64,000 bases of DNA. It comes from Halarcobacter sp. GTDB lineage: Bacteria > Campylobacterota > Campylobacteria > Campylobacterales > Arcobacteraceae. Of this stretch, positions 1 through 64,000 are shown one piece after another. The translations under genes were made by a program, and so were the position numbers. The stretch lies in NCBI GenBank assembly GCA_048571215.1, contig CP182352.1:3008001-3072000 (forward strand), in the 5' to 3' direction. Position 1 is the stretch's first letter. Every line of letters starts with the position of its first letter. The notes under the pieces are model-generated. The model saw only the letters and a program-made list of their open reading frames with translations. It did not search any database and had not been told where the DNA came from.

Positions 1-66
1 TCAAATGATACTAAAGCTATTAAAGAAACCTCAAAAGAGGATAATCAACAATGGGAAGACTTTTGA
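1..66 (+). CDS. 3' end of a probable methyl-accepting chemotaxis protein (partial)
   Basis: Frame 1 reads SNDTKAIKETSKEDNQQWEDF*; ends in a NWETF-like CheR/CheB-tether pentapeptide. Confidence 0.65.
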   Translation, partial: SNDTKAIKETSKEDNQQWEDF

Positions 67-85
67 TTTTCCCAAAGGATTTTAA

Positions 86-1075
86 ATGAAAATAGATGAA
101 AATAGATTATTATTTCTTATCAAATATGCACCAGCAGTTGTAACTTTAATTTTTTATATATTAATTTTAATTTTTTTATATTTTAATTATATAGTTTTTT
201 ATAATAAGTACTCATTTAATTTATCTATAATAGCAATAGGCATAACATTAATCTCACTACTTATCTCTTTTTCAATTACAAAATATTTAGAAAATGCATA
301 TTTTTCCTATAAAAAAGATTTATACAATGAGATTGAGATAAATAAGAAAAAAGATTTAATTTTATTTCAACAATCAAAACTAGCAACAATTGGAGAACTT
401 TTAGGAAATATTGCACACCAATGGAGACAACCTTTAAGTGTAATAACTACAGCAGCAACAGCTATAATGATTCAAAGGGATTTAGGGCAAGAAGACAAAG
501 CAGAAGAGAAAAAATACTTAGAAGGTATTATTACTAGTGCAAATTATTTGTCACAAACCATAGATGATTTTAGAAATTTTTATAATCCAAATGTACCAAA
601 TAAAGATTTTTATATAAGTAATACAATAGATAGCTCATTGAGAATTGTTAACTCTCAATTAAAAAATAAAGGTATTATAATAGATAAAGTGATAACAAAT
701 TTTTCAATAAATGGCGTGGAAAATGAGCTTATGCAAGTGATTATAAACATTATAAATAATGCAAGAGACCAATTAGAAAAATCAATTCATAAAATAAAGA
801 TAATAAAAATAAAAACAATAATAGAAGAAAACTACTATCTTTTACATATAATTGACAATGCAGGAGGTATCTTGCCAGAACATATCAAAAAAGTATTTGA
901 ACCATATTTTACTACCAAAGAACACATTAAAGGGACAGGAATAGGTCTTTTTATGGCATCTGAAATCATAACAAAACATTTTAATGGTGAGATATTTGTA
1001 AAAAATATTAACTATATTCACAATGATATAGAATATAATGGAGCAAAATTCACAATAAAATTTCCTATTTGTTAA
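86..1075 (+). CDS. Membrane sensor histidine kinase
   Basis: Two N-terminal TM segments, H-box NIAHQWRQPL, N box NIINNARD, DNAGG, FEPYFTTK, GTGIGL. Confidence 0.9.
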   Translation: MKIDENRLLFLIKYAPAVVTLIFYILILIFLYFNYIVFYNKYSFNLSIIAIGITLISLLISFSITKYLENAYFSYKKDLYNEIEINKKKDLILFQQSKLATIGELLGNIAHQWRQPLSVITTAATAIMIQRDLGQEDKAEEKKYLEGIITSANYLSQTIDDFRNFYNPNVPNKDFYISNTIDSSLRIVNSQLKNKGIIIDKVITNFSINGVENELMQVIINIINNARDQLEKSIHKIKIIKIKTIIEENYYLLHIIDNAGGILPEHIKKVFEPYFTTKEHIKGTGIGLFMASEIITKHFNGEIFVKNINYIHNDIEYNGAKFTIKFPIC

Positions 1076-1098
1076 TAGTTTTTTTATTAAATTTCTAA

Positions 1099-1114
1099 AG
1101 GAACATATTTTGCA
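1099..1114 (+). promoter_or_regulatory. sigma54 (-24/-12) promoter of nifE
   Basis: AGGAACATATTTTGCA, GG-N10-GC, 34 nt before the ATG. Confidence 0.85.
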
Positions 1115-1147
1115 TTATCATTAAAATAATTAGAAAAAGGCTCTAAA

Positions 1148-2494
1148 ATGGTAAATAAAAAATTAATTAGAGATTTATTAAATGAAAGTGCATGTTCTCA
1201 CAACAAGGTAAAAAAAGCTTCATGTGATAAACCAAAACCAGGAGCTACATCTGGAGGATGTGCCTTTGAGGGATCTCAAATTGCTCTATTTCCTTATGCA
1301 GATGCTGTTCACCTAGTACACTCGCCTGCAACTTGTATAGGGGCTTCTTGGGAAACAAGAGCAACTTTAACTTCACATGAGGGACAAGATAATACTATGA
1401 CTGGATATACAACAGATGTTAATACAAATGATGTAATATTTGGTGGAGATAAAAAATTAGAAGAATCTATTGATTATATAGTTGAACATAAAAACCCAAA
1501 AGCTATTTTTGTATATGAAACTTGTGTTACTGCCATGATTGGTGATGATATGGATAATACCTGTGGAAGAATGGAAAAAAAACATAGAATTCCGATTGTG
1601 GTAGTTCATTCTCCAGGATTTGTAGGTGGTAAAAACTTAGGATCAAGACTTGGCGCAGAATCTGTACTTCATCAACTAATAGGTACAAGAGAGCCAAAAG
1701 AGATTCACCCATATGGAATAAACTTAATTGGGGAATACAATGTTACCGGTGATATGTGGCAATATACTCCAATATTAGAGAAAATTGGTATAAAAGTTGT
1801 CTCAACATTAGCAGGTGATGGAAGAATTGAAAATATTCAAACTGCACACAGAGCAAAACTAAATGTAATAGTTTGTGCAAAATCGCTTATTACACTATGT
1901 AGAAAAATGCAAGAGCAATATCAAATCCCTTATATCTCAATCTCATTTTACGGGAAAAGAGATACCTCAAATGCAATTAGAAGTATAGTAAATGCCTTTG
2001 GAGACGAAGAGTTAAAAGCAAGAGCTGAAATAATTATTGCCCAAGAAGAAGCGAAACTTGAAGAGGCTTTAATCCCTTATAAAAAGATTTTAGAGGGTAA
2101 AAAAGCTATTTTGAATACAGGTGGTAACAAATCTTGGTCAATTGCAAGTGCTTTACAAGATATAGGGATAGAAGTGGTTGCAACCTCTGTTAGAAAAGCA
2201 ACTTTAGAGGATAAAGAGATAGCTGCTCAATATGTTGATATACTTATGACAGATCCAGGAAGTGAACAAGCAAAACTAATAGATGAACATAATGTGGATA
2301 TTTTACTAGCAGGGGGAAGAAGTTTATATACGGCAATTAAGAAAAAAGTAGCCTTTGTGGATGTAAACCAAGAGAAAAAAGTAAGTTATGGGGCATATGG
2401 TGGTCTTGTAAACTTAGCAAAAGATGTATGTGATGCAGTAAATAATAGAGTATTTAAAGTTGTTGGAACTCCAGAACCTTGGGCTATGGACTAA
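1148..2494 (+). CDS. nifE: FeMo-cofactor scaffold NifE
   Basis: GGCAFEG, HSPATC, ETCVTAMIGDD, GFVGGKNLG, IGEYNVTGD, VCAKS motifs. Confidence 0.93.
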   Translation: MVNKKLIRDLLNESACSHNKVKKASCDKPKPGATSGGCAFEGSQIALFPYADAVHLVHSPATCIGASWETRATLTSHEGQDNTMTGYTTDVNTNDVIFGGDKKLEESIDYIVEHKNPKAIFVYETCVTAMIGDDMDNTCGRMEKKHRIPIVVVHSPGFVGGKNLGSRLGAESVLHQLIGTREPKEIHPYGINLIGEYNVTGDMWQYTPILEKIGIKVVSTLAGDGRIENIQTAHRAKLNVIVCAKSLITLCRKMQEQYQIPYISISFYGKRDTSNAIRSIVNAFGDEELKARAEIIIAQEEAKLEEALIPYKKILEGKKAILNTGGNKSWSIASALQDIGIEVVATSVRKATLEDKEIAAQYVDILMTDPGSEQAKLIDEHNVDILLAGGRSLYTAIKKKVAFVDVNQEKKVSYGAYGGLVNLAKDVCDAVNNRVFKVVGTPEPWAMD

Positions 2495-2579
2495 AATATT
2501 TATTGAAGATAGATTATATTAGTATAATCTAATATTAAGAGTTGGTTTGTTATGATTAAGTAATCTTTTGGAGTTTAAT

Positions 2580-3488
2580 ATGAACATTAATTCAAACCAA
2601 AACTTACTATTTTCTTCAATTAATACATATTTTAAAGATAAAGAACCAAAAAGCACACTTAACATTAAATCTGAAGAAGTAGAAACTTCTACAAATAAAT
2701 TTACAGTAAAAAAACAAGGAGATTATAGTACTTATAGTGCTACTGATTTACGAAACCTCTCCTATGAAGAGGTAAAAGAAAACTATGATGAACTAAAAGA
2801 AATCATTGAGAATAGACTAAAAAATAGTCCTTCTAGTGATGAAGAGATGAAAAAATTTCAAGAAGAGAAAAGTAAAGAAGCATTAAAAGATGTTTCACCT
2901 TTTGATATTGATAAACGTTCAGAGATACTAATAAACTTGGGAAAAGAGTATTTAAACAAAAATAAAAATTTAGATAATGAAAATCTTAATTTAATGGCAT
3001 TCAAAAAACAACTAGAAAAAATAGATTATTTAGATAACGAAAGCTATAATAAAACACTCTATGATGAAATTAAACAAATAACAAATCCCTTTTTAGCGAT
3101 ACTACATAGTGATATAACAAAAAATAATATCGAAGCTGTTTATAATGATAAAAATAAAGATTCAAAAGCAGCTGATTCTTTAGCTTTTGGAATATATATA
3201 GGTAGTACTTATGTAAAAGCATCTGATATAAATTTTATGGACACTACTAAAGAAAAGAAAGAAGAAACACTCAACAAAGATTACTCTACTAACTCAATTA
3301 AAGAGTTAAAACTACTTTCAAATGAAGAACTAAAACAAAACTATGATGAATTAAAAGAAATAGTAAAAGAATCTTTAAAAAATAAAGAAAAATTAAGCCA
3401 AAAAGATAAAGAAGAGTTACTTGATTTTAATACTCTACTTGAAAAGGTCAATATTTCATCTAATAAAAACTTTTCTATATATATTTAA
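2580..3488 (+). CDS. Hypothetical acidic/Lys-rich protein with an internal duplication
   Basis: ORF; ATG 2580 follows GGAG; two copies of a DYST..LS.EE.K.NYDELKEI...LKN unit. Confidence 0.7.
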   Translation: MNINSNQNLLFSSINTYFKDKEPKSTLNIKSEEVETSTNKFTVKKQGDYSTYSATDLRNLSYEEVKENYDELKEIIENRLKNSPSSDEEMKKFQEEKSKEALKDVSPFDIDKRSEILINLGKEYLNKNKNLDNENLNLMAFKKQLEKIDYLDNESYNKTLYDEIKQITNPFLAILHSDITKNNIEAVYNDKNKDSKAADSLAFGIYIGSTYVKASDINFMDTTKEKKEETLNKDYSTNSIKELKLLSNEELKQNYDELKEIVKESLKNKEKLSQKDKEELLDFNTLLEKVNISSNKNFSIYI

Positions 3489-3559
3489 AAAATTATAATA
3501 TTAGTATTAAAATTTTATAAAAAACCGTTATAATTACTTTTTTATATTAAAGGAAAAAT

Positions 3560-4591
3560 ATGGATGAAGAGAAGATAAGAAACTATTTTTTTTATTTTGC
3601 TAGTTTTATAATTATTATTGCGGGAGTAAAGGCTTCAAGTGAGATAGTAATTATACTTTTTTTAGCTATTTTCATATCTTCAATTTTCTCAACTCTAATA
3701 AATATATTACAAGATAAACATATACCTAAGGTGATATCTTACCTAATAGTTCTTGGTATTTTTGTTTTAATTTCGCTACTTCTATCATATATTGTAAATA
3801 TCTCCCTAAAAGATTTTTTATCAAATCTTCCCCAATATGAAAAACAATTACAAAAACTTGTTGTAGATACCATTGCACTTGGGGAACATTATGGCTATAA
3901 AATAGATAAACAAACTATTTTAGACCTTTTAAATTTTAGTTCTTTTTTTGGAATAACTACAAATCTAATAGGAAGTATAGGTACATTTTTATCTAAATTC
4001 TTGCTTGTTATTATAGGTGTTGGTTTTATCTTAGCAGAATCAAAATCTTTTGAAAAAAAACTCAAAATCATTTTTCAAAAAAATTCAAAAAAAATTGAAC
4101 ACTTCAATCTTTTCACAAGCAATATTCAAAAATATTTTTTAGTAAAAACAACAACAAGTTTTTTAACAGGTATGCTAATAGCTATTGCTTTATTGATTCT
4201 TAATATAGATTATCCCATTCTTTGGGGTGTAATCGCAATGCTTTTTAATTTTATACCTGTTGTTGGATCAATTATTGCGGCAATTCCCGCTATTTTGCTC
4301 TCACTTGTAAGTGCAGATTTAAATATAACTATCATTTTGATGATTGTTTATGTAGTAATAAACATAAGTATAAGCAATATAATAGAACCTAAATTTATGG
4401 GAAAAGAGCTTGGATTATCTCCATTAGTTATTTTCTTCTCATTGATTTTATGGGGCTGGGTTTTGGGAATTGTAGGGATGTTTTTAGCAGTACCAATCAC
4501 AATGACTTTAAAAATTGCTTTCGAATCAAATGATACTACAAAATGGATATCTTTACTTATGTCAAATGTAGGGGATAAAAAAGTCAAATAG
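3560..4591 (+). CDS. AI-2E family transporter
   Basis: Polytopic; FNFIPVVGS, NIIEPKFMGKELGLSP, LWGWVLGIVGMFLAVP. Confidence 0.9.
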   Translation: MDEEKIRNYFFYFASFIIIIAGVKASSEIVIILFLAIFISSIFSTLINILQDKHIPKVISYLIVLGIFVLISLLLSYIVNISLKDFLSNLPQYEKQLQKLVVDTIALGEHYGYKIDKQTILDLLNFSSFFGITTNLIGSIGTFLSKFLLVIIGVGFILAESKSFEKKLKIIFQKNSKKIEHFNLFTSNIQKYFLVKTTTSFLTGMLIAIALLILNIDYPILWGVIAMLFNFIPVVGSIIAAIPAILLSLVSADLNITIILMIVYVVINISISNIIEPKFMGKELGLSPLVIFFSLILWGWVLGIVGMFLAVPITMTLKIAFESNDTTKWISLLMSNVGDKKVK

Positions 4592-4603
4592 AATAAACAG
4601 GAA

Positions 4604-5029
4604 TTATCCTACTTTTTCCAATAAAGCTTTCATTAGTATAGCCTTATTTTCTAAATCATAACCCATCTCTTTAATCCAATCTGATATCACTTCTTCTTTA
4701 TAAGCATCTTCCTTTTCTTTATAATACAAAGATTCTGCTTCTTGATCCCAATTTCCATTCTCATCTAAAAATTGCTTTTGAAAATGACCAGTAATTGGAA
4801 TTTGATAAGGTACAGCATGTTTGGAATCTACTTGATAAAACCCATCAAGATACTTAGTTTCAAGAGGTGGTTCAGGAAGAGCAGTAGTTTTTACCACGTT
4901 AAGTCTTTTTTCAAAATCACTAGGTTCTGTTAAATCTTCATTATTAAAATTCATATGATTTTGAGCATTAAGAGTTGTAGAGAAGAAACCAATATTAAAA
5001 CTATTAACAGCATCATCAATTATAGACAT
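4604..5029 (-). CDS. Hypothetical protein
   Basis: 141-aa ORF with AGGAG RBS on the minus strand. Confidence 0.7.
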   Translation of the reverse strand: MSIIDDAVNSFNIGFFSTTLNAQNHMNFNNEDLTEPSDFEKRLNVVKTTALPEPPLETKYLDGFYQVDSKHAVPYQIPITGHFQKQFLDENGNWDQEAESLYYKEKEDAYKEEVISDWIKEMGYDLENKAILMKALLEKVG

Positions 5030-5105
5030 TATAAACTCCTTCTTACATTATAACTTAATACATACATAAATTATAAAAATATTTATCTAAAAGTTTTATT
5101 AATTA

Positions 5106-5819
5106 TTATAATTTTGTATTTACCATAGCTTTTGATAAAAAAGCTGAGCTATCCACATCTGAATTTATTTTTTCTTTTTGATATAATACTTCATCATAAT
5201 TTTTATCAAACTGATCTTTAAAAGTTCTAAAAAGATTCAATAACTCTTCACTTCGATATTCCCCTGGTAAGGGGTTTAATATCCTATCAAACCTAGCCAT
5301 AATAGATTCATAATTATACACTTCTTCATTGTTAGATTTTGTAGTAATTCCTTCTATATTTATCTTAAGGGAAAAACTCATAGCCATAGCCATAAATCTA
5401 CTTTTTTCATCCATTTGATTTAAAGTATTTATAAAAGCTTTTTTCTCTTCATATGGTATATTTTTAGGGATTAATTCGCCCATTTTTCCTTCACCATTTT
5501 GAACAAAACCATCATTATCAAAATCGTATTTTTCATAATGGTGCAATAAAAGATTATAAGCCCCTTCATCACTTAAAGAGTTTACATCTATATCATTTAC
5601 TAATAAGGTGTAATGTTGAAGTGTTGATAATTCATCTTTTGATAAAGAGTTTAAAAAATCTTTTGCTGTAGACATAGAGACTTTTTCATCTTTTGCTTTT
5701 GTATAAATCTCTTCAAAAGCATCTTTATATGGTTCTCTTGCCTCATAAAAACTATCTGACATTTTTAAATTTTTTACAAGCTTGACGTGCTCCGAGTAGT
5801 TTGTTGATATTGGATTCAT
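5106..5819 (-). CDS. Hypothetical protein with an EF-hand-like loop
   Basis: 237-aa ORF, GGAGG RBS, DFDNDGFVQNGE motif. Confidence 0.7.
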   Translation of the reverse strand: MNPISTNYSEHVKLVKNLKMSDSFYEAREPYKDAFEEIYTKAKDEKVSMSTAKDFLNSLSKDELSTLQHYTLLVNDIDVNSLSDEGAYNLLLHHYEKYDFDNDGFVQNGEGKMGELIPKNIPYEEKKAFINTLNQMDEKSRFMAMAMSFSLKINIEGITTKSNNEEVYNYESIMARFDRILNPLPGEYRSEELLNLFRTFKDQFDKNYDEVLYQKEKINSDVDSSAFLSKAMVNTKL

Positions 5820-5915
5820 AAGCTAAGCCTCCAATTTATATTGATTCCTAATATACTACAAAATTATTTATAAAACCATTATTTAAAAAAAATATTAAAC
5901 CTTTGAAAAATATTT

Positions 5916-5931
5916 AGGAACAGTTTTTGCA
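5916..5931 (+). promoter_or_regulatory. sigma54 promoter of the nifN operon
   Basis: AGGAACAGTTTTTGCA, GG-N10-GC. Confidence 0.88.
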
Positions 5932-5961
5932 TGCCTTTAAAAAAACTATCTAGGAAAAACT

Positions 5962-7257
5962 ATGGAAGCACTTAGTCCCAAACCATTACAAATGAATCCT
6001 ATTAAACTTTCTCAACCAATGGGAGCTATGTTATGCTTTTTAGGTATAAAAAATTGTATGCCACTTATGCATGGTGCCCAAGGGTGTGCCTCATTTTCAA
6101 AAGTATTTTTCACAAGACATTTTAATGATCCCATTGCAGTACAAACAACAGCTGTAAATGATATAACAGCAGTTATTGATGGGGGAGATTATGCTATTAG
6201 TGAGAGTATTAAAAATATTACTAAAAAAGTTAAACCAGATTTAGTAGGACTTTTTACTACAGGTCTTACTGAAACAAAGGGTGATGATATTAGAGGTGCA
6301 TGTTTGCTTATGAAAGATATTCAAGAGATGGCATATGTAAACACTCCAGATTTTGAAGGCTCTATTGAGAGTGGATTTGCCCTTTCAATTGAAGCTGTTA
6401 TTAGTCAAATAGTTGAAAGTTCTACTGAAACTGATTCAAATAAGGCAGTAATAATCCCAAATGTTAACCTAAAACCAATAGAGGTTGAAAAGCTAAAAGA
6501 TACGGTTTCACTCTTTGGATATGAGGTTCATGCTTTACCTGATTTGAGTGACTCACTAGATGGACATCTTGGTTTAAAACAAGGAGCATTAAGTGCAGGT
6601 GGTATAACAGTTGAAGAGATTAAAAAACTTTCAACAGCTTCACTTGTTATCTCGGTTGGTTCAAGTGTAAAAAAAGCTGGGGAAAAACTTAAAGAGAAAA
6701 ATCCAAATATAAACCTTCTTCACTTTAATTCCTTAGGTGGTTTAGAAAATTGTGATGAATTTTTTAAACAATTATGCAAAATCAAAAATATTTCTAAACC
6801 CCATCCAAGCATTGTTAGATGGAGAAAAAGACTTCAAGATGCTCTACTTGATACCCATTTTGCTATTGGGAGTGCTTCTGTTATTATAGCCTTAGAGCCA
6901 GATCAAGCTTTAAGTGTAGCAAATACTATTTATGAAGCAGGGGCTAATATAAAAGCCATAATAACAACCCACAAAAACGATTTACTTGATGAGATTGATT
7001 GTGAACATCTCCAGATTGGTGACTTTGAAGATGTGGAAAAATTTATGGATAAGAGTGATGTATTAATCACAAATTTTCATGGGGAAAGATATACAAAAAA
7101 ATACAAAAAAGCGTTAATGTTAAGGGGCTTTCCTGATTATGAAGGAGTTGGTAATCAACTTAAAAATGATGTGCTTTATGAAGGAAGTGCATACATGTTG
7201 TTTGAACTTGCAAACTTAGTCAATCACCATAGATTTGGAGGTCATGATGAGCATTAA
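5962..7257 (+). CDS. nifN: FeMo-cofactor scaffold NifN
   Basis: NPIKLSQPMGA, HGAQGCASF, RHFNDPIAVQTTA, TTGLTETKGDD, LQDALLDTHF. Confidence 0.93.
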   Translation: MEALSPKPLQMNPIKLSQPMGAMLCFLGIKNCMPLMHGAQGCASFSKVFFTRHFNDPIAVQTTAVNDITAVIDGGDYAISESIKNITKKVKPDLVGLFTTGLTETKGDDIRGACLLMKDIQEMAYVNTPDFEGSIESGFALSIEAVISQIVESSTETDSNKAVIIPNVNLKPIEVEKLKDTVSLFGYEVHALPDLSDSLDGHLGLKQGALSAGGITVEEIKKLSTASLVISVGSSVKKAGEKLKEKNPNINLLHFNSLGGLENCDEFFKQLCKIKNISKPHPSIVRWRKRLQDALLDTHFAIGSASVIIALEPDQALSVANTIYEAGANIKAIITTHKNDLLDEIDCEHLQIGDFEDVEKFMDKSDVLITNFHGERYTKKYKKALMLRGFPDYEGVGNQLKNDVLYEGSAYMLFELANLVNHHRFGGHDEH

Positions 7258-7624
7258 ATTTGAAAGACCAATAGTACCAGCTATTGGACTTGGGATGTTA
7301 AATGGTAGAACAAGATTAATAGGAATTCCAAAAGATAAGGTTCAAGTTGTAATCACTCTACCTAATATTAGGGAATTTAATGAAGATTTAAAAGATGCAA
7401 TTGATTTTTTTGAAGATAGAGCAGATGCTTTTATAATCACCTCAAGTACCCAAGAGGAGTGTGAAGCTATCTTAAAAGAGTTTAATTTAAGTGATAATCT
7501 TATCTCAAGAGAATACAAAGATTTTGGAAAAACCTTCTTAATGCTTGATGAAAATAGAGCTTTAAAAAAGTCACTAATGATAATAGATACAAATTGTCAA
7601 ATTACACATAAGGATATATTATAA
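7247..7624 (+). CDS. Degenerate thiol-peroxidase (Tpx/redoxin)-fold protein lacking the peroxidatic motif
   Basis: Paralogous to the next ORF (MLNG/MLSG, QVVITLP/QVLITFP, KDFG/KDFS, KSLMIID/KSIFVVD); GGAGG RBS before ATG 7247. Confidence 0.6.
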   Translation: MSIKFERPIVPAIGLGMLNGRTRLIGIPKDKVQVVITLPNIREFNEDLKDAIDFFEDRADAFIITSSTQEECEAILKEFNLSDNLISREYKDFGKTFLMLDENRALKKSLMIIDTNCQITHKDIL

Positions 7625-8145
7625 TGGAAGTAACATATAAAAATGAAACATACACATTAGGAAAAAAAGAAAGAAAAATTGAAACTGAAGCACCTGCTGT
7701 TAGAGTAAAAATGCTTAGTGGTGAAACAAAAGTTATTGGTATGATGGCACCTAAAACTCAAGTTTTGATCACATTTCCATGTATCAAAGCTTATAATAAT
7801 GGTTTACATAATATTTTAGAAGAGTATAAATCTAAAATCATCACATATATACTAACAAAAAGCAATGAAGAGAATATAGATAAAGTAAAAGAGGCTTACT
7901 CACTTGATGAAGGATTTATCTCAAATGAATTTAAAGATTTTTCACTTAAATTTGGAGTAAATATAAATGATGAACTTTTAGCAAAATCGATTTTTGTAGT
8001 GGATAAAGAGGGAGTTATTAAATATATTGAAATCCCATCAAATATAGAAACAAGTTTTGATTTAGATAAATTTAAAGAGCAACTTGATGAGGTTGTAAAC
8101 TTTAAACAAAAAGGGCATACTCACGAAAATTGGATGGGTGTATAA
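7624..8145 (+). CDS. Tpx/redoxin-fold protein lacking the PxxxTxxC motif
   Basis: VTYKN..., AP.V, KTQVLITFP, F...FGV.I...LLAKSIFVVDKEG.I.Y.EI resemble Tpx; C-terminal GHTHENW. Confidence 0.75.
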   Translation: MEVTYKNETYTLGKKERKIETEAPAVRVKMLSGETKVIGMMAPKTQVLITFPCIKAYNNGLHNILEEYKSKIITYILTKSNEENIDKVKEAYSLDEGFISNEFKDFSLKFGVNINDELLAKSIFVVDKEGVIKYIEIPSNIETSFDLDKFKEQLDEVVNFKQKGHTHENWMGV

Positions 8146-8594
8146 TGGCTATTTCAGATGAGCTAAGAGAATGGATTGTAGCCAATGATTATGATATTAA
8201 TGATTTAAATGTTCAAGGTAAACATGGCAATTCTGCTGTTATGAAAGCAGCAAGAGAAGGTAATGTAAAACTAGTAAAAGAACTAATTGGCTTAGGAGCA
8301 GATCTTGATTTGAAAAATGTTGATGGAAACTCAGCACTTTGGAATTCATGTTTTGCAAACTCTTATGATTGTTTTCATGCACTTATAGATTCAGGTATAG
8401 ATATTAACTCAGAAAATGTAAATGGAGTAACGGCACTTATGTACTGTGCAAGTGCAGGGAAAGAGGATTTTGTAAAACTACTAATCGATAATAAGGCAAA
8501 AACAGAAGTTGAAAATCTTGATGGATTTAAAGCAATAGATTTAGCAGTAACTCCTAAAATTTTTAAAATGCTAAAGAATGCAAGAGTTTCATAA
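8145..8594 (+). CDS. Ankyrin-repeat protein
   Basis: GNSAVMKAA, DGNSALWNS, NGVTALMYC, DGFKAIDLA repeats; TAATG overlap with the upstream gene. Confidence 0.9.
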   Translation: MAISDELREWIVANDYDINDLNVQGKHGNSAVMKAAREGNVKLVKELIGLGADLDLKNVDGNSALWNSCFANSYDCFHALIDSGIDINSENVNGVTALMYCASAGKEDFVKLLIDNKAKTEVENLDGFKAIDLAVTPKIFKMLKNARVS

Positions 8595-9834
8595 TAAAAC
8601 AAATATAACTTTAAAAAATAGCTTCAGTCAAACTCAATTTATTGATTGGAGAACTCAACCTAAAGCTTATAAAGAATATCCAAAGTTTTTTAGAAGATTT
8701 AACCTTGATGACTATGAAGAGTTAAAATTTATAAAAAACTTTGGGAAAATCACTTTTACTAAAAAATATGCCCAAGAAGAGGTAAACTTAAGAACAAATC
8801 CAAGTGCTGGTGGACTATATCCTTGTGAAGTATATATACAGATTAGGGGAATAAAAGGGGTTTTATCTGGTATTTATCATTATGAACCTCTAACAAATCA
8901 ACTTACTTTGATTCATGAGTTAAGTCTTGATGGACTTGAACCCTATTTTAAAGATTTAAAACAACAAAAATTTATTTTCTTACTTAGTTGTGCTTATTTT
9001 AGAAGCTCTTGGAAATATGAAAAAAGAGCTATAAGATATCTACTTTTAGATACAGGTCATCAAATTGCTTCTATTTATAGTGCCTTAAAACTTGCAAAAA
9101 TAGAAAATACTTTATGTTTTAATTTTGATAAAAAGCTTTTAAACAAGGATTTTGGTTTTGAAGATAGTGAATTCTTTTTATCTTCCCTTCTTAGCAGTTC
9201 ACATAAAGATTATGAATGTAAAAAAAGTTTAAGAGAAAAAATAGTTAGTGTTTCACCTTGCGATTATCAGATAAAAGAGCCTTTTATAGAAGAGTTTTAT
9301 AGAAAATCTTTAGAAAAAAGTGCAGAAAATATAAACTTAGCAAACTTTCTTAATGATTTAGATGAGGATCAACTTCAAAAAGCTATTGACAATAGGCGCT
9401 CAATAAGAGCTTTTAAAAAAGAGTCTATAAAAAAAGAGGAATATGAGTTTATAATAAAAGATATATTCGAATATGCAAAATCTTTTAACATAGAGATATA
9501 TCTAATAAACAACAATATAGAAACTATACAGAAAGGATGTTACAAAAATGTAACATTGCAAGAGAAGGGCGATTTTCAAGAGCTTGCAACAAAACTTGCA
9601 TTTAATCAAAAGCTAGCAGGGAATAGTGCCTTTACCCTAATATATACCTCAAATGAGAAAGAAAACTATATAAGAAATTATATTTTATGTGGTTTTTTAG
9701 CACATATTATTCATCTTAAAGCGACTCATCTAAAGCTTGGGTGTAGTGGCATCGGGGCATATTTTGATGACGAATGTAAAAGATTTTGCAAAACACAGAA
9801 TAATATACTTTACCTACAGGCGGTTGGAAAATGA
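8578..9834 (+). CDS. SagB/ThcOx-type nitroreductase-family flavoprotein (two domains)
   Basis: LRTNPSAGGLYPCEVY, GIYHY, RSSWKY..RA.RY.LLDTGH, RRSIRAF, SGIGAYFDD. Confidence 0.85.
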   Translation: MQEFHNKTNITLKNSFSQTQFIDWRTQPKAYKEYPKFFRRFNLDDYEELKFIKNFGKITFTKKYAQEEVNLRTNPSAGGLYPCEVYIQIRGIKGVLSGIYHYEPLTNQLTLIHELSLDGLEPYFKDLKQQKFIFLLSCAYFRSSWKYEKRAIRYLLLDTGHQIASIYSALKLAKIENTLCFNFDKKLLNKDFGFEDSEFFLSSLLSSSHKDYECKKSLREKIVSVSPCDYQIKEPFIEEFYRKSLEKSAENINLANFLNDLDEDQLQKAIDNRRSIRAFKKESIKKEEYEFIIKDIFEYAKSFNIEIYLINNNIETIQKGCYKNVTLQEKGDFQELATKLAFNQKLAGNSAFTLIYTSNEKENYIRNYILCGFLAHIIHLKATHLKLGCSGIGAYFDDECKRFCKTQNNILYLQAVGK

Positions 9835-10130
9835 GTAAGGAAACATATGTAAATCTATTTAAAAAATATAACTTATACAGAAGTGATATTTATATGTTAA
9901 CCAAAATAAATACAGCAGATATATTTTTTCTCTTTGAAGATGTTTGTGAAGAGCTAGTTGAACAAAGAGCGATAAATAGACAGTTACCACCTGAGTTTAT
10001 AAACAATGCAAAACTATTTGTAGGACAAAATACTTTTATAAATGTATATTTTGCAGATATTGATAATAGAGCTTTCTTTTTAAGTGACCTTATTGATTTT
10101 TTAGCCTTGATAAGAAGTAAACAAAAATAG
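9831..10130 (+). CDS. Hypothetical protein
   Basis: 99-aa ORF, ATGA overlap with the upstream gene. Confidence 0.65.
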   Translation: MSKETYVNLFKKYNLYRSDIYMLTKINTADIFFLFEDVCEELVEQRAINRQLPPEFINNAKLFVGQNTFINVYFADIDNRAFFLSDLIDFLALIRSKQK

Positions 10131-10140
10131 TATTTGTTTA

Positions 10141-10156
10141 TGGAACAACATTTGCA
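10141..10156 (+). promoter_or_regulatory. sigma54 promoter of the nifX operon
   Basis: TGGAACAACATTTGCA, GG-N10-GC. Confidence 0.9.
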
Positions 10157-10187
10157 TATATATAAGGAAATTTATGAGGATAATGCC

Positions 10188-10583
10188 ATGAGTAATATAA
10201 AAATAACATCGAATGATTCTACTGAAGGGTCAATCAAAGTAGCATTTGCAACTAAAGAATTAGAGATGATAGATTCTCACTTTGGAAGTGCAAAACAGTT
10301 TGCTGTTTACGACGTAAGCAAAGACTCAATTAGTTTAAGTGAAATCAGAAAAGTGGAAGAAAAAGACACTGATAAAACTGTTGCTTTACTAAGTGGTGTG
10401 GATATAGTTTACTTCACAAACATTGGTGCTATTGCAGCAGCAAAACTTATTAACTCTGGAATATTTACTATCAAATATAAAGAAGAAGTGAGTATCAAAG
10501 AGGAGCTGGATAAATTAAAAGAGATGTTAAATACTAATCCTCCACCTTTTATCAAAAAAATAATTGCAAAAAAGGCTGCATAA
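10188..10583 (+). CDS. nifX: NifX (NifB/NifX family FeMo-co precursor carrier)
   Basis: IKVAFAT..IDSHFGSAKQFAVY, IGAIAAAKL, NPPP; start moved to ATG 10188 (GAGGA RBS, downstream of the promoter). Confidence 0.88.
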   Translation: MSNIKITSNDSTEGSIKVAFATKELEMIDSHFGSAKQFAVYDVSKDSISLSEIRKVEEKDTDKTVALLSGVDIVYFTNIGAIAAAKLINSGIFTIKYKEEVSIKEELDKLKEMLNTNPPPFIKKIIAKKAA

Positions 10584-11020
10584 TGGAACACAATTTTAAA
10601 GAGATTTTTATGACTACACTTGTTGGTCAAGTAAGAGCACTAGACCAATTTGGTACTTGGGCAAATAAATCTGATGAAGATATTTTAAGTGAAAAATATG
10701 TTAAATCAAAAGAACAATTAAAAGAGATACCAATTATTGCAGATATTGATGAGATGCAAACACAAGATATTAGACTTATTTACCAAGCAGTAGCTTTAGC
10801 TTTTGAGAAGATTACAGGGATAATGTGCTCAGTAGTTATGGAGATGAGCCATGAAGGTTTTGGTAGAGTGGTTGTATATACTGATAAAATTGTATTATGC
10901 ACAAAATCGTTTAAAGATGCCCATAGATTTTCATTTAGAAGTTTTGAAAAACTAGAGGAAGAGGGAGAGAAGAACCTCGCAAAAGCGATAGAGATTTATA
11001 ACAAATATAAAAACGTATAA
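10583..11020 (+). CDS. NifX-associated nitrogen fixation protein (DUF269-like)
   Basis: QVRALDQFGTW, IPIIAD, MSHEGFGR, DAHRFSF. Confidence 0.88.
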   Translation: MEHNFKEIFMTTLVGQVRALDQFGTWANKSDEDILSEKYVKSKEQLKEIPIIADIDEMQTQDIRLIYQAVALAFEKITGIMCSVVMEMSHEGFGRVVVYTDKIVLCTKSFKDAHRFSFRSFEKLEEEGEKNLAKAIEIYNKYKNV

Positions 11021-11034
11021 GGAGAAAATAAAAA

Positions 11035-11556
11035 ATGGCAAGTGTAGGAATTTTTTGTGGAACAGCTGGTGGTACTTCTATGGTAGTTGCAGAAGCATTA
11101 GCAGAGGCATTTGAGGTAGAAGAGGATGCTTTAATAAATATGGAAGAAGATTTTGATGATATTGAACAATTTGAAGATTTTGATGTTCTATTCATCGGAA
11201 GTTCAACTTGGGGACAAGGAGATGTTCACTTTTCTTGGGTAGATGCTTTATTAGAAATGGAAGATGAAGAAGTTGATTTATCTGGAAAAACTGTTGCATT
11301 TTTTGGAGCAGGAGATTGTAAAAAACATGGAGAGCATTTTTGTTCAGCTTTAGGAAAACTTCATAAAACATTTACAGATCTTGGTGCAAAAGCTGTAGGT
11401 TTCGTAGATGCAAGTGGTTATAACTATGAATATTCATTAGCTGAAATGGATGGTAAACTTTGTGGTTTAGCAATAGACCAACACAATGAAGAAGAAAAAA
11501 CAGAAGAGAGAGTAGAAAATTGGGTCAACCAATTAAAAAAGGAAATCTCTTTATAA
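11035..11556 (+). CDS. Long-chain flavodoxin (NifF-like electron donor)
   Basis: GTAGGTS FMN loop, GSSTWGQG, FGAGD, GLAIDQ; very acidic. Confidence 0.9.
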   Translation: MASVGIFCGTAGGTSMVVAEALAEAFEVEEDALINMEEDFDDIEQFEDFDVLFIGSSTWGQGDVHFSWVDALLEMEDEEVDLSGKTVAFFGAGDCKKHGEHFCSALGKLHKTFTDLGAKAVGFVDASGYNYEYSLAEMDGKLCGLAIDQHNEEEKTEERVENWVNQLKKEISL

Positions 11557-11569
11557 TAAAGGATTTATA

Positions 11570-11908
11570 ATGAAATCTTTAAATGATTTTGAAGAGTGCA
11601 GAGATGCAGAAGATTTTTTCAAATTTTTTGATATTAAATTTGATCAAAGCTTAGTAAATGTAAAAAGATTCCATATGATGAAAGAGTATGGAAATCTTAT
11701 TAAAAGAGGTATGAATAATATTGAAGGTGAAGATAAAAAACTTGAGTTTTTAAAATTTTCTCTTCTTAGAGTTTATGGAGACTATGTAAATGGTCATGCA
11801 CCAAGTGCAGCAGATGTTTGGAACATGTACGAAACTGGTAAACTTGAAGGTTGTTCTTCATGTGCTCCAGCTACAGGAAGTTCTCAAGGGGGAAGCTGTG
11901 GGTGTTAA
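11570..11908 (+). CDS. nifW: Nitrogenase-stabilizing protein NifW
   Basis: AEDFFKFFDIKFD..LVNVKRFHMMK, L...Y.DY. Confidence 0.85.
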   Translation: MKSLNDFEECRDAEDFFKFFDIKFDQSLVNVKRFHMMKEYGNLIKRGMNNIEGEDKKLEFLKFSLLRVYGDYVNGHAPSAADVWNMYETGKLEGCSSCAPATGSSQGGSCGC

Positions 11909-12302
11909 TCATAAAGATATCGTTGATTCAGAAACTTTTTTACATGATAATGTAACGGCTGGTAGATCTGGAAAAGATGAAGATGAAGCAAAATTTGGTA
12001 TAGGACAAAAAGTAAAACTTATCAAAGATGTTGTAAATGATGGAACATATCCACATGCAGCTATTGGTACCCTTATGATGCCTGCTGGCTCTATTGGGTA
12101 TATCAAATCTGTTGGTGAGTTTTTACAAGTAATCAGAGTATATGAAGTTCATTTTTTTGGTGTAGTAGATACACCTGTAGAAATAGTTGGCTGTAGAGAA
12201 CATGAACTAGAAGCTATGGAAGATTACAGAGATGAAGTTGAAGAAGAACTTGAATTTATGAGAAAACATAGAGAAAAGTACTACAACAAAGAAAATAAGT
12301 AG
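11898..12302 (+). CDS. nifZ: NifZ
   Basis: F.IGQKVK..NDGTYP..G..GYIKSVGEFLQ..YEVHF..VGCREHEL; probable GTG start at 11898. Confidence 0.9.
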   Translation: MGVNHKDIVDSETFLHDNVTAGRSGKDEDEAKFGIGQKVKLIKDVVNDGTYPHAAIGTLMMPAGSIGYIKSVGEFLQVIRVYEVHFFGVVDTPVEIVGCREHELEAMEDYRDEVEEELEFMRKHREKYYNKENK

Positions 12303-12375
12303 GATTGAATAAAACCAAGTCAAATGAAAGAATTCAGAAGAATTCTTTCGTATGGCTTGGTTTTGTTACCAATCT
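12302..12375 (+). other. Long imperfect intergenic stem-loop
   Basis: Arms ...AATAAAACCAAGTCAAATGAAAGAATTC / GAATTCTTTCGTATGGCTTGGTTTTGTT..., loop AGAA, three U-G pairs. Confidence 0.8.
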
Positions 12376-12393
12376 AAAAAAAAGGAGAAGAAT

Positions 12394-12738
12394 ATGGCAA
12401 GAGTTATTTTCATGCATTTTGATACTGCAACTGACGGTGTTTATGATGCAAAAATCGGTGAACCTATTGTTAGGTTAGCAAAAGAGAAAGGTGTTCCAGT
12501 ACCTTCAGATACTACAGATTATTCTAAAAGTTTAATTTATGTTGAGAATCTTTCAGATGAAGAACCTACAAGTTATATGGAAGATGAAGAATTAGATGTA
12601 TTAGTTGAACTTGGAGCTATTTCAAAAGAAGAGGCAGACCAATGTCAACAATTTACAATCAGCCCAAAAGTTAGAATTGCACCAATGATGTTAATCAAAG
12701 GTGATATCTTAGTTAAACCATATAAATTAAAAAAATAA
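12394..12738 (+). CDS. FeSII (Shethna II)-like ferredoxin-fold protein without cluster cysteines
   Basis: AAGGAG RBS; LAKEKGVPVP, E.DVL.ELG.I.KEE, PKVRIA, DILV align by eye to FeSII; ligand Cys absent. Confidence 0.7.
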   Translation: MARVIFMHFDTATDGVYDAKIGEPIVRLAKEKGVPVPSDTTDYSKSLIYVENLSDEEPTSYMEDEELDVLVELGAISKEEADQCQQFTISPKVRIAPMMLIKGDILVKPYKLKK

Positions 12739-12747
12739 GGAAAAAAA

Positions 12748-13044
12748 ATGACAACTAGAGTAGAAATAATTAACGATTTTTTAGCAATTAATGTTAAACC
12801 AGGAAGTACAATTCAAGATGTAGTTGAAGCTTCAGGTTCAGCTTTACCATTTGGATGTAGAGATGGTGAATGTGGTACTTGTGTAGTTGAAGTTGAACAA
12901 GGTATGGAATTTTTATCTGAAATCAATGAAAAAGAAGTAAAAGTAATCAAAGAAGCATGCGCTGGAACTTGTACTGATAACACAAGACTTTCATGTCAAA
13001 TGAAAATCGTTAAACCAAACGGTGTAGTTAGAATTAAGTACTAA
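12748..13044 (+). CDS. [2Fe-2S] ferredoxin
   Basis: PFGCRDGECGTC and RLSCQ. Confidence 0.93.
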   Translation: MTTRVEIINDFLAINVKPGSTIQDVVEASGSALPFGCRDGECGTCVVEVEQGMEFLSEINEKEVKVIKEACAGTCTDNTRLSCQMKIVKPNGVVRIKY

Positions 13045-13097
13045 AAAGTATACAGTTTTCACCCAAAATATACAATTATTTTGGGTAGAATACTGTT

Positions 13098-14348
13098 ATG
13101 GCACCAACATTAACAACATCAGTTGCTCAAAAGCAAAATTTAAATTTATCACTAAAATTGTGGCTTCCAATGCTACAATCATCTTTACAAGACCTAGAGA
13201 AACATCTAAAAAATGTATCCTATGAGAATCCATTTTTAGAAATAAAAAAACCAAAAGAATTTTATAATAATTTTATGCCACAAGGAACAAGTGGAGAGTT
13301 CATTGAATCTATGGCTTTATATGCTGAATCATTAAATGATGTGATAACTGATCAAATCTGTGCACCAAACTTTCCAACACCAAATTCACAAAAAGTTGCA
13401 TTTGAAATATTATGCGATTTAAATGAAGAGGGATATTTTGAAGGGGATATAGAAGAAATAGCCTATAATTGTGGAGTTTATAAAGAGTATGTGGAATCGA
13501 TTAGACAAAGATTTTCAAGACTTGAACCAAGTGGAGTAGGGGCTATAAATTTAGCTGAATCATTTTTATTTCAACTTGATGCTTGTGATAAACAAATAGA
13601 TGACGAACTATATAATTTTATTAAAAAAATCATAAAAGATATAGCTCATTTAGATAAATATGCAGCACATCATAGATTTGATGATGCAAAAGATGTAATA
13701 AAATACTTTAATAATCCCCCCGCAATAGATTATTTAAACACTAATATACAAGTAATCCCTGACTTCTTTGTGGAGATTGGTGAAGATATAAATATAAAAA
13801 TCAATAATGCCTATTATCCAGATATAGAGGTAAAAGATCCATTTAATTCTAAAAATGAATCAATAAAAGAGAAACTAAAAGAAGCAAGGGATTTAGTAAA
13901 CCTCTTAAATCTTAGAAAATCAACCCTATATAAGATAGTACTTTTAATTGTTGAAAAACAAATTGGATACTTTGTGGGTGGAGAGTTAAGACCTTATTCT
14001 ATGCAAGAGTTAGCAGCAGAATTAGGTTTTGCAGAATCAACAATAAGTAGGGCAGTTGCAAATAAATATATTGAATGTAGTAACCTAGGTGTTCTTCCAT
14101 TAAAACACTTCTTTACAAATGCAGTCAATAACAAAGACTTATCATCTTCACAAATAAAAAGTTATATTAAAAGTTTAGTAGATTATGAAAATAGGGAAGA
14201 GCCCTTAACAGACCAACATATATTAGATTCAATTCAAGATAAATTTGACTTAAAGATGGTTAGACGAACAATTACAAAATATAGAAAAATGCTAAATATC
14301 CCATCTTCAAAAGAGAGAAAAAAACTCTACAAAGTAGAAAATTTATAA
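13098..14348 (+). CDS. rpoN: RNA polymerase sigma-54 factor
   Basis: Q/L-rich region I, ENPFLE, ESTISRAVANKY, RpoN box VRRTITKYR. Confidence 0.95.
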   Translation: MAPTLTTSVAQKQNLNLSLKLWLPMLQSSLQDLEKHLKNVSYENPFLEIKKPKEFYNNFMPQGTSGEFIESMALYAESLNDVITDQICAPNFPTPNSQKVAFEILCDLNEEGYFEGDIEEIAYNCGVYKEYVESIRQRFSRLEPSGVGAINLAESFLFQLDACDKQIDDELYNFIKKIIKDIAHLDKYAAHHRFDDAKDVIKYFNNPPAIDYLNTNIQVIPDFFVEIGEDINIKINNAYYPDIEVKDPFNSKNESIKEKLKEARDLVNLLNLRKSTLYKIVLLIVEKQIGYFVGGELRPYSMQELAAELGFAESTISRAVANKYIECSNLGVLPLKHFFTNAVNNKDLSSSQIKSYIKSLVDYENREEPLTDQHILDSIQDKFDLKMVRRTITKYRKMLNIPSSKERKKLYKVENL

Positions 14349-14377
14349 AATAGATTCTCCCTAGAGGGAAAGAAAAA

Positions 14378-15037
14378 TTATATTTCCCCTAGAGTTCCAC
14401 CTATTCTTGCAAAAAGAATTAAATATGCCATATCAACTGATCTATCAGCAATTTTTTCATTTTTTCTTAATACATTTAAAATCTTAGTAAATTTACCAAA
14501 ATCTTCAATTTTTTTATCTAAAGAGAAAATATGACTTTGGAAAATATTATATTGTTCATCAGTTCTTTTTTCTGCTTCAATAACTTTATCAAAATTTGTT
14601 TTTACCTCATCCTCTTCACACTCAATCATGGCAATAACACCTTCTAAACACTCTATTGTAGATTTATGTAAAGGCATTGCATATTTTTCCAAATCATCTT
14701 TGCTTATACAGTTGCAATAAACTTCAAAAGTTTTTATATAACTTCTTGTATTTGCAGCTGCTCTTTGAAGTTCATTTGAAACTTTAAAAAAAGATACAAC
14801 ATGTCTTAAGTCTGTAGCTTCGGGGGTAAAAAGTGCTAAGGTTTTTATAACAACATTATCCATAACAACTACTTTTTGAGAGATGTTATTTAGCTTCTCT
14901 TCTGCATTAGATAACATAGAAACATCACATTCTTTTAAGGCTTCTAAAATAATCTTATTAGAAGAGAGGATATTTTTAGCTATCTGTAGTACCACACTAT
15001 TTATTATCTCTAAGTGTTCTTCATATTTTTTTAACAT
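14378..15037 (-). CDS. phoU: Phosphate signalling protein PhoU
   Basis: LALFTPEATDLR, EKIADR; last gene of the pst operon. Confidence 0.85.
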   Translation of the reverse strand: MLKKYEEHLEIINSVVLQIAKNILSSNKIILEALKECDVSMLSNAEEKLNNISQKVVVMDNVVIKTLALFTPEATDLRHVVSFFKVSNELQRAAANTRSYIKTFEVYCNCISKDDLEKYAMPLHKSTIECLEGVIAMIECEEDEVKTNFDKVIEAEKRTDEQYNIFQSHIFSLDKKIEDFGKFTKILNVLRKNEKIADRSVDMAYLILFARIGGTLGEI

Positions 15038-15819
15038 TAACCAAATCTCCCTGTAATGTAATCTTCTGTTTGTTTCATTTGAGGATTAATAAAAATCTCA
15101 TCAGTTCTGTTATACTCAATAAGCTCTCCAAGATACATAAATGCTGTAAAATCACTTATTCTAGATGCTTGTTGCATATTGTGAGTAACAATTGCGATAC
15201 TAACTTCTTTTCTTAGCTCAACAATCAACTCTTCAATAGCAGCAGTTGATATTGGGTCAAGGGCAGATGTTGGTTCATCAAACAATAACAAATCAGGTTT
15301 AACAGCAACAGCCCTTGCAATACACAGTCTTTGTTGTTGTCCACCACTTAGTCCCATTGCATTATTGTTTAATCTATCTGAGACTTCGTTCCATAAAGCA
15401 CTACCTTTTAAGGCTTCTTCAACTTTATCCTTCAACTCTGTTTTATTCTTTACACCCGCTATTTTCAGACCATATGCTACATTATCAAAAATACTCATAG
15501 GGAAAGGAGTTGGTTTTTGAAATATCATCCCAACTCTTTGTCTAAGTTTAATAAAATGATTCTCTTTTTTTACATCTAAAATATTTTCCATTTTTTTTGT
15601 TTTAGAATTTAAAAGCATCAATTTACCCTCATATTTATTATTTGGATATAGATCATGAATTCTATTTAATGACCTAAGTAGGGTTGACTTACCACATCCA
15701 CTAGGACCAATAAGTGCTGTTATTTTCCCCTTTTTAATTGGTAAATTAATATCCTTTAAAGATTTTTCAGCTGAACCAGCATAGGTAAAACTGAAATTTT
15801 CTACATTCATAATTGACAT
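15037..15819 (-). CDS. pstB: Phosphate ABC transporter ATPase
   Basis: [40 protein letters not shown]. Confidence 0.95.
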
Positions 15820-15824
15820 AAATA

Positions 15825-16631
15825 TTATCCTTTATTTCTTGTTATATATCTTCCCATAAGATTAATTAGTAAAACTAAAACTGTTAAAATAAATGAAGCT
15901 GCCCATGCTAAATCCCTACTTGCTTGCACTGGGTCATTTGCTAAGTCATATATACTTACAGTTAAAGAGGGGAAAGATTCTGTTAAATCTAAAGTGAAAT
16001 AGTTACTTGTTCCACTTGTAAAAAGTAAGGGTGCAGTTTCTCCGATGATTCTTGCAAAGGAGAGTAATAATCCTGTCATAATACCAACTTTTGCAGCTTT
16101 AATGATAATATCTAAAATAACTCTATATTTACTTGCACCAATTGCTATTCCAGCTTCTCTAAGTTCAGTTGGAACAAGACTTAGCATATTATCAGTAGTA
16201 TTAATTACAATTGGTATCATCATTATTGCTAAAGCTATACTTCCAGCAAATCCACTTGAACCACCACTTGGAATAACAATAACAGCATAAACAAATGCAC
16301 CAATTACAATTGATGGAGCACTAACCATAATGTCATTTAAGTCTCTAACTAAAACTGTAAACCTACTGTTATATCCATACTCTTGAAGAAAAATACCTGC
16401 TAAAACTCCTATTGGAATACCAATCAATGAAGCTAATCCAGCCATAATAAATTGACCAATAATCAAGTTTCTTAATCCATTTGAGATTAAATCATCAATA
16501 AATAAACCAAAATGAAAAGATGTAATACCTTTTAAAAATAAGGTTATTAATATCCATGCTAAAAAAGCAAGCCCAATAAGAGCTGACAATATTGCTAAAG
16601 ATAATACAAATTTATTTATCAATAGTCTCAT
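15825..16631 (-). CDS. pstA: Phosphate ABC transporter permease
   Basis: [20 protein letters not shown]. Confidence 0.93.
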
Positions 16632-17545
16632 TTTTTAACCCTTTTTAGAAAATAAAATTTGGCAATAGAGATAACAATAAAACTAATAATAAATAGTAAA
16701 AATGCCAAATAAAATAAAGATGAAGCTCCAAGTCCCGAGGCTTCTCCAAAATTGTTAGCAAGTGCGACAGGTATAGAGATGGTAGGTGAGTTAATAGCTT
16801 TTGGAAGTTCAAATACAGAACCAATCAAAAAGGCTACTGCCATAGTTTCTCCTAAAGCTCTTCCTAATGCCAAAATAATTGAACCTATAATACCAACCTT
16901 TGAATAAGGGAATATTACATCTTTTATAACTTCAAACTTTGTTGCACCTAAAGCATAAGCAGATTCTTTTAATATATCAGGAGTAGTATTCATACTATCT
17001 CTGGTAATTGCAGCCATAAAAGGTAAAATCATAACTCCAAGAACCAATCCCGCTGTTAATAAGGAGACTTGATATCCACCCACAATATCTTGTATTATAG
17101 GAGCAAAGTAAAATAATCCCCACATACCAAATATAATACTTGGGATTGCTGCTAACAATTCTATTGCAATTCCTACAATATTTGAGATGTTTTTGGGAGC
17201 AATTTCTGCTAAGAATACAGCAATACCCATAGAGATAGGTAAAGCAAATATGATTGCAATTAATGTTGACAATAAGGTACCAATTATAGGGATTAAACCA
17301 CCATAAATTGTTTTTGTAGGTTCTTGATCTGGGAAAAGACTATATTCACTTACACTTCCACGCGTAGCCATTTCCTCTTTTGTCAAAGGAACCTCTTGTT
17401 GCCATGAGGGGTCTGTAATAAAACCTAAACCAAATTCATTGATTGCATCTTTTGAAGATATAAAAAGAGTAATAAATATACCAATTAGTATTATTAGTAC
17501 AATTGAGGCGCTTAATAAAGAGATGTTTTTAAAAAATTTTTCCAT
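16628..17545 (-). CDS. pstC: Phosphate ABC transporter permease
   Basis: ELLAAIPSIIFGMWG, GRALGETMAV. Confidence 0.93.
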   Translation of the reverse strand: MEKFFKNISLLSASIVLIILIGIFITLFISSKDAINEFGLGFITDPSWQQEVPLTKEEMATRGSVSEYSLFPDQEPTKTIYGGLIPIIGTLLSTLIAIIFALPISMGIAVFLAEIAPKNISNIVGIAIELLAAIPSIIFGMWGLFYFAPIIQDIVGGYQVSLLTAGLVLGVMILPFMAAITRDSMNTTPDILKESAYALGATKFEVIKDVIFPYSKVGIIGSIILALGRALGETMAVAFLIGSVFELPKAINSPTISIPVALANNFGEASGLGASSLFYLAFLLFIISFIVISIAKFYFLKRVKK

Positions 17546-17567
17546 ATTATACCCATAATTTAAGATT

Positions 17568-17590
17568 ACATAAGCCCAAAAGGCTTATGT
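17568..17590 (-). other. Stem-loop between pstS and pstC (stabiliser or partial terminator)
   Basis: ACATAAGCC-CAAAA-GGCTTATGT perfect 9-bp inverted repeat. Confidence 0.6.
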
Positions 17591-17597
17591 CTTAAAA

Positions 17598-18596
17598 TTA
17601 CATTACGCCTTTTTCAGACCAGTAATTTCTAATTTTTTTAGTTAAAGAATCTGGAAGAGGAACATATCCTAATTCACTAGCTAAGTTTGCACTATTTTTA
17701 AATGAATAATCATAAAAAGCAGTAACTTTTTTATCAACTGCAACTTTCTCTTTTGGTAAAAGGATAAATGTAGCAGCTACAATTGGATATGCATCTTTAC
17801 CTGCAGGATCACCAATTACAGCAAAAAAATCTTTTTTAGGATCTAAATCTGCTTTAGCAGCAGCTGCTTGAAATGCTTTTAATTCAGGTTTAATATATGT
17901 ACCCTCTTTGTTTTCAACAACAGCCATATCTAAACTATTATTTTTTGCATCTGCATAATCAATATATCCAATAGAGTATGGAGTTTGTTTAACTAAAGCA
18001 GCTACACCTGTATTTGTTTTACCACCAATATGATGATCTCCAGGCCAATTTAAAGATTTTTTAGTTCCAAAATCTTTTCTCCACTCTTTAGAGATTTTGC
18101 TTAGATAATAAGTAAAGTTAAAAGTTGTTCCTGAACCATCTGCTCTGTGAACAAAAGTTAATTTTTTATGAGGTAATTTAACATTTGGATTTGAAGAAGT
18201 GATTAATTTATTATCCCAATATTTAACTTTACCTAATGCAATTTGTGCTAATGCATCTCTACTTAAATTTAAAGTACTAACATTTGGTACATTATAACTA
18301 ATAGCAATTGCTCCTACTACAGCTGGAAATTGATAAAGTTTAGCTTCTTTTAATTGATCAGGGTTTAAAGGAGCATCAGTTCCAGCAAAATCAACTGATC
18401 TTGCTTTCATATCTGCAATACCATGAGAACTACCTTTTTTAATATAATCAACTTCAACTTGTGTAGCCGTATGGTATGCCTTAATCCAAGATTGGTACAC
18501 ACTATATGGGAAAGAAGCCCCACTACCTTTGATATCTGCTGCAGAAGCAATTGAAGATGCCAATGCCAATGCCAGTAAAAGATTTATTTTTTTCAT
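17598..18596 (-). CDS. pstS: Phosphate-binding periplasmic protein
   Basis: Signal peptide, GSGASFP, VHRADGSGTT, YPIV. Confidence 0.95.
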   Translation of the reverse strand: MKKINLLLALALASSIASAADIKGSGASFPYSVYQSWIKAYHTATQVEVDYIKKGSSHGIADMKARSVDFAGTDAPLNPDQLKEAKLYQFPAVVGAIAISYNVPNVSTLNLSRDALAQIALGKVKYWDNKLITSSNPNVKLPHKKLTFVHRADGSGTTFNFTYYLSKISKEWRKDFGTKKSLNWPGDHHIGGKTNTGVAALVKQTPYSIGYIDYADAKNNSLDMAVVENKEGTYIKPELKAFQAAAAKADLDPKKDFFAVIGDPAGKDAYPIVAATFILLPKEKVAVDKKVTAFYDYSFKNSANLASELGYVPLPDSLTKKIRNYWSEKGVM

Positions 18597-18645
18597 TTCT
18601 ACGATCCTTTTTTTTTAATTTGTGAATAAAAGATTAGTAGCAAAT

Positions 18646-18674
18646 GGTTATAAAATGGTTACAATTGATTTACA
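18646..18674 (-). promoter_or_regulatory. Pho-box-like 11-bp-spaced direct repeats upstream of pstS
   Basis: Minus strand TGTAAAT-N4-TGTAACC-N4-TATAACC just upstream of a TAATCT -10 candidate. Confidence 0.6.
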
Positions 18675-18938
18675 AATATCAAAATAATTTTTATTTACTC
18701 TAAGTAAACTGCTACGATATAGTAGTTCTGAAAAAGATATAAAAATTTTATCAAAATTTTAAATTATTTATTTATTAATCAATTTTATATATTCATATAG
18801 TTCCTTTCATCTATATATAATGTAAACAATAAATTAACTTCATATAAAAAAACATCTATATTAATAAAAAGCTACAACATATATATAGTAAAAATAAAAA
18901 CTAAAATATATAGTTTAAATTAATAAAGCACAAAATAG

Positions 18939-20105
<1,167 letters not shown>

Positions 20106-20158
20106 GCCTAAATAAAAAATAAAATAAAACATAAAATAAAAATAAAGAAGGAGATAAT

Positions 20159-20518
20159 ATGTTTGTATGTGGATACCACTTCCCAGCTGATATGGGTAAT
20201 GATGTAAGTTTTGATAAAGTAATAGAAAAAGTTGAAGAAGGTATTGAAGCTGCAGGTAAAACTGTAACTATAACAAGTGAAACTAGAGAAGGTGTTAAAC
20301 TAGAAGAGATCTCTATCCCTGAAGGTTCTTTCTTACACACTGCATTTGTTGATTATTATACTAACACTGAATGTGCAGAAAAAGATGGTTTCAAAATGGT
20401 TTATTACACAAATAAATACCAAATCTCAGAAATTTCTAAATCAGTTGATGGTGATGCAACTAAAGCTATTTGTAAAAAATTAGATGATATGAATCTATAT
20501 AGAGTAAAAGTAGCGTAA
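20159..20518 (+). CDS. Unknown 119-aa protein between nifH and nifD
   Basis: Strong AAGGAG RBS, same strand, codon choices like nifHDK (TAC, CAC, TTC, GGT, GCT). Confidence 0.88.
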   Translation: MFVCGYHFPADMGNDVSFDKVIEKVEEGIEAAGKTVTITSETREGVKLEEISIPEGSFLHTAFVDYYTNTECAEKDGFKMVYYTNKYQISEISKSVDGDATKAICKKLDDMNLYRVKVA

Positions 20519-20549
20519 GCTACCTTTACTACCCTAAGAAGGAGAAAAT

Positions 20550-22016
20550 ATGGGACCAGAGACATTAGAGAGTCTACAAAATGAAGCTATTGAGGAAGTA
20601 CTAAGTGCTTATCCTGCAAAAGCTGCAAAAAACAGAGCAAAACACTTAGGTGTTGATGCACCAGAAGGTGTAAAAGGTGCTTGTGATAAAACTAGAAGTA
20701 ATAAACAAACTGTACCAGGAGTAATGTCGCAAAGAGGTTGTGCTTATGCGGGTTCTAAAGGGGTTGTTTGGGGACCAATTAAAGATATGATTCATATCTC
20801 ACATGGACCAATTGGATGTGGACAATATTCAAGAGGTGGGAGAAGAAACTATTATATCGGTACAACTGGTGTTGATACTTTTGTTACAATGAACTTCTCA
20901 ACTGACTTTAACGAAAAAGACATCGTATTCGGTGGAGATAAAAAACTTAAAAAAGCTTTAGAAGAAATTGATGATTTATTCCCATTAAACAATGGTATCT
21001 CAATTCAATCTGAGTGTCCAATCGGTCTAATCGGTGATGATATTCAAGCGGTTGCTAAAGTACATAAAAAAGAAACTGGTCATCAAACAATTGCTGTTTC
21101 ATGTGAAGGATTTAGAGGGGTTTCACAATCTCTTGGTCACCACATTGCAAATGACATGATTAGAGACCACGTTATGCCAGATACATCACACAGAAAAGAT
21201 TTCGAATCAACTGAATATGATGTAGCTATTATTGGGGATTATAACATCGGTGGTGATGCTTGGGCAACAAGAATCATCTTAGAAGAAATGGGATTAAGAG
21301 TAATTGCTCAATGGTCTGGGGATGCAACTTATAAAGAGTTAGCAATCGCTCCAAAAGCAAAACTTAACTTACTTCACTGTTATAGATCTATGAACTATAT
21401 TTCAAGACATATGGAACAAGAATTCGGTATACCTTGGATGGAATATAACTTCTTTGGACCAAGTAAAACAACTGAGTCTATTAGAAAAATCGCTTCATTC
21501 TTTGACGAAGCAATTCAAGAAAAAGCTGAAGCTGTTATTGCTAAATATACTGCTATGACTGATGCTGTTATTGCTAAATATAAACCTTTATTAGAGGGTA
21601 AAAAAGTTATGCTTTACGTTGGTGGATTAAGACCAAGACACGTTATTGGTGCATACGAAGATTTAGGAATGGAAGTAATCGGTACTGGTTATGAGTTCGC
21701 TCACGGTGATGATTATAAAAGAACTAAAGAAGATATTGAAAGATCTACTTTAATTTATGATGATGCTAATGAGTACGAATTAGAGCAATTCGTTAAGAAA
21801 TTGAGACCAGATTTAGTTGCTGCTGGTGTTAAAGAGAAATATGTATTCCAAAAAATGGGTCTACCATTTAGACAAATGCACTCTTGGGACTACAGTGGTC
21901 CATACCATGGATACGATGCGTTTGCAGTTTTTGCAAAAGATATGGATTTAGCTATGAATTCTCCTGTATGGGATCATACTACAGCTCCATGGGATAAAGA
22001 AGTAGAGGGAGCGTAA
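20550..22016 (+). CDS. nifD: Nitrogenase MoFe protein alpha chain
   Basis: RGCAYAG, GPIGCG, SECPIG, SLGHH, LHCYRS, GGLRPRH, QMHSWDY. Confidence 0.98.
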
Positions 22017-22017
22017 T

Positions 22018-23565
22018 ATGCAAGACGTAGAAAACATAGTAAACGGACAAAAACTATTTTTAAAACCTGAATATCAAGAAGTTTTAAAAAACAAAAAACA
22101 ATTCGAAGGTGCAATGGGTGCAATTGATACTGCCAAAGTTGATGAAATTCAAGAATGGACTAAATCTTGGGATTATAGAGAAAAGAATTTAGCAAGAGAA
22201 GCAATTACTGTTAATCCAGCTAAAGCTTGTCAACCTCTAGGTGCTGTAATGGTTGGTCTTGGTTTTGAAAACACTATGCCATATGTACATGGTTCACATG
22301 GTTGTGTTTCATACTTTAGAACTTACTTTACAAGACACTTTAAAGAACCAACTCCATGTGTTTCTGACTCAATGTCTGAATCTGCAGCGGTATTTGGTGG
22401 TTTAGCAAATATGAAGGATGGTTTAAGAAACTGTAACGCTTTATATAAGCCTGATATGATTGCAGTATCTACTACATGTATGGCAGAAGTTATCGGTGAT
22501 GACTTAAATGCATTTATTTTAGGTGCAAGAGAAGAAGCTGAAGGTGAATTAGATAATATCGAAATCCCTTATGCTCATACTCCATCATTCGTAGGTTCTC
22601 ATATTACTGGTTATGATAATATGATGAAATCTATCTTAGAGCAATTAAACCCAACTAGATCAGAAAGAGTTGAAGATGAGGAAAGAATCAATATCATTCC
22701 TGGTTTTGAACCATATTTAGGGTCTTTAAAAGAGATTAAAAATATTGCTAAAATGTTTGGTGACAAAATTGTTATGTTAGGTGACCATGAAGAGCAATGG
22801 GATACTGGAGCTGGTGAATATAAATTATATGCTGGTGGTACAACTATAGCTGATACAAAAACTGCTATCAATGCTAAAGCTACTATCTCATTACAAAAAT
22901 ATTCAACAATAGCAACTGCTAAAACTATTAAAAACAAATGGAAACAAACTTTTGAAACTTGTAATCCAATTGGTTTAAGTGGTACTGATGCTTTTGTTAT
23001 GAAACTAGCTGAATTAACTGGTAAAGAAGTTCCTGCTGAACTTAAAAACCAAAGAGCTAGACTTGTTGATGCTATGCAAGATTCTTATCCATATATGCAT
23101 GGTAAGAAAATTGCAATCTGGGGAGATCCTGACTTTTTATTAGGTATGGTTTCTTTCTTAGTTGAAATGGGAGCAATTCCAACTCATGTTGTATGTCATA
23201 ATGCACCAAGAAAAGGTTGGGAAGCAGAGATGAGAGCAATCTTAGATAAATCAAACAGATCTGACGAGTGTAACATCTGGCCAGGTAAAGATTTATGGGC
23301 ATTAAGATCATTATTATTCACAGAACCAGTTGATTTCATGATTGGTAACGTTTATGGTAAAGAACTTTACAGAGATACAAAAACTCCACTTATCAGAATT
23401 GGTTTCCCAATTTTTGATAGACATCACTTACATAGATACTCTATGAGTGGTTATGAGGGTGCAATTAACTTATTAACTTGGATTACTAATGGTGTTCTTG
23501 ACCAATTAGATGAAGAGACTAAAGATATAGGTGAAACAGATTACTTCTTTGATTCAGTAAGATAA
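22018..23565 (+). CDS. nifK: Nitrogenase MoFe protein beta chain
   Basis: NPAKACQPLG, HGSHGCVSY, TTCMAEVIGDD, HTPSF, FPIFDRHH. Confidence 0.98.
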   Translation: MQDVENIVNGQKLFLKPEYQEVLKNKKQFEGAMGAIDTAKVDEIQEWTKSWDYREKNLAREAITVNPAKACQPLGAVMVGLGFENTMPYVHGSHGCVSYFRTYFTRHFKEPTPCVSDSMSESAAVFGGLANMKDGLRNCNALYKPDMIAVSTTCMAEVIGDDLNAFILGAREEAEGELDNIEIPYAHTPSFVGSHITGYDNMMKSILEQLNPTRSERVEDEERINIIPGFEPYLGSLKEIKNIAKMFGDKIVMLGDHEEQWDTGAGEYKLYAGGTTIADTKTAINAKATISLQKYSTIATAKTIKNKWKQTFETCNPIGLSGTDAFVMKLAELTGKEVPAELKNQRARLVDAMQDSYPYMHGKKIAIWGDPDFLLGMVSFLVEMGAIPTHVVCHNAPRKGWEAEMRAILDKSNRSDECNIWPGKDLWALRSLLFTEPVDFMIGNVYGKELYRDTKTPLIRIGFPIFDRHHLHRYSMSGYEGAINLLTWITNGVLDQLDEETKDIGETDYFFDSVR

Positions 23566-23571
23566 TCTTTT

Positions 23572-23602
23572 AAAACTAGAGGAAAAACCTCTAGTTTTTT
23601 TT
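23572..23602 (+). terminator. Intrinsic terminator after nifK
   Basis: AAAACTAGAGG-AAAAA-CCTCTAGTTTTTTTT. Confidence 0.9.
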
Positions 23603-23607
23603 AAGTA

Positions 23608-23635
23608 AGCGTTATATACTAAGGAATATAATGAT
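23608..23635. promoter_or_regulatory. ModE box 1
   Basis: AGCGTTATATA-N6-AATATAATGAT resembles ATCGnTATATA-N6-TATATAnCGAT; overlaps TATAAT. Confidence 0.7.
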
Positions 23636-23661
23636 AGAATTTCCTTAGTTTTTTTTAATCT

Positions 23662-23689
23662 ATCGTTATATATAAAAAGATATAACAAA
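23662..23689. promoter_or_regulatory. ModE box 2
   Basis: ATCGTTATATA-N6-GATATAACAAA immediately before the modE RBS. Confidence 0.75.
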
Positions 23690-23700
23690 AAAGGAAAGTG

Positions 23701-24483
23701 ATGGAAATATCATCAAACTTAACATTAGAACTCCTAGACCAACCTTTTTTACTTGAAAAAAGGATTAATTTGCTTTTTGCTATACAAAAATGTGGCTCAA
23801 TAAGTAAAGCAGCAAAAGAGGTTCCTATGAGTTATAAAAAAGCCTGGGAAGCAGTTGATACTATGAACAATCTATCTCCTACTGCAATAGTAACAACAGA
23901 AACAGGTGGTAAAGGTGGAGGGGGTACAGTTTTAACCCCCTATGGGGAAAACTTACTAAAAACATATCTTGTGTTAAAACATGAACACAAAAAATTTTTA
24001 GAGATTTTAAAAAATATGACTGACATAGACTCAGGAACTTTAAAAACAATTGGGAGACTTTCGATGCAAATAAGTGCTAGAAACCAAATAAGAGGAAAAG
24101 TAGAATTGATTGAGGAGGGTAAAGTAAATGCCCAAGTTTATGTAAAACTAAAAAGTGGTTACACTTTGGTCTCAACTATTACAAAAACAGCAGTTAATAA
24201 TTTGAACTTAAAAATAGATGATGAAGTAACTGCTTTTTTTAAATCAAGTACAGTTCTAATCACTACAGATTTAACACTAAATATAAGTGCTAGAAATAAG
24301 TTCCAAGGTAAAATTGAAAATATTCACACAGGCGAAGTTAATAGCGAAGTGATTATTGATATTGGGAACATGGATAAAATAGCATCTATTGTAACCTCAG
24401 GATCGATTAGGTCTTTAGATTTAAAAGAGGGTGTGCAAGTAAGTGCTATTATAAAAGCAAGTGACATAATGATAGGAAAGTAA
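23701..24483 (+). CDS. modE: Molybdate-responsive regulator ModE
   Basis: GSISKAAKEVPMSYKKAW, GGKGGGG, two SARN TOBE repeats; start may be GTG 23698. Confidence 0.93.
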   Translation: MEISSNLTLELLDQPFLLEKRINLLFAIQKCGSISKAAKEVPMSYKKAWEAVDTMNNLSPTAIVTTETGGKGGGGTVLTPYGENLLKTYLVLKHEHKKFLEILKNMTDIDSGTLKTIGRLSMQISARNQIRGKVELIEEGKVNAQVYVKLKSGYTLVSTITKTAVNNLNLKIDDEVTAFFKSSTVLITTDLTLNISARNKFQGKIENIHTGEVNSEVIIDIGNMDKIASIVTSGSIRSLDLKEGVQVSAIIKASDIMIGK

Positions 24484-24493
24484 AAGGAATAAA

Positions 24494-25240
24494 ATGAAAA
24501 ATATAGTTTTAATAGTCTTGTTATTAGGTGCAAACCTATTTGCAGGGAGTATAAATATAGCAGTTGCAGCAAATGTTAGTTATGCAATAAATGACCTAAT
24601 TTCTGAATTTAACAAAACAAATCCAGATACAAATGTAAATGTAACTTTAGGAAGTAGTGGAAAACTAACTGCACAAATAAAAAATGGTGCCCCATACAAT
24701 CTATTTATGGCAGCAAATATGAAATACCCAAAAGCTTTATATAGTGACAAAATTGCTATAACTAAGCCAGTGATTTACGCACAAGGAAGTTTAGCTATCT
24801 TAAGTGCAAAACAGGTTGATTTTTCAAAAGGAATAATGCTTGCAAAGGATAGTTCTATAAAAAAAATAGCAATTGCAAACCCAAAAACTGCTCCATATGG
24901 AAAAGCAGCAGTAGAAGCTATGAAAAATGCAAAAATTTATAATGATGTAGTTGGTAAATATGTATATGCAGAATCTATTTCACAAACAGTTACCTATGCT
25001 TTAACTGCTACTGATATAGGTTTTATTGCAAAATCATCTTTATATAGTCCTAAAATGGCCATGTATAAAGAAGGAATTAATTGGACAGATGTTGACCCAA
25101 AACTTTATACACCAATAAACCAAGGGATTGTTATACTTAGCAATGCAAAAGATAATAAAGAGGTAAAAGCATTTTATGATTTTATCTTAGGTGAAAAAGC
25201 CAAAAAAATATTTAACGAATTCGGATATTTAGTACCATGA
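24494..25240 (+). CDS. modA: Molybdate-binding periplasmic protein
   Basis: AVAAN, GSSGKLTAQIKNGAP, ANPKTAPYG. Confidence 0.92.
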   Translation: MKNIVLIVLLLGANLFAGSINIAVAANVSYAINDLISEFNKTNPDTNVNVTLGSSGKLTAQIKNGAPYNLFMAANMKYPKALYSDKIAITKPVIYAQGSLAILSAKQVDFSKGIMLAKDSSIKKIAIANPKTAPYGKAAVEAMKNAKIYNDVVGKYVYAESISQTVTYALTATDIGFIAKSSLYSPKMAMYKEGINWTDVDPKLYTPINQGIVILSNAKDNKEVKAFYDFILGEKAKKIFNEFGYLVP

Positions 25241-25638
25241 ATGAGATAGTTGCAACTATTTCTCAAATTGACAATATTGATAACCTCAATATTGTCCAAT
25301 TTGAGTTTAATAATCAAACTTTAAAAATGATGAGTTTAGACTTAAATGACAATATTGTAAAGAATCAAAAGGTTATACTAACAGTTAAACCAACACATAT
25401 TGCCATAGGAAAAAACTTTAGTGGAGAATTAAGCTACTCAAATCAGATCAAAGCCACAATTGATGATATTGAAAAAGGGGAACTTCTTGTAAATGTAATC
25501 TCTAAAGTGGCAGGAATAAACTTGCAAAGTATTATAACAGCTAGTTCTGCAAATAGAATGAACTTAAAAAAAGAGGATGAGATTATTTTACTTATAAAAG
25601 CAAGTGATATATCAATATTGGATGTTATAAATGATTGA
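25237..25638 (+). CDS. Di-TOBE/Mop molybdate-binding protein
   Basis: SYSNQI, SIITASSA, IKASD. Confidence 0.8.
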   Translation: MNEIVATISQIDNIDNLNIVQFEFNNQTLKMMSLDLNDNIVKNQKVILTVKPTHIAIGKNFSGELSYSNQIKATIDDIEKGELLVNVISKVAGINLQSIITASSANRMNLKKEDEIILLIKASDISILDVIND

Positions 25639-26323
25639 AATATTAAAAACAATGGAGTTTGGTCCATTTTTATTATCTTTTAAATTAGCAGGTTTGACCA
25701 CTTTGATTTTGTTTGTTATATCTATGCCACTTAGTTGGTGGTTATCACAAACAAAATCAAAATATAAACCTTTACTCGAAGCAATAACTGCCTTACCTTT
25801 GGTATTACCTCCATCAGTACTAGGTTTTTATATCCTTTGGGCATTATCAATAAACTCACCAATTGGGCAGTTTTTTGAAGATATATTTGGAATAAAACTT
25901 GTTTTCAATTTTACAGGGCTTGTAGTAGCAAGTTGTTTTTACTCTTTGCCATTTATGGTACAACCCTTACAAAGTGGTTTTGAAAGTATAAATAAAAATA
26001 TGTTAGAAGCTAGCTATATAGCTGGAAAAGGGAAAATTGAGACTATGAGTAAGGTGGCTCTTCCAAATATAAAACCAGCATTAATGACAGCAATAATAGT
26101 AACCTTTGCCCATACAGTAGGAGAGTTTGGAGTGGTTCTAATGGTAGGTGGAAGTATCCCAGGAGAAACAAAAGTAGCTTCTGTTGCTATATACGAATTT
26201 GTAGAGATTATGGATTATAAAGCAGCACATATCTATAGTGCTATTATGGTTATTATAAGTTTCTTGGTACTTTTAAGTGTTTATATTTTTAATCATAAAC
26301 AAAATAAAAAATTTGGATTATAA
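25631..26323 (+). CDS. modB: Molybdate ABC transporter permease
   Basis: LPLVLPPSVLGFY, FAHTVGEFGVVLMVGG. Confidence 0.93.
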   Translation: MIEILKTMEFGPFLLSFKLAGLTTLILFVISMPLSWWLSQTKSKYKPLLEAITALPLVLPPSVLGFYILWALSINSPIGQFFEDIFGIKLVFNFTGLVVASCFYSLPFMVQPLQSGFESINKNMLEASYIAGKGKIETMSKVALPNIKPALMTAIIVTFAHTVGEFGVVLMVGGSIPGETKVASVAIYEFVEIMDYKAAHIYSAIMVIISFLVLLSVYIFNHKQNKKFGL

Positions 26324-26324
26324 A

Positions 26325-27179
26325 ATGATAAAAATTGATATAAATAAAAACCTCCATGGTTCAAATGGACAAATGCAACTAAATGTAAATTTAGAGATAA
26401 AAAACAAAGACTTTATCGCTTTAGCAGGGGTTAGTGGTAGTGGGAAAACAACACTTTTAAGGATACTTGCGGGTCTTGAAGAGGCAAAGGGTCAAATCAA
26501 AATCGATGATGAGATTTGGCTTGATGAAAAGTTTTCTCTTCCGCCTCAAAAAAGAAAAATAGGTTTTGTATTTCAAGATTATGCCCTATTTCCAAATATG
26601 AGTGTCCTTGATAATCTTCTTTATGTAAAAAAAGATAAAGAGTTGGCAATGTATTTGCTTGAAATAACAGAATTAAAAGAGTTAGCAAAAAGATTACCTA
26701 AAAGCCTAAGTGGTGGGCAAAAACAACGTGTTAGTTTATGTCGTGCTATGATGAATAGACCAAAACTTCTTTTAATGGATGAGCCCTTATCTGCCCTTGA
26801 TCCAAATATGAGAACAAAACTTCAAAACGAGATTTTGTCACTTCATAAAGAGTTTGAAACAACTACAATAATGGTAAGCCATGATCCAAGTGAAATCTAT
26901 AGACTAAGCAATAGGGTTATTGTTTTAAACCAAGGTGAGATAATCAAAGATGGAAAAGCAAAAGATGTTTTACTAAAAACAAGTGGTAGTGCTAAATTCT
27001 CTTTTGAAGGGGAACTACTTGATATAAAAAAAGTGGATGTAATCTATATAGCTATTGTAGCTATTGGTCAACAATTAGTTGAAGTGGTTATAAGCTCCCA
27101 AGAAGCAAAAACTTTTGTTATTGGTCAATCAGTAACAGTAAGTACAAAAGCTTTCAGCCCAATGATAACACAAGCATAA
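26325..27179 (+). CDS. modC: Molybdate ABC transporter ATPase
   Basis: GVSGSGKT, FQDYALFP, LSGGQKQR; start ATG 26325. Confidence 0.9.
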   Translation: MIKIDINKNLHGSNGQMQLNVNLEIKNKDFIALAGVSGSGKTTLLRILAGLEEAKGQIKIDDEIWLDEKFSLPPQKRKIGFVFQDYALFPNMSVLDNLLYVKKDKELAMYLLEITELKELAKRLPKSLSGGQKQRVSLCRAMMNRPKLLLMDEPLSALDPNMRTKLQNEILSLHKEFETTTIMVSHDPSEIYRLSNRVIVLNQGEIIKDGKAKDVLLKTSGSAKFSFEGELLDIKKVDVIYIAIVAIGQQLVEVVISSQEAKTFVIGQSVTVSTKAFSPMITQA

Positions 27180-27188
27180 GGAAAAATA

Positions 27189-27893
27189 ATGAAAAAGATT
27201 TTAATTTTTGTAAGTTTAGTATTTGTTCCACTTTTTGCAAATGATTTAAAAGTTGCAGCGGGTGCAGGATATAAAAAAGTTGTTCTAAAAGTGATTAAAG
27301 CTTATGAAAAAAATGGCAAAAATGTAGATGGCTTTTTTGGTAATATGCGTCAAGTTACAAGCCAAGCCAAGCAGACAGATATAGGCTTAATTATAGGAGA
27401 TAAAAACTTTTTACTAAAAAAAAGCAACTTAGATATTAAGGATTTTTCTACTATTGGAGAAGGGAAAGTTGTAATTGCCTATGGCAAAAACTCAACAATC
27501 ATCAAATCCTCAAAAGATTTATTAAATCCACAAATAAAGAAAATAGCTATGCCCCAAGAGAAAAAGGCAATTTATGGGATTGCAGGAAAAGAGTTTTTAG
27601 AAAATGAAAACCTTTATAAAGCTATAAAAGATAAATTATACATGGTCGCAACAGTACCCCAATCATTAACTTATATAATAACAAATGAAGTGGATGCTGG
27701 AATTATAAATCTAACAGCAGCCTTGGAAAACAAAAATAAAATTGGCGGATATATACAAGTTAATGAAAATAGTTATTCCAAAATAGAAATAATTGCTGCA
27801 AAACTTCCAACTTGTAAAAAAGAGTGTGAAGATTTTCTTGAGTTTCTAAAAACTAAAGAATCTAAAGAGATTTTTAAATCTTACGGTTTATAA
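27189..27893 (+). CDS. Second, divergent ModA-family binding protein
   Basis: Signal peptide, AAGAGYKK, FGNMRQV, KAIYG, TVPQ. Confidence 0.82.
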   Translation: MKKILIFVSLVFVPLFANDLKVAAGAGYKKVVLKVIKAYEKNGKNVDGFFGNMRQVTSQAKQTDIGLIIGDKNFLLKKSNLDIKDFSTIGEGKVVIAYGKNSTIIKSSKDLLNPQIKKIAMPQEKKAIYGIAGKEFLENENLYKAIKDKLYMVATVPQSLTYIITNEVDAGIINLTAALENKNKIGGYIQVNENSYSKIEIIAAKLPTCKKECEDFLEFLKTKESKEIFKSYGL

Positions 27894-27894
27894 A

Positions 27895-28575
27895 ATGGAA
27901 GCTATAATATTGGAACAAATAACCAATCCCTTATGGCTTAGCTTTAAAACTATTGTTGTAACCGCATTTTTATTCTTATTTTTAGGAATCCCTTTAGCCT
28001 ATCTTCTTTCAAAAAAAGAGTTACCTTTTCGTTGGTTATTAGATACTCTTGTTACTCTACCTTTAGTTTTTCCACCAATTGCAATTGGATTTTTTCTTCT
28101 TTTTATTTTAGGAAAACAAAGTTTTATTGGTCAGCAATTATTAAAACTTAATATTGAGATAATTTTTAGTTTTACCGGTATTGTAATTGCAGCATTTATT
28201 GCAGGCTTGCCTTTGATGATTAAACCTTTGCAAGCAAGTATTGAACAGTTCCCAAAAGAGATAAAAGAGGCTTCATATATTAGTGGAAAATCAAAAATAT
28301 ATACCTTTATAACAATAATCTTACCAACAATCAAAAACACCTTGTTTGTTGCCCTATTAATAGCAACAGCAAGGGCTTTGGGAGAGGTAGGGATTAGCTT
28401 GATGTTAGGTGGAAATATTATAGGAAAAACTGATACAATATCTTTAGCAATTTATAATGCTGTATTTGATGGAGATTATGATTTAGCACTTATTTTAAGT
28501 GGTATATTGGTATTTATCTCTTTGCTTTTTTTTATAGTATTAAATTTGTTTGAAAAAAAGGAAAAATATGTTTAA
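27895..28575 (+). CDS. Second ModB-family permease
   Basis: LPLVFPPIAIGF, RALGEVGISLMLGGNI. Confidence 0.88.
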   Translation: MEAIILEQITNPLWLSFKTIVVTAFLFLFLGIPLAYLLSKKELPFRWLLDTLVTLPLVFPPIAIGFFLLFILGKQSFIGQQLLKLNIEIIFSFTGIVIAAFIAGLPLMIKPLQASIEQFPKEIKEASYISGKSKIYTFITIILPTIKNTLFVALLIATARALGEVGISLMLGGNIIGKTDTISLAIYNAVFDGDYDLALILSGILVFISLLFFIVLNLFEKKEKYV

Positions 28576-29413
28576 TCTATCAGATATTGAACTACAAAAC
28601 TACATTCAAGATGATATACCTTATGATGATTTAACTACTAGTTTACAAAATTGTAACAATCAAAAAGCTAAGCTTGAAGTGTTTACAAGGGAAGATATAG
28701 TGGTATCTTGTAGTGAAGAAGCCGCAAGAATTGCCCAACTACTCAATTGTAAAGTTGAATCATTTTTAAAAAGTAAAAGCAAAGCTTCAAAAGGTGATAC
28801 TATCTTAAGCTACACAGGAGACTATGAAAATATTCATAAAGCCTGGAGACTAACTCAAATCCTATTAGAATATAGTTGTAAGATATCAACATATGCCTAT
28901 AAGATGAAAGAAGAGATTGATAAGGTAAATACAAACTGTGAACTTCTAACCACAAGGAAAACTTTTCCTTTTTCAAAAAGGTTTTGTATAAAAGCTGCAC
29001 TTTGTGGAGGAGCAAATCCTCACAGACTTGGTTTATCAGAAACAATACTATTTTTTGATGGACATAGAATCTTATATAAAAGTAATGAAGAGTTTTATAA
29101 AGCAATAAGTGATATAAAAAAAAGTGCTAGTGAAAAGATGATTGCGGTGGAGAGTAACTCCATAGAAGATTGTATAAACCTCATGAATGTGGGAGTTGAT
29201 ACTCTACAACTAGATAAAATAGAGTTTGAAACTTTAGAAAAAATACTCACTTACAAAAATGTAAACTTCCCAAATATTAAAGTATTGCTTGCAGGTGGGA
29301 TAAATCTAAACAATATAAAAGATTATGCAAAATTTGATATTGATGGTATTGTTACAAGTTCTGTATATCTAAGTGGAATGGCAAATATAAGTAGTAAGTT
29401 AAAGCTACTTTGA
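28568..29413 (+). CDS. modD: ModD (quinolinate phosphoribosyltransferase-like)
   Basis: DDIPYDDLTT, TTRKTFP, HRLGLSETIL.F, LQLDK, AGGIN. Confidence 0.88.
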   Translation: MFNLSDIELQNYIQDDIPYDDLTTSLQNCNNQKAKLEVFTREDIVVSCSEEAARIAQLLNCKVESFLKSKSKASKGDTILSYTGDYENIHKAWRLTQILLEYSCKISTYAYKMKEEIDKVNTNCELLTTRKTFPFSKRFCIKAALCGGANPHRLGLSETILFFDGHRILYKSNEEFYKAISDIKKSASEKMIAVESNSIEDCINLMNVGVDTLQLDKIEFETLEKILTYKNVNFPNIKVLLAGGINLNNIKDYAKFDIDGIVTSSVYLSGMANISSKLKLL

Positions 29414-29423
29414 CTAAAAAAAG

Positions 29424-29439
29424 GGGAATAGTAATTGCA
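29424..29439 (+). promoter_or_regulatory. sigma54 promoter upstream of a small ORF
   Basis: GGGAATAGTAATTGCA, GG-N10-GC. Confidence 0.75.
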
Positions 29440-29473
29440 ATTTATCATCTCATACTAATAATAGGATTAAAAG

Positions 29474-29572
29474 ATGGATTTTGAAAAATTTATTTTTCCA
29501 CTTGTTCTAATAACATATATCTCTGCTATAATTATTTATGCAAATTATAAATACAGTAAAAATAAAAAATAA
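29474..29572 (+). CDS. Unannotated 32-aa single-TM peptide
   Basis: AGGA RBS; MDFEKFIFPLVLITYISAIIIYANYKYSKNKK*; hydrophobic core and basic tail. Confidence 0.7.
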   Translation: MDFEKFIFPLVLITYISAIIIYANYKYSKNKK

Positions 29573-29588
29573 CGGAACATAAATTGCA
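29573..29588 (+). promoter_or_regulatory. Second tandem sigma54 promoter
   Basis: CGGAACATAAATTGCA, GG-N10-GC. Confidence 0.85.
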
Positions 29589-29618
29589 TATACTTTAATA
29601 CCTTTTGTAAATTAGATT

Positions 29619-29660
29619 TTAAAAGAGTAGGGAAGATGCCTCCTTACTCTTTTAATTTTT
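29619..29660 (+). terminator. Strong hairpin plus U-tract downstream of the sigma54 promoter
   Basis: TTAAAAGAGTAGGGA-AGATGCC-TCCTTACTCTTTTAA then TTTTT. Confidence 0.75.
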
Positions 29661-29688
29661 AAGAATATAAAAAAATAGGATTAGATTA

Positions 29689-30801
29689 ATGTCATACGCA
29701 ACACCAGAAGCAACTTTAAATTATGCAAAAAAATTTTCAACTTACAAAGACTTCTACATTCGTCACAACGACCTAATTTTTTCAAAACTTGGACTTGGTA
29801 CTTTCAATAAAGAACCTTATAAAGAAGAGAATTACCTTTTTCATTATATTGAAGGTGTAAAAGAATCGATAAAAAATGGAATAAACTTAATAGATACTGC
29901 AAGTAATTATAGATATGGACAAAGTGAAAAAGAGATTGGGATTGCTTTAAAAGAGTTATTAGATGAAAAAGAGATAACAAGAGAAGAGTTAATTATCTGC
30001 TCAAAGGGTGGATTTATTCAATTAGAATACCCATTTCCTAAAAATCCTTATGAATGGATTGATGAAAATATACTAAAAACAAAACTAGCTACAACTGATG
30101 ATATCGAACTAGATCAACACTGTTTAAGTGCAGACTTTATTGAATGGTCATGTAAAAAATCTTTAGAAAATGTTGGTATAGATTGTTTTGATATCTACTA
30201 CCTACACAATCCAGAGATGCAAATAGAAAAATTTGGTTACAAAAAATTTCTAAAAAAAATTGAATCAATATTTAAAAGATTTGAAAAAATGGCAGATCAA
30301 GGATTGATAAAATACTATGGAATTGCTGTTTGGAATGGTTTTATAAACCAAGAGGGAATAAATGAACATATTAATTTAGAAGATTTAGTAGAAATTGCAA
30401 ATAAAGTGGGTGGAGAAAACAATAGATTTAAATATATACAAACCCCATTCAATATTGGAAAAACTTCTATTTATACTATGCCTACACAAACTGTAAAAGG
30501 GGAAGAATGTACACTTTTACAAGCAGCACATAGACTAAAAATAGGTGTTATATCTAGCTCTTCCTTACTGCAAATGAATCTATTTAAAAAATCATTTAAA
30601 CCAGAGACTGGTTACCTACTTGACCCAAAAATGATTCTAAAAAATGATATTCAACTAGCTCTTCAATTTGTAAGATCAACACCAGGGATTATAAGTTCCC
30701 TATTTGCTTCAAAAGCTCCAATCCATGTAAGAGAAAACTTGGAGATTACAAAAATAAAATCAACTCCTAGAGCAAACTACGATTTAATGTATAGAGTGTA
30801 A
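29689..30801 (+). CDS. Aldo/keto reductase family protein
   Basis: LGLGT, GINLIDTASNY, SKGG, DIYYLHNPE. Confidence 0.88.
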   Translation: MSYATPEATLNYAKKFSTYKDFYIRHNDLIFSKLGLGTFNKEPYKEENYLFHYIEGVKESIKNGINLIDTASNYRYGQSEKEIGIALKELLDEKEITREELIICSKGGFIQLEYPFPKNPYEWIDENILKTKLATTDDIELDQHCLSADFIEWSCKKSLENVGIDCFDIYYLHNPEMQIEKFGYKKFLKKIESIFKRFEKMADQGLIKYYGIAVWNGFINQEGINEHINLEDLVEIANKVGGENNRFKYIQTPFNIGKTSIYTMPTQTVKGEECTLLQAAHRLKIGVISSSSLLQMNLFKKSFKPETGYLLDPKMILKNDIQLALQFVRSTPGIISSLFASKAPIHVRENLEITKIKSTPRANYDLMYRV

Positions 30802-30804
30802 TAT

Positions 30805-32451
30805 ATGATTTATGATGTTATTGTTGTAGGAGGTGGAGTAGCTGGACTAATGGCAGCTATTGAAGCTAAAACTGACACAAATAAAGTTGCAATCATAACA
30901 AAAGGAAATATCTTTAAATCCAACTCATCAATGGCAAGTGGTGGAATAAATGCTGTTTTAGATTTAGAAGATAAAGATGCAGTTCAATCACATATAGATG
31001 ACACTTACAAATCAGCAAAAGGCTTAGGTGATATAAAAACTATTACATATATGTGTAAAAGGGCTTCAGATATCATCTCAAAGCTTATTTCACATGGGGT
31101 TGAATTTGACAGGGATGAAAAAGGAAATATTGCACAAAGACCATTTGGTGGTGCAGGCAAAACTAGAACCTGTTATGTAGGGGATAAAACTGGTGGGGCA
31201 ATAACTCAAGCACTTATTAAAAAAGCTAGACAAATAGGGATTACTTTTTTAGTAAATACTTATGTGTTAAACCTTACTACCCATGAAAAAAAGATAAGTG
31301 GAGTAACCTGTCTTAGGAGGCTTGACTCTTCGGTATTGGTTTATCCAGCAAAATCAGTTGTCCTTGCTGGTGGGGGATATGCTGGAATTTTTAGAGGAAA
31401 CTCTACAAATGCTCAAGATTATACAGGTGATTTATTGGCTGTATGTTTAAGAGCTGGACTTACTTTAAAAGATATGGAGTTTATCCAATTTCATCCAACA
31501 GGAATTGCAAAAACAAACTATTTAGTTACCGAAGCTGCACGGGGAGAAGGTGGATACCTAGTAAATAGCAATGGAGAAAGATTTGTTGATGAGCTTGATA
31601 CTAGAGATAAGATTGCAAAAGCAATTTTAGAGCAACAAAATGAAGGTCAAGAGGTTTTTATAGATTTAAGGCACCTTGGATTAGAAAAGATACAGAAAAA
31701 ACTTCCATCTCTTTATTCAGTATCTTTTAACCAAACTGGAATTGATATAAGTAGTGAACTTCTAAAAATAAAACCTGTTGCCCACTATAGTATGGGTGGG
31801 GTAGCTGTTGATATGGTTGATAGTGAGATTAAAGGTTTATATATTTGTGGAGAGATGGCTGCAAATGGTGTACATGGAGCAAATAGGCTAGGTGGCAACT
31901 CTTTATTAGAAGGTACTGTATTTGGGGAACTAGCAGGACAAAAAGCCTTAGAATACTCTAAAAAAACAGAGTTTTTGCCAATAGATTACAATTTTGTGAT
32001 AAAAGATTTGCAAATGATAGATAAAATTTTTGCAGGGGAAACTTCTAAAAATTTCAATGCCATTAGAGTCTCAATGGGTAATGCAATGTTTGAAAATGTA
32101 GGGATATTAAGATCAAAAGATAGTTTAGTTAAGGCCTTTGATTATATAAAATACCTAAGAGGTCAATCTTATTCATTGCATTGCATAAATAAAGAGAAAA
32201 GAAATAATGTAGAACTAATCTCTATTTTAGAGTTAAGAAATGCCTTGGAAGTCTCAGAAGCTATGATTTTAGCTGCAAAAAAGAGAAAAGAAAGCAGAGG
32301 TGCTCATCATAGAATTGATTATACAAATACAGATGAAAAGTATTCAAAACATATCCTAATAAAAGAGGTAAAAAAAGGGTTTTTCAAAATAGAACTTGAA
32401 AATAAAGACCTATTATCTAGGTTTAGAAACCTCATACTAAATAAAGAATAA
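30805..32451 (+). CDS. SdhA/FrdA/NadB-family FAD oxidoreductase, stand-alone
   Basis: GGGVAG, QFHPT, TEAARGEGG, TRD, AHYSMGG, HGANRLGGNSL, ESRGAH. Confidence 0.88.
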   Translation: MIYDVIVVGGGVAGLMAAIEAKTDTNKVAIITKGNIFKSNSSMASGGINAVLDLEDKDAVQSHIDDTYKSAKGLGDIKTITYMCKRASDIISKLISHGVEFDRDEKGNIAQRPFGGAGKTRTCYVGDKTGGAITQALIKKARQIGITFLVNTYVLNLTTHEKKISGVTCLRRLDSSVLVYPAKSVVLAGGGYAGIFRGNSTNAQDYTGDLLAVCLRAGLTLKDMEFIQFHPTGIAKTNYLVTEAARGEGGYLVNSNGERFVDELDTRDKIAKAILEQQNEGQEVFIDLRHLGLEKIQKKLPSLYSVSFNQTGIDISSELLKIKPVAHYSMGGVAVDMVDSEIKGLYICGEMAANGVHGANRLGGNSLLEGTVFGELAGQKALEYSKKTEFLPIDYNFVIKDLQMIDKIFAGETSKNFNAIRVSMGNAMFENVGILRSKDSLVKAFDYIKYLRGQSYSLHCINKEKRNNVELISILELRNALEVSEAMILAAKKRKESRGAHHRIDYTNTDEKYSKHILIKEVKKGFFKIELENKDLLSRFRNLILNKE

Positions 32452-32485
32452 AACAAAAAATTTAACTTAAATAAAGGAGAAAAAT

Positions 32486-32692
32486 ATGGCAAAAGTGATG
32501 TTAAGAGAGAGTGAAGGGGTTATATACTTCTATTTCGCAAAAAAAGATATGGAAGAGACTATTGAGTCTTTAGAATTTGATACTCAAGAGAACTGGGGTG
32601 GAAATTGTGAATTATCAAATGGTGAAACATGGTGGATTAAACCAGGAGTTAAAAAGCTACCAAAAGAGGAAGTTTGTAAAAAGATTTCATAA
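32486..32692 (+). CDS. nifT: NifT/FixU
   Basis: KVMLR, Y.AKKDMEE, WGG..L.NG..W, LP. Confidence 0.9.
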   Translation: MAKVMLRESEGVIYFYFAKKDMEETIESLEFDTQENWGGNCELSNGETWWIKPGVKKLPKEEVCKKIS

Positions 32693-32703
32693 ATGAAGTG
32701 GCT

Positions 32704-32748
32704 GGATACTTTATAAACATATAATAATGTATATAAAGTGTCTTTCTT
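32704..32748 (+). terminator. Hairpin after nifT (probable terminator), followed by TATAAT before nifA
   Basis: GGATACTTTATAAACAT / ATGTATATAAAGTGTCT then TTCTT. Confidence 0.55.
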
Positions 32749-32782
32749 GTATATAATATAACTTTATTTTGAAAGGATACAA

Positions 32783-34330
32783 ATGGCACTATTTGACAGA
32801 CCAGAATGTGCAAGCTGTTTAACTGTAAAAGAACTTACAACTTTATATGAAATTGCATCAATTATCTCAAATCATTATGATTTAGATACATCATTAGAAA
32901 AATCTATAAAAATATTAAAAAATTCATTGCACTTAACAAACTGTACAGTGCATGTACTAGAAGATGAAGAATTAAAAGTATTTGCTTCTGTTGATTTAAG
33001 CAGAATACAAAAAAAACTTGCAACTTATAAAATTGGAGAAGGGGTAACAGGAATTGCTGCTCAATCAAAAGAACCTGTAGTTGTAGAAAATATCCATAGC
33101 GATTCATTATTTCTAAATAAATCTGGGAAAAGAGATTATACAAATCTATCATATGTAGCAGTACCTATGATAGTTGATAATGAAATGATAGGAGTTTTAG
33201 GAGCAACCTTAACTAAAACTACAGAGATTGGATTTGAGGACTGTGTTAGAATTTTGACTATTATTAGTTCTATTTTTGCACAAACAATTCACTCTTATCA
33301 ACTTAATAAAAATGAGAAAGAAAGATTAAAAGAATTGAAACTTTATTATAAAATGGAATGGGATTCAAAAGTTCACAACTTTGGAGATATCATTGGTGAT
33401 AGTCCAAAAATGCAACAAGTTTTCCAAGTAATACAAAGAATTGCCCAATCAGATGTTACAGTTTTAGTACGAGGGGAAACGGGTACGGGTAAAGAGTTAG
33501 TAGCCGCAGCAATTCACAAAAGAAGTAAAAGACAAGATGAACCTTTTATAAAATTAAACTGTGCAGCTATTACAGATACCCTTCTTGAAAGTGAACTTTT
33601 TGGTCATGAGAAAGGTGCTTTTACAGATGCAAGAGAGACTAGAAAAGGAAGATTTGAACTTGCAGATGGGGGAACTTTATTTTTAGATGAGATAGGTGAT
33701 ATCTCAGCTTCTGCACAAGTAAAACTTCTAAGGGTTTTACAAGAAAGGGAATTTGAAAGAGTTGGTGGAAGTAAAACTATAAAAGTAAATGTAAGATTAG
33801 TAGCAGCAACCAATAGAAATCTTGAAAAAATGGTTGAAGATGGGGAATTTAGAGAGGATTTATATTATAGATTAAATGTAATACCTATTGATTTACCACC
33901 AGTAAGAGAAAGGGGAGATGATATTAGACAACTAGTTGAATTCTTCTTAGAAAAAGCTATTAAAAACCATAAAAAGATGGTTAAAATAACAGATGAAGCT
34001 ATGGATATACTTATGAACTACCCATGGCCTGGGAATGTAAGAGAGCTTGAAAATACTATTGAAAGAATAGTATTGATGGGGAATGAAGATGGAATCAACA
34101 AGTTTGATATGATTCTTTTATTGCCTGCACTAAATGATGAAAAATTTAAAAAAGAGTTCAAATCTATACCTTTAGAGAATAAAACCTTAGAGGAGTTAGA
34201 AAAAGAAGCAATTATAAATGCCCTTCATAATAATAACTTCAATCAATCCCATGCAGCCAAAGAGTTAGGTATAACCCTTAGACAAATTGGATACAAAATC
34301 AAAAAATATGGGATAGAAAATGATATATAA
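32783..34330 (+). CDS. nifA: nif-specific sigma54 activator NifA
   Basis: GAF (GEGVTG), AAA+ (GETGTGKE, ESELFGHEKGAFTDA, WPGNVRELEN), HTH T.RQIGYK. Confidence 0.9.
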   Translation: MALFDRPECASCLTVKELTTLYEIASIISNHYDLDTSLEKSIKILKNSLHLTNCTVHVLEDEELKVFASVDLSRIQKKLATYKIGEGVTGIAAQSKEPVVVENIHSDSLFLNKSGKRDYTNLSYVAVPMIVDNEMIGVLGATLTKTTEIGFEDCVRILTIISSIFAQTIHSYQLNKNEKERLKELKLYYKMEWDSKVHNFGDIIGDSPKMQQVFQVIQRIAQSDVTVLVRGETGTGKELVAAAIHKRSKRQDEPFIKLNCAAITDTLLESELFGHEKGAFTDARETRKGRFELADGGTLFLDEIGDISASAQVKLLRVLQEREFERVGGSKTIKVNVRLVAATNRNLEKMVEDGEFREDLYYRLNVIPIDLPPVRERGDDIRQLVEFFLEKAIKNHKKMVKITDEAMDILMNYPWPGNVRELENTIERIVLMGNEDGINKFDMILLLPALNDEKFKKEFKSIPLENKTLEELEKEAIINALHNNNFNQSHAAKELGITLRQIGYKIKKYGIENDI

Positions 34331-34832
34331 AAATGAAGAGTTTGAGCTAACTGATGAGTTTATAGATGTGGGTTATTCAGCAGAAGAGTTTGAAGCTACA
34401 ACACTGAGTAAAGAGCCTATTGAGATAAAAAAAGCTAATTCAAATAGAATGATTCAAATCTTTTTATCATTTCCTAATTTTGAAGATTTTAAAGAAGAGA
34501 TTATTGAATTTGATGATTTTATGAATGATGCAAAAGTTGAAATATTTACTTATGTTATTTTCGATAAAAATATAGAAATTCCATATGAGTTAAAGAAGAT
34601 AATCCCAATTTTTGACTCAAATAATGAATTTGGTGAGATGTACGGAACGAAAATTGTAAGTGGGAGCTTAGAAGGTAAATTAACCAAAGCACTTTTTCTT
34701 ATAGGAAAAGATGGCGCAATTTATCATATTGATATGCCAAAAGATTTACAAAACCCTCTTGATATGGAAAGGGTTAGAATAGAAGTAAATAAGGTTTATC
34801 AATCATACACTGGAGTTGGATGCCATGGATAA
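34320..34832 (+). CDS. Third Tpx/redoxin-fold protein lacking the peroxidatic motif
   Basis: VG..A.EF, IQIFLSFP, EFGEMYG..I..GSLEGKLTKALFLIGKDG.I, C-terminal GCHG. Confidence 0.75.
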   Translation: MIYKNEEFELTDEFIDVGYSAEEFEATTLSKEPIEIKKANSNRMIQIFLSFPNFEDFKEEIIEFDDFMNDAKVEIFTYVIFDKNIEIPYELKKIIPIFDSNNEFGEMYGTKIVSGSLEGKLTKALFLIGKDGAIYHIDMPKDLQNPLDMERVRIEVNKVYQSYTGVGCHG

Positions 34833-35649
34833 TATTTTACAAGATTTAAAAGATGGTACAGTAATACCATTCTTAGGAATGGGTATTTTCGAGAATACCA
34901 CAACAAAAGATGGCAGTAAATTGCCATATGATAGTGATTCTATGATTTTAGCACTAAATAATGGAAGAGCAATGAGCCCAAGATTGATGTATGAGTACAG
35001 TAGGGCAGCAATGAGTTTAGAGCAAAGAAAAGGTAGAGAGTTTATTGTACAAATGACTAATCACATCTACTCTTCAAAAGAGTATGAACTACCAAAAACT
35101 TACAAATGGCTAGAAAAGATTATGCCTAAATATGTAATTGATACTAATGTTGATGATAGTTTACAAAAAATATATAGCAATGTTGAACACTTTCTAATCA
35201 CAGGGATTTCAAGAATTACTGCCGATTATGATAGATTTGTTATATATAAATATGATCCATCATCAAAAGAGTATACACAAGTTGAAGCTTCACAACTTAC
35301 AACTGATTTACCAATTTTATTTAAACCTATGGGTAGTACAAAACCTGAGATGAATTTTATTATCTCAGATGCTGACTTTGTTGACTGGTTAACAGAAGCA
35401 ATGGGCGGATATGCTGTGCCTCCAATCTTAAAAGAGTACAGAAAAAATAAAAAATACCTTTTTATGGGTGTAGATTTTTCTACTGATACTTTTAGGATGG
35501 TAGCAAATGAGATTACAATAGGTTTAGATGGTGGTTATACCCTAATTAATAAAGATGAATTAACAAAAAAAGAGGATAAATTTATCAAAACTCACAATTT
35601 GGAAAATATCAAAATTGGTGTTGATGAATTTATAAATAACAATGAGTAA
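34825..35649 (+). CDS. SIR2-like domain protein of the nif-associated type
   Basis: VIPFLGMG, AAMSLEQRKGR, ILFKPMGS, FIISDADFVDWLTE, LFMG. Confidence 0.75.
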   Translation: MDNILQDLKDGTVIPFLGMGIFENTTTKDGSKLPYDSDSMILALNNGRAMSPRLMYEYSRAAMSLEQRKGREFIVQMTNHIYSSKEYELPKTYKWLEKIMPKYVIDTNVDDSLQKIYSNVEHFLITGISRITADYDRFVIYKYDPSSKEYTQVEASQLTTDLPILFKPMGSTKPEMNFIISDADFVDWLTEAMGGYAVPPILKEYRKNKKYLFMGVDFSTDTFRMVANEITIGLDGGYTLINKDELTKKEDKFIKTHNLENIKIGVDEFINNNE

Positions 35650-36910
35650 AATAACAAATAGATGTGACTTCTGTGGTAAAGAGATAAAAGAAGTAAAAAA
35701 AATTTTTAGTAGTGAATCTTCTCATATTTGTGATGAGTGTATAACTATGTGTGCAAGTGTACTTGAAAAAGAGGTTATTCATGAAGCAAAAAAAGATTTT
35801 CAAAAAGGCTTAAGTGTTCCTATTAAGATAAAAGAACACTTAGATGATTATGTAATTGGTCAAACTGATGCAAAAAAAGTTTTAGCAGTTGCTTTATATA
35901 ATCACTATAAAAGGATTGATAAACCAACTATCAAAAATGTAGAACTAGAAAAATCAAATATAATGTTAGTTGGTCCTACAGGTTCAGGTAAGACTTTACT
36001 TGCAAAATCATTAGCTAAGATTATGGATGTACCTTTTGCAGTTGCTGATGCAACAGCATTAACAGAAGCTGGATATGTGGGGGAAGATGTTGAATCTATC
36101 CTATCAAGACTTTTAGCTGCTGCTGATTTTGACATAGAAAAGGCAAAAAGAGGGATTGTTTACATAGATGAGATTGACAAAATTGCCAATAAAAGTGAAA
36201 GCTCAACAAGTGGTAGAGATGTTAGTGGAGAGGGAGTACAACAAGGTCTTCTAAAGATTTTAGAGGGTGCTGAGGTTTATGTACCTGTAAAGGGTAGTAG
36301 AAAAAACTCAACTGCTGAAACAGTACTTTTTGATACAACTCATGTTTTATTTATCTGTGGAGGAGCTTTTGTAGGCTTACGAAAAGATAAAGAGAAAGAA
36401 AAATCTGCTGTTATGGGTTTTGTAAACAAAGATGAAAAAACTAAAGAGAAAAAAGATATTGAAGCAAAAGAGCTAATCTCTTATGGATTAATCCCTGAAT
36501 TTATAGGTAGAATTCCTGTAATTGCAGAACTTAATAAATTAACCAAAGAGGATTTAATAAGAGTTCTAAAAGAACCAAAAAATGCCATTACAAAACAGTA
36601 TGAGATACTTTTTGAACTTGATGGTGTTACTTTATCATTTAGTGATGAAGCCCTTGAAGAGATTGCCACTATTGCTTATGAAAAAGATGTTGGGGCTAGG
36701 GGACTTAGAGGAATTATTGAAAAAATTATGTTACCTCTACAATACACTATTCCATCAGAAGAAAACTTAGCTAGTTGTATAATAACAAAAGAGTACATCA
36801 AAAAAGAAGAAGAGATAGAGTTGATTTATGAAAAACCACAATCAGCAGAGAAAAAAGCTAAAAAAGAAGTGATGTACGATGATATTAAAAAACAATCTTC
36901 AAATATGTGA
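35642..36910 (+). CDS. clpX: ATP-dependent Clp protease ATPase ClpX (nif-linked paralog)
   Basis: CDFCGK..ICDEC Zn finger, [31 protein letters not shown] loop, GARGLR. Confidence 0.93.
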
Positions 36911-37343
36911 TGCCTCGAAAGAGGATATCCCATATTTAATAAAACTACTTAAAAACCTATTTTCAATAGAAAAAGATTTTATCTTTAATGAAGAAAAACA
37001 TAAAGATGGTTTAGAACTACTTATTGAAAGTAAAAACTCCCATGTAATTTTAGTGAAATTTGAAAATGAAATTATCGCTATGATAACTATGCAAACTATT
37101 ATATCTACAGTAACTGGCTCAAAAGTTGGCTTACTTGAAGATTTTATTGTAAAAGATGATTTTAGAGATTTAGGAGTAGGAACCCATCTTCTTGATTACA
37201 CAAAACAATTAGCTACTAAAAATAACTTCAAAAGACTTCAACTTGTTTGTGATGAAAACAATGAAATTGCAAAAGAGTTTTATGCCAATAAAAATTTTAA
37301 AAAAAGCAATTTAACTGCTTGGTACTATCATATAGATAATTAA
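36879..37343 (+). CDS. GNAT family N-acetyltransferase
   Basis: EDFIV..FRDLGVGT.LL, N..AKEFY...F. Confidence 0.88.
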   Translation: MILKNNLQICDASKEDIPYLIKLLKNLFSIEKDFIFNEEKHKDGLELLIESKNSHVILVKFENEIIAMITMQTIISTVTGSKVGLLEDFIVKDDFRDLGVGTHLLDYTKQLATKNNFKRLQLVCDENNEIAKEFYANKNFKKSNLTAWYYHIDN

Positions 37344-37348
37344 TTCTG

Positions 37349-37364
37349 TGGAATAGTTTTTGCA
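37349..37364 (+). promoter_or_regulatory. sigma54 promoter of the ferredoxin gene
   Basis: TGGAATAGTTTTTGCA, GG-N10-GC. Confidence 0.87.
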
Positions 37365-37397
37365 TCTTTTACTTATATTTTTAATGAAGGATGAATT

Positions 37398-37784
37398 ATG
37401 GCAGTAAGAATTACTGAAGAATGTATTAGTTGTGAAGCATGTGCTCCTGAATGTCCAGTAGCAGCAATTTTAGAAGATGGTCATGAAAAGAACCCATTAG
37501 ATGATATCTTTTATGTAAAACCAGAATCATGTGTTGAGTGTGTTGACCATGCAGATGCTCCAAGATGTGCAGAAGCATGTCCAACTGAAGGTGCTATTGT
37601 TTGGGATATGCCTTATACAGCAGACTTCAATGACTATTATGCAGAAAAAAATGAAGAGGGTGTTTATAAAATTAGAGAACACAAGAAAAAAGGTCTGATG
37701 TTACCAAGCGTTAAAGAACAAAAATTTATTGCAGATATTGCAATGTCTGCAAGAGAAAATGCAGAAAATGTTCAAGATTTCTAA
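37398..37784 (+). CDS. 2[4Fe-4S] ferredoxin (FdxN-like) with a C-terminal extension
   Basis: CISCEACAPECP and CVECVDHADAPRCAEACP. Confidence 0.9.
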   Translation: MAVRITEECISCEACAPECPVAAILEDGHEKNPLDDIFYVKPESCVECVDHADAPRCAEACPTEGAIVWDMPYTADFNDYYAEKNEEGVYKIREHKKKGLMLPSVKEQKFIADIAMSARENAENVQDF

Positions 37785-37809
37785 TCTTTTCTACAAAGCT
37801 GTGTAGTTT

Positions 37810-37844
37810 AAAAGGGTCTCTTTTTATAAAGAGACCCTTTTTTT
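37810..37844 (+). terminator. Intrinsic terminator
   Basis: AAAAGGGTCTCTTT-TTAT-AAAGAGACCCTTTTTTT. Confidence 0.92.
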
Positions 37845-37915
37845 ATCTCTAAACCTGCTACCTTATTGCAACCTTATTATCATATTATAAGTTATTTAAA
37901 AATAAAGGATTTGGC

Positions 37916-38245
37916 ATGGTTGCAAATAGAAATATAAATAATCCCCTATTAGATGAACTTCATATTGCCATGAATTCGTCAAATATCAAGGAACTTAAAA
38001 AATTAGTTAATGCAAAAAACTTAAATGTAAGAAGAGCTTTAGCTAAAAATAGTGCAATTGATTCAGAAATAGCAAATAAATTAGCCTCTGACCCAGTATT
38101 AAATGTATCTTACATCGCATCACAACATGAAAAATGTACTATTAAAAGACCTTTTGATGAGGAGAGTATAAACCATCAATGTATCCAATGTACCATAAAT
38201 GAAAATCTATTAGATTGTATTGCTTGTGATAATCATATATATTAA
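37916..38245 (+). CDS. Hypothetical protein with HEAT/LRV-like repeats and a Cys-rich C-terminus
   Basis: NVRRALAKN, LASDPVLNV; C..CIQC..CIAC. Confidence 0.65.
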   Translation: MVANRNINNPLLDELHIAMNSSNIKELKKLVNAKNLNVRRALAKNSAIDSEIANKLASDPVLNVSYIASQHEKCTIKRPFDEESINHQCIQCTINENLLDCIACDNHIY

Positions 38246-40935
38246 GTTTCTGTAGGCAAGTTTATAATAAAACTTGCACCTAGATATTTTTTATCATTAA
38301 AGTTTACACTTTTATTTTTTACTTTTATTGTTGCATTAAACTTATTTAATATATTATAGGTCATATATAAACCTAATCCAGTCCCTTTATACTTATGTTT
38401 AGTGGTAAAATAAGGTTCAAAGATATTGGATAGATTTTCTTCATCAATACCACCTGCATTATCACTAATTATTATTATTACACTATCGTTTTTATCCTCT
38501 ATTTCATAAAATATAACACCATCCATTTGATTATTTAACTTTATTGCATCAATTGAATTATTTATAATATTTATTAAAGATTGCAATAACTCATTAGGAT
38601 TTCCAATAATTTGTTTTGAACTCGTAAGCTTCTTTTCTAAAGTAATTTGATTTGATTTAATTGATGAAGAGATTAATCTAAAAAGATTATCACTTACACT
38701 TTCCAAATCAAATTGTTTTGTACTTTTTTCCCCTTTTATAAAAAGTCTAAAGTCATCTATAGTTTGAGATAAATAGTTTGCATTTGATAAAATTACACTA
38801 GCTTCATCTAAAACTCTTTTTTTATCAAAGGTACCGTACTCATCATAAATACTCCAACTACTTGCTATAGTAGTTATTGCACTTAAAGGCTGTCTCCATT
38901 GGTGGGCAATATTTCCAATCATTTCCCCTATTGCAGCCATTTTTGATTGTTCAATTAAAAGTATCTCTTTATTTTTTATCTCAGAGATATCAATAATAGA
39001 GGTTATACGTATAGTTTTATTATTCATTTTAATATTTGTACCCTTTATAAGGGTTGGAAAAACTGTACCATCAAATTTTATACAATCTATCTCATATGGT
39101 TCAGTATATTCCTCTTTTATTTTCTCTTTTATAAGAGGTAAAGATTTCTCATCTATATAATCTAAGATAAATTTTCCTATTGCATCTTCTTTATTTTTTA
39201 CTTTAAACATCTTTTGTGCAGAATCATTAAGATCAATACAGTAATTTTCATAAGAGAGTATAATTGCTTCTAAAGTACTATTTATAATACTTTGAATCTC
39301 ACTATTAGTCTCTTCCAATTTTTTATTATATTTTTTTAATATATGTTGTCTATATAAAAAAGCTAAAACAACAATTGAAAAGATAAAAAGTATGATATAG
39401 ATAAACTTTTTATTATTTGTTTCTTTAACAACTGATGTTTGAATCCATTTTGAATATATCTCTTTTCTTTCCTGATCTGTAATAGATGCAAAAGTTTTAT
39501 TTATTATAGATAATAAAATGGGATTATCATTTTGTACTAAATAGTGGTGTTCAAAATCAAACTGCGTAACTCCTGATACCTTTAAATCTCTTAGGCTTAA
39601 CTCTGATATATAATACAAAGAGCTTGCTATATGCCCAACAAAAGCATCTGCTTTTCCATTTTCTACCAATAAAAGTGCTTCTAAGATATTTTTAGTGGGG
39701 ATTATTTTTATCTCTGGGAAATTCTTAACCAAAAAATTATAACTTGTATAATATTTAGGAACCGCAATCACACTGTCTCTTAAGTCATTTAAGCCATCAA
39801 TATAAGTAAATTTATTGGTAGTTACAATAACTAATGGGTATTTTGCATATTTGTTAGATATTAAGCCCAAACTTCTTTCTTGTGGACTTGAACCAATACC
39901 AGGAACCAAATCAATCTTTTTTTGCTTAAATTTATCTAATACATCAGGCCAAGAGCTTGCTGGTATAAACTTAAAGTTTAATCCAGTTCTTTTAGATACT
40001 AACTCTAAATAATCCCCCATAATCCCTTTCATCTTATTATCTTCTATTATTGATAAGGGTTTCCAATTAACTTCACTATAAGTAATACTTGGGTTATCAC
40101 TTATATAATCTAACTCCTCTTGTGTCAAACTTATAATATTTTTATTTTCTTGAGCATTAATAATCCATTTATTAGCTAAACGTTTCATTTGTCGAGAATT
40201 AATTTCATGTAAGGATTTTTTTATAATACTTTGCAAAATAGGTTTATCTATATTTATACCAAAATGTAAATCCTCTTTTTTGATACCCTCCAATTCATCC
40301 AAAGGTTTTAATGTTGTATATGCATTTTCATTAATGACCCTTACTCCAGAGGTATAAGAGGAGATAAAATAATCAGCTCTCCCAGTAATAACAGCTTTTG
40401 CTTTTTCAATACTATTACCCACTTCAATAATGTTATATCCCAACTGTTTTAAACTATCAATATAAAATAAGTTTTTACTCACAGCTAATGTTTTATTCTT
40501 TAAACTAGTATTATCAACATAAAGTTCATCACTTTTTAAACCAAAAATATATGTTGGAATCTCATAATAAACTTGAGAATATAAGGTAAAGGCTTCTCTT
40601 TTTTTAGTAAATGAGATATCAGCTATCATATCAACTTTGCCTGTTTTAAAACTATCTAAGGCTTTGCTCCATTTAGATAACTTATAGTCAAATCTTAATC
40701 CACTTATTCGTTCAATCTCTTTAGTAATATCAACACTAAAACCTTCATGTTTACCATTATTTGTATAAGTAAATGGGGGAAAGTTATCAATCATAGCAAT
40801 AGTAACAATAGGATTATTTTTTATCCAAGTTAATTCTTTTTTCGTAAAAATACTTTTTTGTTCTTTTGCAAATAATGAACTATAAAAAAAAGATAGAAAA
40901 AAGATAGAAAAAAAGATAAATAATTGTTTTTTCAT
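38242..40935 (-). CDS. Sensor histidine kinase with two periplasmic binding-protein domains and PAS
   Basis: NFPPF/NWKPLS SBP domains, TM, PAS, NIAHQWRQPL, GTGLGL. Confidence 0.9.
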   Translation of the reverse strand: MKKQLFIFFSIFFLSFFYSSLFAKEQKSIFTKKELTWIKNNPIVTIAMIDNFPPFTYTNNGKHEGFSVDITKEIERISGLRFDYKLSKWSKALDSFKTGKVDMIADISFTKKREAFTLYSQVYYEIPTYIFGLKSDELYVDNTSLKNKTLAVSKNLFYIDSLKQLGYNIIEVGNSIEKAKAVITGRADYFISSYTSGVRVINENAYTTLKPLDELEGIKKEDLHFGINIDKPILQSIIKKSLHEINSRQMKRLANKWIINAQENKNIISLTQEELDYISDNPSITYSEVNWKPLSIIEDNKMKGIMGDYLELVSKRTGLNFKFIPASSWPDVLDKFKQKKIDLVPGIGSSPQERSLGLISNKYAKYPLVIVTTNKFTYIDGLNDLRDSVIAVPKYYTSYNFLVKNFPEIKIIPTKNILEALLLVENGKADAFVGHIASSLYYISELSLRDLKVSGVTQFDFEHHYLVQNDNPILLSIINKTFASITDQERKEIYSKWIQTSVVKETNNKKFIYIILFIFSIVVLAFLYRQHILKKYNKKLEETNSEIQSIINSTLEAIILSYENYCIDLNDSAQKMFKVKNKEDAIGKFILDYIDEKSLPLIKEKIKEEYTEPYEIDCIKFDGTVFPTLIKGTNIKMNNKTIRITSIIDISEIKNKEILLIEQSKMAAIGEMIGNIAHQWRQPLSAITTIASSWSIYDEYGTFDKKRVLDEASVILSNANYLSQTIDDFRLFIKGEKSTKQFDLESVSDNLFRLISSSIKSNQITLEKKLTSSKQIIGNPNELLQSLINIINNSIDAIKLNNQMDGVIFYEIEDKNDSVIIIISDNAGGIDEENLSNIFEPYFTTKHKYKGTGLGLYMTYNILNKFNATIKVKNKSVNFNDKKYLGASFIINLPTET

Positions 40936-41013
40936 TCATATCCTAATTGTTTTCATGTACATAATTAATAAACATATCTTAATAGATATATCTTAATAGA
41001 TATATTTTAATAA

Positions 41014-41685
41014 TTATATTTTATTACTAATTAGCTTATATCCCACACCTCTAATATTTACTATCATTGCACTTTTTAGTTTTTTTTGAAGCTTATGTAT
41101 CATACTTCTCATACTAACAGCTTCTACCTCTTTGTTATCCCAAACATATTCATGTATCATCTGAGTAGTTACAGTTTTATCGATATTATTAATAAATAAT
41201 GTTAATAAAAGTTTTTCTTTTGATGTAAGCTCTATTTCATGCTCATGCTTATAAAGATTTTGTTCACTCATTTTAAATCTAAAACCATTTCCAAGCTCTA
41301 TTATATCTTTGTCTAAATCATTGTTTAATAGTGTTTTGATGTGATATTTTATATGTAAAATCAACTCTTCAAGCTCAAAGGGTTTTTTTAGGTAATCATT
41401 ACATCCTAAATCATAAGCTTTTGAGATATTGTCCATATCAAGTTGGGCACTAACAATTATCACAGGTAAGTTTTCATTCTCTTTTCTAATTTGTTCTAAT
41501 ACCTCATGTCCATTAAAACCTGGAACATTGATATCAAGTATATATAAATCATATCTATTATTTAAAATATGAGTCATCGCCTCGTATCCATCTTTTACAC
41601 TATGAATAAAAAAACCTCTCTCCTCTAAAGCATTAGTAATAAGTCTATTTAGTGAAAAGTCATCTTCTAACAAAAATATCTTCAT
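41014..41685 (-). CDS. OmpR-family response regulator
   Basis: LLEDD, LDINVP, KKPF, winged helix NIRGVGY. Confidence 0.93.
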   Translation of the reverse strand: MKIFLLEDDFSLNRLITNALEERGFFIHSVKDGYEAMTHILNNRYDLYILDINVPGFNGHEVLEQIRKENENLPVIIVSAQLDMDNISKAYDLGCNDYLKKPFELEELILHIKYHIKTLLNNDLDKDIIELGNGFRFKMSEQNLYKHEHEIELTSKEKLLLTLFINNIDKTVTTQMIHEYVWDNKEVEAVSMRSMIHKLQKKLKSAMIVNIRGVGYKLISNKI

Positions 41686-42740
41686 ATATCACTCTTTACA
41701 ACAGAATCAATAAAAAAAGTAAAACAACTTCCCTCATTTTTTTTACTTTTTACATCTATTTTTATCTCATATTTATCACAAATCTCTTTTACAATATTTA
41801 AACCTAAGCCTAGTCCCATTTTTTTATTTGATTGCTGATAATAGGCATCAAAAATCTTATCAACATTTTCCATACCTATACCAAAATCTTCTATTGTAAT
41901 AACTGCCTTTCCATCTTCCAGACCAAAATATATAATAATTTCAGATGACTCTTTACTATATTTTATTGCATTACTAATTGTATTATCAATAATTCTTTCA
42001 AACTCATAGGCATTTATAAAAATATTTAAATCATCACTATACTCTAAAATTATATGGATATCTTTTGTATTTGCCAACTCATCAAAAAACTGAACCCTAG
42101 AACTAATAAAATCCAATAGATTAATCTGCTTAATTTTATATTCTCTATTCTCTTTTTTAATCTTATATGAAAGATCCCCATAAATTGAAGATAGGGTTTT
42201 AGTTGAAGCTTTTATAGCATTTATCTCATTTGACATCCCATTACGTTTTTCTAAAATCTCACTATTTAAAGAGATTATTGTAACAGGGGTATTCATCTCA
42301 TGCATAATCTTTTTTACAAACAAGTCTTGTTGTTCCAATAATTTGGCAATGGTGATTTTACTTTTATGTATCTCAAGTTGGGTTTTAACCCTAGCAATTA
42401 TCTCTTTTGGCTCAAAGGGTTTGGTAATATAATCAACTCCACCCTCTTCAAAAGCCCTTACTTTATCTTCTATACTATCCAAAGCAGAGATAAATATAAT
42501 AGGTATATCTTTTAATTCATCCTCTTTTTTTATAAGCCTACAAAGTTCATACCCATCCATTTTTGGCATTTTTATATCAAGAAGGATTAAATGGGGGATA
42601 TCTAGTTTTGCAGCATTTAAAGCCATACTTGCATCGGGTGTTGCTCTTATATCATATTCATCACAACTTAATACCTCATCTAGATATTTAAGGTTTTCAA
42701 TTTTGTCATCAACTACCAATATAGTATATTTTTTATCCAT
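41682..42740 (-). CDS. REC-histidine kinase hybrid (cytoplasmic)
   Basis: VVDD, LLDIKMP, TKPF, MHEMNTP, NAIKYS, GLGLGL. Confidence 0.9.
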   Translation of the reverse strand: MDKKYTILVVDDKIENLKYLDEVLSCDEYDIRATPDASMALNAAKLDIPHLILLDIKMPKMDGYELCRLIKKEDELKDIPIIFISALDSIEDKVRAFEEGGVDYITKPFEPKEIIARVKTQLEIHKSKITIAKLLEQQDLFVKKIMHEMNTPVTIISLNSEILEKRNGMSNEINAIKASTKTLSSIYGDLSYKIKKENREYKIKQINLLDFISSRVQFFDELANTKDIHIILEYSDDLNIFINAYEFERIIDNTISNAIKYSKESSEIIIYFGLEDGKAVITIEDFGIGMENVDKIFDAYYQQSNKKMGLGLGLNIVKEICDKYEIKIDVKSKKNEGSCFTFFIDSVVKSDI

Positions 42741-42810
42741 GTTTATCTTATCTTAGCCATTTATTTTAGTTATTATAACCTAAATTAATAGGAAAAAAAT
42801 ATATAGCTGT

Positions 42811-45441
42811 ATGAAACTTAAACAACTTTTTATACTTTTACTAATTGCAAACTCAATTGCACTAACAAGCGTAGTATTTATTTTAAGTGAATATCAAAAT
42901 GCCATAAAAAAACTAGAAGATGCCTATGCTATGCAACATAGGTCCCTAATCCTAGCAGACGAACTAAGACAAAGTAGCGATGATTTGACGAGAATGGCAA
43001 GAACCCATGTAATAACAGGCAAAGAGATGTTTAAAAAGCAGTTTCACACTGTACTTGATATTAGAAATGGGCTTAAACCTAGACCAAAAAACTATAATAG
43101 AATATATTGGGATTTTTACACCCTAAGCAACTCTAAACCTACACTAGATGGAAAGCAAATATCTCTTCGAAAACTTATGAAAAAAGCAGGCTTTCCCGAA
43201 GAGGAATTAGAACTTTTATATAAATCCCAACAGGAATCAGATGATTTAACAAATTTAGAAACAAAAGCTATGAATGCTATAAAAGGGATTTTTCAAGACA
43301 AAGATGGCAACTATACCATAAAAAAAGAGCCTGATTTTGCCCTAGCCAGACAGATTATGCATGGGGATGAGTACCATAAAGCAAAAATTGCCATAATGAA
43401 ACCTTTAAATGAGTTTTATAAAGCCTTTGAAACAAGAACAAAAAAAAGAGTAGATGAAGCCCATGAAACAGTAAAAAAAATGGAATCATATCTTAGTGTT
43501 TCTGTTTTAGTACTCATTTTACTATTTATCTTTTCTTTCATCTTTGTTATTCTTTATAGAATCATCCATCCAATAGAAACTTTAAACAAAGGGATGTTAA
43601 GTTTAGCCAAAAACAATATGGATATAACCCTTCCCCCAAAGGTTTTTATGGATGAGGTTAGTGAAATGATAGGGGCTGTTGAGGTTTTTAAAAATAATGC
43701 TATTGAACTTATGGCATCACAACAACAAAATAAAAGGCTTCTTGATTTGGCAGGTGAAGGGATTTTTGGTTTGGATGCAAAGGGAAGATTTATCTTTGTA
43801 AATCCAACAGCTTCAAAACTTCTAGGATATAGTTCTGAGGAATTAATAGGTAAATATATAAATAAAACTATTGGCAAACACCTTTTTGAAAAAGGTTCAC
43901 AACAAAAACAAAGACTAATGTTAGTTCATAAAGAGGAGCAAACTTTTATCTCAAAAGAGGGGAAAAAATTTCCTATTGATTATGTAAGTACTCCTATTTC
44001 TAATAATGAAAGTTCAGTATTAGAAGGTTCTGTAGTAGTATTTAGTGATATTACTAAAAGAAAACAAAATGAAAATGACCTAAAAAAAGCTACAATAGAA
44101 GCACAAAATGCCAATAGAACCAAATCTTTATTTCTAACAAATATGTCCCATGAGTTAAGAACACCTTTAAATGCAATCTTAGGTTTTACTTCCCTTCTGA
44201 AAAAATCTTCAAATATCTCAAGCTTGGAAAAAGAAAACCTACATACTATACACAATAGTGGAAACCACCTATTATCTCTTATAAATGAGATACTAGAATT
44301 TGCAAAAATTGAAGCAGGAAAAATCTCCATAAACAATCAAGAGATAAATCTTTATAAACTTTTAGAAGATATTGAATCTATGTTTAATAATAGATGCAAA
44401 GATAAAGGATTGGACTTTTCATTTAATATCGATGAAAATGTACCAAAATATGTTTTATGTGATGAAAAAAGAGTTAAACAAATCTTTATCAATATTTTAG
44501 GCAATGCTCTGAAATTTACACAAAAAGGGTCAATAAAAACTAATATACTCTATTTAAACAATAAACTTGATGTAACTATAACTGATAGTGGGATAGGGAT
44601 GAGTGAAGAGGAACAAAAACTTATATTTAAACCCTTTGAGCAACTAAGTCAATCCAAAGATAAATTTGAAGGAACTGGACTTGGTTTATCCATTACAAAA
44701 GAGTTAGTTGAAAAGATGGATGGAGTTATAAGTGTTGAAAGCAATAAAAATTTTGGTTCAACTTTTAATTTCAAAATCAAACTTCAAAGTATAGATAAAA
44801 TACAAGAAAATATACAACTTGAAAGTTTAAGCTTAAAAAAGATTGAGGGTTCAACAGAAAATATAAAAATCCTAGTAGCAGATGATACAAAAGTAAATAG
44901 AGATCTTTTAGTTCAAATACTAAATGGTTTTAATCTTAAGACATCAGAAGCAAATGATGGTGTAGAGGTTCTTCAAAAATGCAAAGATGAAAAGTTTGAT
45001 TTGATTTTTATGGATATATTGATGCCAAATCTTGATGGACTTGAAACAACTAAAAAATTAAAAGGGGATGAAGATTATAAAGATATCCCTATAGTTGCAA
45101 TTTCTGCCAATGTATTTGAGGATGATAAACAAAAAGCTTTTGCTGCAGGGGCTGATAAATTCTTAAGTAAACCCTTTGAGGAAAACGATATTATCCTAAC
45201 ATTAAAAGAGTTTTTAAGTTTAGAATTTGTTTATGAAAAATCTACTAAAGAGCAAGAGATTATCCTTGATAAAGAACTATCAAAACAAATAAATACTTAT
45301 GCTTCAAGACTTGATGGAATAAATATATTAAAACTTCTAGAGGAAAATCCTATTGATAATTTTACAAAAGAAAAAATCTCTACTTTAATAAAAGAGTATA
45401 AATTTGATGAATTGATCTCTTTATGTTCTAAAACCTTATAA
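42811..45441 (+). CDS. Hybrid sensor kinase (periplasmic-HAMP-PAS-HisKA-HATPase-REC)
   Basis: MSHELRTPLN, GNALKFT, GTGLGL, FMDILMP, SKPF. Confidence 0.92.
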   Translation: MKLKQLFILLLIANSIALTSVVFILSEYQNAIKKLEDAYAMQHRSLILADELRQSSDDLTRMARTHVITGKEMFKKQFHTVLDIRNGLKPRPKNYNRIYWDFYTLSNSKPTLDGKQISLRKLMKKAGFPEEELELLYKSQQESDDLTNLETKAMNAIKGIFQDKDGNYTIKKEPDFALARQIMHGDEYHKAKIAIMKPLNEFYKAFETRTKKRVDEAHETVKKMESYLSVSVLVLILLFIFSFIFVILYRIIHPIETLNKGMLSLAKNNMDITLPPKVFMDEVSEMIGAVEVFKNNAIELMASQQQNKRLLDLAGEGIFGLDAKGRFIFVNPTASKLLGYSSEELIGKYINKTIGKHLFEKGSQQKQRLMLVHKEEQTFISKEGKKFPIDYVSTPISNNESSVLEGSVVVFSDITKRKQNENDLKKATIEAQNANRTKSLFLTNMSHELRTPLNAILGFTSLLKKSSNISSLEKENLHTIHNSGNHLLSLINEILEFAKIEAGKISINNQEINLYKLLEDIESMFNNRCKDKGLDFSFNIDENVPKYVLCDEKRVKQIFINILGNALKFTQKGSIKTNILYLNNKLDVTITDSGIGMSEEEQKLIFKPFEQLSQSKDKFEGTGLGLSITKELVEKMDGVISVESNKNFGSTFNFKIKLQSIDKIQENIQLESLSLKKIEGSTENIKILVADDTKVNRDLLVQILNGFNLKTSEANDGVEVLQKCKDEKFDLIFMDILMPNLDGLETTKKLKGDEDYKDIPIVAISANVFEDDKQKAFAAGADKFLSKPFEENDIILTLKEFLSLEFVYEKSTKEQEIILDKELSKQINTYASRLDGINILKLLEENPIDNFTKEKISTLIKEYKFDELISLCSKTL

Positions 45442-45484
45442 TGTCTAGTTTCTATACAGTAAAAAAACTCTCTTAATAAAAAAG

Positions 45485-45515
45485 CAACACTAAAACAACA
45501 CTTCTTTTTTATACT
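45485..45515 (+). promoter_or_regulatory. Direct-repeat response-regulator box plus -10 upstream of urtA
   Basis: CAACACT-AAAA-CAACACT (11-bp period) then TATACT at 45510. Confidence 0.65.
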
Positions 45516-45546
45516 TCTTTAGTCTTAAATCTTACAAGGAGAAATT

Positions 45547-46827
45547 ATGAAGAAAATGTTGGCAAAATCATTGTCAATCGCTGCTTTAGTTGCAATGGGT
45601 ACACTTGCACAAGCTGCTGATACAATCAAAGTTGGTGTTTTACACTCACTATCTGGAACTATGGCTATTAGTGAAACAACACTAAAAGATACAGTTCTAA
45701 TGCTTATTGATGAGCAAAATAAAAGAGGTGGTGTTTTAGGGAAAAAACTAGAACCTGTAGTTGTAGATCCTGCTTCAAACTGGCCTTTATTTGCTGAAAA
45801 AATGAGAGGTTTATTAACACAAGATAAAGTTGATGTAACTTTCGGTTGTTGGACTTCTGTATCAAGAAAATCTGTTTTACCAGTTGTTGAAGAGTTAAAT
45901 GGTCTATTATTTTACCCTGTACAATATGAGGGTGAAGAATCTTCTAAAAATGTATTTTATACGGGTGCTGCACCAAACCAACAAGCAATTCCTGCTGTTG
46001 ATTACCTAATGAATGAAGTTGGTGTTAAAAGATGGGTTCTTGCTGGAACTGATTATGTTTATCCAAGAACAACAAACAAAATCTTAGAGGCATACTTAAA
46101 AGCTAAAGGTGTAAAAGCAAAAGATATTATGATTAACTATACTCCATTTGGTCACTCAGATTGGCAATCAATTGTATCTGATATCAAAAAATTTGGTTCT
46201 GCTGGTAAAAAAACAGCTGTTGTTTCAACTATCAATGGAGATGCTAATGTTCCTTTTTATAAAGAGTTAGGGAACCAAGGTATTAGTGCTGAAGATATTC
46301 CTGTAATAGCTTTCTCAGTTGGGGAAGAGGAGTTATCAGGTATCGATACTAAACCACTTGTTGGTCACCTTGCAGCATGGAACTATTTCCAAAGTGCAGA
46401 ATCTGATGCAAATGAAAAATTCATCGCTTCATGGAAAAAATTTATCAAAAATGATAAAAGAGTTACTAATGACCCAATGGAAGCTACATATATTGGATTT
46501 AACCTTTGGGTAAAAGCTGTTGAAAAAGCTGGAACTACAGATGTAGATAAAGTAAGAGAGGCAATCATTGGTTTATCTGTTCCAAACCTTACAGGTGGAA
46601 CTGCAACAATGTTAAAAAACCACCATATCACAAAACCTGTTTTAATTGGAGAGATTCAAGAAAACGGTCAATTTGAAACAGTATGGTCAACAGAAGAAGA
46701 GGTTGCAGGTGATGCTTGGTCTGATTTCTTACCATCATCAAAAGATGTAATTTCTGATTGGACTGCACCAATTAATTGTGGTAACTACAATACTGTAACT
46801 AAACAATGTTCAGGACAAAACTACTAA
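45547..46827 (+). CDS. urtA: Urea ABC transporter substrate-binding protein
   Basis: GVLHSLSGTMAISE, FGCWTSVSRK, YPVQYEG, GTDYVYPR. Confidence 0.95.
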   Translation: MKKMLAKSLSIAALVAMGTLAQAADTIKVGVLHSLSGTMAISETTLKDTVLMLIDEQNKRGGVLGKKLEPVVVDPASNWPLFAEKMRGLLTQDKVDVTFGCWTSVSRKSVLPVVEELNGLLFYPVQYEGEESSKNVFYTGAAPNQQAIPAVDYLMNEVGVKRWVLAGTDYVYPRTTNKILEAYLKAKGVKAKDIMINYTPFGHSDWQSIVSDIKKFGSAGKKTAVVSTINGDANVPFYKELGNQGISAEDIPVIAFSVGEEELSGIDTKPLVGHLAAWNYFQSAESDANEKFIASWKKFIKNDKRVTNDPMEATYIGFNLWVKAVEKAGTTDVDKVREAIIGLSVPNLTGGTATMLKNHHITKPVLIGEIQENGQFETVWSTEEEVAGDAWSDFLPSSKDVISDWTAPINCGNYNTVTKQCSGQNY

Positions 46828-46830
46828 ATG

Positions 46831-46857
46831 TAAAAGAGAGTTAAACCTCTCTTTTAT
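46831..46857 (+). other. Stem-loop after urtA
   Basis: TAAAAGAGAG-TTAAAC-CTCTCTTTTA. Confidence 0.65.
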
Positions 46858-46879
46858 AAATACTCGATTGGAAACTAAT

Positions 46880-48481
46880 ATGAAATCTACAATTATAAAA
46901 ATAATATTTCTTAATTTACTGCTTATAAGCTCTATTTTTGCAAATAGCCTTAAAGAAGATATAAACCAACTTAAAACAAATAGTTTAAAGAAAAAAGCAC
47001 AAGTTGTAAAAAGTTTATATGAGAACTATCCCCAAGAAGATAAACTAAATCTTTTATTATCAAAAATGGTTACAAGTGACCTTTATTATAAAGAAAGTGA
47101 TGGAACTTTTTTAATAATCACAAAAAAAGAGGGGGAAAACTACCATACAGTACAACTATTTGATGAAACAAAAGAGGAAGTTATAAATAAAAAAGAGCTA
47201 GACAAAGTAAAAACTAACAATAAATTAAGAAGTATTATCAAAGGTATATTAGCTCAAATGAATCTATTTTCAAAAAAATATGAGATTAGATTAAAATCAG
47301 CAAAAAATATTTTAGCTAATGTAACAAAAGATGATGAAGCACTCTTAGAAAAAGCCCTAAAACTTGAAACAAATGCGAAAATAAGAGAGGTCTTACTTGA
47401 AGCAAAAACGATTTTAGATGCAAAAACAAAAAGTGGATTTGAACAAATCAAAGCAGTATCTGCCCTAGGAGAGTTTATCTCATCTGATTCCCTAGCAACC
47501 CTAAAAAAAATAGAAACTACAACAGATAATAAAGAGTTAAAAGAGCTTGCAAAAAAATCTATTAGCCAAGTTGAGAGTTCTAGATCATTTTATTCATTTA
47601 TTGAAACAGCATTTTTTGGTCTTAGTATGGGATCTGTTTTATTACTTGCGGCAATAGGACTTGCAATAACCTTTGGAGTTATGAAAGTTATCAATATGGC
47701 ACATGGGGAGATGATGATGATTGGAGCATATACAACTTATACCTTGCAACAAGTTATGCCAAATCTAATTGAGTATTCAATCCTTATAGCAATCCCTGTT
47801 GCCTTTATAGTAAGTGGTATTGTAGGGATTATAATAGAAAGGTTAGTTATAAGACACCTATATGGAAGACCTTTAGAAACCTTACTTGCTACCTTTGGGA
47901 TAAGTTTAATTTTACAACAATTAGTAAGAACAATCTATTCACCTTTAAATCAAGAGGTTAAAACTCCATCTTGGATGAGTGGAGCTTGGGAGATAAATAG
48001 TGCCTTGTCTTTAACATACAATAGGCTTTATATTATCATTTTTGCCATACTTGTTTTTGTGGGAATATTACTTATTTTAAATAAAACTTCACTGGGATTA
48101 AAGGTTCGTGCGGTAACACAAAATAGACAAATGGCACAAGCTATGGGGATAAAAACCTCTTTAATAGATGCTATGACTTTTGGTATTGGTTCAGGGATCG
48201 CTGGTATTGCAGGGGTTGCCTTATCACAACTTACAAATGTGGGACCAAATTTAGGACAGGCATATATTGTAGATAGTTTTATGGTTGTAGTATTTGGGGG
48301 AGTTGGTAACCTTTGGGGTACACTAATAGCAGCATTTACCCTTGGTGAAATAAATAAATTTATAGAGCCAGTTGCGGGTGCTGTATTAGCAAAAGTGATT
48401 ATCTTAGTATTTATAATTTTATTTATTCAAAAAAGACCTAGAGGATTATTTCCTCAAAAAGGTCGAGATGCACAGGATTAA
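46880..48481 (+). CDS. urtB: Urea ABC transporter permease
   Basis: GLAITFGVMKVINMAHGE, RPLETLLATFG, RPRGLF. Confidence 0.93.
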   Translation: MKSTIIKIIFLNLLLISSIFANSLKEDINQLKTNSLKKKAQVVKSLYENYPQEDKLNLLLSKMVTSDLYYKESDGTFLIITKKEGENYHTVQLFDETKEEVINKKELDKVKTNNKLRSIIKGILAQMNLFSKKYEIRLKSAKNILANVTKDDEALLEKALKLETNAKIREVLLEAKTILDAKTKSGFEQIKAVSALGEFISSDSLATLKKIETTTDNKELKELAKKSISQVESSRSFYSFIETAFFGLSMGSVLLLAAIGLAITFGVMKVINMAHGEMMMIGAYTTYTLQQVMPNLIEYSILIAIPVAFIVSGIVGIIIERLVIRHLYGRPLETLLATFGISLILQQLVRTIYSPLNQEVKTPSWMSGAWEINSALSLTYNRLYIIIFAILVFVGILLILNKTSLGLKVRAVTQNRQMAQAMGIKTSLIDAMTFGIGSGIAGIAGVALSQLTNVGPNLGQAYIVDSFMVVVFGGVGNLWGTLIAAFTLGEINKFIEPVAGAVLAKVIILVFIILFIQKRPRGLFPQKGRDAQD

Positions 48482-48484
48482 AAG

Positions 48485-49636
48485 ATGACAAAAACAGAAA
48501 ATACAAATAAAAGAAAACCTATACTTCTAAAAATTTTAGAAAATGATCGTGGAGGTAAAATAGTATTATCTATACTATTTGTTGTAGTACTTTATGTATC
48601 TATAGCAAATCTATTTTTCCCACCAGATTCTATTCTTTATGTTTCAACATATACAGTAACTCTACTTGGGAAGTATCTAGCCTTTGCTTTACTTGCCCTA
48701 GCACTTGATTTAGTTTGGGGATACATTGGGATACTAAGTCTGGGACATGGGGCATTTTTTGCCCTTGGTGGATATGCTTTTGCTATGTACCTTATGAGAC
48801 AAATTGGAGATAGAGGAGTTTATGGAAACCCTGATTTGCCTGACTTTATGGTTTTTATGAACCTAAAAGAACTACCTTGGTTTTGGTATGGTTTTGATAA
48901 CCCTTTATTTACTATGTTTATGGTGGCTTTAGTTCCTGCATTTTTAGCTTTTGTTTTTGGTTATTTAGCATTTAGATCTAGAGTTACAGGGGTTTACTTA
49001 TCTATCATAACCCAAGCTATGACCTATGCTTTGATGTTAGCATTTTTTAGAAATGATATGGGTTTTGGTGGGAATAATGGCTTAACAGATTTTAAAGATG
49101 TTCTTGGTTTTGATTTACAAGCAGACTCAACAAGAATTGCCCTTTTGATTATCTCATTTTTAGCTTTATTTGCAGGGTATTTAATTGCAAGATTTATTAT
49201 AAACTCTAGACTTGGTCGTGTTTGTATAGCTATTAGAGATGCAGAGAGTAGAACTAGATTTATAGGTTATAGGGTTGAACAATACAAACTATTTATTTTT
49301 GTGGTATCTGCTATATTAGCAGGAATTGCAGGGGCACTTTATGTTCCACAAGTGGGAATTATAAACCCAGGTGTTTTTTCACCACTATTTTCAATTGAGC
49401 TTGTTATTTGGGTAGCAATTGGAGGGCGAGGAACCTTATATGGAGCAATTGTTGGAGCTTTTATAGTAAATTATGCAAGTACTTATTTTACTTCCGCTCT
49501 TCCAGAAGTTTGGTTATATGCTTTAGGTGGATTATTTGTTGTGGTAACCCTATTTTTGCCACGTGGTGTAGTGGGATTAATCTCTAAAATAAAACTAACA
49601 AAACAAAACAAAGAGGTTCAAAATGCAGCTGCTTAA
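48485..49636 (+). CDS. urtC: Urea ABC transporter permease
   Basis: LPDFMVF, GVYLSIITQA, GGNNGLTDF, AIRDAESR. Confidence 0.93.
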   Translation: MTKTENTNKRKPILLKILENDRGGKIVLSILFVVVLYVSIANLFFPPDSILYVSTYTVTLLGKYLAFALLALALDLVWGYIGILSLGHGAFFALGGYAFAMYLMRQIGDRGVYGNPDLPDFMVFMNLKELPWFWYGFDNPLFTMFMVALVPAFLAFVFGYLAFRSRVTGVYLSIITQAMTYALMLAFFRNDMGFGGNNGLTDFKDVLGFDLQADSTRIALLIISFLALFAGYLIARFIINSRLGRVCIAIRDAESRTRFIGYRVEQYKLFIFVVSAILAGIAGALYVPQVGIINPGVFSPLFSIELVIWVAIGGRGTLYGAIVGAFIVNYASTYFTSALPEVWLYALGGLFVVVTLFLPRGVVGLISKIKLTKQNKEVQNAAA

Positions 49637-50411
49637 ACATGAAAATGAAAAAAATATTGGAACACTTAAAAAAGGTGACCGAATACTTTATCTAGATGAT
49701 GTTACTGTTAGTTTTGATGGGTTTAAAGCTTTAAACTCCCTATCTTTAACAATAGAATATGAAGAGTTAAGATGTATAATTGGTGCAAATGGTGCAGGGA
49801 AATCTACTATGATGGATGTTATTACAGGGAAAACAAAACCAGATACAGGTCATGTAGTTTTTGGTAAAGCTGTTAATTTACTTCAAATGGATGAACCAAG
49901 TATTGCCCAAATTGGTATTGGAAGAAAGTTTCAAAAACCAACAGTTTTTGAGGGTCATAGTGTGTTTGAAAACCTTGAACTAGCAATGAAGGATGATAAA
50001 AGATTTTTTAAAACCCTATTTGCAAACTTAAGAGGGGAACAAAAAGATAAAATAGAACAAACCATGGAATTAATCGGACTAAAAGACAGCTACAAAGCCC
50101 ATGCAGGTATCTTATCCCATGGACAAAAACAATGGCTAGAAATAGGGATGCTTTTAATGCAAAGCCCAAAACTACTCCTTGTAGATGAACCAGTTGCAGG
50201 GATGACCCCAGGAGAAGTAGAAAAGACAGCAGAGATTTTAACTGATTTATCCAAATCACATAGTGTGGTTGTAGTTGAACACGATATGGAGTTTATTAGA
50301 AGTATTGCAAAAAAAGTAACTGTATTACATGAGGGTTCTGTTTTAGCAGAGGGATCTATGAAAGATGTTCAAGAAAACGAAAAAGTAAGAAAAGTTTACT
50401 TAGGAGAATAA
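49623..50411 (+). CDS. urtD: Urea ABC transporter ATPase
   Basis: GANGAGKS, GIGRKFQKP, LSHGQKQWLEIGM. Confidence 0.93.
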   Translation: MQLLKHENEKNIGTLKKGDRILYLDDVTVSFDGFKALNSLSLTIEYEELRCIIGANGAGKSTMMDVITGKTKPDTGHVVFGKAVNLLQMDEPSIAQIGIGRKFQKPTVFEGHSVFENLELAMKDDKRFFKTLFANLRGEQKDKIEQTMELIGLKDSYKAHAGILSHGQKQWLEIGMLLMQSPKLLLVDEPVAGMTPGEVEKTAEILTDLSKSHSVVVVEHDMEFIRSIAKKVTVLHEGSVLAEGSMKDVQENEKVRKVYLGE

Positions 50412-50412
50412 T

Positions 50413-51108
50413 ATGTTAGAAATAAAAAATCTAAACCAATTTTATGGACAAAGTCATACTCTTTGGGATTTAAACCTTGAGATAAAACAAGGAAGATGTA
50501 CTTGTCTTATGGGAAGAAATGGGGTTGGTAAAACAACTTTAGCAAAAGCTATTATGGGATTACTTCCAATAAAAGATGGTGAGATTCTTTTTGAAAATAA
50601 AAATATAGCTAAACTTGGAAGTGAAAAAAGAGCAGGCTTAGGTATAGGTTATGTACCTCAAGGAAGAGAGATTTTTTCACAACTAAGTGTAAAAGAGAAT
50701 TTAGAGATAGGATTACTTGGAAATAGAAATGGTTTAAAGAAAGTTCCTGATAAAATATACGAACTATTTCCAGTTTTAAAAGATATGCTAAAAAGAAAAG
50801 GTGGTGACCTTTCAGGTGGTCAACAACAACAATTAGCAATAGGAAGAGCTTTATGTTTGGAGCCAAAACTTCTAATACTTGATGAACCAAGTGAAGGGAT
50901 TCAGCCTAATATTGTTCAACAAATTGGTGGAGTAATAGATTATTTAACAAAAGAGGAGAAGATTACTGTAATACTAGTTGAACAAAAACTACCATTTGCA
51001 AAAAAACATGGAGATGATTTCTATTTATTAGAGAGGGGAAATGTTGTTGCAAAAGGTGAAATTGAAGATTTAAGTGATGAAATAGTAGAACAATATCTAT
51101 CAGTATAA
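50413..51108 (+). CDS. urtE: Urea ABC transporter ATPase
   Basis: GRNGVGKT, VPQGREIF, LSGGQQQQLAI, EGIQP. Confidence 0.93.
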   Translation: MLEIKNLNQFYGQSHTLWDLNLEIKQGRCTCLMGRNGVGKTTLAKAIMGLLPIKDGEILFENKNIAKLGSEKRAGLGIGYVPQGREIFSQLSVKENLEIGLLGNRNGLKKVPDKIYELFPVLKDMLKRKGGDLSGGQQQQLAIGRALCLEPKLLILDEPSEGIQPNIVQQIGGVIDYLTKEEKITVILVEQKLPFAKKHGDDFYLLERGNVVAKGEIEDLSDEIVEQYLSV

Positions 51109-51131
51109 AATATCTTATTTAATCTTTTTAA

Positions 51132-51161
51132 GATAAAGGAGTTAATAAAAACCCCTTTATC
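51132..51161. terminator. Hairpin between the convergent urtE and TSUP genes
   Basis: GATAAAGGAGTT / AACCCCTTTATC. Confidence 0.55.
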
Positions 51162-51170
51162 AAAATGGTT

Positions 51171-51977
51171 TTAAACTAAAACCATTTTAATTCCTACACA
51201 ACATAAAAAGATTGCAAAAGCAAGCTTTAGTTGTTTTACATTTAGTTTATATGCTAACTTCACCCCATAAGGTGCAAAAAACATTGTCATAGGTACAAGT
51301 ACTATAAAAGCTAACCAGTTAACATATCCAGTTGAGGCTAAAGGAAGATTCTCTACATTCCACCCAACAATAATATAACTTATTGTTGCAGGTATACTAA
51401 TAATAAGTCCAAACAATGAAGCTGTACTAACAGCTCTGTGAATTGGAAATGAAAATAGTGATAATAAAGGAACCATCAAAGTTCCTCCTCCAATTCCTAA
51501 TAATGAAGCAAAACCACCAAGAAGTGTGGCAAAAATAGATTGCCCAAATCTTCCTGGAAGAGACTCAGCTATTACAAGTTTCTTAAAACTACTAATAATC
51601 ATATTAAGAGATACAACTAGAAGTAAAATACCAAACATAAACTTTAAATTTGTTCCATCTATAAATTTAGATGAAAATGCTCCAATTAAAACTCCAAGAA
51701 TCACAAAGGGGATCCATTTTTTTGATAAATCCCAATCTATTCCACCTTTTTTATGGTGAGACCTTGCAGACATTATTGAAGTTACAACAATAGTTGATAA
51801 AGATGTACCAATAGCTAAAGGCATTGCAATTGAGATATCAATATTCATATAGATAAATATATGATAAAGCATAGGGACAATTACAATTCCTCCACCAACA
51901 CCAAGTAATCCTGCAAGCAAGCCAGCTACTACGCCACTTGCCAACAAAATTGGGACTAATACTAATAATTCATTCAT
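51171..51977 (-). CDS. TSUP (TauE/SafE) family transporter
   Basis: GLLGVGGGIVIVP and LGIGGGTLMVP repeats. Confidence 0.9.
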   Translation of the reverse strand: MNELLVLVPILLASGVVAGLLAGLLGVGGGIVIVPMLYHIFIYMNIDISIAMPLAIGTSLSTIVVTSIMSARSHHKKGGIDWDLSKKWIPFVILGVLIGAFSSKFIDGTNLKFMFGILLLVVSLNMIISSFKKLVIAESLPGRFGQSIFATLLGGFASLLGIGGGTLMVPLLSLFSFPIHRAVSTASLFGLIISIPATISYIIVGWNVENLPLASTGYVNWLAFIVLVPMTMFFAPYGVKLAYKLNVKQLKLAFAIFLCCVGIKMVLV

Positions 51978-51993
51978 AAAAATTTATCCTTAT

Positions 51994-53589
51994 TTAAAAA
52001 CTTGATGCCTTACCATCACTTCTTGGGTCAAATGCCCCTTTTATAGTTTTTGATGTATCATAAACTAGAGCTCCTGCATGACCAACGGCAGAATCTAATT
52101 CACCTAAAATTTCAACATCATGACCTTTTTCTTTTAATTCATTAATCAACTTATCATCAAACCTAGATTCTAGTTTTAAACTTTGAGAGGAATTACCCCA
52201 AGTTCTTCCTAGAAGCCATCTAGGATTATTTATACAAGTTTGCAAATCTTCATTGTAATAAGCATATCTAGAAAAAACTGCTGCTTGAGTTTGTGGCTGT
52301 CCATCTCCACCCATAGTTCCATAAGCCATCACTCTTCCATCATCAAACAATGCAATTGCAGGGTTTAAGGTATGGAAAGGTTTTTTGTGTGGTTCTAAAG
52401 CTTGAATATGAGATGAGTCTAAAGCAAAACTACAACCTCTATTTTGCCAAACAATACCAGTTTCAGGCAATGTTAATCCACTTCCAAACTCATGATAAAT
52501 ACTTTGAATAGCACTTACAACTCTACCTTCTAAATCTATTGCACCAAACCAAGTTGTATCACCAGGTGCTGCATTTTCTCCCCAAGGTAAAGCTTTTTCT
52601 AAATCTATCTCTTTACTTAATTCATCAAGATATTCAGGTTCAAGCCAAGCTTGAAGCTCTTCAAATGTGGCAGCAGTATTCATTTTATCTCTGTGTCTAA
52701 AGGCGATTTTAGTAGCCTCTACTAATAAATGAACATGATTTGTAGAATCTTTTTGTGGTAATTTTTCTACCCATCTATCAAATAAACCTAAAATCATAAG
52801 TGAAGTAACACCTTGAGTTGGGGCTGAAGCATTGAACAACTTTGCATTACTTGTTTTCATCTGCAAAGCTTTATTCCAAGAAGCGTGATGTTCATTTAAA
52901 TCTTTATGTGATAATAAAGAATCCCTTTGCTTTAAATCATTTGAAATATCTTGGGATAAACTTCCTCTGTAAAAATCATCATATCCGTTAACTCCAAGAG
53001 TATTAAGTGTTTTTCCTAATTTTTCTTGAACAAGTGTTTCCCCTTTTTGAGGTACCTTTCCCTTTGGATAATAGATACTTGCAAAATATGAATCTTTTAT
53101 TAATTCATCTTTTTTCTCTTCTAGTGTTTGAGATAAAGATTCTGTAACTATAATTCCATTTGTTGCTGAGTTTACTGCTTCATCTACAAGTTTTGAAGAG
53201 GAAAGTTTCCCATCCCAATCTTTTTTACTTTTATTATATGCTAAATCCCATGCAGAAACTGCTCCTGCGACACTATTGGCAGCTAATCTTCCCCTAAAAG
53301 GAATAGAATCTAAACCTTCATAAGCACTCATATTTACATCAAATCCAGAGAATCCAGAAGCTTCAATAAAACTAACACCCTCTTTAGGGTCATAAATCAA
53401 CCAAAATGCATCTCCACCTATTCCCGTCATATGAGGATAGTGTACTGCTAAAGATGAGGCAACTGCAATTGAAGCTTCAATTGCATTTCCCCCTTGTTTT
53501 AAAATTTCAAGTCCTGCATCTGAGGCACAATGGTGTGGTGAAACTACCATACCATTTTTTGATACTTCTGTTTTAGGTAAGTTATTCAT
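51994..53589 (-). CDS. Gamma-glutamyltransferase family protein, HpxW/oxamate amidohydrolase-like
   Basis: YPHMTGIGGDAFW, GDTTWF nucleophile, QSIYHEFGSG, GTMGGDGQPQTQ, DPRSDG. Confidence 0.8.
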   Translation of the reverse strand: MNNLPKTEVSKNGMVVSPHHCASDAGLEILKQGGNAIEASIAVASSLAVHYPHMTGIGGDAFWLIYDPKEGVSFIEASGFSGFDVNMSAYEGLDSIPFRGRLAANSVAGAVSAWDLAYNKSKKDWDGKLSSSKLVDEAVNSATNGIIVTESLSQTLEEKKDELIKDSYFASIYYPKGKVPQKGETLVQEKLGKTLNTLGVNGYDDFYRGSLSQDISNDLKQRDSLLSHKDLNEHHASWNKALQMKTSNAKLFNASAPTQGVTSLMILGLFDRWVEKLPQKDSTNHVHLLVEATKIAFRHRDKMNTAATFEELQAWLEPEYLDELSKEIDLEKALPWGENAAPGDTTWFGAIDLEGRVVSAIQSIYHEFGSGLTLPETGIVWQNRGCSFALDSSHIQALEPHKKPFHTLNPAIALFDDGRVMAYGTMGGDGQPQTQAAVFSRYAYYNEDLQTCINNPRWLLGRTWGNSSQSLKLESRFDDKLINELKEKGHDVEILGELDSAVGHAGALVYDTSKTIKGAFDPRSDGKASSF

Positions 53590-53590
53590 A

Positions 53591-54916
53591 TTACATCCAT
53601 CCTATTGCTTTTGGTAGCCAAAGGGCTATTTCTGGGAAAATCATCACCAATGCAATTACAATTATTTGAATTGCAATAAAAGGTAATACCCCCTTATAAA
53701 TCTCCATAGTTTTTATCTCTTTAGGAGCAACCCCTTTTAAGAAAAAGAGTGACCAGCCAAAGGGTGGAGTTAAAAATGATGATTGAAGGTTTAAGGCTAC
53801 TAAAATACCTAACCAAATCATATTTATATCAAGTGCATGGAATATTGGTAATACTAATGGTAAAACAATATATGATATCTCAATCCATTCTAAGAAAAAT
53901 CCTAAAACAAATAAAACCAACATCATAAATAGAATTGATCCCCACATTCCCCCTGGTATTGCTGCAAAAAGATCTTCAACTAAATAATCCCCTTCTAAAC
54001 CTCTAAAACTAAGTCCAAAAACTTGTGAGGCGATAAGAACGAACATAATCATACCAGTCACTTTCATAGTTTCATATAAAGTTTCTTTTAAAATTGCTAA
54101 ATTTAATCTTTTACTTAAAAATACAATCACTAATGCTCCAATAGCACCCATAGAAGCTGCTTCTGTAGGAGCTGCAAGGCCACCAATAATAGAACCTAAT
54201 ACGGCAAAAATCAATAAAAAAGGTGGTGCAACAGATTTAAAAAATTCAATCCATAACTCTTTTTTTGAGTAGGTATCTCTCTCCTCTTGATCAATTGGAG
54301 GAACATGATGGGGTGCAAATTTACTTAAAAGAATTATATAAACAATATAACAAGTAGCTAAAAGTAATCCCGGCATTAATGCAGCAGCAAATAAAGGACC
54401 AATAGCTTCTCCACTAATATCAGCAAGTAAGATTAAAACTAAACTTGGTGGTAAAATTTGTCCTAATGTTCCAGAAGCACAAATGGTACCGCAGGATACA
54501 CTATGACTATAATTTCTTTTTAAAAGTGTTGGTAAAGCAATCATAGTTAAAGTAACAACTGTTGCACCAACAATACCTGTTGACGCACCCATTAAAATAC
54601 CAACTACAATTATAGCAATTGCCATGCCACCAGGTTTTTTACCAGATAATAATCCTAAAACATCAAGCATCTTTTCTGCTAAGCGGGATTTTTCCAATAA
54701 AATACCCATAAAAACAAAAAGTGGTACTGCCAATAAAGTATAGTTTGTTAATACACCAAAAATTCTTGAAGGCAAAAGATTAAATAGATTTAAATCAACT
54801 CCTATAACCCCAAAAAATAAACCAGCCCCTGCAATTGCAAAAGCAACAGGAACTCCCAATAGTATAAGCGCAAAAAGGGATACAACCATCATAATTGCTA
54901 ATATTTGTGGATCCAT
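53591..54916 (-). CDS. TRAP transporter large permease (DctM)
   Basis: LAVPLFVFMG, SGTLGQILPPS, PTEAA, LTPPFG. Confidence 0.93.
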   Translation of the reverse strand: MDPQILAIMMVVSLFALILLGVPVAFAIAGAGLFFGVIGVDLNLFNLLPSRIFGVLTNYTLLAVPLFVFMGILLEKSRLAEKMLDVLGLLSGKKPGGMAIAIIVVGILMGASTGIVGATVVTLTMIALPTLLKRNYSHSVSCGTICASGTLGQILPPSLVLILLADISGEAIGPLFAAALMPGLLLATCYIVYIILLSKFAPHHVPPIDQEERDTYSKKELWIEFFKSVAPPFLLIFAVLGSIIGGLAAPTEAASMGAIGALVIVFLSKRLNLAILKETLYETMKVTGMIMFVLIASQVFGLSFRGLEGDYLVEDLFAAIPGGMWGSILFMMLVLFVLGFFLEWIEISYIVLPLVLPIFHALDINMIWLGILVALNLQSSFLTPPFGWSLFFLKGVAPKEIKTMEIYKGVLPFIAIQIIVIALVMIFPEIALWLPKAIGWM

Positions 54917-54919
54917 AGC

Positions 54920-55429
54920 CTACTTTTCCCCTTTTATATGTGATATAGCTCTAAATAGAACTGCTAACCCTTGTACTAAAATCAGTGTGAATCCTAAAGG
55001 GATAAGTGATTTTACTAAATATCGATATGGTAAACCTCCAGGGTCAGGAGAAACCTCACCAGTTACATAAGATTGCATTACATATTGACTTGATAGATAA
55101 ATGATAAAAAGTGAAAATGGAATAATAATTAGTAATGGGATTAAAACATCCATCCAAACTTTTACATTTTTACTGTAATGGTGATAAAAAAGATCAACTC
55201 TTACATGTTCACCTTGTTGAAATGTAAATGCAGAACCAAACATTGCAATTGCTGCTAATATATGCCATTGAAGCTCTTGCTCAGCAATTGAACTTACATG
55301 AAAAAAATATCTAAAAAGAACATCCCCTGAAACCTGAAGAACCAAAATAAAAATCAACCAAGAACTTATTTGACCGATACGTTCTATGAACGTATCAAGT
55401 CTATTTGAAATATTTAATAAGTTTATCAT
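54920..55429 (-). CDS. TRAP transporter small permease (DctQ)
   Basis: 4 TM, ELQWH, HVRVD. Confidence 0.92.
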   Translation of the reverse strand: MINLLNISNRLDTFIERIGQISSWLIFILVLQVSGDVLFRYFFHVSSIAEQELQWHILAAIAMFGSAFTFQQGEHVRVDLFYHHYSKNVKVWMDVLIPLLIIIPFSLFIIYLSSQYVMQSYVTGEVSPDPGGLPYRYLVKSLIPLGFTLILVQGLAVLFRAISHIKGEK

Positions 55430-56523
55430 GATGATAACTTAGTCATCACAACTTCTTCACTTTTATTTTGCCAATCATCGTGCATTGCTTTAAAAGCAAA
55501 GTAACTGTCGTGAACTTTTTTTACTAAAGGATCTTTTGCTGTAAGTTTGTCATATGTAGCAAATGTCACTTCTCTTAATTTTTCAATAACTGAATCTGGT
55601 AATGTTTTAGCAATTACCCCTTGATTTTTAACTAAATCTTCTAGTGCTTCTGAGTTATTTGCTTCAGACCATGAAAGTCCCATAAGATTACATTCAGCAG
55701 CAACTGTTTTTACGATTGCTTGTAAATCTTTTGGTAATGAATTCCAAGCATCTTTATTAATTAGACACTCACTTGTATTACTTGGTTCTCCCCAACCTGT
55801 AGTATAATAATATTTAGCAGCTTTTTGGAATCCCATTCTTCTATCTTGGAAAGGTCCAACAAATTCAGCCGCATCTATAACACCCCTTTCAAGTGCAGGG
55901 AAAATTTCACCACCTGGAAGAAGTTTAACACTAACTCCTAACTGCTCTAATACTTTACCTGCAAGCCCTGGAACTCTCATTCTAAGACCATTTAAATCTT
56001 CAACATTATTAATCTCTTTTTTGAACCATCCTGTCATTTGTACACCAGTATTTCCTGCTGCAAGACCTATAACATTAAATGGTTTATATACTTCATCCCA
56101 TAACTCTTGTCCTCCACCAAATTGAAGCCAAGCATTTGTTCCTTGAAAATTCATACCAAATGGCACTGCTGTAAAGTATTGTGCTGCAAAAGTTTTACCT
56201 GCCCAAAAAAATGAGTTACCCCAGTTCATTTGAATAGTTCCTTTTGAAACTGCATCAAAACCTTCCATTGCAGGTATAAGTTCACCAGCAGGATAATGTT
56301 TAATTCTTAATCTTCCATCAGACAACTCTTCAATTCTTTTACAAAAATATTCTGCACTTCCTGGTCCTTTTGAATAAAAAGGAGCTCCTGCACCATAGCA
56401 GTTTGTCATCTTCCATCTAAATTTTTTATCAGAACTTGCATTTGCGATACTTGGACCAGCAACTGCTGTACCTAAACCTAATAACCCTGTTTTCTTTATG
56501 AAATTTCTTCTATTTTCAATCAT
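55426..56523 (-). CDS. TRAP substrate-binding protein (DctP/TakP-like), Tat-exported
   Basis: RRNFIK Tat motif, PAGEL, GNTGVQMTGWF, LERGVIDAAEF. Confidence 0.92.
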   Translation of the reverse strand: MIENRRNFIKKTGLLGLGTAVAGPSIANASSDKKFRWKMTNCYGAGAPFYSKGPGSAEYFCKRIEELSDGRLRIKHYPAGELIPAMEGFDAVSKGTIQMNWGNSFFWAGKTFAAQYFTAVPFGMNFQGTNAWLQFGGGQELWDEVYKPFNVIGLAAGNTGVQMTGWFKKEINNVEDLNGLRMRVPGLAGKVLEQLGVSVKLLPGGEIFPALERGVIDAAEFVGPFQDRRMGFQKAAKYYYTTGWGEPSNTSECLINKDAWNSLPKDLQAIVKTVAAECNLMGLSWSEANNSEALEDLVKNQGVIAKTLPDSVIEKLREVTFATYDKLTAKDPLVKKVHDSYFAFKAMHDDWQNKSEEVVMTKLSS

Positions 56524-56856
56524 GTTATTCCTTATTAATGTTTTATTTAAATTTAGAGTGAATCATCAAATGATATTAATCTAAACATGTTTGATAGGTG
56601 TATTCTATAACGTGGGTAGTTTTTTGTAAAGATATTTTTTAGCAATAACTATACATTCAAAATGTATATTATATATACAATAAATGTATATTTTTTATGC
56701 AAAATTAGGGCTCTAGCTTTACACTAATTATAATTGAACTTATGCTATCATCTAAATTCAAACCAGCTAATAAGAACCATAAATAAACTGATATAATAAA
56801 GTATTTTTTAGTTGGATTTAATTTTAATAAATAAGAAAATGAGTTTAAAATATAAT

Positions 56857-57372
56857 ATGAAAATAGAAATAAAACCAAAACCACTTACAAAAGAAGCATT
56901 CAAAAAATTTGGTGAAGTAATAGAAAAAGATGACATGGAATCTATGATTATAAATAGAGGATATGCAAAAAAATTTGAAACTTGTATTATGGATTCAAAT
57001 GAGAAGAGTGGTAGCCTAAGTTTACATATATACATAGGCAAAAAAAGAGAATTCCCTTTGCATATAGATATGTTAGAAAAACATCCTTTTTTTTCACAAA
57101 CATTTTTACCAAGAAGTAAGGAACCCTTTTATAGCGTAGTTGCCCTAGGGGGAAGAGAACCTGATTTATCAACCTTAGAAATATTTGAAACAGATGGTGA
57201 ACAAGGGATACTTCTTAATAAAAGTACTTGGCATTTTTCACTACTTTGCATAAAAGATAAAGAAGAGTTCTTTGTAATAGATAAAGTAAGTACAAAGCAA
57301 AAAGGGAAAAACTTAGTTGAATGTATTGAACACAATATAAAAGATAAGCAAATTTATTTGGTTAGAGACTAA
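56857..57372 (+). CDS. allA: Ureidoglycolate lyase family protein
   Basis: PLTKEAFKKFGEVI, INRG, MLEKHPFFSQTFLP, WH, FFVID; start uncertain (56839 possible). Confidence 0.8.
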   Translation: MKIEIKPKPLTKEAFKKFGEVIEKDDMESMIINRGYAKKFETCIMDSNEKSGSLSLHIYIGKKREFPLHIDMLEKHPFFSQTFLPRSKEPFYSVVALGGREPDLSTLEIFETDGEQGILLNKSTWHFSLLCIKDKEEFFVIDKVSTKQKGKNLVECIEHNIKDKQIYLVRD

Positions 57373-57374
57373 CA

Positions 57375-58124
57375 ATGAGTATATCAATTGAGTTTAAAAA
57401 TAATACTTTTAATTTAAATAAACTAAATCTACCATCGCGGTATTTTTATTTTCAAAAACCAGAAAACTACATAAAACTTCTAAGTATTGGGGAGGGTATC
57501 TTCCCAAAAGATAGAATAAAAACAAAACTAAACTTGAGCAACTCTAACTTAGTTTTAACAACAGAATCAGCAACAAAAGTTTATGCAAGCGAAGAAGATT
57601 TTGGGATAAATAGTATAAATATCTCTTTAGAAAACTCCAATTTAGAGGTTCTAAATGATGAATTAATCTTATTTAAAAACTCAAAACTTTTACAATTTCT
57701 AAATATAAAAAGTGATGATAAGTCAACTTTTTTTTATAGTGATATCTTAACACAGGGTAGAAGTTATGAACACTTTGATTTTCAAGACTTAAAAGTTAGA
57801 AATAGATTCTACAACGAAGGAAGATTAGAGTATCTTGAAAATTTTGAAGTACAAGGTAATGATTTAAAAAAGTATATAAAAAGGCATGATGAAGCAAACT
57901 ATATATATTTAAAGTGTTATATAAAACTTCATAAAAATGAAAACTTTTTAAATATTCTTCATGAAAAAGGGTTTAACTCTTTTGGATATACTAAAACAAA
58001 AAAGATTATAATAGGAACCTTCAGTTCTAAAAATATGAATGAGATAAAAAAATTACAAAAAAAGATTTGGTACCTTTATAGAGAAGCATTAGAAAAAAAT
58101 CATTTCGATTTAGGGAAACAATAG
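57375..58124 (+). CDS. Urease accessory UreD/UreH-like protein
   Basis: GEGIFPKD, LTTESATKVY, E.I.F..S, GR..E.FDF. Confidence 0.65.
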   Translation: MSISIEFKNNTFNLNKLNLPSRYFYFQKPENYIKLLSIGEGIFPKDRIKTKLNLSNSNLVLTTESATKVYASEEDFGINSINISLENSNLEVLNDELILFKNSKLLQFLNIKSDDKSTFFYSDILTQGRSYEHFDFQDLKVRNRFYNEGRLEYLENFEVQGNDLKKYIKRHDEANYIYLKCYIKLHKNENFLNILHEKGFNSFGYTKTKKIIIGTFSSKNMNEIKKLQKKIWYLYREALEKNHFDLGKQ

Positions 58125-58152
58125 ATTATTTTATATTAATAAAAAGGTTAAA

Positions 58153-59319
58153 ATGCAAAACTCAATAAATAAAACCTCCCTCGCACTTTTTTTTATAGTA
58201 TCTGTAATCTTTTCTACCATCTATACCCCACAAGCAATATTACCAGTGTTAAAACAGACTTTTCAGATTAGCGTGTTAGAAACTAATCTATTGCTCTCTG
58301 GCATGTTGTTTGTTTTGATGATTTCAACACCTTTTTATATTCCCATATCAAATCGTTTTGGTAAGAAAAATATTATGATATTTTGTACTTTCTTCCTTTT
58401 TCTTTCTGTTTTATTATCATCTATAACTTCAAATTTTTATGTTCTTCTTTTTAGTAGATTTTTACAAGGAGTATTTGTACCTGGGATAACAGCAATTATG
58501 CTCTCTTATGTTCAAGAGATTTATCCAAAAAACCATCGAGGTTTAGGTATGGGTATTTATATGGCAGCAACTAGTTTTGGTGCTGTTATGGGAAGACTAT
58601 TAGCTGGATGGATTACTTTTTTATACTCATGGAGAATTGCTTTTTTAGTATTTGCTATTCTTTTATTTATTGCCTTTTTATCAATGATTTTTGCTTTACC
58701 AGTTAACAAAACAGAAATAGCAAATAAAAGAGTGATTAATAAAGATGCATTATTTAATTTCCTTTCAAATATAAAAATATTATCAGTATTGATTATTCCC
58801 ACTGTAGTATTTTTCTCATTTATGGCAATTTCAACTTTTGCCACATATCATTTAGCCCAAGAACCTTTTAATTTAGATGCTAGTCAATTGGGTAATATAT
58901 TTTTAGTCTTACTATTAGGGGTGATTATAAGTCCCCTTGCTGGGAGATATTCAGATATTATTGGAAGATTAAGAATTATATATTTAGGTATTGCCATTTT
59001 AATCTTAGGTATATTTTTAACCCTATCCCAATCAATTAGTTTAGTAATAGCTGGACTTGGGCTTGTAACTATGGGAATGTTTTCTGTGCAATCAGTTACA
59101 CCCACTTATCTTGGAGAATTAGTACCTGAAAATAAAGCTACAATATCTATTTTGTATCAAGGTTTCTTTTATCTTGGTGGTTGCTTAGGAACTTTCTTAC
59201 CATCAATTTTTTGGGAATACTACAACTATAATGGGGTAGCATTCTTTTGTGTCTTTTTACTTTTTATTTTAATTGCCATTTTAACTTTTCAAAATTTCTT
59301 TACTATAAAAAAGGCTTGA
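58153..59319 (+). CDS. MFS transporter (YnfM-like)
   Basis: 12 TM, YTPQAILP, SNRFGKK, MGIYMAA..G...GR. Confidence 0.88.
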   Translation: MQNSINKTSLALFFIVSVIFSTIYTPQAILPVLKQTFQISVLETNLLLSGMLFVLMISTPFYIPISNRFGKKNIMIFCTFFLFLSVLLSSITSNFYVLLFSRFLQGVFVPGITAIMLSYVQEIYPKNHRGLGMGIYMAATSFGAVMGRLLAGWITFLYSWRIAFLVFAILLFIAFLSMIFALPVNKTEIANKRVINKDALFNFLSNIKILSVLIIPTVVFFSFMAISTFATYHLAQEPFNLDASQLGNIFLVLLLGVIISPLAGRYSDIIGRLRIIYLGIAILILGIFLTLSQSISLVIAGLGLVTMGMFSVQSVTPTYLGELVPENKATISILYQGFFYLGGCLGTFLPSIFWEYYNYNGVAFFCVFLLFILIAILTFQNFFTIKKA

Positions 59320-59609
59320 GTTAATTCTTTAAAATTTATTAAATTTTTTAAGAATATTTAACTATTTTCTATAATAAGGACACAATTGCTTAATAAATAT
59401 ACAGATATGTCGTTAGATTACTAGACTTCATCTTTTTTTACCTTTATAATAAATTTGTTATTAATACGATATTTCTAAATAGTATTGAATAAAAGATGGA
59501 GGTAAATAACTAGTATGCAAAAAAGTGTTAGCTTAAATATTAATATAGGTAATATGCCTATAGATCTACATTTCATACCAAATTTAATCAATACCCAAAA
59601 GGAGGAGTA

Positions 59610-60710
59610 ATGGATTCTTCTTATGTAGTTTTCAAAAATGTTAAGAAAACCTATGACAATAAAAAATTGGTTGTAAAAGATTTTAATGTAGATGTAAAAA
59701 AAGGTGAGTTTCTAACTATGCTTGGACCATCAGGAAGTGGTAAAACTACATGTTTAATGATGCTTGCAGGGTTTGAGAGTATTAGTAGTGGAGAGATTTT
59801 ATTAAATGGAAAAACAATAAATGATATCCCTCCATATAAAAGAAATATCGGTGTAGTTTTTCAAAACTATGCATTGTTTCCACATATGACAATCTCAGAA
59901 AATCTAGCTTACCCATTGAAAATTAGAAAAATGGATAAAGCAACAATAAAACAGAAGGTTGAAAAAGCACTTTCTTTAGTTGAACTATTAGATTTTGAAA
60001 ATAGATATCCAACTCAACTCTCAGGTGGTCAAAAACAGCGTGTTGCACTGGCAAGAGTTTTAATCTATGAACCAGAGATTATCTTGATGGATGAGCCTTT
60101 AGGTGCTTTAGATAAAAAACTAAGAGAACAGATGCAATATGAAATCAAAAGAATACATGATGAGCTAAAACTTACAATCATCTATATTACACACGATCAA
60201 ACAGAAGCTCTTACTATGTCAGACAGGATAGTTATCTTTAATGATGGGGTAGCACAACAAATTGATGCTCCTAAAAAACTTTATGAAGAACCTGCTAATT
60301 CATTTGTTGCAAACTTTATGGGAGACAACAATCAGATTAAAGGTAAAGTTATAGGTGATTGTAGTGATGAAAAAGGGATTATAGATGTTGAAACAAAATT
60401 TGGTATTGTAAAAGCACTAAATGTAAACAACTATAAAACAGGAACTAAAACAATCATCTCGATCAGACCTGAAAATGTTCTAATTGATCCAGATTCAAGC
60501 TTAGGTATAAAAAATATCTTTGAAGCAACTATCAAAGATCTTTTATATATTGGGGATCACTTAAGGTTAATACTGACAATTGGCAATGATAACCATGAGG
60601 TAGTAAGTAGACATAATGTTTCAAGGGATTCAGAAACTTATAAAAAGGGTGATGTTGTAAAAGTGGGATGGCATAGAAGAGACTCTCGTGCACTTGATTT
60701 CAACATATAA
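59610..60710 (+). CDS. PotA-like ABC transporter ATPase
   Basis: GPSGSGKT, FQNYALFPHM, LSGGQKQR, LDKKLRE. Confidence 0.9.
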   Translation: MDSSYVVFKNVKKTYDNKKLVVKDFNVDVKKGEFLTMLGPSGSGKTTCLMMLAGFESISSGEILLNGKTINDIPPYKRNIGVVFQNYALFPHMTISENLAYPLKIRKMDKATIKQKVEKALSLVELLDFENRYPTQLSGGQKQRVALARVLIYEPEIILMDEPLGALDKKLREQMQYEIKRIHDELKLTIIYITHDQTEALTMSDRIVIFNDGVAQQIDAPKKLYEEPANSFVANFMGDNNQIKGKVIGDCSDEKGIIDVETKFGIVKALNVNNYKTGTKTIISIRPENVLIDPDSSLGIKNIFEATIKDLLYIGDHLRLILTIGNDNHEVVSRHNVSRDSETYKKGDVVKVGWHRRDSRALDFNI

Positions 60711-60736
60711 ATAAAAATATTTAAAAAGGAAAAATA

Positions 60737-61759
60737 ATGAAAAAAATAGTATTAGCAGCAACTTTGACAGTAGCAAGTTTATTTGCAAGTAATAGTGTAA
60801 CCGTAGTATCTTTTGGAGGAGCATATAGTGATGCACAAAAGAAACATATGTTTGATCCATTTGAAAAAGACAGTGGAATAAAAGTGTTATTTGATACTTA
60901 TAAAGGTGGAACCGCAGAGATAAAAGCTCAAGTTGAATCAGGAACTGTAAAATGGGATGTGGTAGATATTGATTATGTAGACTTAGAAAAAGCATGTAGT
61001 GAGAACCTACTAGAAAAAATTGATCACTCTTTTTTACCAAAAGGTGCTAATGGTGTAGCTGCTAAAGATGACTTTTTTCCAGAGGCTTTAAAAAGTGAAT
61101 GTGCTGTTGGAAATATTTTCTGGTCAGTTGTATTTGCATACAATGATAAGTTTATTGGGAAAAATAAACCAAAGACTATGGCTGATTTTTTTAATGTGAA
61201 AAAATTCCCAGGGAAAAGAGCCCTTAAAAAAAGACCTCAAATCAACCTAGAATGGGCACTTATTGCTGATGGTGTAGCACCAAAAGATGTATATGATGTA
61301 CTTGAGACTGAAAAGGGTGTAAAAAGAGCATTTGCAAAATTAGATACTATTAAAGACTATATTGTTTGGTATGACTCATGGTCTCAAGCTCCTCAATTAT
61401 TAAATGATGGATCAGCTGTTATGGCACAAGCAGCAAATGGTAGACTTACAGATTTTAATATCATTTGGGAAGGACAAGGATTCGACCTTGGTGGTTGGGC
61501 TATTGTAAAAGGTAGTAAAAATAAAGAAGAAGCAAAAAAATTTATTGCATTTGCTACAAGAACAAAACCATTATCAGGCATGAGTGATGTAAACTATGGT
61601 GGTACTAGAAAATCAGTAGAAGCACTTCTTTCAAAAGAAAAACTAAATAAACTACCAACTTCTCACTTAGATAAAGGGTTCAAAGTAGATAGTGAGTTCT
61701 GGACAGACTTTAGTACAGAATTAAATGAGAAATTCAATATTTGGCTATTAAAAAAATAA
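60737..61759 (+). CDS. PotD/F-like periplasmic binding protein
   Basis: Signal peptide, VSFGGAY, QVESG.V.WDVVD, KKFPGKR, LE.ALIADGV. Confidence 0.88.
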   Translation: MKKIVLAATLTVASLFASNSVTVVSFGGAYSDAQKKHMFDPFEKDSGIKVLFDTYKGGTAEIKAQVESGTVKWDVVDIDYVDLEKACSENLLEKIDHSFLPKGANGVAAKDDFFPEALKSECAVGNIFWSVVFAYNDKFIGKNKPKTMADFFNVKKFPGKRALKKRPQINLEWALIADGVAPKDVYDVLETEKGVKRAFAKLDTIKDYIVWYDSWSQAPQLLNDGSAVMAQAANGRLTDFNIIWEGQGFDLGGWAIVKGSKNKEEAKKFIAFATRTKPLSGMSDVNYGGTRKSVEALLSKEKLNKLPTSHLDKGFKVDSEFWTDFSTELNEKFNIWLLKK

Positions 61760-61788
61760 ACAATTTAAGATTTGGGAGTATATAAACT

Positions 61789-63006
61789 ATGAATGATATT
61801 TCTTTTAAAAAAACAAATAGAAAAGAGAAACTAAAAGCATTTGCTTTAGTTTCCCCTTTACTTATATTTGTCTTGATATTTTTTGTTACACCTATTTGTA
61901 TAATTTTGGTTAAAGGAATATATAATCCTAAAATAAATACATTACTTCCAAAAACTGTTGTATCAATTCAAGCTTATAAATATACACAAGGATTTCCCAA
62001 AGAACAGACTTTAAAACTCTTTTTAGAAGAGCTTAAAACTCTATCTAAAGAGGGTAATAGTGGAGTATTAGCAGAAGAGTTAAATAGACAAGTAGCTGGT
62101 TTTGGAAGTACTATAAAAAGAACAGCAAGAAAACTAAAAAAAATAAAAATAGATGAGATATCATCTTATAAAGAGTATTTACTAAAAATCTCTAAAAGAT
62201 GGAATAATCCCAAATACTGGCTTACACTAAAAAGAGCTGAACACAGTTTTACTTTAAGTTATATACTTGCAGCAGTTGATGCTGAATATAATCTTGAAGG
62301 TAAAATAGTAAAAAAAGATGAATCCTCTCGTATTTATCTACCAATATTGATAAAAACACTATATATGGCTTTTTTAATCACTATTATTACTATTATTTTA
62401 GCTTATCCCACATCATATTTTTTATCAACTTTATCTACAGCTAAAGCAAACTTATTAATGATTTTTGTTCTATTACCATTTTGGACATCTATTTTAGTAA
62501 GGATTGTTTCATGGATTACTCTACTCCAAGAAAAAGGTGTAGTAAATGATATTTTGCTACATCTAAATATAATAAATCAACCTTTAGAGATGATGTTTAA
62601 CCAATTTGCAACCATAATTACAATGAGTCATATTCTTTTACCTTTTATGGTATTGCCACTATATGGATCGATGAGAGCAATGGATAAAGCTTATTTAAAA
62701 GCCTCTTCATCTTTAGGAGCTAATCCAACGACTACATTCTTTAAAATATATTTTCCACTGACAATCCCTGGACTTAGTGCAGGATCGATTTTAGTGTTTA
62801 TTATCGCTATTGGATACTACATTACTCCAGCACTTGTAGGTGGAGTAGATGGTCAAATGATTAGTAATATGATTGAGTTTCATATGAGAAATTCAAACAA
62901 CTGGGAACTAGCTTCAGCTATGGGTGGTATTTTGCTGTTTATTACAATAGTACTTTACTACACTTATAATAAGTTAGTTGGCGTTAATAGTTTAAAATTA
63001 GGATAA
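61789..63006 (+). CDS. PotB-like ABC permease
   Basis: VLLPFWTSILVR, LPFMVLP, GYYITPALVGG. Confidence 0.88.
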   Translation: MNDISFKKTNRKEKLKAFALVSPLLIFVLIFFVTPICIILVKGIYNPKINTLLPKTVVSIQAYKYTQGFPKEQTLKLFLEELKTLSKEGNSGVLAEELNRQVAGFGSTIKRTARKLKKIKIDEISSYKEYLLKISKRWNNPKYWLTLKRAEHSFTLSYILAAVDAEYNLEGKIVKKDESSRIYLPILIKTLYMAFLITIITIILAYPTSYFLSTLSTAKANLLMIFVLLPFWTSILVRIVSWITLLQEKGVVNDILLHLNIINQPLEMMFNQFATIITMSHILLPFMVLPLYGSMRAMDKAYLKASSSLGANPTTTFFKIYFPLTIPGLSAGSILVFIIAIGYYITPALVGGVDGQMISNMIEFHMRNSNNWELASAMGGILLFITIVLYYTYNKLVGVNSLKLG

Positions 63007-63010
63007 AAAA

Positions 63011-63862
63011 ATGATAAATAGTTTTTTAGAAAAATTTATATATAAAAAATTCAACTTATTTACAAAGTTATTTAGTTATGGGGTGTTTTTATTTTTAGTT
63101 TTACCTATTATTATAGTTGTGCCACTCTCTTTTAACTCAGGTTCATTTTTTACATTCACACATGAAATGTTAAGTTTAAATCCAGATGGGTTTTCACTTA
63201 GATGGTATGAGGAGTTTTTAGGAAGTGAAGATTGGATGATAGCAATAAAAAATTCATTTTTTATTGCTATAGTTAGTAGTTTTTTAGCTATTGTTTTGGG
63301 AACTATTGCTGCCCTTGGATTAAACAATGAGAAAATGCCTTTTAAAGGTGCACTAATGATTCTTTTCATCTCACCAATGATTGTACCTCTTATTATCCTT
63401 GCAGCTGGAATGTACTTTTTTTACTCTTATACTGGATTATTAAATAGTTATACTGGAATCATCATAGCCCATGCAATATTAGGTTCACCTTTTGTTGTAA
63501 TAAATGTTTTAACCTCTTTAAGTACTTATGATTTAAATCTTACTCGAGCATCATATAGTTTAGGAGCTAATCCTATAGCTACATTTTTTAATATCACATT
63601 TCCCTTAATTAGACCAGGGATTATTTCGGGTGGATTATTTGCTTTTGTTACATCTTTTGATGAAGTTGTAATTATTTTATTTTTAGCAAATCCAGAGCAA
63701 GGAACTATTCCTAAGCAGATGTTTACAGGATTAAGGGAACAAATAAGTCCAACTATATTAGCAGCATCAACTTTGTTATTACTTTTTTCTGTAATTTTAC
63801 TTGTAAGTATTCAATATATTCAAAGAAGAAAAGAAAAACTAAGAATTGGTGGTGGTGAGTGA
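63011..63862 (+). CDS. PotC-like ABC permease
   Basis: FSLRWY, PMIVP, SFDEVV. Confidence 0.88.
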   Translation: MINSFLEKFIYKKFNLFTKLFSYGVFLFLVLPIIIVVPLSFNSGSFFTFTHEMLSLNPDGFSLRWYEEFLGSEDWMIAIKNSFFIAIVSSFLAIVLGTIAALGLNNEKMPFKGALMILFISPMIVPLIILAAGMYFFYSYTGLLNSYTGIIIAHAILGSPFVVINVLTSLSTYDLNLTRASYSLGANPIATFFNITFPLIRPGIISGGLFAFVTSFDEVVIILFLANPEQGTIPKQMFTGLREQISPTILAASTLLLLFSVILLVSIQYIQRRKEKLRIGGGE

Positions 63863-63875
63863 TTTATTCACCACC
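63851..63875 (+). other. Stem-loop spanning the permease stop codon
   Basis: GGTGGTGAGT / ATTCACCACC. Confidence 0.55.
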
Positions 63876-63955
63876 CAGTTTAAATACAAACTTTCCCAAT
63901 CTTTCAATTGGGTTAGCCTATAAAAATTTTTAAATATTAAAAGAGGAAAATATAT

Positions 63956-64000
63956 ATGCAAAATTATTTTAACCAACCACAAAATGGAAATGATATGCCA
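63956..64000 (+). CDS. 5' start of a probable agmatinase/guanidinobutyrase-family ureohydrolase (partial)
   Basis: GAGG RBS; MQNYFNQPQNGNDMP resembles the QPxxGNEMPRF N-terminus of that family; only 15 codons visible. Confidence 0.55.
   Translation, partial: MQNYFNQPQNGNDMP

Follow-up and report, generated by a model that had tools for sequence, protein, structure and literature searches.

FeSII, the Shethna II protein, is the textbook O2 switch of nitrogenase. According to the accessible text of one paper its [2Fe-2S] cluster is taken as the sensor, the trigger and the release of the complex with nitrogenase are still open, reduced resting FeSII is held by two latches (D44:K70 and R92:A122), and the bound state keeps only the E71:R99 bridge (PMC11754109); a large redox-driven change in FeSII is questioned in the available part of another (PMC11301756). 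The former paper, in the same sections, lists contacts to NifH by R72, N73, K76, E41, E118 and A122 and to NifD by K63 and R24, has K70 also touching the enzyme in the complex, and states that other members of the family lack the helix hN2. K14 and K15 are important by mutagenesis (as cited in PMC3045800, from the portion available). From R. capsulatus, FdC is required for N2 fixation by the Fe-nitrogenase, its role being unsettled and a direct donation to nitrogenase thought not to occur, and FdD (FdV, fdxD) is a [2Fe-2S] ferredoxin implicated in O2 protection of the Mo-nitrogenase (PMC10936413, as far as its accessible sections go). Our literature search, with most subscription papers and all supplements outside its scope, found nothing on a cluster-less FeSII or on FeSII in the Campylobacterota. 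Here we describe a 114-aa protein from the nif region of a Halarcobacter sp. that descends from FeSII and has lost all four ligands of the iron-sulfur cluster.

The gene and its nif operon

The stretch of DNA analysed (64,000 nt of contig CP182352.1, hereafter the window) carries the gene within a run of nif genes. The features referred to below, in window positions, are:

10140..10156, + strand: sigma54-like -24/-12 site 5' of nifX, from a pattern scan with what we take to be the consensus
10188..12302, + strand: upstream run of nifX-like, DUF269 (NifX-associated), flavodoxin, nifW and nifZ genes
12302..12375, + strand: long RNA hairpin in the spacer between nifZ and the 114-aa gene (-39.3 kcal/mol, z -10.3)
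12383..12387, + strand: ribosome-binding site AGGAG, 6 nt 5' of the ATG at 12394
12394..12738, + strand: FeSII (Shethna II)-family ORF, predicted to be cluster-free (ATG 12394, stop 12736-12738; 114 aa, pI 4.7, net charge -7)
12499..12531, + strand: old cluster-binding loop (residues 36-46), some 2 residues shorter than its counterpart in four-Cys orthologues, with Tyr at ligand 2 and Ser at ligand 3
12556..12666, + strand: FeSII-type N-loop, residues 55-91, with helices 64-73 and 78-87, E66 (FeSII E71), E65 (at FeSII K70) and the near-invariant C84
12748..13044, + strand: intact [2Fe-2S] ferredoxin, 98 aa (Fer2 E 2.6e-12), nearest solved relative R. capsulatus FdC (9i2a, E 6.7e-14)
13052..13096, + strand: RNA hairpin in the spacer between the ferredoxin gene and rpoN (-20.5 kcal/mol, z -6.1)
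13098..14348, + strand: rpoN (sigma54), 3' of the ferredoxin gene in 54/54 loci
19191..23565, + strand: nifH, a 119-aa ORF, nifD and nifK, encoding the candidate targets of the 114-aa protein

All 54 fetched loci have the order nifZ, 114-aa gene, ferredoxin gene, rpoN. Relatives bear the names Arcobacter, Halarcobacter, Aliarcobacter, Sulfurospirillum and Sulfurovum. The gap between the 114-aa ORF and the ferredoxin gene is 10 nt here and usually about 10 nt among related loci, where an AG-rich ribosome-binding site similar to AGGAG is also found. nifHDK lies 6-11 kb beyond the 114-aa gene. A sigma54-like site 5' of nifX was present in 20 of the 50 valid related loci, mostly of Arcobacteraceae, where shuffled sequences predict 0.15 in all (a match at locus L009 was dropped from the counts as a slicing artefact); a strict enteric-type pattern gave no match near the operon, where the looser pattern matched. 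NifA, at 32783, scored above the NCBIfam cut-off and RpoN is also encoded within the window. The earlier note on this DNA had claimed a strong ribosome-binding site and a sigma54-driven nif run, and the sequence is consistent with both: AGGAG stands 6 nt before the start, a sigma54-like site precedes nifX, and NifA and RpoN are at hand.

The hairpin at 12302..12375 occurs once in the genome and is conserved in Arcobacteraceae, with 7 of 19 pairs changed on both sides (compensatory) in an alignment of 15 rows, one of which (L050) was mis-specified with wrong coordinates and was the source of most broken pairs. The spacer between nifZ and the 114-aa gene folds strongly (-22 or lower) in 24/54 loci, its sequence being unrelated in some Sulfurospirillum. 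This hairpin probably stabilises or segments the mRNA. In RNA data one run contained 7% of the words, and one 212-nt contig was identical to 12469-12680; since contigs cannot show transcription, it is not counted as evidence.

Several other features of the region were seen in passing. A second sigma54-like site lies directly 5' of nifN (5915-5931, +), and between nifN and nifX (8142-10130, +) stand an ankyrin-repeat gene, a SagB-like nitroreductase gene and a 99-aa ORF, kept in many Arcobacteraceae loci and missing in others. phoU-pstBACS-like phosphate uptake genes, named by eye, occupy 14378-18596 (-) between rpoN and nifH, in a slot that is variable among relatives. Three thiol-peroxidase-like ORFs of the nif region (7247-7624, 7624-8145 and 34320-34832, all +) have no peroxidatic Cys motif by eye and are possibly further cysteine-less pseudo-enzymes; the first shares 31% identity with the second, the Tpx matches of the second and third are weak and far under the cut-off, and the third sits 3' of nifA.

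FeSII ancestry and loss of the cluster ligands

The top three PDB sequence matches of the 114-aa protein were FeSII chains (phmmer E 0.005-0.075), at an identity of about 21-22%. A family HMM of 42 relatives matched FeSII chains at E 3.6e-5 to 3.2e-3, and an HMM of 18 four-Cys relatives did so at E 8e-25 to 6e-22, the next ferredoxin being FdC at 2e-7. The FeSII E-value is at least 15 orders of magnitude better than that of FdC, and on this ground descent from a tandem copy of the FdC-like neighbour was rejected. The AlphaFold2 model (pLDDT 88) has an adrenodoxin-type ferredoxin fold by Foldseek and VIA-align matches, with N-loop helices at 64-73 and 78-87, and its best structural match was the nitrogenase-bound FeSII 9cu1_N (TM 0.81, rmsd 2.2; Z 14.8 with 112 residues superposed at 2.2 Å, the next row at Z 10.4); the fit to the reduced form of FeSII was poorer (TM 0.66). 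The N-loop, with hN1 and the inserted hN2, aligned to FeSII 69-102 without a gap. FdC ranked first and FeSII fifth in a wide structural search because the FeSII representative there was the open crystal form. The protein thus descends from FeSII, as the earlier note had supposed. FdC itself has the same fold (9i2a, Z 10.1), whereas it is short, lacks helix hN2 and is a much weaker match to the 114-aa family than FeSII is.

General family profiles do not reach the protein: Fer2 (PF00111) gave no match at E up to 1, its Cys motif being absent as well, and Pfam and NCBIfam returned chance matches and no family. An Atlas search placed it in an unnamed cluster of its own (0.94) with the Fer2 clusters below 0.9. 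An Atlas cluster named Ferredoxin-5 scored 0.87, which we treat only as a lead towards FdD, itself a cluster-bearing protein.

None of the four [2Fe-2S] ligands of FeSII (C42, C47, C50 and C102) is kept in the 114-aa protein, whose single cysteine, C84, lies outside the ligand positions, as previously noted, and stands in the second N-loop helix. The motifs cited for this ORF (VPSDTTDYSKSLI and RIAPM) and for its 98-aa neighbour (LPFGCRDGECGTCVV, RLSCQ and CAGTC) were likewise found in place. Residue counts are cited from an alignment of 306 non-identical sequences for 173 close cluster-less, 28 near four-Cys and 104 distant four-Cys proteins. Cys was found at the C47 position in 0/173 close cluster-less sequences (Tyr in 148) and at C102 in 0/173 (Pro 128, Ser 44, Gln 1). 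The third ligand, C50, is kept in 134/173, and 35/173 have no Cys anywhere in the loop, which includes the state of this allele; the loss of all four cysteines proposed earlier therefore stands for this allele and for a minority of the family, while most members keep the third. From these replacements the 114-aa protein is predicted to be unable to bind a [2Fe-2S] cluster.

The gene is under purifying selection. Median dN/dS was 0.136 over 441 pairs from 62 cluster-less loci, the pairs being non-independent, compared with 0.152 for nifZ, 0.189 for nifW, 0.156 for the flavodoxin and 0.089 for the ferredoxin gene (the four-Cys form offered 3 usable pairs), and lay at 0.10-0.17 for this gene against 8 near relatives, the frame being intact. 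By region, dN/dS was 0.415 in the old loop, where the family alignment varies most, and 0.119 in the remainder, so that only the old cluster loop drifts. Invariant columns number 42 among 42 sequences down to 62% identity, and two derived residues are fixed in the cluster-less group, M98 (at FeSII Q103) in 173/173 and E65 (at K70) in 171/173. The absence of decay remarked on in the earlier note is upheld, and because the frame is intact and dN/dS is far from 1 the gene is not a pseudogene. That it is a slowly decaying relic of little function, kept by operon structure, is the least probable of the alternatives, since this conservation stands against the deletion of the gene in at least 4 lineages and the coexistence of intact, frameshifted and deleted states in one genus.

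The resemblance to FeSII is a mixed one. Both share the adrenodoxin-type fold, a long N-loop with hN2 of equal length and the E71:R99 bridge, whereas the [2Fe-2S] ligands, the K70 latch, R92, D93, K14/K15, K63, R72, N73 and K76 of FeSII are absent from the 114-aa family, which is acidic, sits in a nifW-nifZ-ferredoxin-rpoN operon and is known here from sequence and model. We do not file the protein as FeSII because, despite the FeSII scaffold, neither the ligands nor the contact residues are those of FeSII.

Distribution and history in the Campylobacterota

The phylum sample comprised 401 Campylobacterota genomes, 49 with nifD and 352 without. Full-length family matches were found in 34/49 nifD genomes (21 intact cluster-less, 1 frameshifted cluster-less and 12 four-Cys copies) and in 1/352 others, that one (G296) being a broken copy. 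No FeSII-like gene was found in 15/49 nifD genomes, and in the 14 gene-less genomes with both nifZ and the ferredoxin gene in the fetched stretch these stand 10-244 bases apart. From this distribution the gene is tied to nif but accessory. The present genome is complete, and the search turned up no cluster-bearing paralogue of FeSII in it. The genome G296 (locus L104), which lacks nifD, carries a decayed nif cluster in which stop codons interrupt nifE, nifN, rpoN and the FeSII-like gene. One genus holds the gene intact (G375), frameshifted near its 3' end (G352, locus L101) and deleted (G273, locus L085); this would be a loss in progress, with an assembly error in G352 not excluded.

The 119-aa ORF between nifH and nifD (20159-20518, +) has no Pfam, NCBIfam or Atlas match. 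It was found in 49/49 nifD genomes and the decayed cluster of G296 and in 0/351 others of the 401, and is likely a core, undescribed nif accessory gene of the phylum. It was rejected as a specific partner of the 114-aa protein, being present in all 49 nifD genomes with or without the FeSII-like gene.

Four-Cys FeSII-like ferredoxins of Campylobacterota (for example L055-L057, L063, L069; P0138, P0182 and P0255 of Sulfuricurvum/Sulfurimonas) occupy the same genomic slot, in 11 of the 12 genomes sampled. The near group, 55-68% identical to the 114-aa protein, shares its surface motifs and C84. Unlike the 114-aa protein, these orthologues keep CxxxxCxxC and RLACQ, and the distant group also keeps the equivalents of K14/K15 and K70.

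Trees of the FeSII-like gene were built with the ligand columns removed, the remaining 94-98 columns limiting resolution. The 62 cluster-less sequences formed one group inside their four-Cys relatives (support 96/81, or 88/85 on 30 rows), a single grouping that these alignments make likely but not firm. Two further cluster-less sets (P0124 and P0279-P0283) have lost more of the loop and carry Asp at C102. One origin of all cluster-less proteins was rejected (AU p 7.5e-8) and the best tree has three, the union of the two Asp sets not being rejected (p 0.22); the cluster was thus lost at least twice in the family.

Near four-Cys loci were interleaved with cluster-less ones in a tree built from NifW, NifZ and the ferredoxin (57/60 loci, 3 being left out for missing genes), and the FeSII-like gene's own alignment rejects the grouping of the neighbour tree (AU p 0.008). 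Because of this conflict the simplest reading, as far as the alignments go, suggests that cluster-bearing and cluster-less alleles were exchanged between related nif clusters, which would suggest in turn that either form can take the place of the other.

Basic residues were lost in stages. Lys or Arg stands at K14 in 92/104 distant four-Cys proteins, at K15 in 86/104 and at K70 in 102/104, and Gly at K14 in 28/28 near four-Cys proteins. The series suggests an order of change from distant four-Cys proteins with these basic residues, through near four-Cys proteins with Gly at K14, the surface motifs and C84, to loss of the cluster with Glu at K70 and Met at Q103; the surface motifs would predate cluster loss because they are common to the near four-Cys orthologues.

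Nitrogenase contacts and possible function

Since the iron-sulfur site is lost, the job of the 114-aa protein is probably to bind other proteins and not to sense O2 itself. Neither resting latch of FeSII is kept, K70 being Glu in 171/173 cluster-less sequences and R92 being Phe or Tyr in 173/173, and the K70 latch is missing from the other cluster-less lineages too. The E71:R99 bridge is kept, as E66 and R94, which are invariant in all 306 sequences (173/173 cluster-less); it is weak as a marker of FeSII because it is common in other ferredoxins too. A kept bridge with both latches gone fits a permanently folded-back protein. As specific evidence that loss of the cluster locked in the nitrogenase-bound shape, the fit to 9cu1_N was rejected, since a four-Cys orthologue model fits it as well (TM 0.85); because that model prefers the same shape, the bound shape of the models is a default of the family or of the predictor and not an outcome of cluster loss.

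The residues by which FeSII docks are largely replaced in the cluster-less family (R72 by Leu, K76 by Val, N73 by Asp, K63 by Thr, K14/K15 by Gly and Val/Ile), R72 and K76 being missing from the four-Cys orthologues also, and the dimer-contact residues K53 and D93 of FeSII are not conserved. Glu at the K70 position could weaken binding because K70 contacts the enzyme in the FeSII complex. Net charge is -7, against about +2 by eye for FeSII 1-113. On the nitrogenase side the docking residues are kept by eye (NifH E69, R101, N108 and E112; NifD H196 and D204), and the acidic patch of NifH is conserved too and is enlarged by an acidic insertion of 12 residues at about residues 83-94 (nifH 19191-20105, +), an insertion relative to Azotobacter NifH that is common to the 24 related nifH loci printed. 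The Azotobacter binding mode is not simply transferable because the basic contacts are gone, the protein is acidic and the NifH patch is acidic. A predicted complex of the 114-aa protein with a NifH dimer and a 4Fe-4S cluster (score 0.00, mark 0.32) speaks neither for nor against binding.

The explanation we prefer, which we consider to have about an even chance of being right, is that the protein binds a nitrogenase component, or an intermediate in its assembly, whatever the redox state, any gating being done by the target. The ferredoxin fold would survive as a scaffold, its N-loop folded back; the target would be either NifH or NifDK (apo or holo), possibly together with NifW and NifZ, which are co-transcribed, and the binding surface, specific to the subfamily, would be made up of residues 56-68 and 84-92 and the region of the N-terminal strand. 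Exposed metal sites may thereby be covered, as by a passive shield or an assembly helper, with any on/off control set by whether the target is oxidised, nucleotide-free or cluster-free and by neither the 114-aa protein nor the adjacent ferredoxin. Counting against this, a binder that is never switched off should inhibit nitrogenase if its target does not gate it, and the gene is missing from 15 of the 49 diazotroph genomes and frameshifted in one. In its fullest form the proposal is tentative: diazotrophs of the Campylobacterota may repeatedly have arrived at a Shethna protein without a cofactor or a redox sensor, which remains in the bound shape and shields or parks NifH or NifDK, with the trigger now lying in the state of nitrogenase and both allele types being exchanged as functional equivalents.

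The surface changes could also mean that the subfamily left nitrogenase long ago and docks by its acidic surface on a basic site of some other nif-linked protein (an electron-transfer enzyme, NifA or RpoN) as a ferredoxin decoy or adaptor, which we regard as rather unlikely. The loss of K14/K15, R72, K76 and K63, the net charge, the staged loss of basic residues with cluster loss after it, and the position of rpoN 3' of the gene-ferredoxin pair at all 54 loci argue for it. The N-loop, however, is of full length, and its sole role described in the accessible text of PMC11754109 is nitrogenase binding; nor does any candidate partner co-occur specifically, the neighbouring ferredoxin and the 119-aa ORF being found with or without the gene.

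The earlier note had proposed that redox sensing was outsourced to the 98-aa ferredoxin, so that an FdC-like sensor and the 114-aa protein would clamp nitrogenase as a pair under O2. Adjacency at 54/54 loci, usually about 10 nt apart, and the two flanking hairpins in this genome make the pair likely co-expressed. The ferredoxin is, however, in the fetched stretch of 48/49 nifD genomes, in the same place beside cluster-less genes (22, 1 of them frameshifted), beside 11/12 four-Cys copies and in all 15 gene-less genomes. Its two extra cysteines, found at 5/5 near four-Cys loci, 16/21 intact cluster-less and 4/15 gene-less ones, and lacking at 9/75 cluster-less loci (all fetched loci, repeats included), follow the lineage of the nif cluster and not the state of the FeSII-like gene. 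With the resemblance of the neighbour to FdC, which has its own N2-fixation role in R. capsulatus (PMC10936413, accessible sections), this makes the outsourced sensor improbable. Very improbable is a switch in which C84, as a disulfide or persulfide, replaced the cluster as sensor and gates FeSII-like clamping: C84 lies within hN2 and is present in 172/173 cluster-less sequences, but it is also found in 26/28 near four-Cys proteins, stands as Ala or Leu in 94/104 distant ones, a pattern expected of a small residue used in packing, and is Leu in the other cluster-less lineages.

Whichever partner the 114-aa protein may have, one locus offers a natural graded series, from four Cys with K14/K15/K70, through four Cys without those residues, to no cluster (at least twice), so that the dependence of each part of FeSII's work on the cluster becomes directly testable. 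Should the protein prove to be a protector without a cofactor, it would be easier to build into engineered nitrogenase systems; should it not bind nitrogenase, it would be a new accessory nif protein of widespread sediment and microaerobic diazotrophs.
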